From positions 8,040-72,039 of the forward strand of contig ADNK01001740.1 of the NCBI GenBank assembly GCA_000320545.1: a stretch of 64,000 bases of DNA. The letters are read 5' to 3'. Each line of letters opens with the position of its first letter. Position 1 is the first letter of the stretch. The stretch comes from Bigelowiella natans CCMP2755 (lineage: Eukaryota; Protista; Cercozoa). The position numbers were made by a program, and so were the translations under genes. Shown here in pieces: positions 1 through 64,000 of this stretch. The notes under the pieces were generated by a model that saw nothing but the letters and a program-made list of their open reading frames with translations, did no database searches and had not been told where the DNA came from.

Positions 1-1010
1 CGCCGAACAAGGGAAACATTGCGCTAGCTCGCTACTTGTTGCCCTTCACACCTCACTTTGTTGCTACATGATCTAGTTGTGCTTCTTCACAGCATTGCAA
101 CGATGCTTGGCGCACAGCTAGACAGCTAGACAGCTTGACAGCTGCGGTGGTAAGTCTGTGCGCACGTCGACAAGCCCGTGTTATTTGTGCATGCATGTGT
201 GTCTAGGTGTGTGCGCGCGCATGTGGAGGTGTGGATGCACATTACATGCGTGCACAGAATTAAAGGCTTGACTAATGTGTACGCATTGCGCAGGAAGTAC
301 CTGACATCATCATCAAACTAGTGTATTAAGTGTCGTTAATCCCATTATTCATGCTGCTGCTGCGCGCTTACATCTCTTAAATTGTTACCAGATTAGACAT
401 AAACGACCTGCGCATCGCTGCGCAAAGCTCCACACAATGTGCCATTCATACGATCTAGCGATGCACCTTATAACCTACTAGCCTGCTTGTACTACTAGAC
501 TATGTGCATGCTTGATGTTGTTACCATGCGGCAACCATGCACCTGCAGCGGTCATCGCATGCATTACAGTCGGGATGAGTGCTTATTGCGCCGGAGCTGG
601 TCATGGTCACAGATGGCCTCATTTAGTCCTGACCACCCCCGTTACTATGTAGGGCTGAAAACCGTGCATCGTCTGTGATGGTTGCTGCCTGCGGTTGCGT
701 TAGCTGACGTAATTCACAATCATGCGCTAGCTTATATGCATGTGCAGCTTGGCAATGCACGTCGTGCAAATGTGCGCACTGCTGTCGATATGGACAGTTT
801 GCAACGATAGTGATATGCTTATTAAATTCGATTTTGCACACGATGTCATTAGCCTATGATTCAACACTACGATGAAAGCAAACTCACAAACATGCACAAT
901 GTCAGCCATGCTGCATTCTTTCATGGAGGAAATGACTTGCTTCAATTAGCATACCTGATATGCACACAAAGTCGGAACGCAATGTGCTCAATGGTTGGAA
1001 ACGTCATAAG
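1..1010. other. Partially TpA-depleted, TGCA/CATG-rich intergenic block
   Basis: Dense TGCA, CATG, GTGCAC and CTAG, with many TpA still present. No identifiable protein. Confidence 0.5.
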
Positions 1011-1271
1011 ATCGTCTACTGTCAATGCCTCACCCTACAACCGAGTGATCGTTCAACAACATTCCATCGATCGTGGAATCTGTAAATGGATACGATAAGA
1101 TGCGAAGTTCCCAAAGAACATTAGAGCTCTGAGCATTATCATTCGTCTTTAAGTGCATTTGTGATATCTAACCTCGGGGAGAGTCGCTATTAGATTTCGG
1201 CCTTCGCATCAACTCGATATCAGTCGTTGACCTGCTCGGAGTCTGCGACCAAAATCAAGCCTTAGAAATCT

Positions 1272-1311
<40 letters not shown>

Positions 1312-1759
1312 TTGAAGCATTTTGGGTCGGTAATACTCAAAACAGCATCTTGTGAAATACGATAATATTCACCACGTCAGATCGGACGGCGGGGTCTCTC
1401 TTCCCCTTCGCAAAGATTTCTTCAAGTAAATGCGCCATCCTCTGTAAATTAGAAATGAGTGTCGGCTATGAGAACACCGTGGATATACTAAAGGCTCTTC
1501 AATGCTGCTTCTTCTCGGCATACTATAGCATGCAAGCTCTCGTATCATCATAACATAAACGCCTTCTCACGCAAGCTTTGACAGGTGCGAAGAAACTAAT
1601 GAAGCATCTGCGCGGACTACCGCAAGAATCGCTTTCCCCATTCCATTCCTAAAACACCAACAGAAACCAGAAGAAAATTAACGGTCAAAGTGGCCATAAA
1701 GCAAAGTCGCCATTCCCCAAAGACCTCAACAATTGACAAGGACGCCACGTCTGAGAACG

Positions 1760-2255
1760 CTATAGTAGCGTTTGGCCAAGGCAGGATTGGGCTTTTCGCG
1801 AGTGATAAATCATGCTCATTTGCATTGCAAAATCGGTTTTATCGAAACTCGCACGGGGTACTACTACTGCAGTGTACTTTTCATTCTGGGCGGATGAGGC
1901 TGCCCCAGATTCACTTGGATCAGGATAGACTATGATGAGCGAGAGCTGAGGTAATAGCCGAGATGAGGGCAAAGAGCCTTGGTTTCAGTGAATAAATCTA
2001 AAATTCTGTGAGGCTTCTCTCAAATATTTATATCATATATGTATATATATTGATGGTGCATATTGATGGGGTGAAGTGCGAGTCAACCTGAACGACAGAA
2101 AGCAGTAGGCCTATTGAATTCGGCCCCCAAATGTACACGTCACTTAACAGGTATCCTGGTAGCAGACCGCAAAGAGAACAAATGTTTCACTTGGATTGGA
2201 CACGAAGTGCATGTGTTCAAACAGTCATTTTACAGCAAACCAACAATTTTACGTG

Positions 2256-2315
<60 letters not shown>

Positions 2316-3327
2316 GTGTATATTAATATCGATTTGTAAAACACCGTATAGTGTCCAGCTCAGGGCACAGACGAAACTAAGAACGCTCAAAGGCCGCGAC
2401 AACGCCTTGGAATTTCTGCTCCTGTTTGAAGAGTTTGTACATATTACAGTACTTTGTTAAAACACACGAGCATCTTGGGGATTAGTCGGTGGACTTCTTT
2501 CCGCAGCTTGCGTTGATATGATCTATGCTTCAATACAGCTCAATTTTCCAGCTGCAACGTAGCCCTGATGCCGTCCCTTCATCCTTACCCTCCAATCCTC
2601 TCTTCCATAGACCCATCACCTTTCGTATCCTATCTATACACACTCGCCTCGCGTCATACCTCAGCACATCAGCCATGACCACCAAGGGTGATGCAAATAG
2701 CACGCACACCTAACAACACAACGACGCCGTTTCTTGCTCAGTGGTAGCTGCTGTGACCCTCTTCGTGAAGGAAATGCGCTCGATTGGATTGCGTACAGTC
2801 GGACTATCTAATCTCCGTATTTTTGCCTCGATTATTATGCATTGCATACTCTCCCATTCCCCACCCCATTCTCCCTCTTAAAACATCAAGATCTCTCGCT
2901 GTCTTTGGCCGCAGCTCTCCATGATGTCCGCATCGAAACACGCATAGTTTGCACGGAGATACATCTAATTTATAAAGAGAGGAGGGGTAGAGAGACAGTA
3001 GATCACCGAGAGAACTCCCAATGTTCCTAGCAGCGAAACAGCCTCTTCCTCCTGATGGATAGCAGAATGGGAAAGCTCTAGTTATTTGCTTCAATCGATA
3101 TTGTGAGTAAGGACGGCTGGATGTACCCAGGATATTCAAATGCATCTATTCACGTATTTCGCAATACTGTTCCATAGACGATGAAACTCTGTTATCCCCC
3201 CCCCCCCCCCTACCCGCCCAAAGGATGTAGCTGCTTCACGTCTTAATGGGGAATACTACCGTTTTGACAGCGACAATGGAGACCATGACCATGAATGCCA
3301 CTCCGAAAAAAGCACCGTAAAGCCGAC

Positions 3328-3392
<65 letters not shown>

Positions 3393-3481
3393 TCAATATA
3401 CATATACCTAATCCGCTTTGAACAAGGCTCGCCGTAGCTTTATAAATGAGCGGACTTATGCGCAAATGTACTCAGCTGAAA

Positions 3482-3521
<40 letters not shown>

Positions 3522-4248
3522 CTGGCGAATACCACTGCTACTATGGCTCATTTTTTACGATTTTCTTTACTGGAATCTCCGCAACATCGATAAATTCACT
3601 TTAATGAAAACACACGCCTCTATCACATTCAGGTAGCAGATTGGTTGTCGCTTGGTCGCGAACAAGCTCGTACTACTACCGTCGTATTTTGGCCTGTTCT
3701 CCACATTTTCCCGACTACTATTCGATGCAAATATACAGAAACCAAACCTCACACATGAAGGGGTACATCGAAAGCGCGCACAACGTTCCGCTGGCAGTGC
3801 TCATCAATTGCACGGTTAAATATATGAATCAGACTCACGTGATGCTTGGAGTGTAGTAGATAAATGCGGAGAGATGGAAGATTCCGGCTGTGACTGAGAG
3901 TATGATGAAGGTAGGCTCATAAGGTTTGTAAGAATGAAATAACCAAGAAATCGAGCACGGCCATGCTTCCAACCCAGTCTCTCTCTCTCTCTCCCTCTCT
4001 CCCTCCCTCCTTCCTCTTTCTTCTTTTGTAGAGTATATATATATCTAACAGGGCACACGCGTGCATATAATTTAGTTTCTGTAGCATTACCTCCAATTCC
4101 ATTTGTGAATAGCATCGGAAAGTAATCGGACTGTCTCGAGCACACACACGACGACACGCGTGCACAACACGTCAACGCAATACATACAAATCTCACACCA
4201 AGTTAGATAGATAACACATACTCTCCCCCCCCCTTTCTCTTTCCCCCC

Positions 4249-4293
<45 letters not shown>

Positions 4294-4628
4294 GTGCACC
4301 CACCTATACACACACATACACTAACACACACACATACACAACACTATCATCGTAATTCCTACCTTCAAGACTGCATAAAAGCACCAGCAAGCACACGTGA
4401 CAGCTATCATCGCATACGGTAGAGGATGCTTGTCTCCTATCATATTGCATTCCACTTAGAATTCTAAACAGATACCATCCACGATACTTTCAATCGTGCT
4501 ACATCCACCGTCATGTTACCCCCACCTGTATGGCCTTGCACGGAAAAGACTGCAATGTCGTCCAATGGGGCAAGGTTCATCCCTATAGCGCTGATCATGG
4601 CCGCCAGCTTTATCCCAAACAAGAACAT
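1760..4628 (-). CDS. SWEET: SWEET (MtN3/saliva) sugar transporter, multi-exon; the 3' end may be spliced further
   Basis: GT-AG exons on the minus strand join into a two-repeat MtN3 protein: MFLFGIKLAAMISAIGMNLAPLDDIAVFSVQGHT|GDKHPLPYAMIAVTCACWCFYAVLK|SDYFPMLFTNGIG ... EEEAVSLLGTLGVLS|VCVLFASPLVVMADVLR|SRNSKALSRPLSVLSFVCALSWTLY|GYLLSDVYIWGPNSIGLLLSVVQ|LSLIIVYP. The AP/SP, PY, WxxYG and PNxxG motifs are typical of SWEETs. Exon 1 is 4526-4628. The TM4 exons are only partly resolved. Confidence 0.85.
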
Positions 4629-5831
4629 GGTAAAGGAGAACGACCAGTGCCTGTTAACCGTATTCAACGTAAAGAAAAATACTCAAGGTTGCGGTCGTAT
4701 CTTCCCCTCTCCCCACTAGTATCACGAACTTTTCAGTGGAAACTGTTCCAGAGGTCACCGGCTAGATGAACTTAGATATACCTAAAAAATCTAGGAAATA
4801 TTTATTGCTAAGTATATCGTAATTTGTACAAACTTATTACAGAACATTATCCAGAATAATTATTTATTCACGTTAGACAAGCAGAGTCCTTCTATCGGGG
4901 TAATATCCTAAATGAAATATCCGAAGAATAACCTTCTGAACGGAAACGTAGTCAGACAACGTCGAAGCAGTCAGCGGTTCCAGATATATTGCGACAAGGA
5001 TGTGAACCGTTCCACATCATCAGAACCGCATTGCATATTTTCGCCTGAATTATACCAAGTTATCATTTAACGACAACACAATTATTTTTAACTGACAATT
5101 GTTTCACCATCCTAAATCTACCCGTTCCAGATTACCACTTCTCAGAAGTAAGAGATATTGTTTTCCCAAACGCCGTACGATTTTCTTTAGATTGCGTTCT
5201 CAAATGAGATTATAAAAGAATTGTCCTGCGATTTACTCCAAAATATAAATATTAAGGTTTTCTCTAACCGGCACTCAAAATGGCACAAATAAGTACGTAC
5301 GACAATAAATATATTATGACTTTAATCATAATTCTACGGCATTTGTAATTTTAGCCTTGGGGAATGGCGCCCGGCGGAGAAGGACCGAGGGTACCTTTTT
5401 CCTTCCAAACGCTTTTCACATTAACACGCTTTAGTTCCCCAAATATGGGACCTACGAAAATAATTGAAGCGCAACATCATATATCTTTTCATTCCAATTA
5501 CGTTTTTGAGAAATTTCTCCAGAATCTTGGAACTCTCGCTCTCCCCTTTCACATGTTCATTTGAAACGAAGATCAGGAAAGAAATGAGATGAAATTCGTT
5601 TTGAGGGGGCAATCTGAACCTATTTTTAAAAAACCGAAGCCATAAATTTTCCAAATTACCTAGCCTAACACGTATCTTAAAGACTAGTCACCTTTCTTGG
5701 GTTTGAGAGCTAAAGGAGTTTCTTGTGATTAAAACTAACAATGTTCGTATTCGTAGGTTGCCCTGGCCCTAATCCTAGCACTCCTTTCCGCGTGTTACAT
5801 ATGGCACGAGGGTAGTTCCTCTCGAAAAGTA

Positions 5832-8138
5832 GTGCCTGTTAATAATAATGAAGACTTCTCCATACCCGAGGCATCATCCTCGTTACTTCCTTCCTTCGCT
5901 GTGAAGAAGGCAGCTGATAGGGGCGACTCAAAGGCCTCCAATGATCATCCTACCAAACACCCCATTCACCATAAGAACATCGAATCAATAACAATAAATA
6001 ATCGGCAGAAAAATGCATCGGAGATAATGCTGGGAAGGCAGCACAAAAGTGCTGAAGCGAGGAGCGGAAAGTTAGAAGAGGCGAGTAGGCCTCACATGAC
6101 CCCATCACCACCCTACCACTCCGACGTACAAAGTCAAAACCTTAGCAAATTGTCAATAGCTGCTGCATCGAGCAACACGGGATCCGATAATGCAATCCGA
6201 GAGCATAGAACTGTCATCAATGGTCACTTTCGAAAACAAGCTGGCTCCTCAGGGAGAGGCAGAAATGACATGAAAGCAACGATAGAAAGCAAACGGTCGG
6301 AAAAGAAAGAGCCGCAACATTCTTCTTTAGAGAAAAAACACAGTGGGTACAGCAGTAGTCGTACCGAAAGATCTCGGTCATCAGGCTCATCTTCGTCGTC
6401 ATCATCATCATCATCATCATCATCCAAGCAACATGGTTCTCATGGAAAGCAACACTCCCCTGGCCATCACCATCCTCATAGCCCTTCATCATCACGCATC
6501 CATCATGCGCACCAAGAGCCACGACAGCCCCCTGCTCCGCCTAGAATCACCATATCATCTGAAGAGAAAAAGAAAGAGGAAGAACGCGAGAAAGAAGAAG
6601 AAAGAAAGGACCGTCAAGAGCGCGAGGAAGAGGCCTTTGACGAAGTGTGGCCGTTCTTGGGACCATTGGCCCCTTTAGCTGACGCCCCAGGCCAATGTGC
6701 CCGCATCGTGGACATGTGGCTCCGAAGGCTAAACCGGACAGCCTTCCCTACCATAAACGAGCAAGCCATACAGTTTGACCCCACCAAAGGCCAGCCGTTC
6801 TCCCTTGATGTAAAGCACGCCTTCTGCTTCGGGGACGTGGGAGAGGTGCACATCGAGCACCCCGCAGGAATTTTGTGCCTTTCGCTTGACGAGGACGACG
6901 ATAACTCCGAATGGAGGGAGGAGCTTTGCGAGCGGGGCCGCTTCCCAGATATGTATGAGTGCGTGGAGCCGTTCTTAAACCACACCATTCCGTTCTACGG
7001 GCAATGGCTATCGGTCGGTGGACTTGTGGAGTTCCAGCTCATGATGTGTGGCAACAAGGCCCCGAAAACGGGAATTCCGCCGTCGTTCTCACGGCTTTTC
7101 TACAACTCTCATGCATTCGGGGACAAAATGGCCATTGACGGCGGTGGTGTTGCCAAGCACCAGAACGACCCTGTGGCCGAGGGAGAGAGAGGGAACCTTG
7201 GGGAGGTCCCTGATACAAGCCTGCAGGCTCTCGAGGATACGTGCCACATGATATGGCGTGATGAGTTCAACGGCGATAATAACGGGAATAACAACGGCGA
7301 GGAGGGAGGCGAGGATGGGGGTCATAGGGCTGTTCTTTTGAACCGAGATTACTGGCACGTGGCGCAGACTGCAAACATAGAAGGAGAGGGGGAGGGGGGG
7401 CATCGCCCGAGGGGGGTAGGCCGACCCCGGAATAAAGAGCAAGAGTGTTATGTTGACGACAACTCTGCCGTGCGAATAGAGAACGGTAGGCTAATTCTGG
7501 AAGCGCGTCGATCCGACCCAGGCCAGTATCCTTACTGCAATTTCACGTCGGGAAGAATACACACGCGTGCTGGGTTTCAAACCGGTTTATTCCAGATAAG
7601 GGCCAAGCTTCCCGATGGAAATGGCGTGTGGCCAGCGATATGGATGGAAGCGAAGTCCAAAGATTTCGGTTCATGGCCGCGTAGTGGCGAAATCGATATA
7701 GCGGAGCTTCAAGGAAGCCGTCCGAACGTTACCCTAGGAACCCTCCACTATTCCACGTCCAACGGCCCGCTGTTCCCGCATATATTTGCCTCGCACACGT
7801 ACTCTCTTCCACGCTCGCATAAATCGTTCGCGGATGATTTTCATACCTACAGCTTGCACTGGGAAGATGAGAAGTTCACATGGTTCGTGGACGATACAGC
7901 TTTTGCTTCTTCGAGTCTCTGGATGTCGCCGTTCGAGGCCTCCTTCCCTGCCCCTTTTAACCGACCATTTCGAATCGTTATGAATCTCGCTATGGGCGGG
8001 GTGTTTGACGGTGATGTGGCTGACGATGAAACTCTGCCAAAGACCATGGAAATTGACTATGTGCGTGTATTCAAATGTACAACAGCATATGCTAGTTACT
8101 TAGCGGATGGCGAAGATGACGGCTACGACTACGAATAA
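5832..8138 (+). CDS. GH16 laminarinase/beta-1,3-glucanase-like protein with a long low-complexity N-terminus; intronless
   Basis: 768-aa ORF (GTG start; first in-frame ATG at 6027). The C-terminal ~330 aa has WRDEFNG, FTSGRI, IRAKLP-GNGVWPAIWM, the catalytic WPRSGEIDIAE (ExDxxE), FHTYSLHW and PFNRPFRIVMNLAMGG. Confidence 0.92.
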   Translation: MPVNNNEDFSIPEASSSLLPSFAVKKAADRGDSKASNDHPTKHPIHHKNIESITINNRQKNASEIMLGRQHKSAEARSGKLEEASRPHMTPSPPYHSDVQSQNLSKLSIAAASSNTGSDNAIREHRTVINGHFRKQAGSSGRGRNDMKATIESKRSEKKEPQHSSLEKKHSGYSSSRTERSRSSGSSSSSSSSSSSSSKQHGSHGKQHSPGHHHPHSPSSSRIHHAHQEPRQPPAPPRITISSEEKKKEEEREKEEERKDRQEREEEAFDEVWPFLGPLAPLADAPGQCARIVDMWLRRLNRTAFPTINEQAIQFDPTKGQPFSLDVKHAFCFGDVGEVHIEHPAGILCLSLDEDDDNSEWREELCERGRFPDMYECVEPFLNHTIPFYGQWLSVGGLVEFQLMMCGNKAPKTGIPPSFSRLFYNSHAFGDKMAIDGGGVAKHQNDPVAEGERGNLGEVPDTSLQALEDTCHMIWRDEFNGDNNGNNNGEEGGEDGGHRAVLLNRDYWHVAQTANIEGEGEGGHRPRGVGRPRNKEQECYVDDNSAVRIENGRLILEARRSDPGQYPYCNFTSGRIHTRAGFQTGLFQIRAKLPDGNGVWPAIWMEAKSKDFGSWPRSGEIDIAELQGSRPNVTLGTLHYSTSNGPLFPHIFASHTYSLPRSHKSFADDFHTYSLHWEDEKFTWFVDDTAFASSSLWMSPFEASFPAPFNRPFRIVMNLAMGGVFDGDVADDETLPKTMEIDYVRVFKCTTAYASYLADGEDDGYDYE

Positions 8139-8154
8139 CTGGAGAGTGAAAGAA

Positions 8155-8194
<40 letters not shown>

Positions 8195-8389
8195 TTCGTC
8201 GACTTCAAGGAGTTCGGAGAATAGGGACGTTTCAATCGAGCTATCTACTTGATAGAGACGGTAGAAAACAAAAATGATACCCAAAAACGAGGCAATGGAT
8301 ATTTCGAAGCAAACTTAAAATATATTTGCATTGTGTACATACTTATACATACTGTTCATCATAGATGCCTAGATATGCTTAGATGAATG

Positions 8390-9850
8390 CGTGTGGTACA
8401 CGGTACACCACGAACAAGAGATGGAGAAGTGAGTCCTCAAACTTGCTGCTGGAACAGTGCTACCTGCCCATGCTGCCTAGCTCTCCATGTTCCAAAGCAT
8501 TGCGCATGCAACAGTTTCTTTGACAATGCGAGTCGGAAAATTGAACGAACGAAATGCTCTCACCAATCTAGCTAGCTAGGCATTTGCTTCAGCTCAGTTT
8601 CCGCATGCAACACGGCGTCGTCTAGCATCCACGTGATCACGCGCATGGCCCTGCTGCTGCAATGATGTCCACATGCTGGCATGTCTGGATGTGTTGATGT
8701 GTGCATGAGCAGGGCCAGCCATGCCAGAGTGGAGGGCACACCTGACATGCTAGCATGCTCCACGTTGTCATGCGAGCCCCAGCTAGCTAGAGCCAGTGAG
8801 CACTGGAGCACCAGAGCAGTTGTCCCACCACTCTGGCACTGCTAGACCAGACTGGAACAGAAGCACATTCGTGCTCTCACCACTTCTGAAAGTTGCTGGA
8901 CCACGCCAGCACGTCGTTGTTGGTTCGTTTGTCCAAGACCCCTCTGGCCCTCCTCCTTGCACGTCAGTCTTGTTGAGTGCAACAGAGTTTCGCTTTCGCA
9001 CCAACCACTTGGCGGGGTGCTGCGTCGAAAGTCACCAAATCGTTGACAGTTGCACACGCAACGTGCTCTGGTGCTGGGCTTGCCAGCTTGGCGCAAAGAA
9101 AGTCGCGACGAATTTCCACAAAAAGTCGAAAAGGTTCAAAGACTTGACCAGTGAACAGGCTGCTGACAAGCAAGTCAACTTGTGAAAAAAGTGAGTGGCC
9201 TGCCTCGCTAGCTCGCACACCCCAACAGCCAGCTGAACGTGCACATTGTTCACGTGCACCGTTCCAGCATTGACAACCTGCTTGAACTTCATCACTTTGT
9301 TTCATCTGGCTGATCGTGACGTCAAGTGCCTGCCGTTTCGACTGTTTCGGCGGCTCGTTGAAGTCGACCATTGTCCAGTCTCACGTTGCCATCGCTCACT
9401 GGAGGTGCTTGGCCCACCTAGCCACGTTGTGACGTTGCAAGTGGCAAATCGAGAAGCTGGGAAGCAGTTGCAACAGGAAAAACACTCCCCAGAGCCACTG
9501 TGGCGCCTGCGATGAAACGTGAGAACACATGGCATTTTGACTCTTCTTTGAGCCTTCATGATGCACGTTTTGAGGACATCATCCTGGGTTCCTGCTGGCG
9601 CGCCTTCCTTTGCAGGCTACGCATTCAGGTCTCTCACAGAGTGCGTCTCCAGATCCAAAAAAATCAACTGAAAGCAACCATGCCCATGTACCCCCCCGTC
9701 TCTTCTCTTGTGGAAAAATAGCTGTATTTTTTTCGGTAAATTTACCAAATCTAATTGCCACAGAGCACAAGGGCAAAAGGGCACAGGGTGAGATACTGGT
9801 GACACAGGAGCAATGGTACACCTTTTGACTTTTCCATCTACGAGTCTCTC
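8390..9850. other. Strongly TpA-depleted intergenic block
   Basis: Hand count for 8521-9616: 10 TpA, all within CTAG. CpG is plentiful. Confidence 0.9.
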
Positions 9851-10622
9851 GCATGTCTACAAAACGGTGACGGAATTCGGGTAAAAATACCAGATAAAGT
9901 CTAGAAACTCACCATAAAAATCGGTGCTGCGTCTTCTGGCAGTGCTTTTCTACGAGTAGTGTATGAAGATGATTTGACGAGAGACTACTGATCGGTCTGT
10001 ACAATTTTTAAAAACTGGGATTTTGGTACAAAATAATTAACTTATCACGATACTTTTCTTCAGTAGATCGAGAAACTTTGCCAAAATTCTCCCGCCTTTT
10101 CAAACGTATCTCTCCCTACAAAAAATTGTTTGCGTACTCAAAAACACACTACAGTTTGAGAAAACGACTTGTGTAATACACTTGATTTAAAGCGGGTTCT
10201 TGGTTTTTCGGATAATTTCTTTTGGTTTTTATGAGATCTTTCCTGTGCCCGCCAAAATAAAGGACTTTCTTTACCATGTCGTCATGAATATTTCCCCTAC
10301 ATTACATCCCAATTTTTACTTTTTGTGTGCGCTTTTTGATACAGATCTCAAAAAAACAACATACTCCTTCGTCCACCATGGCCTCCTCTCACTACGCTTC
10401 CTTCTCACCCCCCCCCGCCAATGGCCACAGAAGGCTCAAGACGTGGACAAAAGCCGTCTCTATCGGAATTGGTAACTAATACATTGCACATGATGCAAAA
10501 ATGTGGAGAGAACGTGTCGAAATTTAGTTGTACAACTTCCGAATGTTTTTGGCGGAAGCTAGATTTCCCTGTTATTCCAAAGCCCTTGCTACAGAATAGT
10601 TAGCACCAACCCGTTCCAACTC

Positions 10623-12401
10623 ATGTTAGTGTCTGAACCTTATACCTATCTCCTGTGGTATTTTGCAGCGATGATTGCAGTGGCTCTGGTTCTTACTTCC
10701 GTGTATCATCGCAAGGAAGAGTCACAGGTGTTTCGCTTCGTATTAGTAGGTTTTACTAAAATATGCAACTCGGAGGTGGTACTTATCATACATTCCATAG
10801 TCTCCTTATTAATGTGTTTGTATTACGCAGCAAATTCTCCGTCTAAAGCCGGTCACTAGAAGCTGCTCTTCTTCCCAAGGCCTCCGCTCTGTAATTCCTT
10901 CCGTGAAGGCGACTTCTCGCTTCTCACCTGTTGTCTCTCTGAGACCTCAGCAACACCATGAACTTATGCGCCCCGACGTAGCAGTTAGGGTCATGGTTCC
11001 AAAGGAAAAGAGGGCTGTGGATGGAGTTCCTAGCTTAAATTCCGCAAACTTCACATTGAAGCAGATGATCGGTCAAATGCGGCCCTCAGGGAAGAACCCA
11101 AATGAGAAGGTGGTCTAAAGACAACTCTTCGTTAAAAACAGAGTACCTTCCATATCGTGCTAATTGGCCTTACATAATAGGGACAGAATAATGCCTCTGT
11201 GGTTAACTTCTTCTCGGCAACTGGAAAGGTATCTGCTGTTACACATTCTCCTTTCATATTTGGTAGCCATTTCTCATTAGTTATTGTTCTCATCCAGTCC
11301 ACAGAACTTTCCGGCGAACCAGAGGAAGTTCCACTCCTTTTGAAAGAATACCGTGGAGATGCAAAGATGTTGGCCATGCGCGAGCTTGCTGTTCAGGCAA
11401 GACTTCGAAACGAGCAGGAGGATGTAATGGGATATTCGCGCTCACTTCGAATATAGATTTACTGATCCTTTCGAAAATTCGTAATCAGGCAACCTCCCTT
11501 CCCGTTTTGCCTATCCTTGGAACTTTCGAAAGCAAGTGCATCGTTCACATGACGGAAAACGGCTTCTCCTTTGGTGACAAGTCTCTCTGGACTGTGGAGT
11601 CGCTCAATGGAATTACTGATACGCTGGTTTCGTATCCTTATTTTCCTCAAAAACAACAACTCTCTGACAAACTGCCCATCATTGGACCCGAGATGTTCTT
11701 GCGAAGGTAAGCATATATCTCTGAATGTGCTTTGGAATACGAAACTCATTGCTACATTTTTTAGGCGCGAGGCCTACATCCGCAAGGTTATTAAAGGAGC
11801 CCTCAGCGCCTTGGCAGACGTCCATGCCAGCGGGATTGCCCATGGTGCTCTCGACATGACATCAATTCTAGTCACTACCTTCGATGAAACAAAGGTCAAG
11901 GAGGCCAAGGTCCGCCTCTCAAACTTCGGATACGCTGTTAATACTGCTCCGGAATCTACACCCGAGATGAAAGCTGCATCGGAAGTTGGAGTTACCATCC
12001 CTGCTAGCCTGCTTCTCGACCCTGTCCAAGCTGGAGAATTTGCCGGTCGTGGAACCCTTGACGAAGATGAGGCACGGAAAGTAGTCATGCGAGAAGACGT
12101 GTACAGGCTCGGATTGATTTTTGCAGAACTCGTGTACGGCGCCATGAGCCCTGAGGGCCCAAACGCAAGAACACATTCGTCATTCATTGAGCGACGACTC
12201 CGATTCAAGGGATTCGATGTTGAGGGACTTCGTGAATGGTCTCTCGAGCCTAGTTGGACTTTAATTGTCGACTTCATGGACAAGGACGAGAAGGCGGGAT
12301 GGGACCTTATGCAGCAGCTTGTCAAGCCTGATGAAACTTTGTCTAGCTTAGAGATTCTTCACAAGGCCATGCGCCATCCCTTCTTCAAGGATACCGAATA
12401 A
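10623..12401 (+). CDS. Plastid-targeted STN7/STN8-like protein kinase-like protein (probable pseudokinase), about 6 exons
   Basis: Exon 1 encodes a hydrophobic signal (LLWYFAAMIAVALVLTSV). Intron 10728-10830 is followed by an R/S-rich transit-like peptide. Later exons give LLLKEY..ARELAVQARL, LWTV, ALADVHASGIAHGALDMTSIL, RLSNFGYAV, EDVYRLGLIFAEL and GWDLMQQLV..HPFF. The kinase fold is clear; the family assignment rests on motif resemblance. Confidence 0.75.
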
Positions 12402-13099
12402 TAGCCATTTTGCATTAATGTCACGATATATAACGTTAAATTAGCCAAAAAGTATTATGGTCTCACTGTAAACAAGTTTTTGCCTGTGGCCTTTTTATTT
12501 TATTCGGAAGCCTAGGCGGAATCATACAGCAATAAAAAGAAAACTAGTACTTTTATCCTACTTTATCATGTTCGTTTTTTCCTATTATTTCTCGTCGGTT
12601 TTCTTCGTAGGAAAAGGAGTAATGAGTACTTTCACACTTTTTGGCTATATATTAGACCGAATAAGTCATCTATAAGAATAAACCAATCGCGTTACTGTGA
12701 TTCAACCTGACCCGCAATATTGACTTTCTATCAGTTTCATCTATTAGAATTGTTTTGGCCCCTTGTGAAGAAAATCATGACAAATTCATGTTTGTGGCCC
12801 ATAGCAACTACAATAGTAGACATTAAGGGAGTGTCCGTTTTCTTAAATTATACTTCCCTAGATAATCGCATGTGTACAGAGAGGGCGTGATAATATAGTC
12901 TAATGTATCCATAGCAATTATCAGATAGAAATAAAAGTAGCTTCGAATTTCATCAAATTCGAAATCTTTAACAAAATCATCCATATTTTCAAAATGTATT
13001 TCCTTGAATAAAAATAATACGTAGCATCCGAGGAGCCAATCCAAAAGACAAAATAAAGCGTGTGTGATGCCTGTGAACATTTGTTCCTCATCTTGACTG

Positions 13100-15950
13100 G
13101 AAAACATTCAAAGCACAGCCAGCGCAGTTGTACTTTGGCAAGCCAAAGATGTGCACCAAAATGCCCTTTTGACGTGCAAATTAGAACTATGACAATGCGT
13201 AACGTCATGCATGCGATGCCTACCCATAGCTACGACTAGACATGTGTAGAAACATGTTTGGTTGAATTGGGTCACATCTAGAGCTGGGCACAAATAATTT
13301 TTTTTATTTGGAAATACTTTGCTTTATTGCTTCTGAACAAGTGTTTGATTTGAACAAACAATGCCTACATGTCGCGAAACTAGTGTTTGGTTTGTTCAAA
13401 TGATGTTCGAACAAGAAGCAGCATTTGCAAATATTTTCCTGTGAAAATCATTTGCAAATAATTTGAAAAATTTGAAACGTTCCCGCGCAGCTGTGCGCAA
13501 AGCACGACATGACAGACCAAATCGCAATGCATTTGAATGCGCATTGTGCAACGTGTGACAAAGGGAACAAACAATCGCACAGGCACAACTTCACAACTCA
13601 TTGCAGATAGACATAGTTGTTGCGTAGACGCTGTGCGCATGTAGATGTGCAGCATCATGGCGCACACATGCTGCCATTGAAAAGATTTAATCACTTCATT
13701 GCATCCGTCTCATGGCTACTCAGGACTCAGGACTCAGCCCCACAGACTCAGGAACCATTTTTCTCCACTTTGCAACCTCCAGCTGTGCCTTTCTCGTGTT
13801 TGAGAACTTTCCAAAATCTGTCCAACTTTGACAATTTGTTGAGCATCACCAATGCTTCAGCTGTGTCTGTCGACAATGCACTTCGACGCGCTGTCAGTGT
13901 CAAGCCACACAACAAGAAGATGCGTTCGGACTCGACTGACGCAGCTTCAAATCATCATTTTCCTTTTCATGCCGAGTGATGCTTCTCCAAAGTGGAGCTT
14001 CATGCATGAAGATGCATTCTAATGGAAAATGACAAGCCCTGCGGGTGGGGTTGTCAATTGCAAATGCAATTTGAAACAGTGCCAACATGGCATCTGATTG
14101 GTTGTTTCTTTGGTGAAATCAGGGAAGCAAAAGCAATGCAGCATGTTGCAGACACATGTTTTTGATTGCTAGTTTGTTGCACCAATGAGAATGAGCTGCG
14201 CTCTCGCAAGATGTGCACGATCGCAACAGCAGCTGCTGCACGTGCTGCTGACTAGCTAGCCCTAGCTGACCAGAGCTAGCATGAAGTTTCATCAGTGCGA
14301 GATGCTGGCGAGATGGTGGCGAGATGGTGGCGAGACGGATGCAATGAAATGATCTGTCACTTTTTTCAATGGTCCGTCACAATCTAGGACTGCACAGCCT
14401 GGCATGTGCAGTCCAACAGCACCAGAGCAGCAGTGCGCAGCACGTGTGCTAGCGCATGGCATGGCGGCTGTGTGCGTGCATGCTGTGCATGCGCAGCACG
14501 TGCGCAGGCCTAGCTAGCTAGCCTGGTCGCCGTGGCCACGTGGGTAATTTTTCTTCAGAAATTCACCGACAACGCAAGCTCAGGCGATCTAGTGATGTCG
14601 GTAATGATTGGCCACGCTAGACGCATGCAAAAGCTCAATTTTGGTGATTTTCTTGAAACATTTCCAAAAACGTTTGCAAACATGTTTGATTTGATTTGGT
14701 TTGAACAAATGCGAACATTTTGAAAAATTGTCTCCAAACACCAAACTCTTGCAAACTTGTGTTTGGTTTGTTCAAATGCTACTCTAGCTCATGCAAACAA
14801 GTGTTTGATTTGAACAAATGATGTTTGTTCAAACGTGTTTGCAAATGCATTTGTTTTCAAGCATTTGTGCCCAGCCCTGGTCACATCATGTCGACATGCT
14901 TGTGTCATCCATGTACCAGCCATAGTCCGCCCACTGCTAGATCTAGAGATGCGTGTGGCTGAGCTTCGATCGCGAGTGGACCACACAGTGGACTTTGAGC
15001 ATTCACTGGAATGCACAGGAATGCCAGAGATGAGCACCAGCCGCCCACTGTTTGTCTCTGTCTTTGCCAACGATGCTTCGACAAGCAGCAAATTGTTGCC
15101 ACTGTGCCACAGGTGTGAAGACTGAAGGCAGAGCACGCGTTGCGCCTGTTGCCACTGTCTAGCTGGTGATTCGCCGACCACTTTCAGTGCATGCGCGACG
15201 AGCGCCTCCAGCTAGTGCCAAAGTAGCTAGGCCTCCTGCTAGAGTCTGATCCAGCGCTGCTGATCAAAGCAGGCAGCAACAACACTGCTACTCACTGCAC
15301 ATGCTGTTCTGTGTCTAGAACAAAGAACTAGCTAGCTAGCTAGCGCTGAAGCGCAATGGCGCAGCGCGTGTGTGGACGCAGCGCATGTCAGTTGAATTGA
15401 CGGCATCGCCGATGTGCGGCGACGCAGCGACGACGAACAGCATGATAGACACAGTAATATCACATGTGTAACATGTACATGGCATTACATGTCTGTGATG
15501 AGCATCATGCTCACAACAGACACAGCAACATCACACACACAATGTGCACATGTCCACAATCAGCAACACGTTGGTCTTGAGCACCTCCTCCGCCTCCACC
15601 TGGCTCAGTTTGCTATTGTGGGAATGTACCAACCCAGCATGCTGGCATGGATGAATGAATGCCAGAACGACAAGACTGCTGGTCGAACGGGTTGATGTGT
15701 GCGACGCTCATTGCTTGTGTGTTCACGTGTGCTGACGTTGATCATCCGCGCTTTCAAAGTGTTGCACGACACTTGGAAAACACGAAACGCAGTACCTCGA
15801 GCTTGAAACAACGAAAACACCATGGTGTGCAAACCAGCATGGTGCAGAAAACGAGGAACATTGAACATTGCATTGAACGAGGACTCTGGATCCATGCGAG
15901 TTCACTTCGTCTTTCTTGGAGATCTTTTAACAACCAACAGCATCGGATGT
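13100..15950. other. Strongly TpA-depleted intergenic block containing the hAT element
   Basis: 13741-14160 has 1 TpA (CTAA). 14101-14525 has 10 TpA, all in CTAG. The left edge (13100-13460) retains more TpA. Confidence 0.9.
13279..14879. mobile_element. Non-autonomous hAT-type DNA transposon, 1601 bp
   Basis: Left end TAGAGCTGGGCACAAAT (13279-13295); right end reverse-complements to CAGGGCTGGGCACAAAT (14863-14879). A perfect 8-bp direct repeat GTCACATC flanks both ends (13271-13278 and 14880-14887). Subterminal motifs GTGTTTGATTTGAACAAA and GTGTTTGGTTTGTTCAAATG occur near both ends. An 8-bp TSD with YAG-starting TIRs is typical of hAT. No transposase motif was recognised. Confidence 0.88.
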
Positions 15951-16599
15951 CGTAGAAAATAAATGCTGTGAATTACCACATGCCCGATTTATTTTTAAAA
16001 CTAAGGCGGAAATAAAAAATCGGCCAGAAGAATGGCGACCCCTGCTCCCGTGGATGAGACTGTCTCGGTATGCCTTCTGCAGTCCTCCCCATAGGCACAA
16101 ATTGACTATCTGAGTAGAGGGGGGGATGTTTGTTTGAATATACTTTTTGATGCGTAAATTCAACATGAATCGTGTTCAATGTGCGGAGGAAAGATACAAT
16201 TTCAACAACGAAAGAAGGGCATGCTCGATAATTAAGAAAGCGGGACTGTAATGCCAAAGAAATCACGCAGATGTTCACCTATAGATGTTCAGTTACATAT
16301 GAATTTGATACTACGATTAACAATATTTTAATTGTTTCCATGTAGGACCTCGTCACGAGGTATGAAGAACACAAATCGCAGGTATGGCCGATAAAATATC
16401 GCCCGTGCAAACGATAAAGCACAGTTGTTCGATTCTTCCGTGGAAGAATGTAGAAATGCATTTCACGACAACGTGCATAACTATTATCTGGAGGTTGTAT
16501 GTACGATACTCCTAAGCCTGCGAAATAACACGCTCTTTCCGCGCAGCTTGGGCTTGTCTTCAATGCTACCCCACGGCATCGTCCGCCAACCCTAATCTC

Positions 16600-17455
16600 C
16601 TCTGTTACGTGTGATACACAGCTCGAGCAGGTGGGACAGCTCTTGCGAGCGAAGCCTGGAGATCCTACTCTGATGAAGTTGTACGACGATCTGAAAAAAG
16701 TCGTGGAGCTGACCGAGGATCTCAAGAAAACACAAGAAGAGAAAAAAGCGAGTGAGGTCAATGTTGGAGACCGCTGCGAGGCTGTCTGGTCCGAGGATGG
16801 GAAGTGGTAATAGACAATTAATAGAAGAAGGTTGTAGTTGTGGTAGGAGAAAGCGTATTCTTTAACCCAAATGATATCGGCGAATGTCGCCGAGCTGTTG
16901 TGGCCTGCTTTCCTTCGGAGAGAAAAATTGGGGCGAAGAAGCTATGATTGTACCTATTCCGCATTTTCGTATGTTTCCACAGCAAATCTGTTACTGATGT
17001 ATTTCATTCCCTCGTTTCTTATAGTCACTGCGATTTGCATCCCCCTTGCAGGTACACCGCACGCATTGACGCTAAGGATCCTGAAAGTAAGCACTTCAGC
17101 GTGACCTTCCTGGTGTATGGGAACGCTGGCCAAGTCGCACCCGAGAACATTCGACCCTACCGGCACGCGAGGAAAAGCCAAGTGCGCGTGGGTATGGAAG
17201 TGAGGGCCTATTACGAAACCGACGGTCTGTTTTACCCCGCGACCGTCGAGACTATCACCTCGGGGGGGCTCTATCGCGTCGCATTTCGAGGGTATAATTA
17301 TAAGGTTGAGCTGCCCCTTACGGACATACTCCCCATCAAGCAGGCCAACGATGATGCTATGCCTGAGAAAGCTGTCATTCCGGAGCATCTCAAGATCAAG
17401 TCCACCGATAACGACAAGCAGAAAGATGTAAAATAGTTATATCGATGTACCTATG

Positions 17456-17490
<35 letters not shown>

Positions 17491-17524
17491 TATGTGTGTG
17501 TGTGTGTGTGTGTGTGCGTGTTTC

Positions 17525-17575
<51 letters not shown>

Positions 17576-18251
17576 GTGGGGTTTATTAACATCCATGCAC
17601 ATGTTATATTAATTCGTTCCGCCTTCCCATTCGCTCTCCTTACAGTTAAAAAAGAAGAAAATAAAGGCGATTAAATCTAAATTCCGCAAGCGCAAAGCTG
17701 AAATGGTAACGGAGAAGAAAAAGGTAATAAATATTTAGAACGAACGTGCTTGTCCGCTTGCGTCCTCCACACCGCAGCATCTCGGTTGTATTGATGAAAA
17801 TGGATTGTGACGACTATGCGTATGATGCTGCTGCTGCTAAGTTGACTTTGACACTACTATCTCTTAGAACAATTGGAAACAGTTTTTGAATGGTGGCAAG
17901 AAGAAGCTCAAAGCCCTCAAGGTAATTTCTTTCCTCGTTTCTCTTTGATTTCTTTTTTTTTTGGCGCTACTCCGAATACCTCCTAAATGCCCTTCCTCCT
18001 TCCATACACCTTCTCAAGAACAAGAAAAGGAGTATCTTCGCGTCTCCAGATAGTGTCGATGGCAGGGTAGGCGTCGTTGGAAGCGGTAATGGTGAATTGA
18101 GTCGTAAGGACTCCTCTTTGATTCGGCGGGTGAAGCTGAACTTTGTCTATCATTCGCAATGTTTGTAGGCAAAGCGATGACGAATTTCCACGATCGGACG
18201 AGGCACACATTTGATGGCGCGGACCCGCAGCAGGAGATGCAGCTACCGTGA
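16600..18251 (+). CDS. SMNDC1: SPF30/SMNDC1-like splicing factor with two Tudor domains; start codon not located
   Basis: Exons read TQLEQVGQLLRAKPGDPTLMKLYDDLKKVVELTEDL, VGDRCEAVWSEDGKW|YTARID..FLVYGN, VGMEVRAYYETDGLFYPATVETI..VAFRGY, IPEHLKIKSTD, KKKKIKAIKSKFR, NNWKQFL, KKRSIFASPDSVDGRVGVVGSG|KAMTNF..MQLP*. The N-terminal coiled coil and the C-terminal SIFxSPDxxxGRVGV motif are SPF30 hallmarks. Confidence 0.85.
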
Positions 18252-18399
18252 TTTTTTGATTGATAAATTGTGACAAATTTGCGGTTAGAGGCGGCTGCAA
18301 TATGATGTAGAGTAATGGAACGTGTCAATCTTGAGCCCTTTTATACATCGTGCTCTCGTCAGACAGCCTGTCTGCATAATTCAAGTAAACAAGTAGTTC

Positions 18400-18517
18400 T
18401 ATTTATAGTGCAGCCTTGAGCGCACCGTGCATGTCCCGTATGTCGTGAACATGTATGGAGTGAGTTCGTGAGTCAAGGAGATGGTACACCTATTACGCAG
18501 TTTATACATGCATAATA

Positions 18518-18553
<36 letters not shown>

Positions 18554-19160
18554 TGTGGAGAATGACTTTCTAGCTTTGTCTAGTTGTGCACACACATGCA
18601 ATCATGTGAACTTGAAGAACTATAAAGTGTCTGTAGAACCTGACCTCTAGCTGACTAGAACACTAGAACATGGCATTTACTAGATTAGACAACATGTGCA
18701 GTTTCGCACGTCATAAGACACATGCATATCTAGACTTGGAACATGCTAGAATACCTAGATGAGCTTTGGCGTGGCGTTCATACATGCTATATGAATGGCG
18801 ATGTGATGCATGCCCTGGCACAACAAAGAATCAACACAGTGCTGCTGCCTGTGTACAGGCATATAATACAAGCCAATATAATATATATTAAAACGATGCG
18901 CTTTGTACGACAGTCTAGAAATGTAGTTACACTATATGCACGATCGAATCGCCGCATATGGCATGGCGATATGCAACACACATTGGCTACGTGGGGCCTT
19001 GATCACATGTTCACTACAGTGATGTATGCTACACAATCTATTTTGTTCATTGTGTTGATCAATGTCCGCATATATATCTACATACATATTTGCATGGAAC
19101 ACATAATAGCGGAAACCAACAGATTCAACATCAGGCGCTGTAGCCGCTGCGTTGCATAGC
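18400..19160. other. Partially TpA-depleted block between the convergent SMNDC1 and CobW genes
   Basis: A mixture of intact TATA stretches with CATG, TGCA, CACATG and CTAG-rich sequence. Confidence 0.5.
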
Positions 19161-19318
19161 TACATAAGGATGACTATTGAACAAATTTAATTTATTAATT
19201 GCACCCGTCTTACATGTGTATATGTAATACCAAACATAACTACATTGGGATGACCATTGAAATGCTTTAATTTATTCATTACAACCGTCTCATAACACCA
19301 AACAGAAGCCATACGTAG

Positions 19319-19351
<33 letters not shown>

Positions 19352-19383
19352 TATTACATTTACTGTGTCTATAGTCCACCATA

Positions 19384-20655
19384 TCATTCTGCACTTTTTC
19401 TTTTTTTCCCGGCGACAGTTCTAGCTCTCACGAAATTTTCATCGTCAATCGGACCCCAACATTCACCGTGATCGCCCTCAAGTTCAATTCGATAAGGATT
19501 TCCCCCGTCCCACAATGCTGCAATCTTTCCCGGCAGCCACTTATCACAACGGGCTTCTACGAGGTCGCCAACCTTGAAACGGAGCTCATCCTTTGCCTTG
19601 CAATCCATGAATCCGTCCTTAAGTGCCTTTTTATCTAAATTCTTTCCAATGAAGACGAATCGGCATTCTCGCTTCTCGCCTTCTTTCCACCTCTGCTTGT
19701 ATGTGTCAAACCCCCCAGAAAAGAGCATGTGAACGCCCTGAAACACAAACTTTTTCACAATGCCCTTGACAGCAAGCACGCCTTTGTATCGGTAAAGGTC
19801 ATTAGCTTTCGTTTGAATGAGCTTCCCAATCCACATTTGGAGTTTATTATGATTCAGCTCTCCTTCGAACTTACAGCTCACAGATGAAACACTTGTATCG
19901 TGCTCATGTTCAGCTTCTGTGTCCAGAAATTCAGGATCTTTTTCGAGGGTGCGTGACAGATCAAACGAGCCGATGTTTATCAGATGTTTGGGGTGTACAA
20001 CACTGTTGGTACACTTGAAGATGGGCGCCGTGGCATTGATTGCCTTTATTGATTTTTCAACCTTTTCGAGCTCCTTTTCGTCCTTGACCAGGTCGACTTT
20101 GTTCAGGAGGACACGGTCGGCAAATGCAAGCTGTTCTACGGCTTCGTTCTCTACACCATCCGGCTTCTTTTCGTTGAGGTGTGGAAGGATGTGCTTGGCA
20201 TCGACGACTGTGATGATGCCATCGAGCTTGTATAATTTTTCTACCGTGTCGTCAACGAAAAAGGTTTGGGCAACTGGAGCAGGATCAGCCAACCCTGTGG
20301 TTTCGATGATAACCCCATCAAATTTCTCAATCTTCTTGTGAATCTTCTTCAGAACTTTTGACAGGTCTCCGCGTACTGTGCAGCAAATGCATCCGTTCAT
20401 CACCTCGATGATCTGCTCGTCGGTCTTATCTACCGAGAGTACCTTCTCATCAACCCCAACCTAAGAATCAGTGCAAATTGCTAAGGCGGACCAATGCGTA
20501 TCGAAGTTCCACGTTAAGAGTACCTCTCCGAATTCATTCTCAATGACCGCAAACTTCATCTTGTGCTCATTGCTTGTTAAGAGATGATTCAAAAGCGTGG
20601 TCTTGCCAGCTCCAAGGAAACCGGTCAATATCGTCACGGGTATCTTCTTTGACAT
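19384..20655 (-). CDS. CobW/COG0523 (ZNG1-like) metallochaperone GTPase with a C-terminal SH3-like extension; 2 exons
   Basis: Exon 1 is 20524-20655 ([26 protein letters not shown]), intron 20461-20523, exon 2 is 19384-20460. It contains GCICCT (CxCC), [14 protein letters not shown] and the CobW_C motif LYRYKGVL. Confidence 0.95.
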
Positions 20656-21200
20656 TGCGCGTGGTTCCAATGTGCAGATGCGTGGAAGCGTTCGTAGGAG
20701 CGAGGAAGGGAGTGTAAATCGGAAACACGATGCGAGACAACTGCGAAGTGCGATAACGAACGAAAAATGAACTGAATTCATTCATTGCGACATCGTTATT
20801 TCGATATAGATATTACATTCTAGCATCTCGGCAGGTTTTCTGAGATTTGCAGGCCGATTTCCATGGGTCTATCTCAGAATCAGCTTGTAAATATATTTTG
20901 GCGTGTCAGAGCATCAAGGAAAGCAAACATCATTGCATTTTACTTCTGCGACAAAGGTGAAGACTGAATTTTCTCTGCAATACGAGGGTACAACAACTAT
21001 CTGAAGATTCGTGCGACCCCCACACCGACCTAACTTCGCCCGCTCCTCCTTTTAACTGGTAGTGAAGCAGTCTAAACCACCAGCGTTGCGATTTCGTATT
21101 TTCTGAGTAAATGTAATACATCGTGAAACCCTTCATCCAGATGTATCGTAGCTCATTCTCACTTTTCCTTGTGTAATTCGAAGAACAGCTTTCCTTCGTA

Positions 21201-22205
21201 ATGTTCCTTCACTTGTACGTCGCCGAAGCGCGAGGACTACCCGTCTCAGATAACCATGGGCGTTCTGGTAGCGTAAAATTGTAGAAGAAGGAGGACATCT
21301 TTGAATGTTCTTTGTCCCTTCAGATCCATATTTAAAGTTTAAAGTTAATGGCAAGAAGTATCGAACGGGGACTGTCAATGAAAGACTCAACCCGATCTGG
21401 ACCTCCCACTTCACTGTTGATAAATTGAAGGCAATTCGATTTCTGTTTTGCATTTATTTTCATTTTTTTGCTCTGTCGGTTCAAATTCGACTGGCGGCCA
21501 CACATGCAAGCAACAACGAAGAACACACTGAAGAAGACGCAAGAGACATGCGATCCAAAATACTAACTATTATGGGTTCAACATGGGTATATGAATGCAT
21601 CTTGCAATCCAATAAAACTATTTAAGGGGGACGAAGAGCTTGAGCTTACAGTGTGGGACGCTGATAGCCGCCTTTCAAAGCAGGTTAGGTTTATTTGCCA
21701 AACAGCAGTTACAACATACTGGCATTGTATCATCAAAATTAGAATTATTTTGAAAATAACTTTCCTTCCATGCCCCGAAGATATAAACCAGCGCAATATA
21801 AAAGAGTCACTAAACTTGACTATTTTCGGAATCCAATGTTTGAACCCATACCGCTCATTTTTATGCATCTTCGGCTCACGGATAAACGCGCTGGAAGCAG
21901 CCATCGTGATTAGATTAAATGAAACGAGAGATATTCCTCAACGGCAGACATGAATTTTTGTTTGATACTAGGACCTCCTTGGTATTTATCCGATGAAAGT
22001 CTCCAAAATCCCCGATGAGGTGTTGTTATAGAATCATCACCCTGAATCCCATCCCACTGAACTTCCAATCATCACCAACTTGATAGCCCATAGTAATATC
22101 TTCCTTCTTCTCCATAGGGCATGTGCGGGTGGTGCTCACTGCTTGATGGGGAATCAAAGCAACCATCTTTGGAAACAGGTCAATCAATAGTACACACACA
22201 TACAA

Positions 22206-22279
<74 letters not shown>

Positions 22280-22920
22280 CAAGTCCTCTCATTTGCCCGG
22301 AAAAATACACGTAAATAAAAAAGCCTATCGGCACACGATTGAATCATTTTACGCAAGGACCTGTGTTTCTGAGATATATGCAAATCACCACTTTTCTTAG
22401 GAGAGCTGCGGCTAATGGCATGGCTACAAAAGGAGGGGGGCAAACCTGATATGAAGGCACGAGATAAAGCCTTCGCCGATTTGTTGGACGCCGAAAAAAA
22501 GAGCGCATCAAGTGGTTCAGTCGAGGTGCTGCTGCTACATAATGCGTCCGCGCCATTCGATACCAAACATCCCATAGCTCTTAGAACCTTCGACTAGGAC
22601 AACCCCATGCAATGATCTCACCTAAATTCTTACGCTCTCTGGGAATTTGGGGGAGAGGAAAAGGCAGTTCTTCACAGTAGTAGTGTAATTTCGCCTGGTA
22701 AATCCAATGGCAGGTTTTTGTTGGAAGCTGGAACGTTGGGAATGCTCAAACAGGTCACTAAATAAGATAGGCGGAAGCGCGTGCTTGTGTGCGTGTAAGA
22801 GCGTACAGTGGTTTTGGTTGCATGTTTTTGAGTGTGATTGTAAACAAATAGGCGATTTATCGGATTGGATCCCAAAAGACAAGTATGTTACTGACACACA
22901 CACATACTAATAAGTGTGTG

Positions 22921-22963
<43 letters not shown>

Positions 22964-24054
22964 TTGCGTGTGTGTACCGGACTCTCTGTGTGTGTGCGTG
23001 TAATTACACCTCATGTATAGCACGTATGTAGTAGCATTTCTGTGTATGACACCTACCTCGAAAAACAAATACTGTCGCAGGACGCGAAACCCGTAGGAAT
23101 GTCGTTTATTGTGTATTTTCTCAGATACCCTGTCTACGTGATCGGGGCTCAGGAATGCGAGTACAAAGCAAGGGAGGGATGCAAAACGTGCATGGTGATA
23201 AAAACAAGAGGGGGGGGGGGGGGGGCAAACAAGCACGCCGCGCACTCAATCCCCATACTTCTTCACCTTCAAAGCTACCTACAATACCGAAATGTGTTTG
23301 ATATTGAGGCGTTGCATCATCATATCAGGACGACTGGGTGAAATATCTTAGCGAAGCTATAGGAGAGAAGGTGCTTTGTTCTCTCTGTCTGCTCTCTTTA
23401 CTTCCCCTCTTCCTTGACAGTTTCGTTAACACCGTGGCATAAGGGTGCTTTCCCAAGTTTTTTTTAATTTTTAATAGATTTTTTTTAAGGCAAAGTAATT
23501 AAAGGACAACTCCCTTGGCCAAATGGGCTTGCCAATTTTTTGGACCCTTTCCCCCCAATCGATAATACCCACCCCCCCCAAACCGCAATTGAAAAGCCTT
23601 AATTTTCCCCAAAAAATTTTAATGAAATTTTGAAAATCCCCCCACACACCCACACACCCCCACCCACACATACCCCCACGCCCCCGCACCCATAAAAAAA
23701 AATATGGGAAATTTTGGAAAAAAAAAAGAGGATGGCCTTTGTCCTAAAGTTTAGAAAAATATAGGGAAAATTTTGTAGGATTTCTCCCGGCTAAATCATT
23801 TTTGGGGTATTGGGGGGAAGGTTTTTTTGACCCCCCCCCCCCCCCCCCTACCCTGGGTAGGAGTTACCCCCCCCCTCCTTTATTATATTATCACCATCCT
23901 CACCACCATTCTCATCATTCTCAACCTCACAGCGATTTCCTAATTATTTGAATGTATTGTGTGAAGGCACTGACGATGCTCGAGGAAACATTACGAATAT
24001 CATCAGCCGTAAGGAAGCAACAGGTAGGCATGCGTATCATGCCAAATCAACCTT

Positions 24055-24093
<39 letters not shown>

Positions 24094-24362
24094 GTGTGTG
24101 TGTATCTGTGTATATATAAATTTTTATAGTCATTAATTTGCGTGTAATTATATGTGTCTTGTATGTGTGTAGGAATCGGCCACGTTATAAACAACAAAGG
24201 AGGTAAGTAACCCTAATGCTCAAGCCATGTCAAAATGGAGAATATGACTCCTGTTCCAAGCGCTGCTATGGATCGGCCTTCCCTCCCCCCCTTCCTTTTC
24301 TCTCTCGCGTTCCATCTATAGAAGCTGCAGCTATTGCTGTTTGACATCCAATGATTTATTGC

Positions 24363-24397
<35 letters not shown>

Positions 24398-24514
24398 GTA
24401 ACGTTGCATTGGAAGGAACCGGTGTGGGGTTCAAGTATAAAGATACAAGAATGGTACTAGTAGTAGTAGTAGCAGTAGTAGTAGTAACGAGAGGACGACT
24501 TGTTTCTAGCTAGT

Positions 24515-24580
<66 letters not shown>

Positions 24581-24682
24581 CTACTATTAAGAGAAGGGGA
24601 GACGGATAAGGAGAAACGATACAAGAGAAGAGAAAGAGAATAAGAGAGAGTAGACTGCTATTAGTGCTTTGACTAATTAGGC

Positions 24683-24725
<43 letters not shown>

Positions 24726-24911
24726 TACAATAACATGATATGTGCGGCGCATTTACTTAGCTATTCATCAACGCACACCTGGCTGCTCACCAAGGCGAGG
24801 TGAGGCACTTCCGACTAAAACAGAGGCAAAAGGCTGTAAAATAAAGATATCATTATATAACATTACACAAAACCCTATGAAGATTCTTGTCCAGCCACCT
24901 CGTATATTATG

Positions 24912-24958
<47 letters not shown>

Positions 24959-25754
24959 TATATGATAGGTCGTTCGGCGGAACTCTGACGTGCAGGAGAT
25001 ATTACAGGGAGTGGCGACAACTCTCACTGAGGTAATTTTTTCAAGACTCAAAATGGTTTTACGAGGCGCCTGCCAGTCATTCTATTGAGGGGAGAAAAAG
25101 GGAAAACAAATTGCGAATGGAGAATGCATGGCCTCATTACTTAACGCGAGATAGATATCTCGAGAGCGCGTGCTGCTGCTGCCGCTGCTGCTGCTGGAAT
25201 GAGAGCAGAACGAAGACGTGTGTGTCTTTTGGTCCGATGTCCAAAGCATGAACTCGTCTTTTCAAGCACCGTTTGAGTTCTACTAGTATCACACAGTTTC
25301 AGCGTTTTACTTCTAGAGAAAAATAAATTAACCCCCCACCACTTTCCCCCTCCCCCCCCTCCCCTATTTAGGTCCCAGGGAATCAAATAACAGGAGACTA
25401 CGATCATATCATCTTTTTGGGCGATCTGAACTACAGGCTGGACTATGGCGACCAAGGTTAAATTTCGGATATGTTGCGCTCAACCCCCTCCCCCCCGTAC
25501 GGGATCTGACTGTGAGGCGTTTGATCTGTGACAAAAGCAGCCAACCATGCATTTGTTCGTCAATATTGTGTTTGGTCATCAGGAGATAAGAAGAAACCAT
25601 CAAAGGCACTTTACAAAGAAATGGTACCCGAATTCACTTGAGATTATATTACCTCTCTGCTGGCTCTAGCGGGCTATTACTCCTCCTCACCCCCCCCCCC
25701 CCTCCTATATATATATCTCTCTCACACGGCTAGATACTCGCAAAGTATAGAAGA

Positions 25755-25821
<67 letters not shown>

Positions 25822-26218
25822 CTATTCATTAGTGCCAAATGGTAGAGAAGGAGAAGTTCTCAGAGCTCTTTGCGAAGGATCAGCTGACCCGAGAACTAAA
25901 AGCTGGAAATGTAAGATATGACAACCAGAGCAACATCCAATAACAGAGAGGACAGGGTTAGAGGAAAGGAAGGGGGGGGGGGGTGGGAGTTGGACGGGAC
26001 AGACAGAAGAAATAATTATTATTGACAAAAATTGATGTTTCTCTAGGTGATGGCTGGGTTCACTGAGGGAAGCTACAAGCACCCCCCTACTTTCAAGGTA
26101 AGAATGGCTCGTGTTTCTATGCCGTGCCGCAGTAGTAGTAGTAGTAGTAGTGGTTGTATGCATGGGTATTTTGGAGAGAGATGAAGGAGGAATGCGAGAT
26201 AGAGGAGAGAGCGAGAAG

Positions 26219-26258
<40 letters not shown>

Positions 26259-26617
26259 TAGTACTACGAGAATAACAGCAGCCCTAAAATACGACGATGC
26301 GCGTGGAATTGGAAGCAAACATCCAGCTATCATGTATGCCTCAAGAGCCTTTCTACTGCTTCTCAAAAGACTCAAAACAGCGTATTAAAGGAAGAATAAT
26401 AGCACGAGTTCCTAGTGGCTATGGGCATGCGTGACGTGCAAACTGCCACCACACTTACCATAATGTGAGTCTTGATAAGTCTTTCTAATGACAAGCCTGT
26501 GCTCTTTAACGTATAAAGGTCGTCAAGGGGAAAAAACTCGAGTACAATGAGGAAAGGTAAGAAGAGTACACTCAATATCCCTAAAAATAGAAGAGTTTTA
26601 TCGTGATGACAGAGAAG

Positions 26618-26659
<42 letters not shown>

Positions 26660-26881
26660 TTTGTCTATGTATCATGCTGTGCGCAGATCTCCAGCCTACT
26701 GCGACAGAGTGCTATGGCTATCGAATACTAAGGACCAAATCAAAGATTCAGGTGATTACATTACTGGCCCTTTGATGCTGTTTGAATTTCGGCACGTGTC
26801 TGTGTGTGTGTGTGTGTGCGCGCGCGCGCGTGTGTGTGCGAGTGTACAAAATAGAAATATATATTTAATATATCCCATATG

Positions 26882-26916
<35 letters not shown>

Positions 26917-27798
26917 GCGTATGTCGCACACACTTGATGTTAAATCTCAGGTGTACGAGCTGCCATCGACGTCATCACGTCGGTTTATAGATGCAGAAAT
27001 ACGCAACAACTTCCCACAAATTCCTAACCCTCTGCCTAAAAACAGCCTCACTCCGTATATGCTACCCTGTCGCCTAGCGACGGCTACTACTACTACTACT
27101 ACTACTACTACTCCTACATGACAAAAAACACATTTAACACGATGGTGGCCTCGTGATGCACTTGTGCTGCTGCCCGTGATTACGTGTACTTCTCTCTTTC
27201 AGGTCGGATCACAAGCCTATATCAAACATCTTGCAGGTAGCAGACACTTTTGCTGCAGAATGATGCCTTCATGGTTTTGGCTGACCATAGAAGAAGAGGC
27301 GTAGCTTTTTATCTAATTTTTGCTGCCTTTGTCTTGGCATCGCTGATATGACTCGTTGTTCATCGTCTACCACTGTTTCGTTCTCGTTCCCTCCCCCCAC
27401 CACCACCGGTTCAGATCCCATACTACTCGCTCGCAATGCCAATACAGGACGATGCGAAGAAGTGCATAGTCACGTTCAACAAGCTCTCGGTCTGACCACC
27501 GATTTAGAGATAGGCTATGCGTGCTTCATTGTTTTGCTCCGTCATGGTTTGGAGTGACAACGGAGCTCTCTCTTGGAAGGGAAATCCACTGAGCTAGCAA
27601 ATGTGGGCACATCCCCGCTGAGAGAGGACGCAAACGCCTGAATCTGATCGAAATGAGAGCGCGTAATAACTTATAACGTGATTCGTTTTCTCTCCACTCC
27701 TCGCATTTTTGTAGGTGTCAGGTCTGCCAACGATGGACAACAACGGTATTATTTGGATGGAGAGGAGGAGGAGGAGGGAAGAGGATGATGGGACCGTT

Positions 27799-27839
<41 letters not shown>

Positions 27840-28051
27840 TATATCGTGAGTCACTATACATTAATGAATCATTTAAACACTTTTCAGGTCTGTGTGACCC
27901 TTACGTCGACTTCCTGGTATGGCATAATACGTATCCTAGAGACAGTGGGAGGCGAGAAAGGATTAGGATATTCCTAGTGAAAGCTTTTTAGCGGATTTGT
28001 TGTAAAAACTTTGAAGAGAGCAGTTTCAAATCGCTCATAGGGACATAAACA

Positions 28052-28109
<58 letters not shown>

Positions 28110-29524
28110 AGGAGAGGGAGAGAAGAGGAGAGAGGATGTGCGCTCATTGCTGACGCACGCGGTTTTGCACGCTATAAAGAGCGCTTTACTTCCGACTACG
28201 GGAAAGACGATCAAAACAGAAGTCGTGAAGAAAAGCCTCGACGCCTCATTCAAAAAGGTGATTGGACCTTCAGGGCAATCCTTGTTTTGCAGGAACGATG
28301 TCATTGCTCATATGTGATGCTGGTGGTGGTTTTGCGCAGCTATGGGGGTCCTGGTCACACTAATCGTTCCATCCTACTCTTGATTGATGATTTACATAAC
28401 AGATCCCAAAGCTCCCCCTGGTCGTCAGCAATAAGGAGAGAGTGGGTAAGACTATACTTTACTAATTAAACTTTTTGGGTTTGGATGACGGATGCGACGA
28501 GGACTGTTTCAGAGATCCAATTCATATAGACCTAAATACCGAAAGACGCTCTACACATTCGTCACTGTTTGTAGTAAGAGATGCGTGGCCTTGTAGTTCA
28601 GTAGTCAGAATAGCAAGTGACTTGATGTTTTAAATACTGCTGGTAATTTTGACCCATATGTCTCCCGTTGTCCTTCCACCCTCTCTTTACCGGTAGAGAC
28701 GCACTCGCTCACTCTTCGTGTATGGGATTCTGATTTTGCGTCTAAGGATGATCTCGTTGGCTGTGCAACGTAAGACTCGAGACGATAACAAACTATATAT
28801 ACGAGAAGTAGTCGTGCGGCTGCTTAACATACACCATAGAAATGGTGGGTTGGGTTGGGGGAACATCCATAGTGAAAACACCGACAGTTCTTGCTCTCCA
28901 GCGACCCCAAAAAGCCATCATCATCTGCCGCATAGTTCCTTTGCCATCGTGACCACCATTGCCTTAATTTCGTGCGTAGGATTCGATTTCACGAGGTATT
29001 CTCAAAGGGCGAGCAATCAGGTATTGTGATCTAAAATCAACAAGTAGTCACCCGTGTAAATTTAGCTTCCCTTGCTAAAACTAAGACAAGAACGCCGATA
29101 GTATTGTCCTGCGACATGACCCTACTCTCGAATGCAAAAGTCACATTTTCAGTGCCTATCATTCCCAGATTGTACTACTCGTTTGAAATATGTATCGTCG
29201 TTGTCGTATCATCAAAAGAGTTGTGGTGGTGAAAGTGTGCTGGATATCATAGTATTATACTAGCAGACAGAGCAAACGATGTAATCTTATAATGGTCTTG
29301 TTATATAGTTTCTGACATACATTTTACAACCTTATTAATGTTAGCTGGTATTGTTGTTGTCATTATTATCATCGTGTCTGAATATCAATCCAAAATGGTA
29401 ATGCGTTCTGATAGGATCTTCACCGTTTGTGATGCAATTTAAGCAACCACTTTTGATGGGTGGAAAGCATACAAACGGAGCAAAAGCTTTCATCGCTGGA
29501 GAAATTAGTATAGCATTTTCTTAA
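21201..29524 (+). CDS. Inositol polyphosphate 5-phosphatase flanked by N- and C-terminal C2 domains (one gene, over 20 exons)
   Basis: N-terminal C2: MFLHLYVAEARGLPVSDNHGRS|DPYLKFKVNGKKYRT..LNPIW, ELTVWDAD, GELRLMAWL. A phase-0 intron at 22526-22713 joins it to VFVGSWNVG. Phosphatase motifs: YVIGAQEC, EATGIGHVINNKGG, FINAHLAAH, RRNSDVQEI, DHIIFLGDLNYRL, DQL, PPTFK, PAYCDRVLW, SDHKPI. Second C2: LCDPYV, VWDSDFASKDDLVG, IAGEISIAFS* (stop at 29524). The link between the C2 and the phosphatase is inferred from phase-compatible splice sites. Confidence 0.85.
23450..23880. other. Probable low-quality read or assembly segment inside a 5-phosphatase intron
   Basis: The sequence switches abruptly to irregular homopolymer runs (ccccccc, aaaaaaa, ttttttt), typical of degraded read ends. 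A phosphatase exon expected here is missing or garbled. Confidence 0.7.
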
Positions 29525-29559
29525 ATAATTAGAATAATGTCAACTCATCCATGCTTAAG

Positions 29560-30720
29560 AGCACATACAACTTGGTACATGTACATTGTGGCATGCTACA
29601 GTTGAATTCATCAATCCTTTTTTATCTGAGCATTTTCATTCACATTTGGAGGTGCATGCGCGCTCGTTTTTGCGTTGTAAAGCATGACATTCTAACCGTA
29701 TTCTAGCCAGGGCTGTTGCAATATTTCATCAACCTTACATGCGCATGGGTAAAATTTGATTTATGAACCAGAGTTCTTTGGTGTCACTCATCTCAAATGC
29801 AAAGCGCAATCAACGTGCTGCACTGTTGACGCATGCGGTGCTAGAATGTGCATCGACCTTGAGCTTGCCACATTGAAACACAAACTACACGCCCAGCGCA
29901 TGCATGCCTGCGTGTTTCATTGTTTTCACAGCCAGACAGTCTCGGTAATTGTTGTGAGGAACAAAGTTTAGGCCTGTTCATCACAGCAAATGCTAGGTGA
30001 CTACTGGACTAGATTGCTCTCGCTAGTCCGTCAGTGAGCAAATCGAAGTTGCGAGACGTTGCCAGCTGCGGTGCTTTCAATTTGTTTGACCCGGTGTCGG
30101 CCGAAGGCACGCATCAGCTCTAGAGCTAGCGAGCACATGCCAGCTAGCTAGCATGCTGGCTTGCATGGCTGTTATTGAGTGTGCCACACCTCGTTTGAAT
30201 GATCGCGCCACGCTGGGATGTGAGCAAGATTGGAATTTTCTTTTCGATCAACTGATCACTCTGGCACTCGGTCGGTGTGTGGATGCTAGCATGTGACCGA
30301 AGAGGTTTCTCGAGAATTCCAGTTGCATTCTACATCACCCACGTGCGTGTGGACACAATGCTAAGAGTGCCGGATCGAGTGCTCTGGCAGCTCCAGAGCT
30401 GGCTGGCACCAGAGCAAGCCAGCTAGCTAGCTAGTGCCAGAATGCGACGATGAAATGCAACACACCTGCACTTCCACCTTGCACTTGCAGCTTGCCCAGA
30501 TGTAATGTGTCCGATCAACATTGCAAGCATGACAACTTTCCGCTCCTATTCCTCGCAGCAAACGTGAAATGACTTCATGTTGCATTCATCATTGCACGCG
30601 CCCTTGCACACACGCCGCATGAATGCCAAAATCACAATTTTGAAGAGACCTAGAAGACGACATAATCAAATGGTTGTCGCTCAAAGGAAAAAGACCCACA
30701 TGAGAGGGATACGTCTGTGC
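29560..30720. other. TpA-depleted, CTAG-rich intergenic block
   Basis: In the core (about 29960-30600) most TpA is in CTAG, including GCTAGCTAGC runs. Survivors often sit in CTA contexts (CTAC, CTAA). Confidence 0.8.
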
Positions 30721-31207
30721 TGTTGTCCGACCGCTTTAAGGTTGATATCACAGATATTTTTGCGAATTATCAACAAAAATGAATAAAAACCATGGTATTT
30801 GTACATTGCGACAGGTCTGAGACTTTGTCGCTTGTATTTTTCTATTGGGATAGGCGCGCAAAACCGTTCTGAATATTCGGAACATAGTCCTTCAAGGCGA
30901 ATCAGTCGTTCGTTGGGGGTGGGTCGAGAGAGAGAGAGGAGTAGTGCTTTTATGTAGTCTTTACCATAATCATACTGTGTTTTGTGTAATCGTATTCATT
31001 GATACGTGCAGATAGAAGGTAGATGGTGTTATTGGATTCGCATCAATTCAAAATTCAACCTAATTCGGACTGCCCTGCTTTGGAGTAGTTTGGGAGCAGA
31101 CGGTCGCGGCTTTAAGCTTCTACACTTTTCCTCATTTGCGACTCCCGTTACGCAACACCTGGACTAGATTTGTGGGGGAGCTTGATAAAGCCACGTCAAC
31201 CCGCAAA

Positions 31208-34200
31208 ATGGTGAAAGGTTTCAACATCCACCTCTCAATGATCGAGCTCGCCCACAGAGTATGTGTGTCGGCCATCACTACAGGTGGGGAAGCTATCAAA
31301 GTGGTTGTTCGGTGCAGGCCTTTCATCAAGGAAGAAGCCAAGGTGCGCCAGCATTATCATTGTAGTTAACCCCTTGAAAGTCTTAATGATGCTCCCTAAA
31401 ATCCACGTAGACGAATCGTAACTGCATCCATATCTCCGGAGAAGATTCAACAGTAGTGGTAAGGGCATTCGTTATGATGACGATATCTCTCAGTGTATTC
31501 TTCCCACCGTTTCAGCAGATTTACCTCAATAAAAAAATGGTTTATGTATGCATACCGGGATTAGGTATTGGACAAGTCGGGGAACGAAGGAGACAAACCA
31601 AAGAAAAAGGTGATCATAACAATCTCAAACTGACTGATTTGCAATGCAAGCATCACCGCTCTGCGACCCAGAGACTCAACATAACATATAGTTATGAATT
31701 ACTCACTTCGAATGATTTCATGCTACATCATGATTGTGCTCGGGGAACGTTCCGGAGCAGGATGGGGGTCATAAATTCACGTTCGATACCGTTTTCGGAA
31801 CAGAAAGCAGCCAGGAAGAGGTAAGAGACGTAACTCAAAACAAAGGTGCGCCATATTTATCATTGCTACTCCTCCAAGGTATACGAAAGAAGTGTGAAGA
31901 ACATGATCCCAAAATTGCTGGAAGGGTACATTCACGTTTCAATCTCGTTAAAACCACAGAGATAATCATACACTATCTTTGCTCTGCATATTGGCACAGG
32001 TTCAACAGCACTGTCTTCGCATACGGTGAGAAAACCAAACCAATTGCGTATTTACGCTGTCGCATTCCGCAGAGTGTTTGAGTTTGTTGTTGCTTCTCCC
32101 CTCAACATCACTCCTTTTAGGTCAAACATCTAGTGGCAAAACGCATACGATGATGGGGAAGTTGGGGGATCAGGTACCGTCTATGGATTCGCTCATTAGC
32201 TACTATTTGTTAGTCACAAAACATAGAGCAGAAAGATACGATAGGGAGAATAAGTTGAGCATTAATACACCACCGGTGAATCGAGCTATATTTCACATGA
32301 GCACTATCTTTTCTTGTTTGGGAATACGTGTGCCAGTCGCTTGAAGGCCTGACCCCCCGATTGACTAGACAGCTATTTCGGTAGGCAGCACGAAACAATG
32401 ATGATAGTAATAATACCACAGTAACTATGGCCCTCGTTCTCACGCTGTCAGTTGACTCTCCACTCGCAGATCGATCGAGGAATCTCCTGCTGATACCGAA
32501 TTTGTGGTGACATTGTCTTACATGGAAATCTACAATGAGCAGGTTACTTCCAGCGTGGTGGTGGTGGTGGTGCTAAAAGGGCTGTGCTAAGATAATATCA
32601 GGAGAGAAATCATGAGACTACTAATCATAAGCATTTTCCCCTCGGATAGGTCTTTGACTTACTTCCAGAAGAAGAATATGCTGCTCCGGTGAGATTGCGG
32701 CTATTTACGAATATGTTTAATGTTGGGGCTTCAGCGTGTGTGAGGAGAATGTATAGAATTGCTTGCTTTATATGTAGTGCAAGCAGCAAATACTGGGGTC
32801 AATTAGCATATCCTTCGGATGGCGTTTTTGGCATTTTGGAAACAATTCTCTGCTACAATAAAAGCCTTTCTGGACAATAATTTCACAGAAATCGAGAGGA
32901 CGGAGGAATAGGAAGAAGCATGAAGACGCTCTCAAGATACGCCAAGGCAAAGGGTAAGTGCGTATTGCGAACACACTTTGAGCGATGCATACGTGACAGC
33001 AATCAGCTTGCATCAACGTGCGCTGTACCGAGTGTATATGCAATAATGCAGTTTGTTTCGAGCGATGTACCGTTGGCTTGAGTAGGTGATAGCTACCTTG
33101 ACCTTCCTCTTGAATGATATGTTAGCAAGCGTTGTTTATTGTATTTACCACGTCCCACCGGCGTTTAGTCTCCCCTCTCTTCTCCTTGTTTTTCCACAAC
33201 TTATGCTGTTGGCAGGGGTTTCTTCGTGGAGAACTTGGCTAGACACATTGTCAAATGTAAATTGCAACTCATCGGAGCATCAAAGCACTTTGTATAATCC
33301 TTTCCAAATCAATTGATGAATCGTATAGATAAGCCAGTATCCACGTGACATACGTGCGAGTATTCAGTGTTTCATGCGATTCCTTAATATTTAATGTTTC
33401 CTACAGCGTATCCGGAAGTGGTTAAACTGATACGAAAGGGCTCGTCCCGAAGGTATACCGTTGCATTTACAGAAGGGCCAATGTGGGTGCCTTTGTAAAA
33501 ACTTACGAGGAATACGAGGCTTGCCGTAAAATGTGTTTCACGTTCTACGTGCATAAAGAATAGTCACCTCTCTCTGTTTTCGTATGGCGTCGCTTTGAAA
33601 AACGAGTATCTTTGGTGTCCCACCCCTCTTACCCTCTCTGGATGGCGATCTTATAATCAGGAGTGTCGCTGCTACTGACTTCAACTCTGAGTCATCTAGA
33701 TCGCATGCTATTGTGGTCGTCTACGTTGAGCACACCGTGCAGGTGGGTAAATAAGGTATAAATAAAAGCCGTGAACATCTATTTAATTAGACCTCGTCAT
33801 CGCAATTCTTAGCCGAGCGTTGGAAAGAAGCACATCGTTGCAGCGAAGCTGAATCTTGTAGATTTAGCCGGCAGCGAGAGGTTCCAAGGTCAGGTTTTTT
33901 TAAAGGCACGGGTGACATAAATCAAAACAAAGAGGGGGGAGGGGGGGGTGAGTAAATTCTTAATCTATATCTTCGCTTTGAAAATTCGATGATGCGGATT
34001 ATATCACCCACCAAACCCTCTTTCCATGAACATGCTTGTCCACGCAATACGATGATGAGGAAGTCGATCTTTTAACTGATATTCTTAGGAAAGACCAAGG
34101 ATATGGCGAAGGTTCGCACTCTGCCCCATCCCCTGATTCCTACTTTTACACGGCATTAGCCTTTTATCACGTTAGCCTTTTATCACCAACGCATAAAGAG

Positions 34201-34776
34201 CTCCGCCTACAGAAGAAAGATAGCAAGCTAGCATGTGCTTGTCTCCCTTCCCCCTTCCCTCCTCTCTCTCTCTCTTTCCCTGAGTCTAATATATGAGGTA
34301 TGAATCGTAGGAATCAACTTCAATCAACCAATCTCTTTCAACGCTTGCTAATGTCATTGCTGTGCTCGCCTCGGGGAAGAAAGGGTAAGGACACAGCAGC
34401 TGCTGCGGAGATAGATTAGGCGGATGCTGAGTAGATATCCTTCCTAAGTGAATATAGATCACCATGACGGCATGTATGTGACTGTAATCCCTGTGTTTAG
34501 GTTTGTACCGTATCGAAACTCAGCACTTACGATGGTAAGTCTGAATTGAGTTGAGCACCAATAGTTTGCCTGTTGGCTGCCTCTTCATTGCAGTGTTCTC
34601 CACAAGCCTTTATCCCTCCTCTATTTTCCTCCCCACCGTCCTATTTTAAACGCTCTTGTGAATCAGCTCTTGAAGGACTCGTTGGGGGGGCATGCATCTA
34701 CTGTGATGTTCGCAAACATCAACCCTTGTGATAGGTACACACACACGCGCGCGCGCGCACACACACAAACACACAC

Positions 34777-34818
<42 letters not shown>

Positions 34819-35581
34819 CACTGCCAAATCTCATACATTGAATCGAAGAGAATGTTGTGATGAAGTGATCCTCCTACCAGACATTCCAACGAAACAACCT
34901 CTACCCTCCGCTACGCAGCGAGAGCCAAAAAGGTGAGACAATGATGATGCCTTGTGAGTTCTTTTCAAAAAGCATCGCGAAGTTTCCTTTTTTGGTTTTA
35001 AGAAACATGGAATTCACCTTGGCGGTTTTGCACCCTTAGATCAAAAATCGGCCGCGGGTGAACCAAGACCCAAAGAACGCGCTTCTAAAGCAGCTTCAGT
35101 CTGAGATAGAGAAGCTGAAAGCTCTGCTTGAGGAGAAAGACAAGATCATTGCGAGGTCAAAATTTACGCGTTTTTTACTCTTTAGAGGCGCTGTTCGTGT
35201 AGATGAAGACGAGCTGATGAGTGTTTTACGGGTGTTGTGCTTCGATTCAGTGCGGAAGCGATGAAGGGAGACGCAGCCGGAAGCACTGAGGACGTAGATG
35301 GCGGCAAAACAGGTGTGCACCTCTCGGTGTCACTCTTATGAAAAACCCGAAAGCAGGGAGACAATATCATGCTCCGTACATTGTTGGCTGCGATTGAATG
35401 AGGTGTAACTCATTTCTCTGGCAATGCATGCATGCATGTGTGTGTGTGTGTGTGTGTGTGTGCGTGCGTGTGTGTTGGGCAGATGGAGAGGCTGCTCAGG
35501 AAGGGGCAAGTGATGAAACACGGGAGGGGAGAACGATATCGATTCAGGTGGAGAAGACATCGCTTTGCCTTTTGCTGAGTT

Positions 35582-35651
<70 letters not shown>

Positions 35652-35733
35652 ATCACACAACGAGCTAAATAAGAATTACATTGAAATTTATACGCATTTA
35701 AAGGTAGAAAAAACAAGTATACATATATCATAA

Positions 35734-35792
<59 letters not shown>

Positions 35793-38317
35793 ATGTGTGT
35801 GCGTGTGTATAATTAAATGTACATTTGCGCTTTGACACACCTAGGTTGACAATAGCGATTCCAGCAGCAATGCAGAAAGGACATCTTCTCTGGAGCTCAG
35901 TAGGCAGCAGTTGCGCCTTCAATTAGACATGTAGGCAGATACACCCTCGACTAATACCTTCTTTGCCGGAGAACTATATTGCTGCCATGTGAATTGGGCC
36001 GGGGACAAGTTGAATAGTAGTCCTTGCATGTCTTCGTTAGGACAAGGCGCGCAACAATACGTGGAATGTCTTTGGTTTCGGCAGCTTCCCCTCGGTTTGT
36101 CGCAACCCAAATATGGGGATTTTTCCCCCAATATTATATATATATATATATATATATATTTTATATTAATGTATGTATTTGAAATGGAAACTAGCGCTCA
36201 GGATGAAATTCGCCGTTGTCTTTTCTGCGACGGCTGCCGCTGTGTGATGCGTTGTGATTTTGCACAGGAGAGCCCAATCAGTGTTGTCCTAATCCTTAAT
36301 CCTTTCGATAGGCTGTTGTACAAAACAGGCCTTAGCTGTATTTGCCTTCCACACAATGTCACCAGCTCTTTTATCGACTTTCGAGCATTTCCTTTTTAGA
36401 CACGAAAATCGAATTTGTAGCTAATTATCTCGATGGATTTTTGACAGGCTACGAGTGCTGAGCTCTGGGGGGCCAGGCTGGGAGGATGACGAGAATAACG
36501 TTCTTAACGACGGCGATAGGAAAAAGTCGGAGGAGCATGCAGGCATGAAAATAACAACAAAATGCGTTTTCTATGTCAACTTCTGAGCTAATACCGCACA
36601 ATTGTATGTTCTACTAAATATAAAGACGGCAAGGGTGATACTGACACGGGCAATAGTTTATTGAAAGGTCTCTTTACATTGCATGGTTTTGGTGTTGGCG
36701 CTTACATGCATGCTGTTGTCGTGGTCATCGTCGTCGTTGTTGTTGTTGTTGGTGAACTTACAACTACCATGTCGTATGTGCAGTGGTTGCAGCTGCGATG
36801 TTGCGTCGAGGGTCTACTACTGTACAGGACCTTGCCTGTACAGCTCCAGTAGCAGATATGGAAGAAGACTCGGATGATGGGGACAATAAGGTGACGTCTT
36901 TAGCGAGTTTGGAACACATTGAAGAGTACGGATCGGCTCACACTATCGATCTTCTATAGGACGGCATGGACGCTGATTTGGCCTCCGCCATTGAATTGGA
37001 AAAGGACACTGGGCTGATGGATATGATTCAGGTACTGATGAAATTAGTAAGAAATGAAGGGCATAAGCGCATTGACTGATGGAAACCGAAGGAAATGCGG
37101 GGATCGGAAACACCAGACACAAAGAGCCCCAACCAACGTTCTGATGGTCAATACCCATTATAGTTTTTGTGTGCATTTTATCCCGTAGTCGAGTAAATCG
37201 TCACAGCAGCTAAAGGGGACGAAGGAAGGTGCTGCGAGAGAGGAAGAAGAGAAGAAGATTGCAATTGGACTTGGAGAGAAGCAAGAAAGCGAGGGAAGAG
37301 GTGGTGGCAAACTTGAGTCATCCGACGCTCGTCAGCCTCAGGTAAAGCAAATGCGTCGCCTAATAAATCAATTCCTATACCGACGTATCTTTCACGCTCA
37401 AGTCGCTCCTTTCTTAGGCTAGTAAGGGACTGCCCTCAGGCTCTAGAGAGTATAACTGGAGGTAGTAGTTATGGCCAACGTGTATTCGCACATGAGTATG
37501 AGCTAGTAACGAGGTGTATATGCGCATGTTTATTCGTGCGTGTCTCGGTATGTGCCTATCTCTCTATATGTCAATATTATATCTAAATAAACATTCGAAG
37601 AAAGTGAATACATGGTGACCCAAAATCACTGTACCCCCCCTCTCCCCCCCCCCACCCGCCTCCCCCCTCAATCGCCTCTAACTCCACGGCGCCTGCCATA
37701 CCCCACCCACTTTCCTTGATTTATGTGTTTTGGTTTTCTTTCCTTTTACTTCAGGAGCGGTTTTGCAAACGTGGATCCAGAGTCGATAAAAAATGTGAAA
37801 GTTAAGTACGAAGTTAGGACCGAGGTCGAATCGGAATATGATAAGCAGCTGCGAGAGGTAGTAGTGGAAGTAGTAGCAGTAATGGTGTCTTTTGATCAAT
37901 GAAGGCCCCAGATAAAAGTGAGCTGGTTGGCAAAGAATGATGCCATTGTTTTGTGTGCTGTATTAGCAATGCATATTCGTGTGTGCATGCGTGCGTGTGT
38001 GAATGTGTGTGTGTGTGTGTACACTACATAAAAAATCTAAATTAACACACTTGGGTCTGGTAAACTGCTTCCCAGATACAGGAAGAAAACGAGGCGTTAA
38101 GGAAGGCGTTGTCCGACGCACGACAGACCGCCTTCGTACCGGAACCAGTAATTCTCTCTTCGAAGAATAGTTTTGCCAAAGTGGCAAAAGGAATAGGATG
38201 CTGAATTTTCTGTAGTAGCTAGTCGTTGGATTACTACTCACCATTTCATTGCTTCTTGGCGTACAGGTTCGAAGACCCGGATGTCTTGGAATCACTAAGG
38301 ATTGCTCCCTGATGTAA
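31208..38317 (+). CDS. Kinesin motor protein with a kinesin-2-like neck, multi-exon; predicted C-terminus CSLM*
   Basis: Exons give EAIKVVVRCRPF, FTFDTVFG, FNSTVFAYG|QTSSGKTHTM (P-loop), SYMEIYNEQ, NSESSRSHAI (switch I), LNLVDLAGSER (switch II), SINQSLSTLANVI, VPYRNSALT, LLKDSLGG, ETTSTLRYAARAKK and the neck IKNRPRVNQDPKNALLKQLQSEIEKLK. The tail exons are low-complexity and less certain. The last exon is 38267-38317. Confidence 0.9.
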
Positions 38318-38439
38318 TCGACGACAGGCCGGTGGATCCGAAAGAAAGATTGTGTGTTTTCATTGATGTGGTTGTGCTCCTAAGAGGTGTGATAATATTC
38401 TTTATGTGATGCAGAGCATTTTTGATGCCTCCACTCATG

Positions 38440-39370
38440 CCAGCATCATGTAGTGTCACTGCATGAACATTATCATCTAAATTTTACTGTGCTCAATGAT
38501 CGACGACGACTGGAGCCGCGCTAGCTAGTCAGTGTCGCAGGTACATGCGCATGTTTACCTTGCATGGTGACTTCTGTGTCCAGCGTCTTTGCATTTAACA
38601 TGTGTACATGAATAGCATGTAGCATGTTGCGCAATTAGTCGTCCCAGAGCCTGCGAACACAATGATGTACATGGAACATGGACGGTGATCGTGTACATGG
38701 ACTTCACAAGTCCCTACACGTGTACGCGCATGCAAACACATGTACTCATCCTTCATGTGCACTTAAAAAACTCACGTGCTCTTTTCACATCCACACATGC
38801 ATGCTACCATGCACCAAACAAATCACGACACATGTGCTGTGCAATGTGCACATGCAACTTGGGATGCACATGCATGTTCATGTGTGCGCTAATGCACGCT
38901 GCATGTATGTGAAGTAAAAGGTGCATGTGAAGTAGTCGATGCACATGTCACACTAGCACAGACAGCACACATACATGCATGTGGACTTTATGTCCCCATG
39001 TGTGCAAAATGACGCATTTGCGTTAGAAAGTTGGCGTGCTAGCGTGCACATGAGCCATCGCCAATTTTTCCCGGCTCATAGTCTTTTCTTGCGTTTTAAG
39101 TACGCCAACTGCAGATGTATAGTGCGTTTAATCTGTGCAATGCAAAATTCTATTAGTCATCATTTGTTGCGCACCTGCCAGCTATTGTCTCCCATCATTA
39201 GATCACAAAGTGTTAGTGCATGCACGGCGTTGTGTTTGTAAGCCTTGTGTGCAGTTATGCAATTGCAAAAATGCATGTAAAACGGAGGCACAACCTATTG
39301 ATGCAACGCTGTCATTTCAAGCGCATAATCACATTTGTACGTTGCAAATAGCTGGATAGCATAAGCATAA
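38440..39370. other. Partially TpA-depleted block, probably converted AT-rich or (TA)n-like DNA
   Basis: Long stretches of ACATGCATGT, GTGCACATG and CACATGTG. The Cys/His/Met-rich ORFs here are spurious. Confidence 0.65.
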
Positions 39371-39619
39371 TATAAAAATAATACAATGACACACAAAATC
39401 GAATCTATCAGGCTTATTTATAATTAACTCGCATGCTCGGACTTCGATTCCATAATTAATGGCGCATCATAAGCAACTTCATCTCTTTGTAGCTGACCCT
39501 CTTCTTGCTGATTTTGGCCCCTAGATGGGGGAGGGGGGGCATTTTTCTCATTTCCACCTGACATATATGCGTAATCAACGACCTGTGAAAAAAAACAGAG
39601 AGGGATAAACTTATCAGGA

Positions 39620-39704
39620 CTAAAACACGCAAGGCATCTGATTATGTAACAACGGGGAACGGGGAATATTCTGAGACAATGAACGCTTAGGCAATACGCA
39701 CAGG

Positions 39705-39746
<42 letters not shown>

Positions 39747-41105
39747 ATATAACATAACACCTTAAAGTTATGTTCTGATTTTATTTCTTTGCAGATATGT
39801 CTCTCTTTGCCCTTAGTGGCAGCTACCAGAACCTTGACCAAGGCCTCAGCCGTTGGCCTATCCTCTAAAATTGATGATGAAAATTGGCGCAATGATAGGC
39901 TACTACTTTCTCTTATTAACCCTCCCAAAGCATAGTAGTCCATAGTCTGACCCCATTGATTAGTCACCCCTCCCCCTTCAGATCTTCTTGTTGCTTTCTT
40001 ACCAGGCTTGCTCCGGTGGCATTTATGGAACAACTCTGTTCGCAAGTCCTTAGCCCCTGCCAACTCACTAGGTAGTTGCAGACGAAGATCACCTGTCCTA
40101 CACAACCACAGGCACTACTCTGTAACTGACACTCACGACACTGATTTCAAGAAAAAGCTCCGTGCGGCATTGACTGCGAGGCGCAAAAAAGGAGAAGGTC
40201 GCGTGGATGGAGACGGTAAATGAGAGAATGTGCTATTTTTGTTAATCACGTTTCCTAGAGTAGCAGAACTAGTATCACCGAATCCGTGCCATTGCTGTTC
40301 GGGAGTCCAATCCTGAGTAAGGCGCGCTTCGCCCCTTATGCACATCCAAGGAATCATACAAGTTAACACTGAAGGAATGACCCCCATACCACCATTGGCG
40401 CAAGCATTTTGGTATTTTTTCACAATGTTCATCCAACGTTTCATAACTCTTAGCGCAGGATAATCCGAAACATGATACTTCTTTTGCCTCTTCGGCGGAA
40501 AGCCTTTGGCTCTCGTTTGCCCTCCACCCATTCGGTGCCTCTTCCCTGCAAAGCATTACTACCTTTGTCAGTATTTCCCAGATAGACACACCTGCATCCA
40601 GAGGAAGAAGAGAATGGCACCGACAAACAACGAATCAGAACACTTCCAAACATTGTATATTGTGTAGTTACACCTCTAAGACTACAGCATACAATATTTT
40701 ACTACCGAGCATCCAGATATCGGATTTTGTGCTAAATTTGCCCTCAAAGCTCTCCGGCGCAATCCAACCCCATGCGACTAGTGAATCGATCTTATTTTTA
40801 AAAATTGGAGATAACACCAAATCGTCGGAAATCGATAAATCGATGTCTTCTATTTTCTTGAGACTACATGCACACATAGACACGTACCCACGTAGCAATG
40901 CATGCACGTATTACAGTATGATGAGCACGAGCAGAGCATGATGGTGCTGAAGGAGGACCTGCCTATAATACGATCTTTGACGGCCCAATTTCCTAGAAAG
41001 TCCTATGGATTTTGAAGATGATGTACCTCAAAAACTCCAAAATATCCTCCGCAATGCACAAATTTACACACACACACACACACACACACAGGTGCGCACA
41101 AATAC

Positions 41106-41136
<31 letters not shown>

Positions 41137-41416
41137 TATATTCTAAGTCCCATATTGGCTAAAATACCATAATCAGCAATAACTACGGTGCAGTCCTCTT
41201 TCATCAGCCTATTTCGTTATTTATTCGTTAAAGTAAGAGGATATGGTAGAAAGACTATGGGGGAGAGCGAAGTCTGATACAAGTGTGTCTTTATCGTGCA
41301 GATATGGATAAGAATGATTTGTTTGGGTATCAATACAGATTTCGACAAGCCAGGTCTCGGTGAACGATTCCAAGGTTATGCAGGAACGATAAACCTATAC
41401 GATCGATGGATGATGG

Positions 41417-41447
<31 letters not shown>

Positions 41448-43787
41448 AACGATGATGCTGATGATTTCAGTGTTGTTTGTTTTCAAATATGGTGAGACTA
41501 GGGACGATGCAATGGATGTGTCAACAATAAGCTCATATCTCCAGTCCAACTCATCTAATAGCTTCGTCATGGTCAAATATATGGTTTATGTTCTGGTAAA
41601 TCGAGAGAGGTAGTAGGCAATAGGCACGGACAGTAGGCATGGATAAATACTTATATAACTCACATATTGTCGAAATATTCAGGTCTACTGCTACTGCTGC
41701 TGCTGCTGCTGCTACCGTTGCATATATCGAGGGCTATGTAAACGAATCGTGCCAGGGTCACCATATCGATCGTCTACGAGAGGGAAAACCAACAATGAAG
41801 AGAAAATGAAAGCGATGACGTGAAGGATGTGGTGATAATATTAAGGCAAATGTGTGTGTACCAATCTGAATATGGAAAAAATATGCCCACAACCCAGTCA
41901 AGAAAACAAGAAAATCCGCATCATTGGCAGGTCAACTATGGTTATCATCAGCCCCCCCTTCACCCCCCTCCTCTCTTCTTTCCCCTCCTCTCTATTCCGT
42001 ATAACTTGTTATGATAGAACATGAATCATAATGCGTTTTTAGATCAAGCACGTTGTGTAAATTGTCCACAGATCCTCTCGAGCACAGGCCTGTTAGGAAG
42101 CACAATTTCCTACGAAAAATATACATATATAACTCATATACGAATTTAAGTAGTCGAAGAGGAAATCCGGGTTGATACAAAAGCCGCACCACCAAACAAC
42201 ATTCCAGCTTACTATATACTTGTGGCCGATAATATTGTTCTTCTATGCTTTTCTCACAAGGTTGACCTTGCCGATAACCGAAAATCCAAGGGTGTCATTT
42301 TACCTGTCCATCGTCACGATTCCAACAAACTCTAGGACGTTGGGGTGCTGCTTTAAGGCCCCTAGAGAGTAGCAGTAGTATGTATTAGTAGGCAGTAGTA
42401 GTATTAGTGGTAGTAGTATTAAGTATGCTTACAGGAGATCCTCTAGTCACATTTGTCTCTTCCATACAGTTTGCTCGTGGAGTATACATGAAGGACGTAC
42501 TAGTGTTGTGGTTTCATGGCTCGGTTTTAATAAGATAATATCTTAAGTATTGGTCTTGTAAGCAACCCATGGCTCTGAGCTCCTTCCAATCTTCATCATC
42601 GAGGGCTTCTGGATGGGGAAAACCAAAGAATGAATGATGGTTTGGATTCGAGGAATTCTACGAAATAGGAGTGATCACTCCGTCATTTGCGCCCTACCCT
42701 CAGCATCAACGACGTTCACATTTTGACATTACAGTGAGTAATTTGACGAGGCAGCTGTGAAGCTATAGTCCCGAGTAGTAGATATTACATTTCGATATAT
42801 GGCGGTTGTGTGGCTTCTCTTACCATCCTCACTCTTTCGCGGTGCTTTAGGGATCTTTAACGCAACATCTCTCCCACCTGCAACCGTCTTTCACGGTCCA
42901 ATTAAAGGGTATATCAGTACTACGGCGCACAAGCGAGAGCAGAGGAAACAAAAACCCCTTCGTCTTTGGAAAAATGAAGTGTCGATCATTTCACATATAT
43001 ATTTTATCAATTCGAGGGGCTATGGAAGGAGGATGTAGCATATGTTTGTACACACACACGCACACATTCACATGCACACACAGACGATGTGTAGATAGTA
43101 AACATACCGCTACAAATGTGTCAGCAAAATTCCCTGACCCTAGTACACATTTGCATCAATCGGTGAATTTTTACAGCGTCGTCATATTGATGAACATCGC
43201 AGACCGACAAACACCACCCCACCAGCTGCTTCCAAAGTCAGCATCGATAAGAGAGGACGTGATATTTAAGCTGGTAGAGATCTCTCACGCAAGAAGAAGA
43301 ACATGTGTTTATCAGTCATTTCGTAATGATGATCCGAAGAGATTCGATGTTTGGAAATAAAATAAACATATCGAGAAACCCGCTTTCTTATTGCTCAACT
43401 CACAAATGATAACCTAATTTTCGTTTGATTTGGACTTCAGATGCGCTATATATCTGGATTGTTCCGATAGTCTGGCGTGAGTTTATCGAAGCTGTATATA
43501 TATATAGAGGCAAAACGTTAACATCATCCATACAACGATAATCGACAAGTAATTTTGCATATGTCGTTGTTGCTATTGATGATGTGTTCATGATGGTGGT
43601 GCTAGTGTCACTCGGGGACACCCAATACCGCAATGCGGTACAGATTAATCGAGAAATGCCCTAGAAGCTAAAAACTACTATTGATTTGTCGCACGTAGTC
43701 TCAACGCCATAGGGCTGTAGGCCTAGACGTCCATGCCTCGTCTTGCTCTCTCCTATTTATATCCACAATTATTACTCGTAAAGCACT

Positions 43788-43830
<43 letters not shown>

Positions 43831-43950
43831 ACATACATACATATATAATAGAGACCAAGCAAAGTATTTTATTGAATTAACCAGAGGTTAGACGTGGCCA
43901 TTGAGAACGAAGAGCACCATAAAGATCTGGAACCTCTATAACCAGGGCGG
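39620..43950 (-). CDS. Tyrosine-kinase-type (TK/TKL) protein kinase, multi-exon; further 5' exons probably extend to about 45100 or beyond
   Basis: Phase-consistent exons: EVQIKRKL|GSGNFADTFVA|TVAGGRDVALKIPK..|DWKELRAM|GALKQHPNVLEFVGIV .. IALDICN|GLSFLHNLGIVHRDLACRNL (41337-41394)|LMKEDCTVVIADY|GLSRKLGRQRSYYRQ|..WGWIAPESFEGKFSTKSDIWML|GVSIWEILTK|GRSAPY..RTGDLRLQLP..LFHKC..P|EDRPT. Confidence 0.85.
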
Positions 43951-45759
43951 AACCTGTCACATAATGCGCTAAGGTCGTTGTTGTATGTTTGGTGTTGGCA
44001 TTGTCTTTGCTGATTTCGCTGTGTGCTACTCTATGAACTCGTATAATGGGAAAACATTGTTCAAGAATTTGCCTATTTAATTCAAGACGGACGATGGTAT
44101 CCGTCCCCTTGTCTTATAAAACTCTATATCAATTTATTTTGAGTTGAAATAAAAGCAAATCCGTCCTTATGTGCATTATTTCTTCCAGGTATCAATCCCG
44201 TAATGAGTTCTTCTTTCTCAGCCGATGAGAGTTAAGTTTTTATAAATCTCTCGATTCGTATATATATCTAGTATCGTTTCGTTCCCCTAATCTCCGTCTC
44301 CTTGCATTTCTCTCATTCCTCACCCATTGGAGGCCAGGCAGCAAATCCTGATCAAATAGCATAAGAAACACATTCAGCATTCAGCATACATATAGTAATA
44401 AACCGGAAAGCATCAAGCTTTTGGCGGCAGAATAAGATACACCCATCGTTAGGAGAGAATGCTCTTTAGCTTGTACGCATCCCCACACGTGAAGCTGCAA
44501 ATATCGCCATCTTCCGATAATACATGATTGTTCTTCCTGTTACTACTCGACGACCTCCTGCAGAAGAGCCTAATGCCACTCCATATTGATCTAAAGCTGA
44601 GAATAAACATTACAAGTCGAAAGTGAGGCGCCATCATGAGAAATACTCTGAGGAGTTCGTCTGGTTCAAAAAGCCGTTGCAGCAGCCGTTACCCCACCAT
44701 AATCTATTGTGACCATCATTATCTCAGCAAATGCTAGAGACAATGTAGTATGGAACAGTATTCATTCATCCCTTATCTTCATTCTACATGTTCAATACAC
44801 ATTGATTCGTCGTTCCGCCTATTCTTGTCTTACCGATATGCCGAGGAGTATTAGATGTCTCCTTCGATCGCCAGCAAAATTCCAGTCGTGCCGAAATTCC
44901 ATATTCCTCAGATATCATAGTAACTTTACGTGACATCTGAGCATTCAGTGAAGGCTGCTGACAGCACATGAGAGGGCAGCAGCATCCTACATACCTAACA
45001 TAGTAACCGAGGCTGTTGATGTAACTTCCGGCGAATAGTGGGTTTTTACTAGATAATTGTTCGCGAGAGGAGGAGCAAGAGACCAAATAGTTTTAGCATT
45101 TTGATAAGGTTAAATGGAAGAAGACTGACATGAGGCATATGGCCGAGCGTGTGCGACATTTATTTCCATCGTAAATACGATGTAACTCCGCTGAATATTA
45201 ACAAGGCGCGAGTTAGTGGGATATAGTTTGAAGAACCTCCGATGGACTAGCTGTCTATACCTTCGATTTCCTCATATTGATCTTGTGAAAGGACAGAGGA
45301 AAGAGCAGAGATGTATTCTGGAAACTCGTGACTAAGAGAACCTAGTAGAAAGGTCTAATTGGTGGCTATTATGCTTACTATCTCTAGCTTATGCGGTTAT
45401 GATACACAAAAGCTCGATTATCGATACTGATGGACAAACTGCAGCGATTTTGTCATTAAGGAAAAATAAGTGGAATAAGTATAGATGGCCTCGTTGGCTT
45501 GCTTGTGGTGAACAACGGTGAGAATACCTCCAAAGCAAAGCCATAATTCAACAGTCTTTTCCTGTTTACTCTTCGAGGAAGCAAAGGCTATAGGAGCAAG
45601 GAAAATGCGCCCTGTAATGGAACAAGCTGCAAGTCAAGGTTGTGCAGAACGTGACTGAACTGAAACGGAACCTTCTGGCTTCATCGAGAAGTGAGGGCCT
45701 AAGCATCAAAGCATTTTAGAAGAAGATCATGTTTGTTCCATGCTTCGACATCCCCACTA

Positions 45760-47100
45760 GTTAGAGTTGTTGATCTTAGTGTCCATTTGTTCCAAGGACC
45801 GAACTGACCAATCCCAAAGACTCACCGATTTTCGTGTACATCGCTCGTTCCGGGAAGACTGACGTTTGCATTGAGTTTTGAGTAAACGCATGCCGTTTGC
45901 ATGGTACGATGGCACTTCTGGTGTTGTCGCAGTGATGCATTTCAATGCCCAATTGCCCACATCGCACGATGATCGCAGTTGGAGAACTCTGTCATTGACT
46001 GCCCAGACTGTCTCACCACTTTGAACATCTCTTGCTCAGAACCCCGCTAGCCCGGCTGTCAGCCATCTTTTGGACCACAACGAGCATTGCTCAGAGGTGG
46101 CCCTTGCACATTGCAGTCTTCTGGCCTTTGTGATGACTGAGTTGCGCGCAAAACCACAGCTAGCACAGGATCAACGTCGGTGAATTGCTTGGAGCTAATT
46201 TTCGGCAAAAATCATCGCCAGGTGTCACGCCGTTGCGCCAGCTCAGCACCCACCGAATCCTCTCTTTGTGAGAGAAAAACAGAAATTCTCATGGCTGGAT
46301 GGTGATGTGCAATCCTCTGCTAGCTCTGCTAGCTAGCTAGCTGCTAGCTAGCTAGCCAGAGCCAGCTTGCCACTCTGGACCTCTGGACCTCGCTAGCTCG
46401 CTGGCTAGCTGGGTCTTCAGATGTCTGGCTAGCTGGACGTCTCTAACTAGCTAGGTCTAGACTAGCAGAGGTCTCCAGACCAGCTAGTCAGGTTGTGTTC
46501 GGCTCCAGCTAGCTCTGGAGCTGGGGCTGGCTCTGGCTAGCTGGGGCTAGCTGGTGGGGTTCACTGGCGAAGCTGATGAGATGACGCGGTGTCGCTAGCT
46601 CTGCTAGTCTAGATCTATTGGTGGTGCTGCAATGTCACGCTTCTGTGCGCTGGCTCTGTTAGCTCTAGAGCTAGCTAGCTAGCTAGTCTGCGTCTGCACA
46701 TGCTTCGACACTTTAATCGCTTCAATCAATGTGGTGAACATTGCGCATTCTAGCTAGCTCTAGAGATAGCATTGAACATCAATCAATGAACGGAGAATTG
46801 ATGCAAAACGACGTGCTAGCGTGTGCAAGAATCAGACAGTTAAATGGGAGATCTAGAGATGTCCAAATGTGTGTTTAGTAGCGTTGCACACCCTAGCTAC
46901 TAGGCTAGCCTAGCACGCAACACTGCTAGACCGGATTAGTGGAGCAGAGGGGCGCCCTCACTAGCTCACTAGCACAAACAGAAATCAATACGTTCATGGA
47001 TTCAAGTCAACTACCCATAAATCTTTGATTTCTGAAGTTCTAAACGTTTGACTGACTAGTTTGCAAACCCATTGATGCACACGATCTACCTCAGTTGTTA
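45760..47100. other. Strongly TpA-depleted block with a CTAG-saturated core
   Basis: 45961-46310 is nearly TpA-free apart from CTAG and one CTAA. 46311-46690 carries about 26 CTAG by hand count. Confidence 0.9.
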
Positions 47101-47826
47101 ATGTTTAAGAACCATGACACAATTAGCAAGAGACTAAGAATGCAGCCATTATAGCTGATTCAACAAACATTTAATTTATAATTTATGTTGTATTACACAT
47201 CAGAGCCGTTTGAGGGATGATGATGTGGCATTAGTTTGATGGTAATGTATCCCATGCAAAGTAACGTATTAAGGTACACTTAGTTGCTTGACTCCTGAAA
47301 TTCGCGATTGATTAACCAGAACTTGGTTAACTGTAATCGATGACTAGAACTAAAGTAACAATTTTGAAACAAATAATAATTTTCTACTTTTTATAATTTT
47401 CTCTTGAACTTTTTGTTCGACATAAACAAGCATGCACGTTGGGCTATGTACTGGAATTGTTTACTTTGGATATGCCCGTGCATCTACTCTCTCATGTTCC
47501 GATGATCCTTCTCTAGTTCTCCAGCCACAGATTTGTGATAATTCGAGTGTCAGTAGGTTCATCCCCCTTTCCTTTCCCTTTTCAATCAAGTGCGTCTTCT
47601 CATAATAAAGATACGTCCTCATCGTATCCATCACATACGTCCTCATCGTATCCATCACAACATACTCCCCCAACACCCAACATGATTGAAGAGTCCTACA
47701 TGGTATGACGCATTACCACTTCTAGATGAGCCTACGATGAGCACGATAATTCTGAACCTCCACCTTCTTATTTCAGTCCTCTTTTCGATATTGAGCAGGA
47801 AAAAATAATCTCTAATAATATAAACT

Positions 47827-49200
47827 TTAGTGCATTCGTTTTTCATGCTGGGCTAGAGTACTTCGCTGGTTAAATCTTTTCCCACATTGTTTGCATCCAT
47901 AAGGCTTTTCTCCAGTATGAATCATCATGTGTCGTTTTAAATTATATTTATTATCAAAGCTCTTTGAACACAACGGACAAACAAATGGTCTTAAAGAAAA
48001 AGGATTTGCATTTGCACTGGAGTTGTGAGTTCCTGTTTTTACGTGATTTCTCAGTGCATCCATTTCTGAAAAACGCTCGTTACACACAGGGCAAGCAAAT
48101 GGCTTCTGTTCTATAGCTCTTAGAACAAGATTAATCTTTCTCAATCGCATTTCTTCATGATCTCTGGCTTCTAGCTGCATTTTTAGTTGTGCATATCGTT
48201 TCATATCCTCATCTGAGGCACTCGCTTTGTTTCCTCGAAGACCTCCCATAATTTCTTGCTGTCTGGCAGCATTCATCTGCATCTTTAATTTCTGGTATGG
48301 TGTGATATCTCCCACAGCAGATGCAGTACCGTTTCGCTGCGACAGCGGATGAAGTTGAACATGCCGAGGCATATTATGAGGTGCTGTGGACAGCTGAGCA
48401 TATGAAGATTCTGGGATTCTAGTGTCTTTCTGTCGTAATTGATTTTCTTGGATTTGGGAATACATGCTGCTACTTCTTTCTGTTTTTCCCGGTGATGGAT
48501 ATTGATGCCGTTGTTGATTAAGACTCAGCCCAAAAGGGCTAGCGGGGGAGGATTCCCTTCGCAAAATGTATCTTGCCGTATCGGGTCTTCGAAGGACTGG
48601 AAGATCTTCCGTTTCCATATCACCGGGCCCTTGTGGATGAGTACGGGCTACGGATTCTAAGAGTCCATTTTCTTTAGCATTGATAAGAGCAAGTCGCATC
48701 ATTTGCTGCTTTTCTCTTGATGATAAGGAACCAAAACGTGATGCAAAGAATTCTCGGGATATATTTGGAATGCTTCCCATTTTTAAGTCGCTCTGGTCAT
48801 TCGAGCTCATTAAATTTCGTGTTGTAACAGAAGCAGGTGCATGAACAAACTGTTGTTGCGCTGGATTACTTCTCCTTATTGGCATCATGTTGGCTAAATT
48901 ACGTGTAAAGATTAAAAACTGATGTAATGCAGCAAACGAACATTTTGTACCTAGTGCTGAAGGTGGAAGATCCATTGCCCTATTGACTGGTCTGGGGGTA
49001 GGAGATAAGATTCTTTTTGTTGCTCGGCTGACAGATGCAGAAGACGAAGACATGTTTCGTTTTGTTGGATGTGGTCCTGCTGATCGAACGATGTTATCAG
49101 GCTCAACCAAAACCGTTTGAAGCCTGCAAAGACGATTCCAATCGCTTGTATCTCCTCTAGATGTTCTAACGGTGTTAACGTTTTGAGAGCCTGCGAACAA
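47827..49200 (-). CDS. C2H2 zinc-finger protein with three C-terminal fingers; true start uncertain
   Basis: 457-aa ORF ending in KPFACPVC..LRNH..H, RPFVCPLC..LKRHMMIH, the canonical TGEKPY linker, and CKQC..LAQHEKRMH*. The N-terminus is S/Q/P-rich and low-complexity. Confidence 0.88.
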   Translation of the reverse strand: MFAGSQNVNTVRTSRGDTSDWNRLCRLQTVLVEPDNIVRSAGPHPTKRNMSSSSASVSRATKRILSPTPRPVNRAMDLPPSALGTKCSFAALHQFLIFTRNLANMMPIRRSNPAQQQFVHAPASVTTRNLMSSNDQSDLKMGSIPNISREFFASRFGSLSSREKQQMMRLALINAKENGLLESVARTHPQGPGDMETEDLPVLRRPDTARYILRRESSPASPFGLSLNQQRHQYPSPGKTERSSSMYSQIQENQLRQKDTRIPESSYAQLSTAPHNMPRHVQLHPLSQRNGTASAVGDITPYQKLKMQMNAARQQEIMGGLRGNKASASDEDMKRYAQLKMQLEARDHEEMRLRKINLVLRAIEQKPFACPVCNERFSEMDALRNHVKTGTHNSSANANPFSLRPFVCPLCSKSFDNKYNLKRHMMIHTGEKPYGCKQCGKRFNQRSTLAQHEKRMH

Positions 49201-49329
49201 AAATCGAACATGTTTTGGACTGGCTTAACAAAGCTACGAGATAGGAACTAACAAATTTTACGATGTTTATCTGCAAAAGGACATCTGCAGCGTGTGGCAT
49301 CCGTTTAAAAAAAAATATCTCCAGTTTGA

Positions 49330-51250
49330 AGTGATGCAACGATGCATCAAATGTCATGTGTGGATGCTGGGGAAACGCACAATCAGATGAAACATGTTTG
49401 TGTGTGCTCTTAAGATTCATTGCAGATAGGAAAAGTAAATGAGGCAAGAAAGGTCAAACGGAGTAAAAGATTTAGTCTCTCAACCAGATTTTGCAAATTC
49501 ATCCATGGCATCTTGTGTCTGTCCTTCCATTATTCTACTTGTTTGTCCGCCTGCTTGTGCCTACCTTTCTCTGATAGAGAGAAGTTGACTCGCTGGTGGC
49601 GCGCCTTTCGTCGTGAATTTGACCTTTAAGAGATTTGAATATTGCGGATGTTGGCTTCCGAACAACAATGAGCGACTGTTTCAATATCGCGACAAAAATG
49701 TAAGAATTGTCGTAGTTTCCTAACGTACCTGCATTACGTTTGCCGAGGAAATATGAAGTGGAAGCATGGATTTCAGGTTTTGTACGGAGAAATCCTCAAA
49801 AAGGGGTACCAGATGACAGGCTGTTTTTTATTTAAATGCCTGCAAAAATTAAAGTTAACAAAGTTACGTCTGGAAAAACAAACGTCTTACACAGATAGCG
49901 CACATTGCGTGTGTGTGCGAATCCAACAACTAGAACCATTTTTTAGGATTCTAGCCAACAATCCGGATTGAACACAATTCATTTTCGATTTCTTTTGGAC
50001 AAAAGCATTGAAAAGTTGCAAATAATTCTGGTGGATCGTCATTTCGGTGGCGTCATTTGAATCTGAGTTACTCATCCGACGAATATCCAGTTTTCGCATG
50101 CGTTCTTCCGTGTAGCTGGAGCTCGAAAACTCCAAATTCCTTTGTAAATTGGTGCAGAGAAAAGCGCAAGGTCAGCATCTTTAGTTTCCCTGAAACACAC
50201 TTGAATGTTGTAGTTGATGCTCACGTTTGAGGTGGAAAATGCGTTGGATTCAACCCGATTGTTGTCACACTCGAACAAAATGTGCCGAAGAATCCAAGTG
50301 TGGGGGCATCTGTGTCCACTAATGAAAAGAAGCATGTGACGCATGCGCACGCGCGGTGAATAGCAGCGGTCACTGTACGAGCTAGCACTATCAATCTTGC
50401 ACACCCTACAAAATGCTTCACTTCCTGTCAACTGAAGTACCGGAAAATTTATGAGTGCTCACTTGTCAGGATGTTCCTTTGGGATCTTTACCACAATCAT
50501 GCAAAAATGAACAGCAAACATTGAACTTCGCAATTCGCAATTTTGCAAAATGATTTTGACAACCTGCAGACGATTTTTTGTTGACGTCATGTTAGAAATG
50601 AAAACTTTTTGTGTGCTTTCAGCCTTCGCACAGGCTGATCCGTTTTCCAAGTCGCTTTTGCTGGAATCTAACTAGCTTGTTGGCCGGGGTGTGGGGATTT
50701 TGTTGAAACGTTGAGATCAAGTGATCATCAGAACCAATCAAGAATGTGCTTCTTGTCATTTGTTCGAACCATGCGGCGCATGTTGAACGCAGATTTGCAC
50801 TCAGCGTTGGCACAACCATTGCATTGCCTGTTGTTGTCTGTCTTTCAGTGCATTGCATGCATGTTTGATCGAACAAAGCGCACACTCACTGGCATGTCAA
50901 TTTGCATCAGTTTTGTTGTCCTGGGATGGTAGCACAGAATCAACAATGCACATCAGACATCACAGGTGCATCGTGCCAACGATTTGAACTAGACACATGC
51001 ACATGCATCATTTTTCTTCGAAAGGGCGATTCAGCAACTCTGGAACTGAATTGCCCCTTGCTCCATCAATCCATTCATTCAAAAGGAGAAAATTGCCCTT
51101 CACTTCATCAAATTATTCATTTAAAAGGAACATCTACTACATCGCATGTGTTTGAATTCGCATTCCATGCCCTGAAATCTTGCTCCATATGATGCAGTAC
51201 ATCGAGGATGGAAAACCTGCGTATTGCAAACAAGTAGCAAGCAGCATAAT
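49330..51250. other. TpA-depleted intergenic block, strongest at 50450-51110
   Basis: 50701-51110 has two TpA, one in GTAG and one in CTAG. Confidence 0.8.
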
Positions 51251-51309
51251 TTACAATTCATGGGTACTTCCCACGTGTAACATAGCAGAATGCTTCAACA
51301 GGACCTCAT

Positions 51310-52790
51310 AGTTCATGCAAAAAGGCTATATGAGAATTTAAAGTAACAGATCCTGTTAAAGCCGTTTACCACCTTTGATTGGGGTCCAGACGTAACATCC
51401 CCTTGACAAGGCTCTTCGTCCTGTTTCCGAACCTCGTTAACGCATCGGGGACATTATACGGCAACACATCCTTATCCTGTAATGGTCGAAGTGAATATAA
51501 GATATTATTATAGCGTTATCGGAAAATATGCTACGGTAAATAAACAACAGCGACCAGAAGGTGGGAGTCCATAACATCCGAAGGTTTCATTCCTTGATAG
51601 GGAGGAGTGCGTATTAGCAACTCCACTACTACTATCCCAAACGACCAAACATCGCTCTTGAGAACAGGTCGACCCTTAGTATGCTCGGGAGATTTGTATA
51701 TTGTTGTTCCTGTACATATATGCTTCATCAGAAGACGGAGCTAAATTATGGGAATAGTGCCCACCATTAGAGTTGTCTTTTAGCTCCAACGATGATTCGT
51801 AGGCAGAAAAACCTGTAGCGGGAGAAGAACAGGACATGTATTACAAATCTGATAACCAATGAAGCATAAATTTCTTTAGCAGATTCTTCCCGCTCCAATC
51901 CAAAAAGTTGTGAATATTTCGTACATGAAAGAAGAGAGATAAGCTTAGGTACTACCAAAATCAGATAGGTAAGCGTGTTCTCCTTTCAAGAGAATGTTTC
52001 CAGGCTTGACGTCCCTTCATAGATTAAACAACCGAATAGTACTTTTGTTGAAATTCACCATAGCCGTACATATTTAGAGAACGCACGTACATATGAATCA
52101 GCTTGTTTGAGTGGAGAAAACTTAACGCTGTTGCGATCTCATAAAGTAACGACTTTGATCTGGCTTTTGAAATGCTGCTACAGCTTCCTGCTTTACAGTA
52201 CTTCTCTAAGGTCCGATCAAAAAGTGGCATAACTAGGCCTCGGTACTTGAATGTTCTGCGTGAATCCAGCACAGTAACAATTCTCTGGAAACGTCCATCA
52301 TCTAGCATTTTCGCAATAAACAGTTCGTTCCTCCTGGTTTTTATTGAAAAATACATTGATAATATTATTGAAAGACTTCTTTGCCAGGGAAACATTTTTG
52401 TCTTTCATTGATTCTTACCATGATTCGTAAGATGAGAGCCATTTTTCAGAAGTCTTCTCCACTATCTTGACTGCAACTTCCCTGCCTTTGCCATGCCCCC
52501 CAGTGGAGCCGGTTGTTCTATACTGACCATAATACACTGTTCCAGAGGAACCTTCTCCTAGAACCCTGTGAAGAAATACGTCGACTTCTCCGTTGTCCAT
52601 CTTATATTTAATGATCATTGTCTGTGAAACAAAGAATGGAGGGCTTAAAAGGAATGAAGCCAGATCTAGCTTATGTTTATTGGGTTACTTAATTGGATAA
52701 AACCCTATCTTCCACTGGCTGCTTCGCAGTCTTAGCCTTTCTTAAAGTCCCCAGACTTAGATTCTCGATTTGCTTTAGGATTTTTTCAGT
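51310..52790 (-). CDS. Ser/Thr protein kinase (non-RD), multi-exon; both ends approximate
   Basis: Exons give LGEGSSGTVYYG, EVAVKIV, RNELFI, LVMPLF, ALSFLHSNKLIHM|DVKPGNILL..YLSDFG, GTTIYKSPE, KSDVWSFGIVVVELL..PPY and LVKGMLRLDPNQR. Further 5' exons are likely. Confidence 0.85.
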
Positions 52791-54159
52791 GCCAAACAGG
52801 GCTTCTGTGCCACAAAGTTTTTGTGGATCCACATTTTCTTCCTAATACCCAAGGAGGCACAATGATGGCAGTGAAGTCTGTTGCAAATGATATTTTTTAC
52901 CTCTGGCCGAATACACCCGTGAAGCCCGTGCTTTTCGTCACAGAGCGATGCCATATGGACGAGCTAATCACTTTCGTGATTAGCCAGGAAGGGAATTTGC
53001 GAACTAGATAGGATCTCCTTCAATGGCAGAATCGTGAGAGAGCCGTTGATTGGCAAGTCGCACTTCAATTTTTTTAAAACCAATTTCCATTCGTTTGTTA
53101 AGTTCAAAGATGTTACTTCTTTCTAATAAAATGACAAAAAAGCCTTAGATAACCATTGGATAACTGGGGAAAAGTAAGCAATTTTGCAGACTTTTCGTCG
53201 GTGTGCCTCAGAGCTTAATCTGAAATTGCAAGGATTATTTTTTGTCGGGAGTTTACTGCCTCCAAACCCCAATCAAGAATTGTAAATCTACGATCTGCTT
53301 TGGTCGTCGTTATGTCTGGAATAAAAGTGAAAATTTTAATTGCGACTTGATGATTACCCTAAAATATGGGGTGAATTCCGATCAAATAGTTTGATTGATG
53401 AGTTCCAACAGGGCTTGTAAGAATTACCTTGCTCGGGCAGATTTCGTCCTTCTTCAAGATCGTCTACATTTTACACTGCTATTACGAGAGTAGTGCGAAA
53501 TACGTGAAAATTGCAGCGCGATTTGGGTTACGTTTTTTCCCCGGAAGCAGGAGTACGTGGAAGGGTCCTCCTTACGACAATAATATATTTATGTCGTTCT
53601 AATTATTTATACAGCATTTTACAATTAATCTCTTGCACTAAAAAGAGCCGCGAGGAGAAAATTGGAGGCGATTTTAGACGGATCGATAACATTTTATGTC
53701 CCAAAAACAACATTCATCTGCGTATCTCATCTGTCAAACCAGGATCTGGGAATCGAACACCTTTCCCCCCCTTCCCGCACTTTCTCGAGCTCTCAGGCCC
53801 TGTTCTCGCAATAATTTTCGGATTGAACAGTAGGAACTAAAGAGAATAGGTGGAAGGAAGTATGGACGGGGAGGAGGACTACAAGATTCTTAGGGTAGCA
53901 GAACTTTGTTGTTTTGTGAACCCATACCTTAGTAAACGTCAATCTTAGATTCACACACACACGATGCAACGCATTCATCGAAAAAATATGGAAGTCCGGA
54001 AAACCTGTAGAGAATTTCATTTCGCAACGAAAAATTCTCACCGTAGTTTTGGTTTGATTCGAAAGAAATAGCTACCACCGCTTGCGAGCAACATGTTAGC
54101 CAAAAATCACATGGTCGATGTTGGATCACATGTGACTGACTAATTAGGCAAATTGGGAG

Positions 54160-54660
54160 ATGGCGCGGCGAGAGACCGCCCTGAAACGTAAGAGAAGACG
54201 TGAGGAGGAGAAGAAAGGACAGGCTAAACGACTTAAGGGTGTAGAGGGAAAGGGGACCGAGCTGGACAAAAAGTTCTTAGAGAGTTTAAAGAAACTTAAG
54301 GTCAAAGAGCTCAAGCTTATCTGTATGGGAAATCATCTTTTCAAATCTGGATCCAAACCGCAGTTGATAGAAAGAATATTCATGACAAACAAGCATGGTG
54401 GTGCTGGGCCATGTCCTAAATGCGCGCACAATCTGTTCATATTCTTCGATGAAACCACGGATGAGCCAACAGGCCTCGAATGTCGTAATACGAGTCTTTA
54501 CCGTGAAAGATGTCCTCATAAGGCTACGATTACCCCTTCAAACAAGTCCACGGTTCTAACACACACGCTAAGAGACACGAAAGATGGCCTGTTGCAGTCT
54601 GTAGGAATTATAACACAGGAGATAGCCCCCGACTCCGATCCATCTCAACCTGACAAATAA
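54160..54660 (+). CDS. Small intronless protein with a SAP-like helix pair and a PADR1 (PARP1 Zn3)-like zinc ribbon
   Basis: 166-aa ORF with a basic NLS-like N-terminus. LKVKELKLIC..FKSGSKPQLIERI is followed by HGGAGPCPKC..CRNTSLYRERC. The G-A-x-P-C-P-x-C and C-x9-C spacing resemble PARP1 PADR1. Confidence 0.65.
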   Translation: MARRETALKRKRRREEEKKGQAKRLKGVEGKGTELDKKFLESLKKLKVKELKLICMGNHLFKSGSKPQLIERIFMTNKHGGAGPCPKCAHNLFIFFDETTDEPTGLECRNTSLYRERCPHKATITPSNKSTVLTHTLRDTKDGLLQSVGIITQEIAPDSDPSQPDK

Positions 54661-55079
54661 AAGCTGCCAAGATGCAAAGATTTTATATAACACTTGACAT
54701 TAATTTGAGTGCCTATAGCTGTAAATCCCACAAATCAATTTTATTACTACGAAGTGCAGACGATTATATTTTATATATCTGCAGTCTTACTCTACACCAT
54801 AGCATTGCATCTCTTCCGCTCTTGGCCCTCATCAGAATTAATACGTACTCATATGATTTCTACTTGGTATCTTGGCACCAAACCTAATCCACATTAAGAT
54901 CTTACGATCTTCAATCGGGGGAAGAAATTTTGGGGAAATTACGACCTAGATGTTAGCTTCGATCCTTATGCTGTGTTAGACTAATGTCTTATCTAGCAGT
55001 TTAAGTAATTCGTAAAGCGGACACATTATTAAATGAGTAAACATCAAGACATAATGCACACTCTTTCATGTGCATTCAA

Positions 55080-55145
55080 TAGCATTGCATGCGTCGAAGC
55101 CGCCAAGACAAATACACATGGACAAAAAACACAGCTATGCTCGAT

Positions 55146-55181
<36 letters not shown>

Positions 55182-56330
55182 CTAGACTTGCATATGCAAT
55201 CTACAAATACAAAGAATGCTAGACTGGCTTATGTGAGTAAATTTTTAAGATATGTGCACTGGGAGACACAGTCGACATGTGCCTTTGAAAAGAGACAGGT
55301 GTAAACGACCAGACACACATCACTACGCTTGCCTCCATTAATAAACTATTTAATTATAATTTTGCTACGCTAGTACATGTGCGCATGGAAACTAGCGATT
55401 TGCACAAAATATCGAATTGGCAATTAAATTTTGAAAACAGGAGTGCGCTCTATAAGTGTGCTAGTCTAGTACGTAGTGTAGGCGCAGTTGTCAAGCGAAG
55501 GCTAATAACATGGACTAGTTACAGAAGTCTAAATGGACTCATGTTTTGTGCATGCGTTATTTAGATGTACGTATGACGAGCAATGTGTGCATTTGCTCTG
55601 ATGTGCAGTTTGCATTTTGCTAGTTTATGTCCTGCATTCCTATCTAGCTATGCATTCACGTGTCGCGCGTGCAGCGCACGTGCATCACATGACGCACGTG
55701 TTCAACACACGGTGCTTGCTTGTCATGCTGCGGCAACGCTAGAACGACACGAAAGCGTCTAGAAAATGCGTGAAATTGTCGTTTATTTTTTTGCCGCTTC
55801 TCGGCACACGCGAGTAGCTAGCAAGGCTCACAAGTAATATGGGCAGCCCTCGCTAGCTAGACTTTTTTGCATGGGCATCGATCATTGAACAATCGCGCCT
55901 TGTTCAAAATTGCAATGGACAAGGTCATGGTCTAGAGTTGTGCACTGCAAGTGCAAAATGTGGTACTAGTGCCAGAGTGCACTGATAAATATATTATATA
56001 TAAATATATATATAAATATACAGTACATATCTAGATATGTACACGTGTATGTGTATATGTATATCATATTGCATGTCCATCATACAGTGTGCACTGTGGA
56101 ATCACAAACGGCAAGTTCCAAAACTACTTTAAGAAAATGCATGATGGACATGTAATATATAATCTCTTACTGTCGTCTATTATGTCGATACATGTACGCA
56201 AGCATGAGATCAAAGGGCACTACCTACATGCTAGCATGGCAAGTCGCCCATTTCATTTTGGAAGGAAACTGATCATGCGACTCTTAATTCGTAGTCGCAA
56301 ATTGTTATCATTCATCTATTCAATCATTGT
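55080..56330. other. Partially TpA-depleted intergenic block
   Basis: The core at 55620-55980 is rich in TGCA, CACGTG and CTAG. An intact TATA-rich patch at 55985-56035 grades into partly converted sequence. Confidence 0.6.
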
Positions 56331-56638
56331 GATAAAATAAAACCATAAAATGTGCATTTGGCGCCCCGCTCTAGCCTCGGATATGAGAGTTGATGTAGTG
56401 GATGGTTCATCCAGGATTTTATAGCAGCAGGGTAATCATCCCAAATAGATTTTTGAAAAAATGTCATCGTTAATGTAATGCTGCGCAGCAGCTCTGTGGC
56501 AGCAGACCATCGAACAACACCTTGCAGAGAGGTAGTTATGCGAACAAGCGAGCACGCCCACAACGAGAATCGGAGTTGCGAAGCTTACAAATACCGTGTC
56601 CTATCTGATATTTTGCGCTAATTACCTAACTGTAGCTC

Positions 56639-57193
56639 CTAAATCCCCATAGATTTCTGCAAAAATTTTGCCAAGGCGTCGCGGCGTGCCGTCTCTTTTG
56701 CATAATCGAGGGCAGTGTTGCCCTCTTTGTCCTTCGCCTCCAACTCCGCACCCGAATCCACCAAAAATTTTACGAGATCGAGGTTAATTTCAATAGAGTT
56801 GATTGCGCAAATGAGCGGAGTGTCTCCGTATTTCTTGTCCGCCCTATTCACATCAGCCTTCGATTTCAGAAGGAGCTTGGCTGTTCGATCGTCGCCGTTC
56901 TTTGCAGCGTATATAAGAGGCGTGTTTCCATCGCTGTCAGTTTTATTGATCATAGCTTTCTTATTCAGTAGCATCTTAACTGTTGATGTTTTTTCGTTCT
57001 CCACAGCATAAATTAGAGCTGTGAAACCAACTTCATCTAGACTTCCATTTTTCAGAGCATCCATCTTCTTCGGGAATTCATTGAAGGCCTTCTCTAGCCT
57101 AGAATTCTCGCCATTTCTGCACAGCATTGCAACGTCGTATTCCGACGGTTCTTTAGACTTAGACATTGCAGGATTTTTGCTCTCCTTCCGCAA
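56639..57193 (-). CDS. Ankyrin-repeat protein (about 3-4 repeats), intronless
   Basis: GFTALIYAV..VKMLL, GNTPLIYAAKNG..AKLLL..ADVN, GDTPLICAI..LVKFLVDSGA, GNTALDYA. Confidence 0.92.
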   Translation of the reverse strand: MRKESKNPAMSKSKEPSEYDVAMLCRNGENSRLEKAFNEFPKKMDALKNGSLDEVGFTALIYAVENEKTSTVKMLLNKKAMINKTDSDGNTPLIYAAKNGDDRTAKLLLKSKADVNRADKKYGDTPLICAINSIEINLDLVKFLVDSGAELEAKDKEGNTALDYAKETARRDALAKFLQKSMGI

Positions 57194-57792
57194 AATCCCT
57201 AGTTCACCTCAACATTGCTTACACGTGCTCCATCCAACTTATCTGTCGGCCACAGCGGTGCTGATGTAATGCGATTGCGACTTTGCGACTTACAGAATAC
57301 CTTGTCGCATATAAAAATACAATGGATATTCAGTTTCTACGAAAGTTCTCGGGAGCATTTCGACCGTGCTGCCTATGCTGCAAAAAATGATACTCCCTTC
57401 CGATGTATCCTTGCAGTGAAATTGGCTTTGAAGCCCGTTTCTCTTATAATTTCCATGTCGTAAGTCTAAAAGGCATTCGATATTCGTATTTGTATATAAT
57501 TATTTGGGTGAAGCTGTTCTGAAAGGACTTTCGCTGAGGACGATTTTGCACTTCTCTGCAACGTCATCTCGAACGATTCCATTCCAACAGGTGCGCAGGG
57601 CGAGTGCCCTCTTATCCATCCCGCCACCCTGGCACTATGGCATCACAATAACATTAAATGCCACCTTCATGATTTCGAGCTTATGGTTTTCGTGGAAGTT
57701 TAAGACGATTGCGAGGATGGGGGTACCGCTGGCGGCACAACTGACTTTTGGTGTATTTCGCAGGAAAAGGACGTAGGGGAGAGATAAAAGCA

Positions 57793-58300
57793 ATGGAAAC
57801 CAAAAACGTCTTTGCTCCTAGCATCAAGGGTCTCTTCATCCTAGATGAAGATGGTATTATGACTTCCTAAACTACCGTTCTTTCACGCACTGAACTTCTA
57901 ATAAATACATGCAATGCCTTGCCTTCTCACGCACTGAACATCTAATCACATGTAATGCCTCGCTACTGTCCATCAGGCAAGAGGATCTATGCAAAATACT
58001 GGACAGGTAAATAATATGTACTGATTTAATTTTTTATGGTAGTGAATATGGAATGTTTCGATCGTCTTATCGCAGATAATTAAACATGTTCCACACCTCT
58101 TTTCCCTCTCAATATATGGGAACTTACACCTCTTTTCCCTCTCAATATACGGGAACTTGTTGCAACCTAGGACATCTCTACAATAAATTCATACCATTTT
58201 TCCACCAATGATTAATGTATATGTAGTAAAAATGAAAAATCACACACATACTCGTTTACCCAACACATCTCATCCCGCTGTTCTCTCGCTCTCTCTCACC

Positions 58301-58384
<84 letters not shown>

Positions 58385-58412
58385 CTATATATAAATAATA
58401 TATATATATATA

Positions 58413-58477
<65 letters not shown>

Positions 58478-60288
58478 TTGAACATATTTTTGTGGTTACA
58501 ATTCTATAATAGGTGATTGTAAGGCGACTGGTACTACAAAACTGCAAAAGGAGTTTGAACTCCGCGTCGCCAAGAAAACAATGTAAAGAAATGGAAATTA
58601 GATGATGGGGTCTTGAGAAACACGGGGCCAAAAATAACAATTCTGAAAACAGATTATCAATACTACATATCATTCCTTCTCTCCATTCCATTCATTCTAC
58701 ACACACTGATAAATATACTTCTTCTTCATCGTCCTCATAAATAGGGGGATGGCAAATATGGCAGACACCGATGCCATCAGCTTCGAGAAATATGTGCTGG
58801 TTTTTAAGGTATTGGAAAATGGAGAAGGAATGTTTAATGTAAACGTGTGGACTCGGATTTCGACACAACAAAGCAAAGGCGAATACACTGATGGCGCTTC
58901 ATCGTGCAATCGGACAACCTCATGCCTGTCTAGAACTGCCTCGTTTTTTTAATATGACTCTGTGTCTCATTTGGGAAACCCCCAGCATGAACCTCGAAAG
59001 TGCGAACATTTGAGGGCAATTCCTTCAATGAGATCGCGTTGAAGCTACATCCTACAATCCATCCCCCCCCCCCCCCACTAACGGATTATCATTGATTATT
59101 TTCGCAGAGACTTGGCGATAATACGGTTTTATATGTGCTTGGCGATCCTGATGAGAATGAATTGATGCTGGCAACCGTTTTGTAAGTCCACCGCCACGCC
59201 ACAAGCAATCTATTCATCATAAAAAGTTATTGTTGGGAGAAAGAAGCGCATGCCAACGTTGTCATGATTAATGTGTTTTAAAACCTTCATGGCTCGAGGC
59301 ACGTGCGATGGATGCACTTGCTACATCCCATATGCTATTGAGAAGAGGCTGTGCTTTACGCGCTGCTGACTTTTCTTTTGCTGCTGCTTTTCTCAGAAAC
59401 GCTTATGAGGAGTCCGTGTCGCAGCTTCTGAGAGGCCAGGTATCATCCCCCCCCCCCCTCTCACGCCTCTTTCTGTATGTGTGCGTGTATCGCAATTATT
59501 CTAACTCCACATCACGAATTATTAAATCTCATGCGCGTAAAATCTATCATTTACAGCTCGATGCGAATTCTATGCTGCAAGGGCTTGCAGAGGTACTGCT
59601 TTCTCCCAACCCACCTTTTCGCGTTGATCCGTGGATAGGGACAACTAATCCAAATGAGCGGTTACGCATCCGAGATGTTGTTCGCAACGAGAGACCGATT
59701 TGCCATATATTCGGCTGAAGTAATTCACATTGTCGTCGTGTTTGTGCTCTCCCTACTCAATAGGTGTGCCTCTGTGCAGACGAGATCGTTATGGACGGGT
59801 TAATTATGGAGACTGATTCTCTGTTGGTAAGAATAACAATGGACACAACTATGATTGCTTGAATAGTAGTAGTAGTACTAGTAGTAGTAATAGGCGTCGT
59901 CATTGCAGTCATCTTACACATGATATAAATGCCAATTCGTATGAACACCGGGAAAACGCTTTTATGCACCCAACTCTCTACTACTGGTTTCTTTTTTTTT
60001 TTTTTTGCACGTCTAATCATCTTTTTGAGTTGCTGTTCGTGTGCTGTTTCTCTACAGATCGCTGGGAGGGCGTCAATGGCGCAGACGATAAAGGAAATTC
60101 CTATACAGGTGAAGATTTCACGCGAGGAAGTTTCGAGATAATTTGCGTCGTCCTCATACCTACTCCGTTTCTTCTCACTACTTGTATGAACCCGGCCTTC
60201 CATGCTGGAAATTATCTAAATTTAGGACCAGACTCTGCAGCAGTTTGCTTCCTCGGCAAAAGAAAAACTTTCAAATTTCCTCCGATGA
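57793..60288 (+). CDS. COPZ1: Coatomer subunit zeta (zeta-COP), multi-exon
   Basis: Exons join as METKNVFAPSIKGLFILDED|GKRIYAKYWT|..QKEFELRVAKKT|..DAISFEKYVLVFK|RLGDNTVLYVLGDPDENELMLATV|LNAYEESVSQLLRGQ|LDANSMLQGLAE|VCLCADEIVMDGLIMETD..|IAGRASMA..IPIQ|DQTLQQFASSAKEKLSNFLR*. This matches the zeta-COP motifs ILDxxGxRxxAKY, ENELML and DEIVxxGxIxExD. Confidence 0.9.
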
Positions 60289-60781
60289 AGCGCCTAACAG
60301 TGAAGAAAAGGGATGGACGAGACTCTTGCGTATAGTAGCTGAATGCGTCATCGAGCCTATTAAGCATTTGTTTGTTTCGTTCATCATTAATACTATATCG
60401 TACGGATTTAGATATTTATTTGTTTCGTATACGCCGCTATTGCGGCTCCATGATATCAAATTGAGTCACACTAGCACGGTAGCTCATAGCCTAGTAGCGC
60501 TTGCCTTTGCGTTTTGCAATCAAAAATGTTGTTGCATCCAGCATTGTAGCCACGCTAGCACGCTGCATTTGCGTATGGCGCGCAGGGCTAGGCTAGTTAG
60601 CTAGAGTGTGGCGCAGCGCCCAGTTCATATAGATATGTTCACATCTACATCCTACGTACAATGAGGTGTGCATATGTTACATTATTATATATATTATTGA
60701 CACGTAATGTCATGTATGTGTTACATGTGCTATCACTTTATTGTCCATTGTTTGTCATCTACAGAATAGAATGAGTCCTCC

Positions 60782-62310
60782 TCAGCGATCTGAAGTCTTA
60801 AAATTAGATTTAAGTTGTGTTGTCCAGGATTTTTTGGGAATCTTGTACGAAAACTTAAATGCTTGTTTTCCAGGTCTATTTCCGTACTGAATACGAAAAG
60901 GATATCTGCTGCCTGCTTCAACATTGCACACCTTTGCAGTCTTACGCCGGTGTCTGTTGTTCACCTTTATTGGCTTTGACATGTTCCCAAAATATAGCTT
61001 GGAGACTCCATAGCGGTTTTCCAATCGGAAGTTGTGGCACCCACTAGTCGTAGCATCGAAGAAGCCTGTGAATTGAAAGCTTCGACTACCAGATGCAACT
61101 CTGCTGAACGAAATTCTCCCGACCACCTTACTTGCCTTTGCCTTATTAACGTCGAAGAATCCATCTTGTCCGTAATAAAACCCCTGGTAGATTTCCTTAC
61201 GCAACCCCCTTTTGAGGTTATTCCCTCCCGGAGATGTGTTCGCGTTTTTGGTTGGCTTTGGAGTGGGTAGTTTCGTTGGTCTCGAAGCAGAAGATCCGCT
61301 ACAGTTTGGGAGATTCTTAGGATTTCCCGGAAGACAAGCAACATTGGTTGTGGCTTCAGTGGTGATGTGACTAGCATCATGTGGCAGCATCCGTGGATTT
61401 TGATAGGTGAGTTCGGTACATCTGTTTACAAGGGGCTGGGTCACCGGACTGCCTCCTCTGCAATTGTCAATGACTTGCTGGAGGAAGTTCTCCTCCCATC
61501 TGCTGAGAAAGTCGGCATGCAGATATTTAGTGCCATCCGCAAAAACTACGTTCCCTCCAGGACAATCCTGAATCCCTAGAAAGAGCCACAACAGTGGGAG
61601 TTTGATGGGGTGGGAGCGCGGACAGCTGTCGAAGTGATCAGCCTGGATGCGGCTGCCTTGTCCGTAGCTAACGTGGGCACGCCCGTTTGGGGACGTGATG
61701 TCTCTCCCGTTCCAGCAGTGAGGAAAGATCATTTCCATTTCGAAGAAGTCATCCTCGCAACTAGCCAAAGGTTGGTTGCTGCAGCCTTCGCTGACTTCTA
61801 CATGCTGCTCGCATGCTTTTCCTCCTCCTGTCGTCTTTCTCGACGAGAGAGTGAAAATCAGGCTTCCAGCATGTGTCAGAGGCGAAAACAAGGCAACAAA
61901 TGTCTACTGAGCAGGGTGGCACGCACGGAGAATCCATTGGGAAAAGCCCTGGTGTCCGAGTTTTGCAACCATGTGCAGCACATGTGGAGCACGATTTTCT
62001 CCCTTGGAACCAGATCACACTTTCCTCCCCTCTTCCTGCACACAGCTGGCACCCAATGCAAGCTCTTGTTCTCTTTGATGGAAGCAGTGGTCTTGGAAAT
62101 TTCTCTCAGCTTTGTCCAGTCTGCATCAGGATCGGCACTGGGGGCTCCGAAGAATGGGTGAACGTGACCGCTGAGACCGTTCTGTTTCAGAATGGGGTCC
62201 GTTCTGACCTCTGCAAATGGTTTTGCCTCAAAGTCGAACGACACTCCAACAACACACTCAATGACCAGAGCTGCTGCAAGCACGAGAGCTTCATTGACGG
62301 TGGGAGCCAT
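60782..62310 (-). pseudogene. Secreted DUF1996 + PA14-like domain gene, frame-broken and mutated Tyr to Cys/His
   Basis: ORF 61876-62310 has a signal peptide, RTDPIL..SGHVHPFFG and SLHWVP (canonical SxYWxP). ORF 60782-61891 has FPHCWNG, HVSY, CPRSHPIKLP, LHADF..W..LQQVIDNC, a P/T/K linker and a PA14-like C-terminus (FQFTGFF..HNFRL..SKLYF..YPFRIQYG). The frame break near 61880-61920 is either a frameshift or a degenerate intron. Confidence 0.8.
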
Positions 62311-63096
62311 GGAGGATGTGTTGTGGCTGGAACCCTTTTTCGCATCTTTCCAGTCACAGCGGCGGTCCGAAGAAGCTTGCTCGTCACGGGATTCACGTCC
62401 TAGCGTCCTTGCTCAGAGAACCGATCCCATCGAGATTCCCATGCGAATTCAAGCGCCACGTGCTGCTCCGGGCTTGCGCCTGCATCTGAATCCAGACATT
62501 AGTCTGGAGTTTCACAGGAGAAAACGTTTGCACAGTGATCCTCCCGTTTCCATCATTGCAATGAACTAGTGAATTCGCCTCCATCTTCATGTCGCAGGAC
62601 CAAAATCGCATGGACGATCGTGTAACAATTCGACTTGGGCTACAAGCATGCAGCGGCTGCTCTTGGGTGTTTCCTTGCAGGCCCGCAAATTGAAGTGGGG
62701 CAGCGTCCGAAAATGGTTAAAAATGGAGGCTGTTTTCAGGAGAAAGTGTTTGGTGAAACTCCCAACAAAGTCGATTTGCTTGTTGTTCATCATGGATCAT
62801 CGTGTGAACATGGCCTTCAGGAAGTTTTTGCAACGACTGTTGTTGAGGCTCTGTTGCATGTGTACGCTTGTCTCCCATGTGGTTCTTGCACATGTAATTT
62901 TGATCAATGCTTTGTTCATCTTCATCTTTTGCTCGCAGTGGAGGCCCTGCGTCGTCAGAACTTTGCCGCTAGTGTCATTGCAACTCAATGACTGGATCTT
63001 GCCAATCAGAAAACCCAGCTAGTTGATTTGCTAGTGACAGTCCTCACTGAAGCCAGTTCGAGGCACTGCATTTCGAACACTGCAAACGTCTTGTCA

Positions 63097-63308
63097 CACT
63101 TTGGAAGTGTGGTTCTTCATCATTGTTCATTGTTCATTGTTCATTGTTCATCTGCCAGCCTGCGTGGACAAGGAGGCACTGCGTTTCGCACACTGCAATT
63201 GTCTTGCAAACAACAGTTTGGAAACGTGGTTCATCGTCATTGTTCATTGTTCATTGTTCTTGCAACACTTTGGAAGTGTGGTTCATCATCATTGTTCATT
63301 GTTCATTG
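63097..63308. repeat. Three copies of a ~45-bp unit ending in (CATTGTT)n
   Basis: The unit CACTTTGGAAGTGTGGTTCWTCATCATTGTTCATTGTTCATTG starts near 63097 and 63266; a more diverged copy starts near 63216. Confidence 0.8.
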
Positions 63309-64000
63309 GACTTGAGTGATCGCAGCTGTCCGGCGGATGTGAAACGAATCCTCAATTGTTTTCCTTTTGTGGCAAGCTGCTTGGGGAGGATGCGGATGAG
63401 TCATCACCTTCCCGCCCTCCGATGATCCTTTCAGACCTCTTTCAAGAACCAATTTGCGCGTTCATTCAATCACTTGTTGTGGCATTTGTCACTGGAGGAA
63501 GAACTGAGATCCAAGCTGCGGAACGCGTGCGTGTTCCAGGACTGCGCGCTTGGAATGCCCTTTTTGAAAGGTCGCTTGGAATGTGCCATGGAACACGTGC
63601 TTGGCATGCACGTTTGAAAAACACGCACACCAAGCACGCATTCCATGGAATGTGCGCTCATTTCATCACTTCATCATCCGCACTCCGCCGTGTTCTCACG
63701 CACTTCTCCAGGTGCAACCAGCTGGCAGACGCGCTGCTTGCCAATGCTTGCAGTTGCACGTCAATGCAATCAAAGCTTTGAAAACAAAAACACTGAAACC
63801 CTGATGATGAAAACACGTTGTGAGCTTGAGCATGCATGCTGAAACAAGCTCCCAAGAGGACATCACCGCTCGCACGCGGGTCTTTTGACTTTTGCGCGCG
63901 CGTTTCACTTGCTGCTGCAACTAGCTCAGTTGAACACATCACATCACCGCCACTTTCAGATGAAATGGCAACACTTTTCCCCAACATTGTTTCGCTGACT

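What the first reader, a model, noticed from the sequence alone, without database searches (positions are those of the whole stretch)
60782..62310. DUF1996-PA14 gene caught mid-conversion: Tyr codons turned to Cys/His along a gradient
Seen: the first ~220 codons, nearest the fully converted block, contain no Tyr. Positions where Tyr is expected read CAT, TGC, TGT or CAC: SLHWVP (canonical SxYWxP), AVCRK, GKCDLV, LHMCCTW (the DUF1996 YY site) and QDCPGG. The distal PA14 part keeps 8 Tyr in about 135 aa (EIYQGFYYG, NRYG, KLYF, SRYP, IQYG, FSYK). TAY to TGY and TAY to CAY are the two strand products of A to G at TpA. Inference: this gives the direction of the change independently of composition, and suggests the process spreads from the block core into a neighbouring host-type gene.
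Basis: partly seen in the sequence, partly recalled or inferred. Interest (0 to 1): 0.8.

Follow-up and report, generated by a model that had tools for sequence, protein, structure and literature searches.

The report
Gene half-eroded by TpA hypermutation
In the alga Bigelowiella natans, a cellular-type gene has lost nearly every TpA in its front half, which turned six conserved tyrosines into cysteine or histidine; this is a clear local footprint of a TpA-to-TpG/CpA hypermutation process that a 2026 preprint already described for this species.

Summary
The window is Bigelowiella natans nuclear DNA. The minus-strand gene at 62310-60782 is JGI model Bigna1 76453 (DUF1996 + PA14/GLEYA).

- **Tyrosine loss:** at six columns where 47-53 homologues carry Tyr (four invariant or nearly so), this gene reads CAT, TGC, TGT, TGC, TGC and TGT. 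The homologues include two B. natans paralogues. Each codon is one TpA>CpA or TpA>TpG step from TAY.
- **Specificity:** other conserved residues are kept (29/33), but Tyr only 1/5.
- **Gradient:** TpA counts per 50 codons run 0,0,2,2,4,5,7,7,9. There is no TpA at all in 61906-62400. An expressed paralogue has normal TpA content.
- **Boundary:** the TpA-poor patch (about 61320 to at least 64000) ends inside the gene. It is patchy, not a smooth gradient from a core.

The process itself is already described: TpA>TpG/CpA hypermutation in B. natans (Mettrop et al., bioRxiv 10.64898/2026.01.13.699255). This scan's first readers also noted it on other pieces of the genome.

What is new here is one gene-level case. 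It gives the direction of change from protein conservation, and it shows collateral damage to a cellular-type gene.

"Spreading from a core" and "mid-conversion" remain unproven. The frame break near 61880 is bridged by a plausible intron. No transcript was found.

The parts
60782..62310 (-). Gene Bigna1 76453: DUF1996 domain, Pro/Thr/Lys-rich linker, PA14/GLEYA domain; stop codon TGA at 60782-60784
61496..62199 (-). DUF1996 domain (PF09362), interrupted by the intron or frame break
   Evidence: a family HMM aligns it as one continuous domain when the conserved AFPNGF motif is kept
60827..61102 (-). PA14/GLEYA domain with normal TpA content; the 3' part of the gene holds 8 Tyr codons
61835..61926 (-). 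Most plausible intron (GTGCGT...AG, 92 nt). Neighbouring GT/GC-AG alternatives of 59-95 nt cannot be told apart. The JGI intron 61863-61969 deletes the conserved W..AFPNGF motif and scores 20 bits lower.
62056..62058 (-). CAT (His85) where the family has invariant Tyr (49/49): TpA>CpA
62038..62040 (-). TGC (Cys91) where the family has Tyr (46/49): TpA>TpG
62017..62019 (-). TGT (Cys98) where the family has Tyr 26 and Phe 9 of 47: TpA>TpG; a less conserved column
61975..61980 (-). TGC TGC (Cys111, Cys112) at the invariant YY of the family's YYxW motif. The next codon is ACA (Thr) where the family has Ile/Val.
   Evidence: A second MAFFT run instead placed His109 on one of the Tyr columns; either placement is a TpA-type change.
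61562..61564 (-). TGT (Cys in QDCPGG) where the family has Tyr (46/53): TpA>TpG, in the partly converted zone
61664..61666 (-). TAC, the one conserved Tyr (49/53) that survives (HVSYG), in the partly converted zone
61906..62400 (.). 495-bp stretch with no TpA, covering the start codon, exon 1 and part of the 5' flank
61320..64000 (.). TpA-poor, TG/CA-rich patch. The index TA/(TA+TG+CA) is 0.05 here against 0.35 to the left. It runs off the window end. TpA is absent from 63033-63921.

Best explanation
The 5' two-thirds of this gene (promoter, exon 1, intron and most of the DUF1996 domain) lie inside a patch of at least 2.7 kb. That patch has undergone the heritable, DNA-level TpA>TpG/CpA hypermutation of Bigelowiella natans.

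Shown:
- Every TpA in 61906-62400 is gone, whatever its codon position and whether coding or not.
- In the reading frame this turned near-invariant TAY Tyr codons into TGY (Cys) or CAY (His).
- The loss fades over a few hundred bases around 61320-61900, so the PA14 half is untouched.

Inferred:
- The gene was a conserved cellular-type DUF1996 paralogue until it was hit, because its non-Tyr conserved residues are still intact.
- It is now probably inactive and unexpressed.
- It still looks like an open gene because this mutation type cannot create a stop codon. TAA gives TGA or CAA, and TAG gives TGG or CAG.
- The enzyme is unknown. The preprint proposes an ADAT2-like adenine deaminase.
- Why the patch sits here is not known. 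It could be spill-over from a neighbouring target, or targeting of silent chromatin.
For: - Species and gene identity.
- Published process with the same signature (231 new mutations, all but one A>G or T>C and all of those at TpA; 124 TpA-poor clusters holding 96 genes).
- Polarity: six Tyr columns read Cys/His here, each one TpA-type transition away from TAY. No homologue has Cys there.
- Specificity: at columns at least 90% conserved, Tyr is kept in 1/5 and non-Tyr in 29/33 (Fisher p = 0.004).
- Control: the expressed B. natans paralogue (L001) has a TpA frequency of 0.046 with observed/expected 0.72. Reverting its TG/CA sites to TA improves the fit to the family at 0 of 98 nonsynonymous sites, against 8 of 87 in this gene (p = 0.002).
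- Both strands are hit about equally: on the + strand, TG 38 and CA 39 in 61900-62310.
- Gradient and change-point.
- No transcript: two exact 29-30-mers are absent from the contig collection that holds the paralogue's transcript, and the protein searches return only the ab initio model.
Against: - There is no orthologue above 50% identity, and the gene sits on a very long branch (2.31 against a median of 0.54). The timing of the changes is therefore unknown, and the ancestral state is inferred from 35-40% identical relatives.
- By the preprint's strict cluster rule, only the 1-kb bin 63001-64000 passes both thresholds inside this window.
- The gene is not in the preprint's Table S6 or in the held part of Table S8.
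- The reading frame can be kept open by a plausible intron, so inactivation is not proven.
- Absence of a transcript is weak negative evidence.
Confidence: 0.78

Rival explanations
1. Junction, not spill-over. The DUF1996 part plus the upstream DNA belonged to a targeted element (foreign, mobile or duplicated) and was hypermutated as such. The PA14 exon sequence has a different history. On this reading the boundary at about 61320 is a recombination or insertion junction.
For: The best single change-point (61320) falls in the low-complexity linker between the two domains. None of the nine close homologues checked combines DUF1996 with PA14; they carry WW, WSC or Hint modules instead.
Against: A sigmoid fits better than one step (AIC lower by 7.6). 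The zone 61320-61900 is only partly converted: one conserved Tyr is kept and one is converted. Nothing in the block looks viral or transposon-like. B. natans has its own DUF1996 paralogues.
Confidence: 0.12
2. The gene itself is the target. TpA hypermutation marks transcriptionally silent chromatin, and the patch is centred on this silent gene's promoter and 5' end rather than on a neighbouring foreign element.
For: No transcript was found for this gene, while its paralogue has one. The cleanest TpA-free stretch covers the start codon and exon 1, not the DNA further upstream. The preprint notes that the hypermutable NCLDV region is transcriptionally silent. Four more short TpA-poor patches with no recognisable foreign content lie in this 64-kb window.
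Against: Silence could be the result of promoter erosion rather than its cause. There are no chromatin or expression data. The second TpA-free stretch, 63033-63921, lies well upstream.
Confidence: 0.2
3. Ordinary divergence. This is an old, fast-evolving paralogue whose Cys/His residues are neutral or adaptive. The local lack of TpA reflects codon usage or compositional constraint.
For: Long terminal branch and only 35-40% identity to the nearest relatives. The reading frame is open. Most conserved non-Tyr residues are kept.
Against: - TpA is also absent from the intron region and the 5' flank.
- The loss is specific to Tyr among conserved residues.
- All six changes are single TpA-type transitions, none is the usual Tyr>Phe, and no homologue has Cys at these columns.
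- The expressed paralogue has normal TpA content.
Confidence: 0.05
4. RNA-level hyper-editing (ADAR-like, A>I after U) of a transcript, followed by reverse transcription and insertion as a retrocopy.
For: The UA context matches the ADAR preference discussed in the preprint.
Against: Both polarities occur side by side in equal numbers (TG 38, CA 39; Tyr>Cys and Tyr>His). The depleted zone runs at least 1.7 kb upstream of the start codon. The gene appears to contain an intron. The preprint shows that the mutations arise in genomic DNA of mutation-accumulation lines.
Confidence: 0.02

Closest known systems
TpA>TpG/CpA hypermutation of integrated NCLDV and virophage DNA in Bigelowiella natans (Mettrop et al. 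2026, bioRxiv 10.64898/2026.01.13.699255)
   Same: Same species. Same dinucleotide target and the same two strand products. Same long-term signature: TpA depletion with CpA+TpG enrichment in kb-scale clusters that also hold some host-type genes.
   Different: Here the affected sequence is a cellular-type DUF1996 gene with host paralogues, and the edge of the patch lies inside the coding sequence. The direction is read from protein conservation, not from mutation-accumulation lines. The preprint's main text does not mention tyrosine, stop codons, flanks, spreading or boundaries. This gene is not in the preprint's tables as far as they are held.
Fungal repeat-induced point mutation (RIP) and its 'leakage' into neighbouring single-copy genes (e.g. 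PMC4943192, PMC3105345)
   Same: A regional, dinucleotide-specific transition process. It can run into adjacent non-repeat coding sequence and shift the amino-acid composition there.
   Different: The chemistry and direction are opposite: RIP is C>T at CpA and creates TpA, whereas here TpA is destroyed. RIP creates stop codons and this process cannot. Dependence on repeats and linkage to a sexual cycle are unknown here; the block has no copy within the window.
ADAR hyper-editing and AID/APOBEC clustered deamination
   Same: Clustered, context-specific deamination-type transitions. The 5' U/T preference resembles that of ADAR (and general knowledge).
   Different: ADAR acts on double-stranded RNA and its edits are not inherited. 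AID/APOBEC deaminate cytosine. Here the change is at adenine, in genomic DNA, and on both strands.

Membership tests
B. natans TpA hypermutation footprint (Mettrop et al. 2026) | Changes are A>G / T>C transitions confined to TpA | tested here: met
   Six conserved Tyr codons read TGY or CAY. TA-reversion improves the fit to the family at 8 of 87 nonsynonymous sites, against 0 of 98 in the paralogue.
B. natans TpA hypermutation footprint (Mettrop et al. 2026) | TpA depletion coupled to CpA+TpG enrichment | tested here: met
   For 62001-64000, TpA observed/expected is 0.15 and 0.05, and the mean for TG and CA is 1.43 and 1.67. The index TA/(TA+TG+CA) is 0.05 against 0.35.
B. natans TpA hypermutation footprint (Mettrop et al. 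2026) | [quoted passage not shown] | tested here: inconclusive
   Only 63001-64000 passes both thresholds. 62001-63000 passes TpA only, and 61001-62000 passes neither (0.46 and 1.18). The patch runs off the window at 64000.
B. natans TpA hypermutation footprint (Mettrop et al. 2026) | Target is foreign DNA (viral or transposon) | tested here: not met
   The four upstream ORFs tested (62192-63987) have no Pfam hit. The gene has two B. natans paralogues and widespread eukaryotic relatives. The preprint itself reports host-type domains among depleted genes.
B. natans TpA hypermutation footprint (Mettrop et al. 2026) | Elevated new-mutation rate at the locus | not testable with these tools
   This needs the mutation-accumulation and T0 read data for this scaffold.
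Fungal RIP | C>T at CpA, producing TpA excess and AT-rich DNA | tested here: not met
   The direction is the opposite: TpA is lost and GC rises to about 0.50, against about 0.42 nearby.
Fungal RIP | Acts on duplicated sequence | tested here: inconclusive
   The block has no copy elsewhere in the 64-kb window. The rest of the genome could not be searched.
DUF1996 (PF09362) protein family | Match to the family profile above the gathering score, with the conserved His, Cys, Pro and Gly framework | tested here: met
   47.1 and 45.1 bits against a cut-off of 27. 29 of 33 non-Tyr conserved columns are kept.
DUF1996 (PF09362) protein family | Invariant tyrosines (SxYWxP, YYxW) and the tail signature HxDxxxGW | tested here: not met
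   Tyr is kept at 1 of 5 columns. The tail reads HADFLSRW, with Arg in place of a Gly that is 98% conserved.

The most novel reading that the evidence does not exclude
TpA hypermutation in B. natans may not be confined to foreign DNA. It may act on short (1-3 kb) patches scattered among ordinary genes; this 64-kb window holds five. It may be directed by silent chromatin rather than by foreignness. Because it never makes stop codons, it would leave open but dead reading frames that annotation pipelines still call genes. This gene would be the first dissected case of such host-gene erosion.
Probability: 0.3. Interest if true: 0.65.

Novelty: new member of a known kind. Interest (0 to 1): 0.45.

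Why it matters
The preprint established the process from mutation-accumulation lines and from composition. This locus adds three things.

- **Independent evidence of direction.** Invariant Tyr codons are turned into Cys/His codons in a conserved protein family.
- **Damage to a cellular-type gene.** The patch edge is resolved to a few hundred bases inside a coding sequence. This bears on how targets are delimited.
- **An annotation caveat.** The process destroys stop codons and cannot create them, so eroded genes stay open and may be counted as genes. The 96 genes the preprint reports inside TpA-poor clusters are candidates.

The locus also offers a simple assay: the 40 TpA sites left in 60782-61899 can be followed in mutation-accumulation lines or other strains.

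Tried and rejected
- **Flanking DNA and paralogue DNA.** The look-up of encoding contigs found no record for P0001 or P0002, so I could not see beyond 64000 or obtain genomic DNA for paralogue 86113.
- **ORF1 homologue search** found nothing in its length range.
- **Pfam on TpA-poor patches.** Pfam on nine ORFs from the TpA-poor patches gave no hit. Such ORFs are expected by chance, because TAA and TAG are erased there.
- **Similarity between patches.** blastn between the block and the rest of the window, and among the five patches, found no similarity.
- **Internal tandem copies** at 63050-63320. Their differences were mostly CA/CG and did not inform on TA ancestry.
- **Preprint supplements** searched for 76453, DUF1996, PA14 and scaffold_41: no occurrence, but sheets S9-S14 are not held.
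- **Structure.** The AlphaFold model of the paralogue's DUF1996 domain has pLDDT 95, but Foldseek found no PDB match (best E = 0.25). The role of the lost tyrosines could therefore not be read from a known fold.
- **Phylogeny**. This gene's branch is too long to place it reliably with the B. natans paralogues.
- **Frame break as evidence of a pseudogene:** rejected. Several GT/GC-AG introns of 59-95 nt restore one continuous DUF1996 alignment.

Full report
**Identity of the locus**

The window is eukaryotic. It has dinucleotide microsatellites throughout and few long ORFs. ORF 61891-60785(-) is 100% identical to JGI protein Bigna1 76453, an ab initio 'fgenesh1_pg' model of 473 aa. The genome is therefore Bigelowiella natans, a chlorarachniophyte alga. 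Pfam finds DUF1996 split over two reading frames: profile positions 1-98 in ORF1 (62310-61879) and 132-237 in ORF2. It also finds GLEYA and PA14 in the 3' part.

**The frame break**

The JGI model bridges the two frames with a 107-nt intron, 61969-61863. That intron removes the family's conserved W..AFPNGF motif, which ORF1 plainly encodes. Several other GT/GC-AG introns of 59-95 nt keep the motif. One is GTGCGT at 61926 to the AG at 61835, which gives AFPNGFS|TTGGG against the family's AFPNGFKMIGGG. On an HMM built from 49 homologues these alternatives score 251-256 bits as one continuous domain. The JGI splice scores 232 bits in two pieces. The break is therefore most likely an intron, not a frameshift. 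The exact splice site needs RNA data.

**The observation**

An exhaustive HMMER search found 1,694 relatives. The nearest are 35-40% identical. Two of them are B. natans paralogues:
- Bigna1 86113, an EST-extended model.
- Bigna1 144449, which has a transcript in the MMETSP and JGI sets (locus L001).

In alignments with 44-63 homologues, this gene compares with the family as follows:

| Codon in this gene | Window position | Family residue |
|---|---|---|
| His85, CAT | 62056-62058 | Tyr 49/49 |
| Cys91, TGC | 62038-62040 | Tyr 46/49 |
| Cys98, TGT | 62017-62019 | Tyr 26, Phe 9 of 47 |
| Cys111 and Cys112, TGC TGC | 61975-61980 | Tyr-Tyr 49/49 each (YYxW motif) |
| Cys, TGT | 61562-61564 | Tyr 46/53 |

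No homologue has Cys at any of these columns. Each codon is one TpA>TpG or TpA>CpA step from TAY. One conserved Tyr survives (TAC, 61664-61666).

A second alignment run placed His109 rather than Cys111/112 on a Tyr column. That alternative is also a TpA-type change, so the conclusion does not depend on the alignment.

At columns at least 90% conserved, the gene keeps 1 of 5 Tyr but 29 of 33 other residues (Fisher p = 0.004). Two of the four non-Tyr misses lie in the intron zone and are read-through artefacts.

In the spliced model that is codon 180.

**Composition**

TpA counts per 50 codons run 0, 0, 2, 2, 4, 5, 7, 7, 9, then 4 in the last 24 codons. No TpA occurs in 61906-62400 or in 63033-63921. 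Per kb, TpA observed/expected is 0.46, 0.15 and 0.05 for 61001-64000. The mean for TG and CA rises to 1.43-1.67.

The expressed paralogue serves as a control. Its TpA frequency is 0.046 (observed/expected 0.72), with 23 TpA in its first 150 codons against 2 here. At that frequency, the chance of a 495-dinucleotide stretch with no TpA is 9e-11.

I also reverted TG/CA sites to TA and asked whether the fit to the family improved. It improved at 8 of 87 nonsynonymous sites in this gene and at 0 of 98 in the paralogue (p = 0.002).

Both strand products are equally common: on the + strand, TG 38 and CA 39 in 61900-62310.

**The boundary**

I modelled TA against TG+CA sites over 59500-64000:
- The best single change-point is at 61320, in the inter-domain linker, with the index falling from 0.35 to 0.05.
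- A sigmoid (midpoint 61360, scale 200 bp) beats a single step by 7.6 AIC units.
- A two-step model fits best: 61320 and 63040, with index levels 0.35, 0.07 and 0.005.

The block is uneven. The index is 13/101 in 61320-61900, 1/78 in 61900-62400 and 11/120 in 62400-63040 (chi-square p = 0.02). There is thus a real 5'-to-3' decline inside the CDS (Spearman p = 9e-8). The picture of smooth decay from a 'core' is not supported, because the gene's 5' end is cleaner than its own upstream region.

Four other short TpA-poor patches lie in the window: about 8400-9600, 13400-16000, 45500-46300 and 49900-51100. Their edges range from sharp to about 600 bp wide.

**What is known**

A 2026 preprint (Mettrop et al., bioRxiv 10.64898/2026.01.13.699255) reports a mutation-accumulation experiment in B. 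natans:
- 231 of 302 new nuclear single-nucleotide mutations fall in one integrated NCLDV region and one virophage region.
- These are almost exclusively A>G or T>C, and all such changes are at TpA.
- Genome-wide there are 124 TpA-poor, CpA+TpG-rich clusters holding 96 genes, some with host-type domains.
- An ADAT2-like deaminase is proposed as the candidate enzyme.

The 'reverse-RIP' process that this scan's first readers noted on several other pieces of this genome is therefore already described. The preprint's main text does not mention tyrosine, stop codons, flanks, spreading or boundaries. Gene 76453 is absent from its Table S6 and from the held part of Table S8; sheets S9-S14 are not held.

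**Interpretation**

The most likely reading (about 0.78) is that a patch of this hypermutation overlaps the gene's promoter, exon 1, intron and most of the DUF1996 domain.

The intact non-Tyr framework suggests that the gene was under purifying selection until the event. The loss of 5 of 6 key Tyr shows no selective retention, so either the mutation rate outran selection or the gene was already dispensable.

Further departures from the family's signatures are not TpA-type and hint at some relaxed constraint:
- DPIxxP reads DPILKQ.
- HxDxxxGW reads HADFLSRW.

The terminal branch is four times the median.

No transcript was found. Two exact 29-30-mers are absent from the contig collection that does hold the paralogue's transcript. 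This is weak negative evidence.

From the genetic code, TpA>TpG/CpA cannot create a stop codon and can only remove or interconvert them. An open frame is therefore no evidence of function here.

**Rivals**

- The 61320 boundary is a junction between DNAs of different history. The domain-linker position and the unusual DUF1996+PA14 architecture favour it. The partly converted zone argues against it.
- The silent gene is itself the target, not a bystander.
- Ordinary divergence.
- A retrocopy of a hyper-edited RNA.

The last two fit poorly. Non-coding TpA loss, both-strand products, the upstream extent of the patch and the intron all argue against them.

**Comparison with known systems**

This is the same process as in the preprint, in a new kind of place. 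It resembles RIP 'leakage' into neighbouring genes, but with opposite chemistry and without stop-codon creation.

**Verdict**

The direction of change is supported. 'Spreading' and 'mid-conversion' are unproven. The finding is a well-resolved new instance of a recently described phenomenon.

Noticed in passing
window 17460-17521, 24058-24113, 24516-24575, 34737-34813, 35740-35797, 41073-41131, 58345-58480: Long (TA)n microsatellites that adjoin another dinucleotide repeat have (CA)n on their left and (TG)n on their right (about 9 cases; exceptions at 22928, TG on the left, and 26885, CA on the right). These are the repeats that TpA>CpA and TpA>TpG would make from a (TA)n tract. They may equally be ordinary compound microsatellites.
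   Followed up: partly
window ~8400-9600, ~13400-16000, ~45500-46300, ~49900-51100: Four more short TpA-poor, TG/CA-rich patches. ORFs in three of them have no Pfam hit (45500-46300 was not tested), and none of the patches resembles another or the 62300-64000 block at the DNA level.
   Followed up: partly
window 61863-61969: The intron of the public JGI model (Bigna1 76453) deletes the conserved W..AFPNGF motif of DUF1996. Alternative introns within 61828-61926 keep it and score about 20 bits higher on a family HMM.
   Followed up: yes
L001:70-1407 (transcript of B. natans paralogue 144449): The DUF1996 domain of the expressed paralogue folds with pLDDT 95 and pTM 0.91, but has no Foldseek match in the PDB (best E = 0.25). 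The fold appears to be unsolved.
   Followed up: partly
window 5832-8138 (+): A 768-aa ORF with a glycoside hydrolase family 16 domain (E = 3e-19). The 6251-6750 stretch is TpA-poor (observed/expected 0.40) but has no TG/CA excess (1.08), which looks like ordinary coding composition rather than conversion.
   Followed up: no
window 63050-63320: An imperfect tandem repeat of roughly 100 bp, containing (CATTGTT)n, lies inside the TpA-free block. The copies differ mainly by CA/CG.
   Followed up: partly

What the first reader, a model, noticed from the sequence alone, without database searches (positions are those of the whole stretch)
63041..64000. Candidate new genome-defence system: targeted TpA to TpG/CpA (A:T to G:C) hypermutation of intergenic and repeat DNA, a mirror image of RIP
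Seen: discrete intergenic blocks (8390-9850, 13100-15950, 29560-30720, 45760-47100, 49330-51250, 60450-64000, plus partial ones) have lost nearly all TpA. Counts are one TpA in 960 bp at 63041-64000, and ten TpA, all in CTAG, at both 8521-9616 and 14101-14525. CpG persists, TpG/CpA are abundant, and adjacent gene introns carry long intact (TA)n. Established: fungal RIP makes C to T at CpA and creates TpA; 5mC decay removes CpG; protist 6mA is mainly at ApT; TadA-derived DNA adenine deaminases prefer a T 5' of the edited A. Inference: A is converted to G in TpA on both strands, possibly by DNA adenine deamination to inosine, and directed to repeats, transposons or silent chromatin. I know of no description of such a system but cannot check the literature.
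Basis: partly seen in the sequence, partly recalled or inferred. Interest (0 to 1): 0.93.

Follow-up and report, generated by a model that had tools for sequence, protein, structure and literature searches.

The report
TpA-erasing hypermutation islands, already described
This stretch of the alga Bigelowiella natans has had almost every TA dinucleotide mutated to TG or CA, the footprint of a hypermutation process that a 2026 preprint had already shown experimentally; what this report adds is that TA inside CTAG escapes.

Summary
Window 63041-64000 holds one TpA (about 53-63 expected, P about 1e-21), and that one lies in CTAG. Six such islands cover 10.5% of the window.

The window is Bigelowiella natans scaffold 41. 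A bioRxiv preprint (10.64898/2026.01.13.699255) has already shown, by mutation accumulation, TpA-specific A:T>G:C hypermutation in this species. It also reports genome-wide TpA-poor, CpA+TpG-rich windows and proposes an ADAT2-like adenine deaminase.

I confirmed the polarity within the window. The island covers the 5' half of a native-type DUF1996 gene, whose near-invariant Tyr codons now read His or Cys (YYIW became CCTW).

Three points go beyond the preprint's text:
- CTAG is refractory: 72 of 102 surviving TpA lie in CTAG, against 4% in the background.
- Survival of the other contexts fits a per-strand rule for the base 3' of the A (T > A, C > G).
- The islands here are single-copy within the window, with no detectable viral or transposon domain.

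The scan's first readers noted the same signature on many other pieces of this genome.

The parts
63041..64000 (.). The stretch named in the finding: 960 bp with a single TpA, in the CTAG at 63921-63924. It is intergenic DNA upstream of the minus-strand DUF1996 gene.
   Evidence: 1 TA against about 53-63 expected, P about 1e-21. ORFs here have no convincing Pfam match (one match at E=0.35 under a cut-off of 1) and no relative in viral contigs.
61701..64000 (.). Island 6: the full TpA-erased block. It runs off the window end, with a gradient on its left side from about 61000.
   Evidence: 15 TA against 145 expected, 7 of them in CTAG; the odds ratio for non-CTAG TA falls from about 1.0 at 60600 to 0.34-0.48 at 61200-61600 and to 0.00 at 62000-62400.
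61966..62310 (-). Exon 1 of JGI model Bigna1 76453 (P0130; DUF1996 plus PA14/GLEYA). It lies inside the island and contains no TA.
   Evidence: tblastn 99-100% identity. Y85 is now His (CAT) and Y91 is now Cys (TGC).
60785..61861 (-). Exon 2 of Bigna1 76453. Its 5' part lies in the depletion gradient and its 3' part is normal.
   Evidence: Y214 is now Cys (TGT), while Y180 is kept as TAC. Tyr makes up 0.5% of residues 1-215 against 3.9% of residues 216-473.
61879..62412 (-). Open frame encoding DUF1996 profile positions 1-98. Homology continues through the JGI-predicted intron (TRAFPNGF is kept), and YYIW has become CCTW (TGC TGC ACA TGG).
8531..9575 (.). Island 1, downstream of the GH16 ORF. 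All 10 TA are in CTAG.
13765..15296 (.). Island 2 core.
   Evidence: 27 TA against 99 expected, 19 in CTAG. No Pfam match. No viral relative.
29913..30587 (.). Island 3.
   Evidence: 19 TA against 41 expected, 11 in CTAG.
45928..46617 (.). Island 4: a CTAG-rich island with (CTAG)n arrays and 8-nt-period arrays such as CTGGCTAG.
   Evidence: 26 TA, 23 of them in CTAG (2.6 expected).
50558..51038 (.). Island 5 core. It lies upstream of the minus-strand C2H2 zinc-finger ORF 47830-49224, with a long gradient from about 49000.

Best explanation
The TpA-free blocks are near-saturated footprints of the locally targeted TpA>TpG/CpA hypermutation of Bigelowiella natans.

How it works:
- The process acts on both DNA strands. 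Each event turns the A of a TpA into G, which reads as T>C on the other strand.
- It removes every TA whose context allows attack and raises TG, CA and G+C.
- Its rate depends on the base 3' of the A (T highest, then A and C, G lowest). TA in the palindrome CTAG, which has a 3' G on both strands, is effectively spared. CTAG therefore becomes the only surviving TA, can still grow as (CTAG)n microsatellites, and leaks slowly to CTGG/CCAG.
- The action is regional, with a gradient several hundred bp long. It does not respect gene borders: here it has destroyed the conserved tyrosines in the 5' half of a DUF1996 gene.

Shown: the depletion, the context rule, the polarity, and the de novo mutations (the last in the preprint).
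Inferred: the chemistry (adenine deamination to inosine by a DNA-acting deaminase), the targeting signal, and a defence role.
For: Identity:
- The CobW ORF matches, at 100%, the representative of the cluster that also holds Bigna1 40269; that model itself maps to the window at 95% by tblastn. The DUF1996 gene is 100% identical to Bigna1 76453. Both models are named for scaffold 41.

Experiment in the same species:
- 231 of 302 de novo single-nucleotide mutations fall in two viral inserts. All but one of them are A>G or T>C.
- By my tally of the preprint's Table S2, 226 of the 231 fall on TpA.
- The rate there is about 6e-7 per site per generation. The rest of the genome has the usual bias towards AT.

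Within the window:
- TA odds ratio falls to 0.0-0.1 and TG+CA rises to 1.3-1.8.
- The TA deficit (about 230) plus the CG deficit (about 75) roughly matches the TG+CA excess (about 360). This is my estimate.
- TG and CA are symmetric.

Polarity:
- 6 of 7 near-invariant Tyr columns are changed, against 9 of 50 other conserved columns (Fisher p=8e-4).
- They changed to H, C, C, C, and to L or C at the exon junction. One changed to F, which is not a TA>TG/CA change.
- In the unspliced frame YYIW became CCTW, that is TAC TAC ATA became TGC TGC ACA.
- The B. natans paralogue Bigna1 86113 keeps these Tyr residues.

Context:
- 72 of 102 island TA are in CTAG, against 140 of 3364 in the background (p about 1e-74).
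- 19 of 29 other survivors carry one CTA/TAG half-site, against 30% in the background (p=1e-4).
- The survival ranking is CTAA, CTAC > GTAA, GTAC > ATAG > TTAA > ATAA > ATAC, ATAT. This fits additive per-strand rates.
- In the preprint's Table S2 the TAG/CTA context supplies only 23 of 226 TpA events. It makes up about 19% of TA strand-sites in this window's background (my tally).
Against: - The preprint's Table S2 lists no de novo mutation on scaffold 41, so activity at these particular islands is historical inference.
- The CTAG density in islands 1-4 is 2.6-5 times the background even after collapsing arrays. Sparing alone does not explain that.
- The additive half-site model predicts about 30% CTAG survival, not enrichment.
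- The MA data show that TAG contexts are hit at a reduced rate, not at zero. The tetranucleotide context of those events is not given, so CTAG immunity is not yet shown for de novo events.
- Nothing here identifies the enzyme. As far as I recall, ADAT-type deaminases accept a 3' G, which would sit badly with CTAG sparing.
Confidence: 0.9

Rival explanations
1. The blocks are foreign DNA (viral, transposon or bacterial) that arrived already poor in TpA. On this view the composition is inherited and was not made in place.
For: The preprint links TpA-poor coding sequences to transposon and viral domains. Islands 1-5 have no recognisable genes, so their origin is open.
Against: The depletion grades into a native-type gene and has converted its conserved Tyr codons in place. 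Known Phycodnaviridae genomes have a TpA rho of 0.75 +/- 0.13, not near zero. Two island ORFs have no relatives in viral contigs.
Confidence: 0.04
2. Selection against TpA in these regions, for example to avoid TA-target transposon insertion, UA-specific RNA cleavage or a TA-specific nuclease. CTAG would be tolerated or useful.
For: CTAG and GCTAGC are enriched beyond what sparing explains in four islands. That could hint at a function for the motif.
Against: Near-invariant catalytic-domain tyrosines were lost, which selection would oppose. Depletion is equal on both strands and ignores exon, intron and intergenic borders. A mutational process with exactly this spectrum has been measured directly.
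Confidence: 0.03
3. The TG/CA excess comes from decay of methylated CpG, and the TpA deficit is unrelated.
For: CpG odds ratio is somewhat lower in islands (0.49-0.74) than in the background. CCG/CGG is down to 0.38 and CCGG to 0.22.
Against: CpG decay cannot remove TA or turn TAY into TGY or CAY. The CpG deficit (about 75) is far smaller than the TG+CA excess (about 360). It may be a minor second contributor.
Confidence: 0.02
4. An assembly or base-calling artefact, for example caused by a modified base.
For: None found.
Against: Illumina reads of 16 lines map to 90% of this reference. The same spectrum is seen as de novo changes and as differences between the reference and the T0 strain. The coding frame and conserved non-Tyr residues of the DUF1996 gene are intact within the island.
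Confidence: 0.01

Closest known systems
TpA hypermutation of integrated viral DNA in Bigelowiella natans (Mettrop et al., bioRxiv 10.64898/2026.01.13.699255, 2026)
   Same: Same organism and same signature: TpA>TpG/CpA, both strands, G+C gain, and 1-kb windows that are TpA-poor and CpA+TpG-rich. It makes the same RIP analogy and the same adenine-deaminase hypothesis.
   Different: - The preprint's text does not mention CTAG or any flanking context beyond TpA.
- It concentrates on an NCLDV insert and a virophage insert that are still TA-bearing (rho 0.45 or higher).
- Its clusters need three consecutive 1-kb windows. Under my approximation of its thresholds only 4-5 of 64 windows here pass, and 0-1 cluster forms depending on offset.
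- The islands here are saturated end-states, short, single-copy within the window, and include a native-type gene.
Repeat-induced point mutation (RIP) of Neurospora and other fungi
   Same: Regional, dinucleotide-specific transition hypermutation that can ruin genes and leak into flanking single-copy DNA. It is interpreted as genome defence.
   Different: RIP makes C>T at CpA, creates TpA and lowers G+C, which is the opposite direction. It needs duplicated sequence and a premeiotic stage. The islands here have no duplicate in the window, and the MA lines were propagated through repeated single-cell bottlenecks; the sections I read do not describe a sexual stage.
APOBEC3/AID cytosine-deaminase hypermutation
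   Same: Enzyme-driven, context-specific, clustered transitions in DNA, used against viruses and retroelements.
   Different: It deaminates C (C>T, G>A), not A. Its target contexts are TC, CC or WRC.
ADAT2/ADAT3, TadA and ADAR adenosine deaminases, including amphioxus BjADAT2 as cited by the preprint
   Same: A>I(G) chemistry with a preference for U/T 5' of the edited A. The preprint names the ADAT2 homologue Bn78255 as a candidate.
   Different: These are RNA editors in most known cases. No link to the B. natans mutations has been shown. From memory, untested here: natural ADAT substrates often have G after the edited A, which is the reverse of the 3'-G protection seen here.

Membership tests
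B. natans TpA hypermutation (Mettrop et al. 2026) | The sequence is from the Bigelowiella natans nuclear genome. | tested here: met
   window ORFs match JGI Bigna1 model 76453 at 100% and model 40269 at 95% by tblastn (100% to the representative of its cluster). Both models are named for scaffold 41.
B. natans TpA hypermutation (Mettrop et al. 2026) | [quoted passage not shown] | tested here: met
   4-5 of 64 windows pass, including the one holding 63041-64000 (0.05 and 1.67). The cores are far more extreme.
B. natans TpA hypermutation (Mettrop et al. 2026) | The polarity is A:T>G:C at TpA, on both strands. | tested here: met
   Conserved TAY Tyr codons now read CAY or TGY, and ATA now reads ACA. 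TG 680 against CA 639.
B. natans TpA hypermutation (Mettrop et al. 2026) | De novo mutations are observed at the locus in MA lines. | tested here: not met
   Table S2 of the preprint lists no mutation on scaffold 41. With almost no TA left, few targets remain. This feature defines currently active regions, not fossil islands.
B. natans TpA hypermutation (Mettrop et al. 2026) | The target is of viral, transposon or other foreign origin. | tested here: inconclusive
   - Island ORFs have no Pfam domain except DUF1996.
- Two island ORFs have no relatives in viral contigs.
- The DUF1996 gene has a B. natans paralogue and homologues in unnamed ENA, Logan, JGI and NCBI assemblies.
- Heavy mutation could hide a foreign origin.
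Fungal RIP | C>T at CpA, creating TpA and lowering G+C. | tested here: not met
   The direction is opposite: TpA is lost, and G+C is 0.45-0.54 in islands against 0.43 in the background.
Fungal RIP | The target is duplicated sequence. | tested here: not met
   Self-BLAST of the window finds no island duplicate apart from an 80-bp local repeat at 63060-63308. The rest of the genome could not be searched.
CpG-methylation decay | Strong CpG depletion that accounts for the TG/CA excess. | tested here: not met
   CpG odds ratio is 0.49-0.74. The deficit of about 75 compares with a TG+CA excess of about 360.
Adenosine-deaminase (ADAT/TadA/ADAR-like) editing | A deaminase acts on the substrate and inosine is the intermediate. 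| not testable with these tools
   Only the preprint's in-silico candidate Bn78255 exists. No enzyme is encoded in this window.

The most novel reading that the evidence does not exclude
The mutator reads more than the TpA dinucleotide. CTAG is specifically immune, beyond what additive half-site effects predict, and it accumulates in old islands as GCTAGC and (CTAG)n. That would mean one of two things. Either the enzyme has tetranucleotide-level specificity, or CTAG is protected by a mark such as a CTAG-specific adenine methylation. In addition, the process is not confined to viral DNA. It leaves many short saturated islands (about 10% of this window) that erode native genes and intergenic DNA and that the published 3-kb cluster scan would mostly miss.
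Probability: 0.5. Interest if true: 0.6.

Novelty: already known. Interest (0 to 1): 0.4.

Why it matters
A cellular system that hypermutates A:T to G:C at TpA in chosen regions of its own nuclear DNA is a striking counterpart to RIP and APOBEC. It was reported only in 2026 and has no known enzyme.

This window does not discover the system. It supplies three constraints that any candidate enzyme must satisfy:
- It spares CTAG.
- Its rate depends on the base 3' of the A.
- It acts equally on both strands.

The window also shows the end-state of the process and its collateral damage to a native-type gene.

Tried and rejected
- Repeat search: self-BLAST of the window found no shared family among the islands.
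- Local duplicates: the three short copies at 63041-63330 were too short for a polarity test.
- Domain searches: Pfam scans of 20 island ORFs (cut-off E 1) and 40 other ORFs (cut-off E 0.01) found no transposase, reverse transcriptase or viral domain.
- Viral relatives: two scans of viral contigs with island ORFs gave nothing.
- RNA families: Rfam found none in the window.
- Related species: the contig of the closest CobW homologue held by NCBI (L001, GC 59%) showed no such islands and was dropped.
- Gene calls: an exact look-up of the JGI CobW model returned none.
- (TA)n fossils: mixed TG/CA arrays occur both inside and outside islands, so that test was indecisive.
- Which flank protects CTAG: trinucleotide product spectra did not cleanly separate a 3'-G rule from a -2-C rule.
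- Preprint tables: a search of the held part of the supplementary tables found no scaffold 41 entry, but the file was cut when stored.

Full report
**Observation.**
- 63041-64000 contains one TpA against 62.6 expected from base composition. That one lies in the CTAG at 63921-63924.
- 8521-9616 and 14101-14525 each contain ten TpA, all in CTAG.
- Using the background TpA odds ratio of 0.84, about 53 TpA are expected in the 960 bp. Poisson P(<=1) is 6.5e-22.
- A simple segmentation finds six core islands: 8531-9575, 13765-15296, 29913-30587, 45928-46617, 50558-51038 and 61701-64000. They total 6723 bp, 10.5% of the window.
- In the islands TG+CA odds ratios are 1.32-1.78 and G+C is 0.45-0.54, against 0.43 in the background. 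CpG is only mildly lowered, to 0.49-0.74.
- TG and CA are balanced on the + strand (680 against 639, p=0.27).
- All 24 (TA)n arrays lie outside the islands and their flanks.
- The last island runs off the end of the window.

**Whose genome.** The window is nuclear DNA of the chlorarachniophyte Bigelowiella natans.
- The intronless CobW ORF (19384-20403, minus strand) is 100% identical to the representative of the cluster that also holds JGI model Bigna1 40269 (e_gw1.41.5.1); that model itself maps to the window at 95% by tblastn.
- The DUF1996 ORF is 100% identical to Bigna1 76453 (fgenesh1_pg.41_...).
- Both model names point to scaffold 41.

[quoted passage not shown] It reports the following.
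- In 15 mutation-accumulation lines, 231 of 302 nuclear single-nucleotide mutations fell in an integrated NCLDV (scaffold 10) and a virophage insert (scaffold 146). The rate there was about 6e-7 per site per generation, roughly 1000 times the genome's baseline.
- All but one of those mutations were A>G or T>C. By my tally of Table S2, 226 of 231 fell on TpA.
- Genome-wide there are TpA-poor, CpA+TpG-rich 1-kb windows forming 124 clusters, and 324 TpA-poor coding sequences enriched for transposon domains.
- There is an A/T>G/C excess between the 2012 reference and their T0 strain.
- The authors draw the RIP analogy and propose adenine deamination, naming an ADAT2 homologue (Bn78255).

**Polarity tested inside the window.** Island 6 is not purely intergenic.
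- Model 76453 lies on the minus strand. Exon 1 is 62310-61966 and exon 2 is 61861-60785. The island therefore covers the gene's 5' half plus at least 1.7 kb upstream.
- The odds ratio for non-CTAG TpA falls from about 1.0 at 60600 to 0.34-0.48 at 61200-61600 and to 0.00 at 62000-62400.
- I aligned the product with 17 DUF1996 homologues found by a full-library search.
- Near-invariant tyrosines are replaced exactly as TAY>CAY or TGY predicts: Y85 is His (CAT), Y91 is Cys (TGC), Y214 is Cys (TGT).
- In the unspliced reading frame 61879-62412, the motif YYIW reads CCTW, encoded TGC TGC ACA TGG.
- Six of seven near-invariant Tyr columns are changed, against 9 of 50 other conserved columns (Fisher p=8e-4). 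One of the six changed to Phe, which is not a TA>TG/CA change.
- Tyr makes up 0.5% of residues 1-215, against 5.4% in the homologues and 3.9% in the protein's own C-terminal part.
- The B. natans paralogue Bigna1 86113 keeps these tyrosines.
- CpG decay cannot produce these changes.
- Homology runs through the JGI-predicted intron (TRAFPNGF is kept) and then breaks. The model is probably a patched-up decaying gene.

**What goes beyond the preprint: context.**
- In the islands 72 of 102 surviving TpA lie in CTAG, against 140 of 3364 in the background (p about 1e-74).
- Of the 29 other survivors, 19 carry one CTA/TAG half-site, against 30% in the background (p=1e-4).
- Survival relative to background density ranks as follows: CTAA/TTAG 0.21, CTAC/GTAG 0.19, GTAA/TTAC 0.13, GTAC 0.12, ATAG/CTAT 0.07, TTAA 0.04, ATAA/TTAT 0.015, and ATAC/GTAT and ATAT 0.
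- This ranking fits a model in which each strand is attacked independently, at a rate set by the base 3' of the A (T highest, A and C intermediate, G lowest).
- The preprint's text never mentions CTAG or flanking context. Its Table S2 does give trinucleotides. My tally is TAT 76, TAA 71, TAC 56 and TAG 23 of 226 TpA events.
- TAG thus supplies about 10% of events, while it makes up about 19% of TpA strand-sites in this window's background. That agrees with a protective 3' G. The caveat is that I could not read the composition of the viral regions.
- The split of TAG-context events on scaffold 10 is uneven: 3 on the reference strand against 17 on the other. I cannot explain this.

**CTAG is more than spared.**
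- Its density is 10.7 per kb in islands against 2.8 per kb in the background. After collapsing tandem arrays it is still 6.7 against 2.6.
- The excess is confined to islands 1-4. Islands 5 and 6 are at the background level.
- The additive model predicts about 30% survival, not enrichment.
- In islands CTAG sits mostly in GCTAGC (31 of 72) and in (CTAG)n or 8-nt-period arrays such as CTGGCTAG and CTCGCTAG.
- CTGG/CCAG is co-enriched (odds ratio 1.94 against 0.76). The ratio of CTAG to CTGG+CCAG is the same as in the background (0.70 against 0.65).
- My reading is inference. CTAG is the only TA-bearing unit that can persist and expand as a microsatellite inside an island, and it leaks slowly to CTGG/CCAG.
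- A contribution from cytosine deamination (CCGG>CCAG/CTGG>CTAG) is possible, since CCGG falls to an odds ratio of 0.22 in islands.
- A protective mark on CTAG cannot be excluded.

**What the targets are.**
- Within the window the islands are single-copy.
- Their ORFs carry no Pfam domain other than DUF1996.
- Two island ORFs have no relatives in viral contigs.
- No RNA family is present.
- The claim that the process is directed to repeats or transposons is therefore not supported by this window. Heavy mutation may hide an origin, and the rest of the genome could not be searched.
- First-reader notes from other pieces of this genome report the same signature on transposon blocks and on host-like genes. 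These notes are unchecked.
- Under my approximation of the preprint's thresholds, 4-5 of the 64 1-kb windows pass, and only 0-1 cluster of three forms, depending on offset. Short saturated islands like these would mostly escape its cluster list.

**Mechanism.**
- Shown: regional, strand-symmetric, context-dependent TpA>TpG/CpA conversion that ignores gene borders.
- Inferred: adenine deamination to inosine by a DNA-acting deaminase, a chromatin- or RNA-guided targeting signal, and a defence role.
- The enzyme is unknown. The 3'-G protection is a constraint that candidates such as the ADAT2 homologue must meet.

**Verdict.** It is already known from a 2026 preprint on the same organism. The useful additions are the CTAG and 3'-neighbour rule, and evidence of saturated islands on DNA with no detectable foreign features, including a native-type gene.

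Noticed in passing
window 61862-61965 (minus strand): The intron predicted in JGI model Bigna1 76453 removes a segment that still encodes the conserved DUF1996 stretch W..TRAFPNGF. Homology then breaks between the two open frames (61879-62412 and 60785-61903). The model looks like a decaying gene patched by the gene predictor.
   Followed up: partly
window islands: CpG loss in the islands is context-specific. CCG/CGG has an odds ratio of 0.38 and CCGG 0.22, while GCGC, TCGA and GCGA stay near 1.0 and ACGT is 1.37. This may indicate a separate cytosine-methylation or deamination process in the same regions.
   Followed up: no
window 38540-39010: A CATG- and TGCA-rich stretch with TG and CA odds ratios near 2 but a TpA odds ratio of about 0.65. 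By eye, many of the remaining TA sit in GTAC (GTACATG recurs). It may be a partly converted island or a separate low-complexity element.
   Followed up: no
whole window, e.g. 2258-2323, 3330-3389, 17459-17574, 24365-24963, 58282-58477: Abundant compound dinucleotide microsatellites in which (CT)n, (TA)n, (AC)n, (AG)n and (TG)n arrays abut each other. By my reading of the ORF layout they lie in intron-like and intergenic DNA.
   Followed up: no
preprint Table S2, scaffold 10: De novo events in the TAG context are strand-skewed: 3 A>G at TAG against 17 T>C at CTA. The other three contexts are balanced (32/35, 22/30, 34/33). In addition, 4 of the 210 A:T>G:C events on scaffold 10 are T>C at ATG or ATT, not at TpA.
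   Followed up: no
window 19387-20655 (minus strand): A CobW/G3E GTPase gene of bacterial type with a long open frame. Named relatives include the dinoflagellates Durusdinium (68% identity) and Gambierdiscus (68%); most of the closest hits, up to 77% identity, are unnamed.
   Followed up: no
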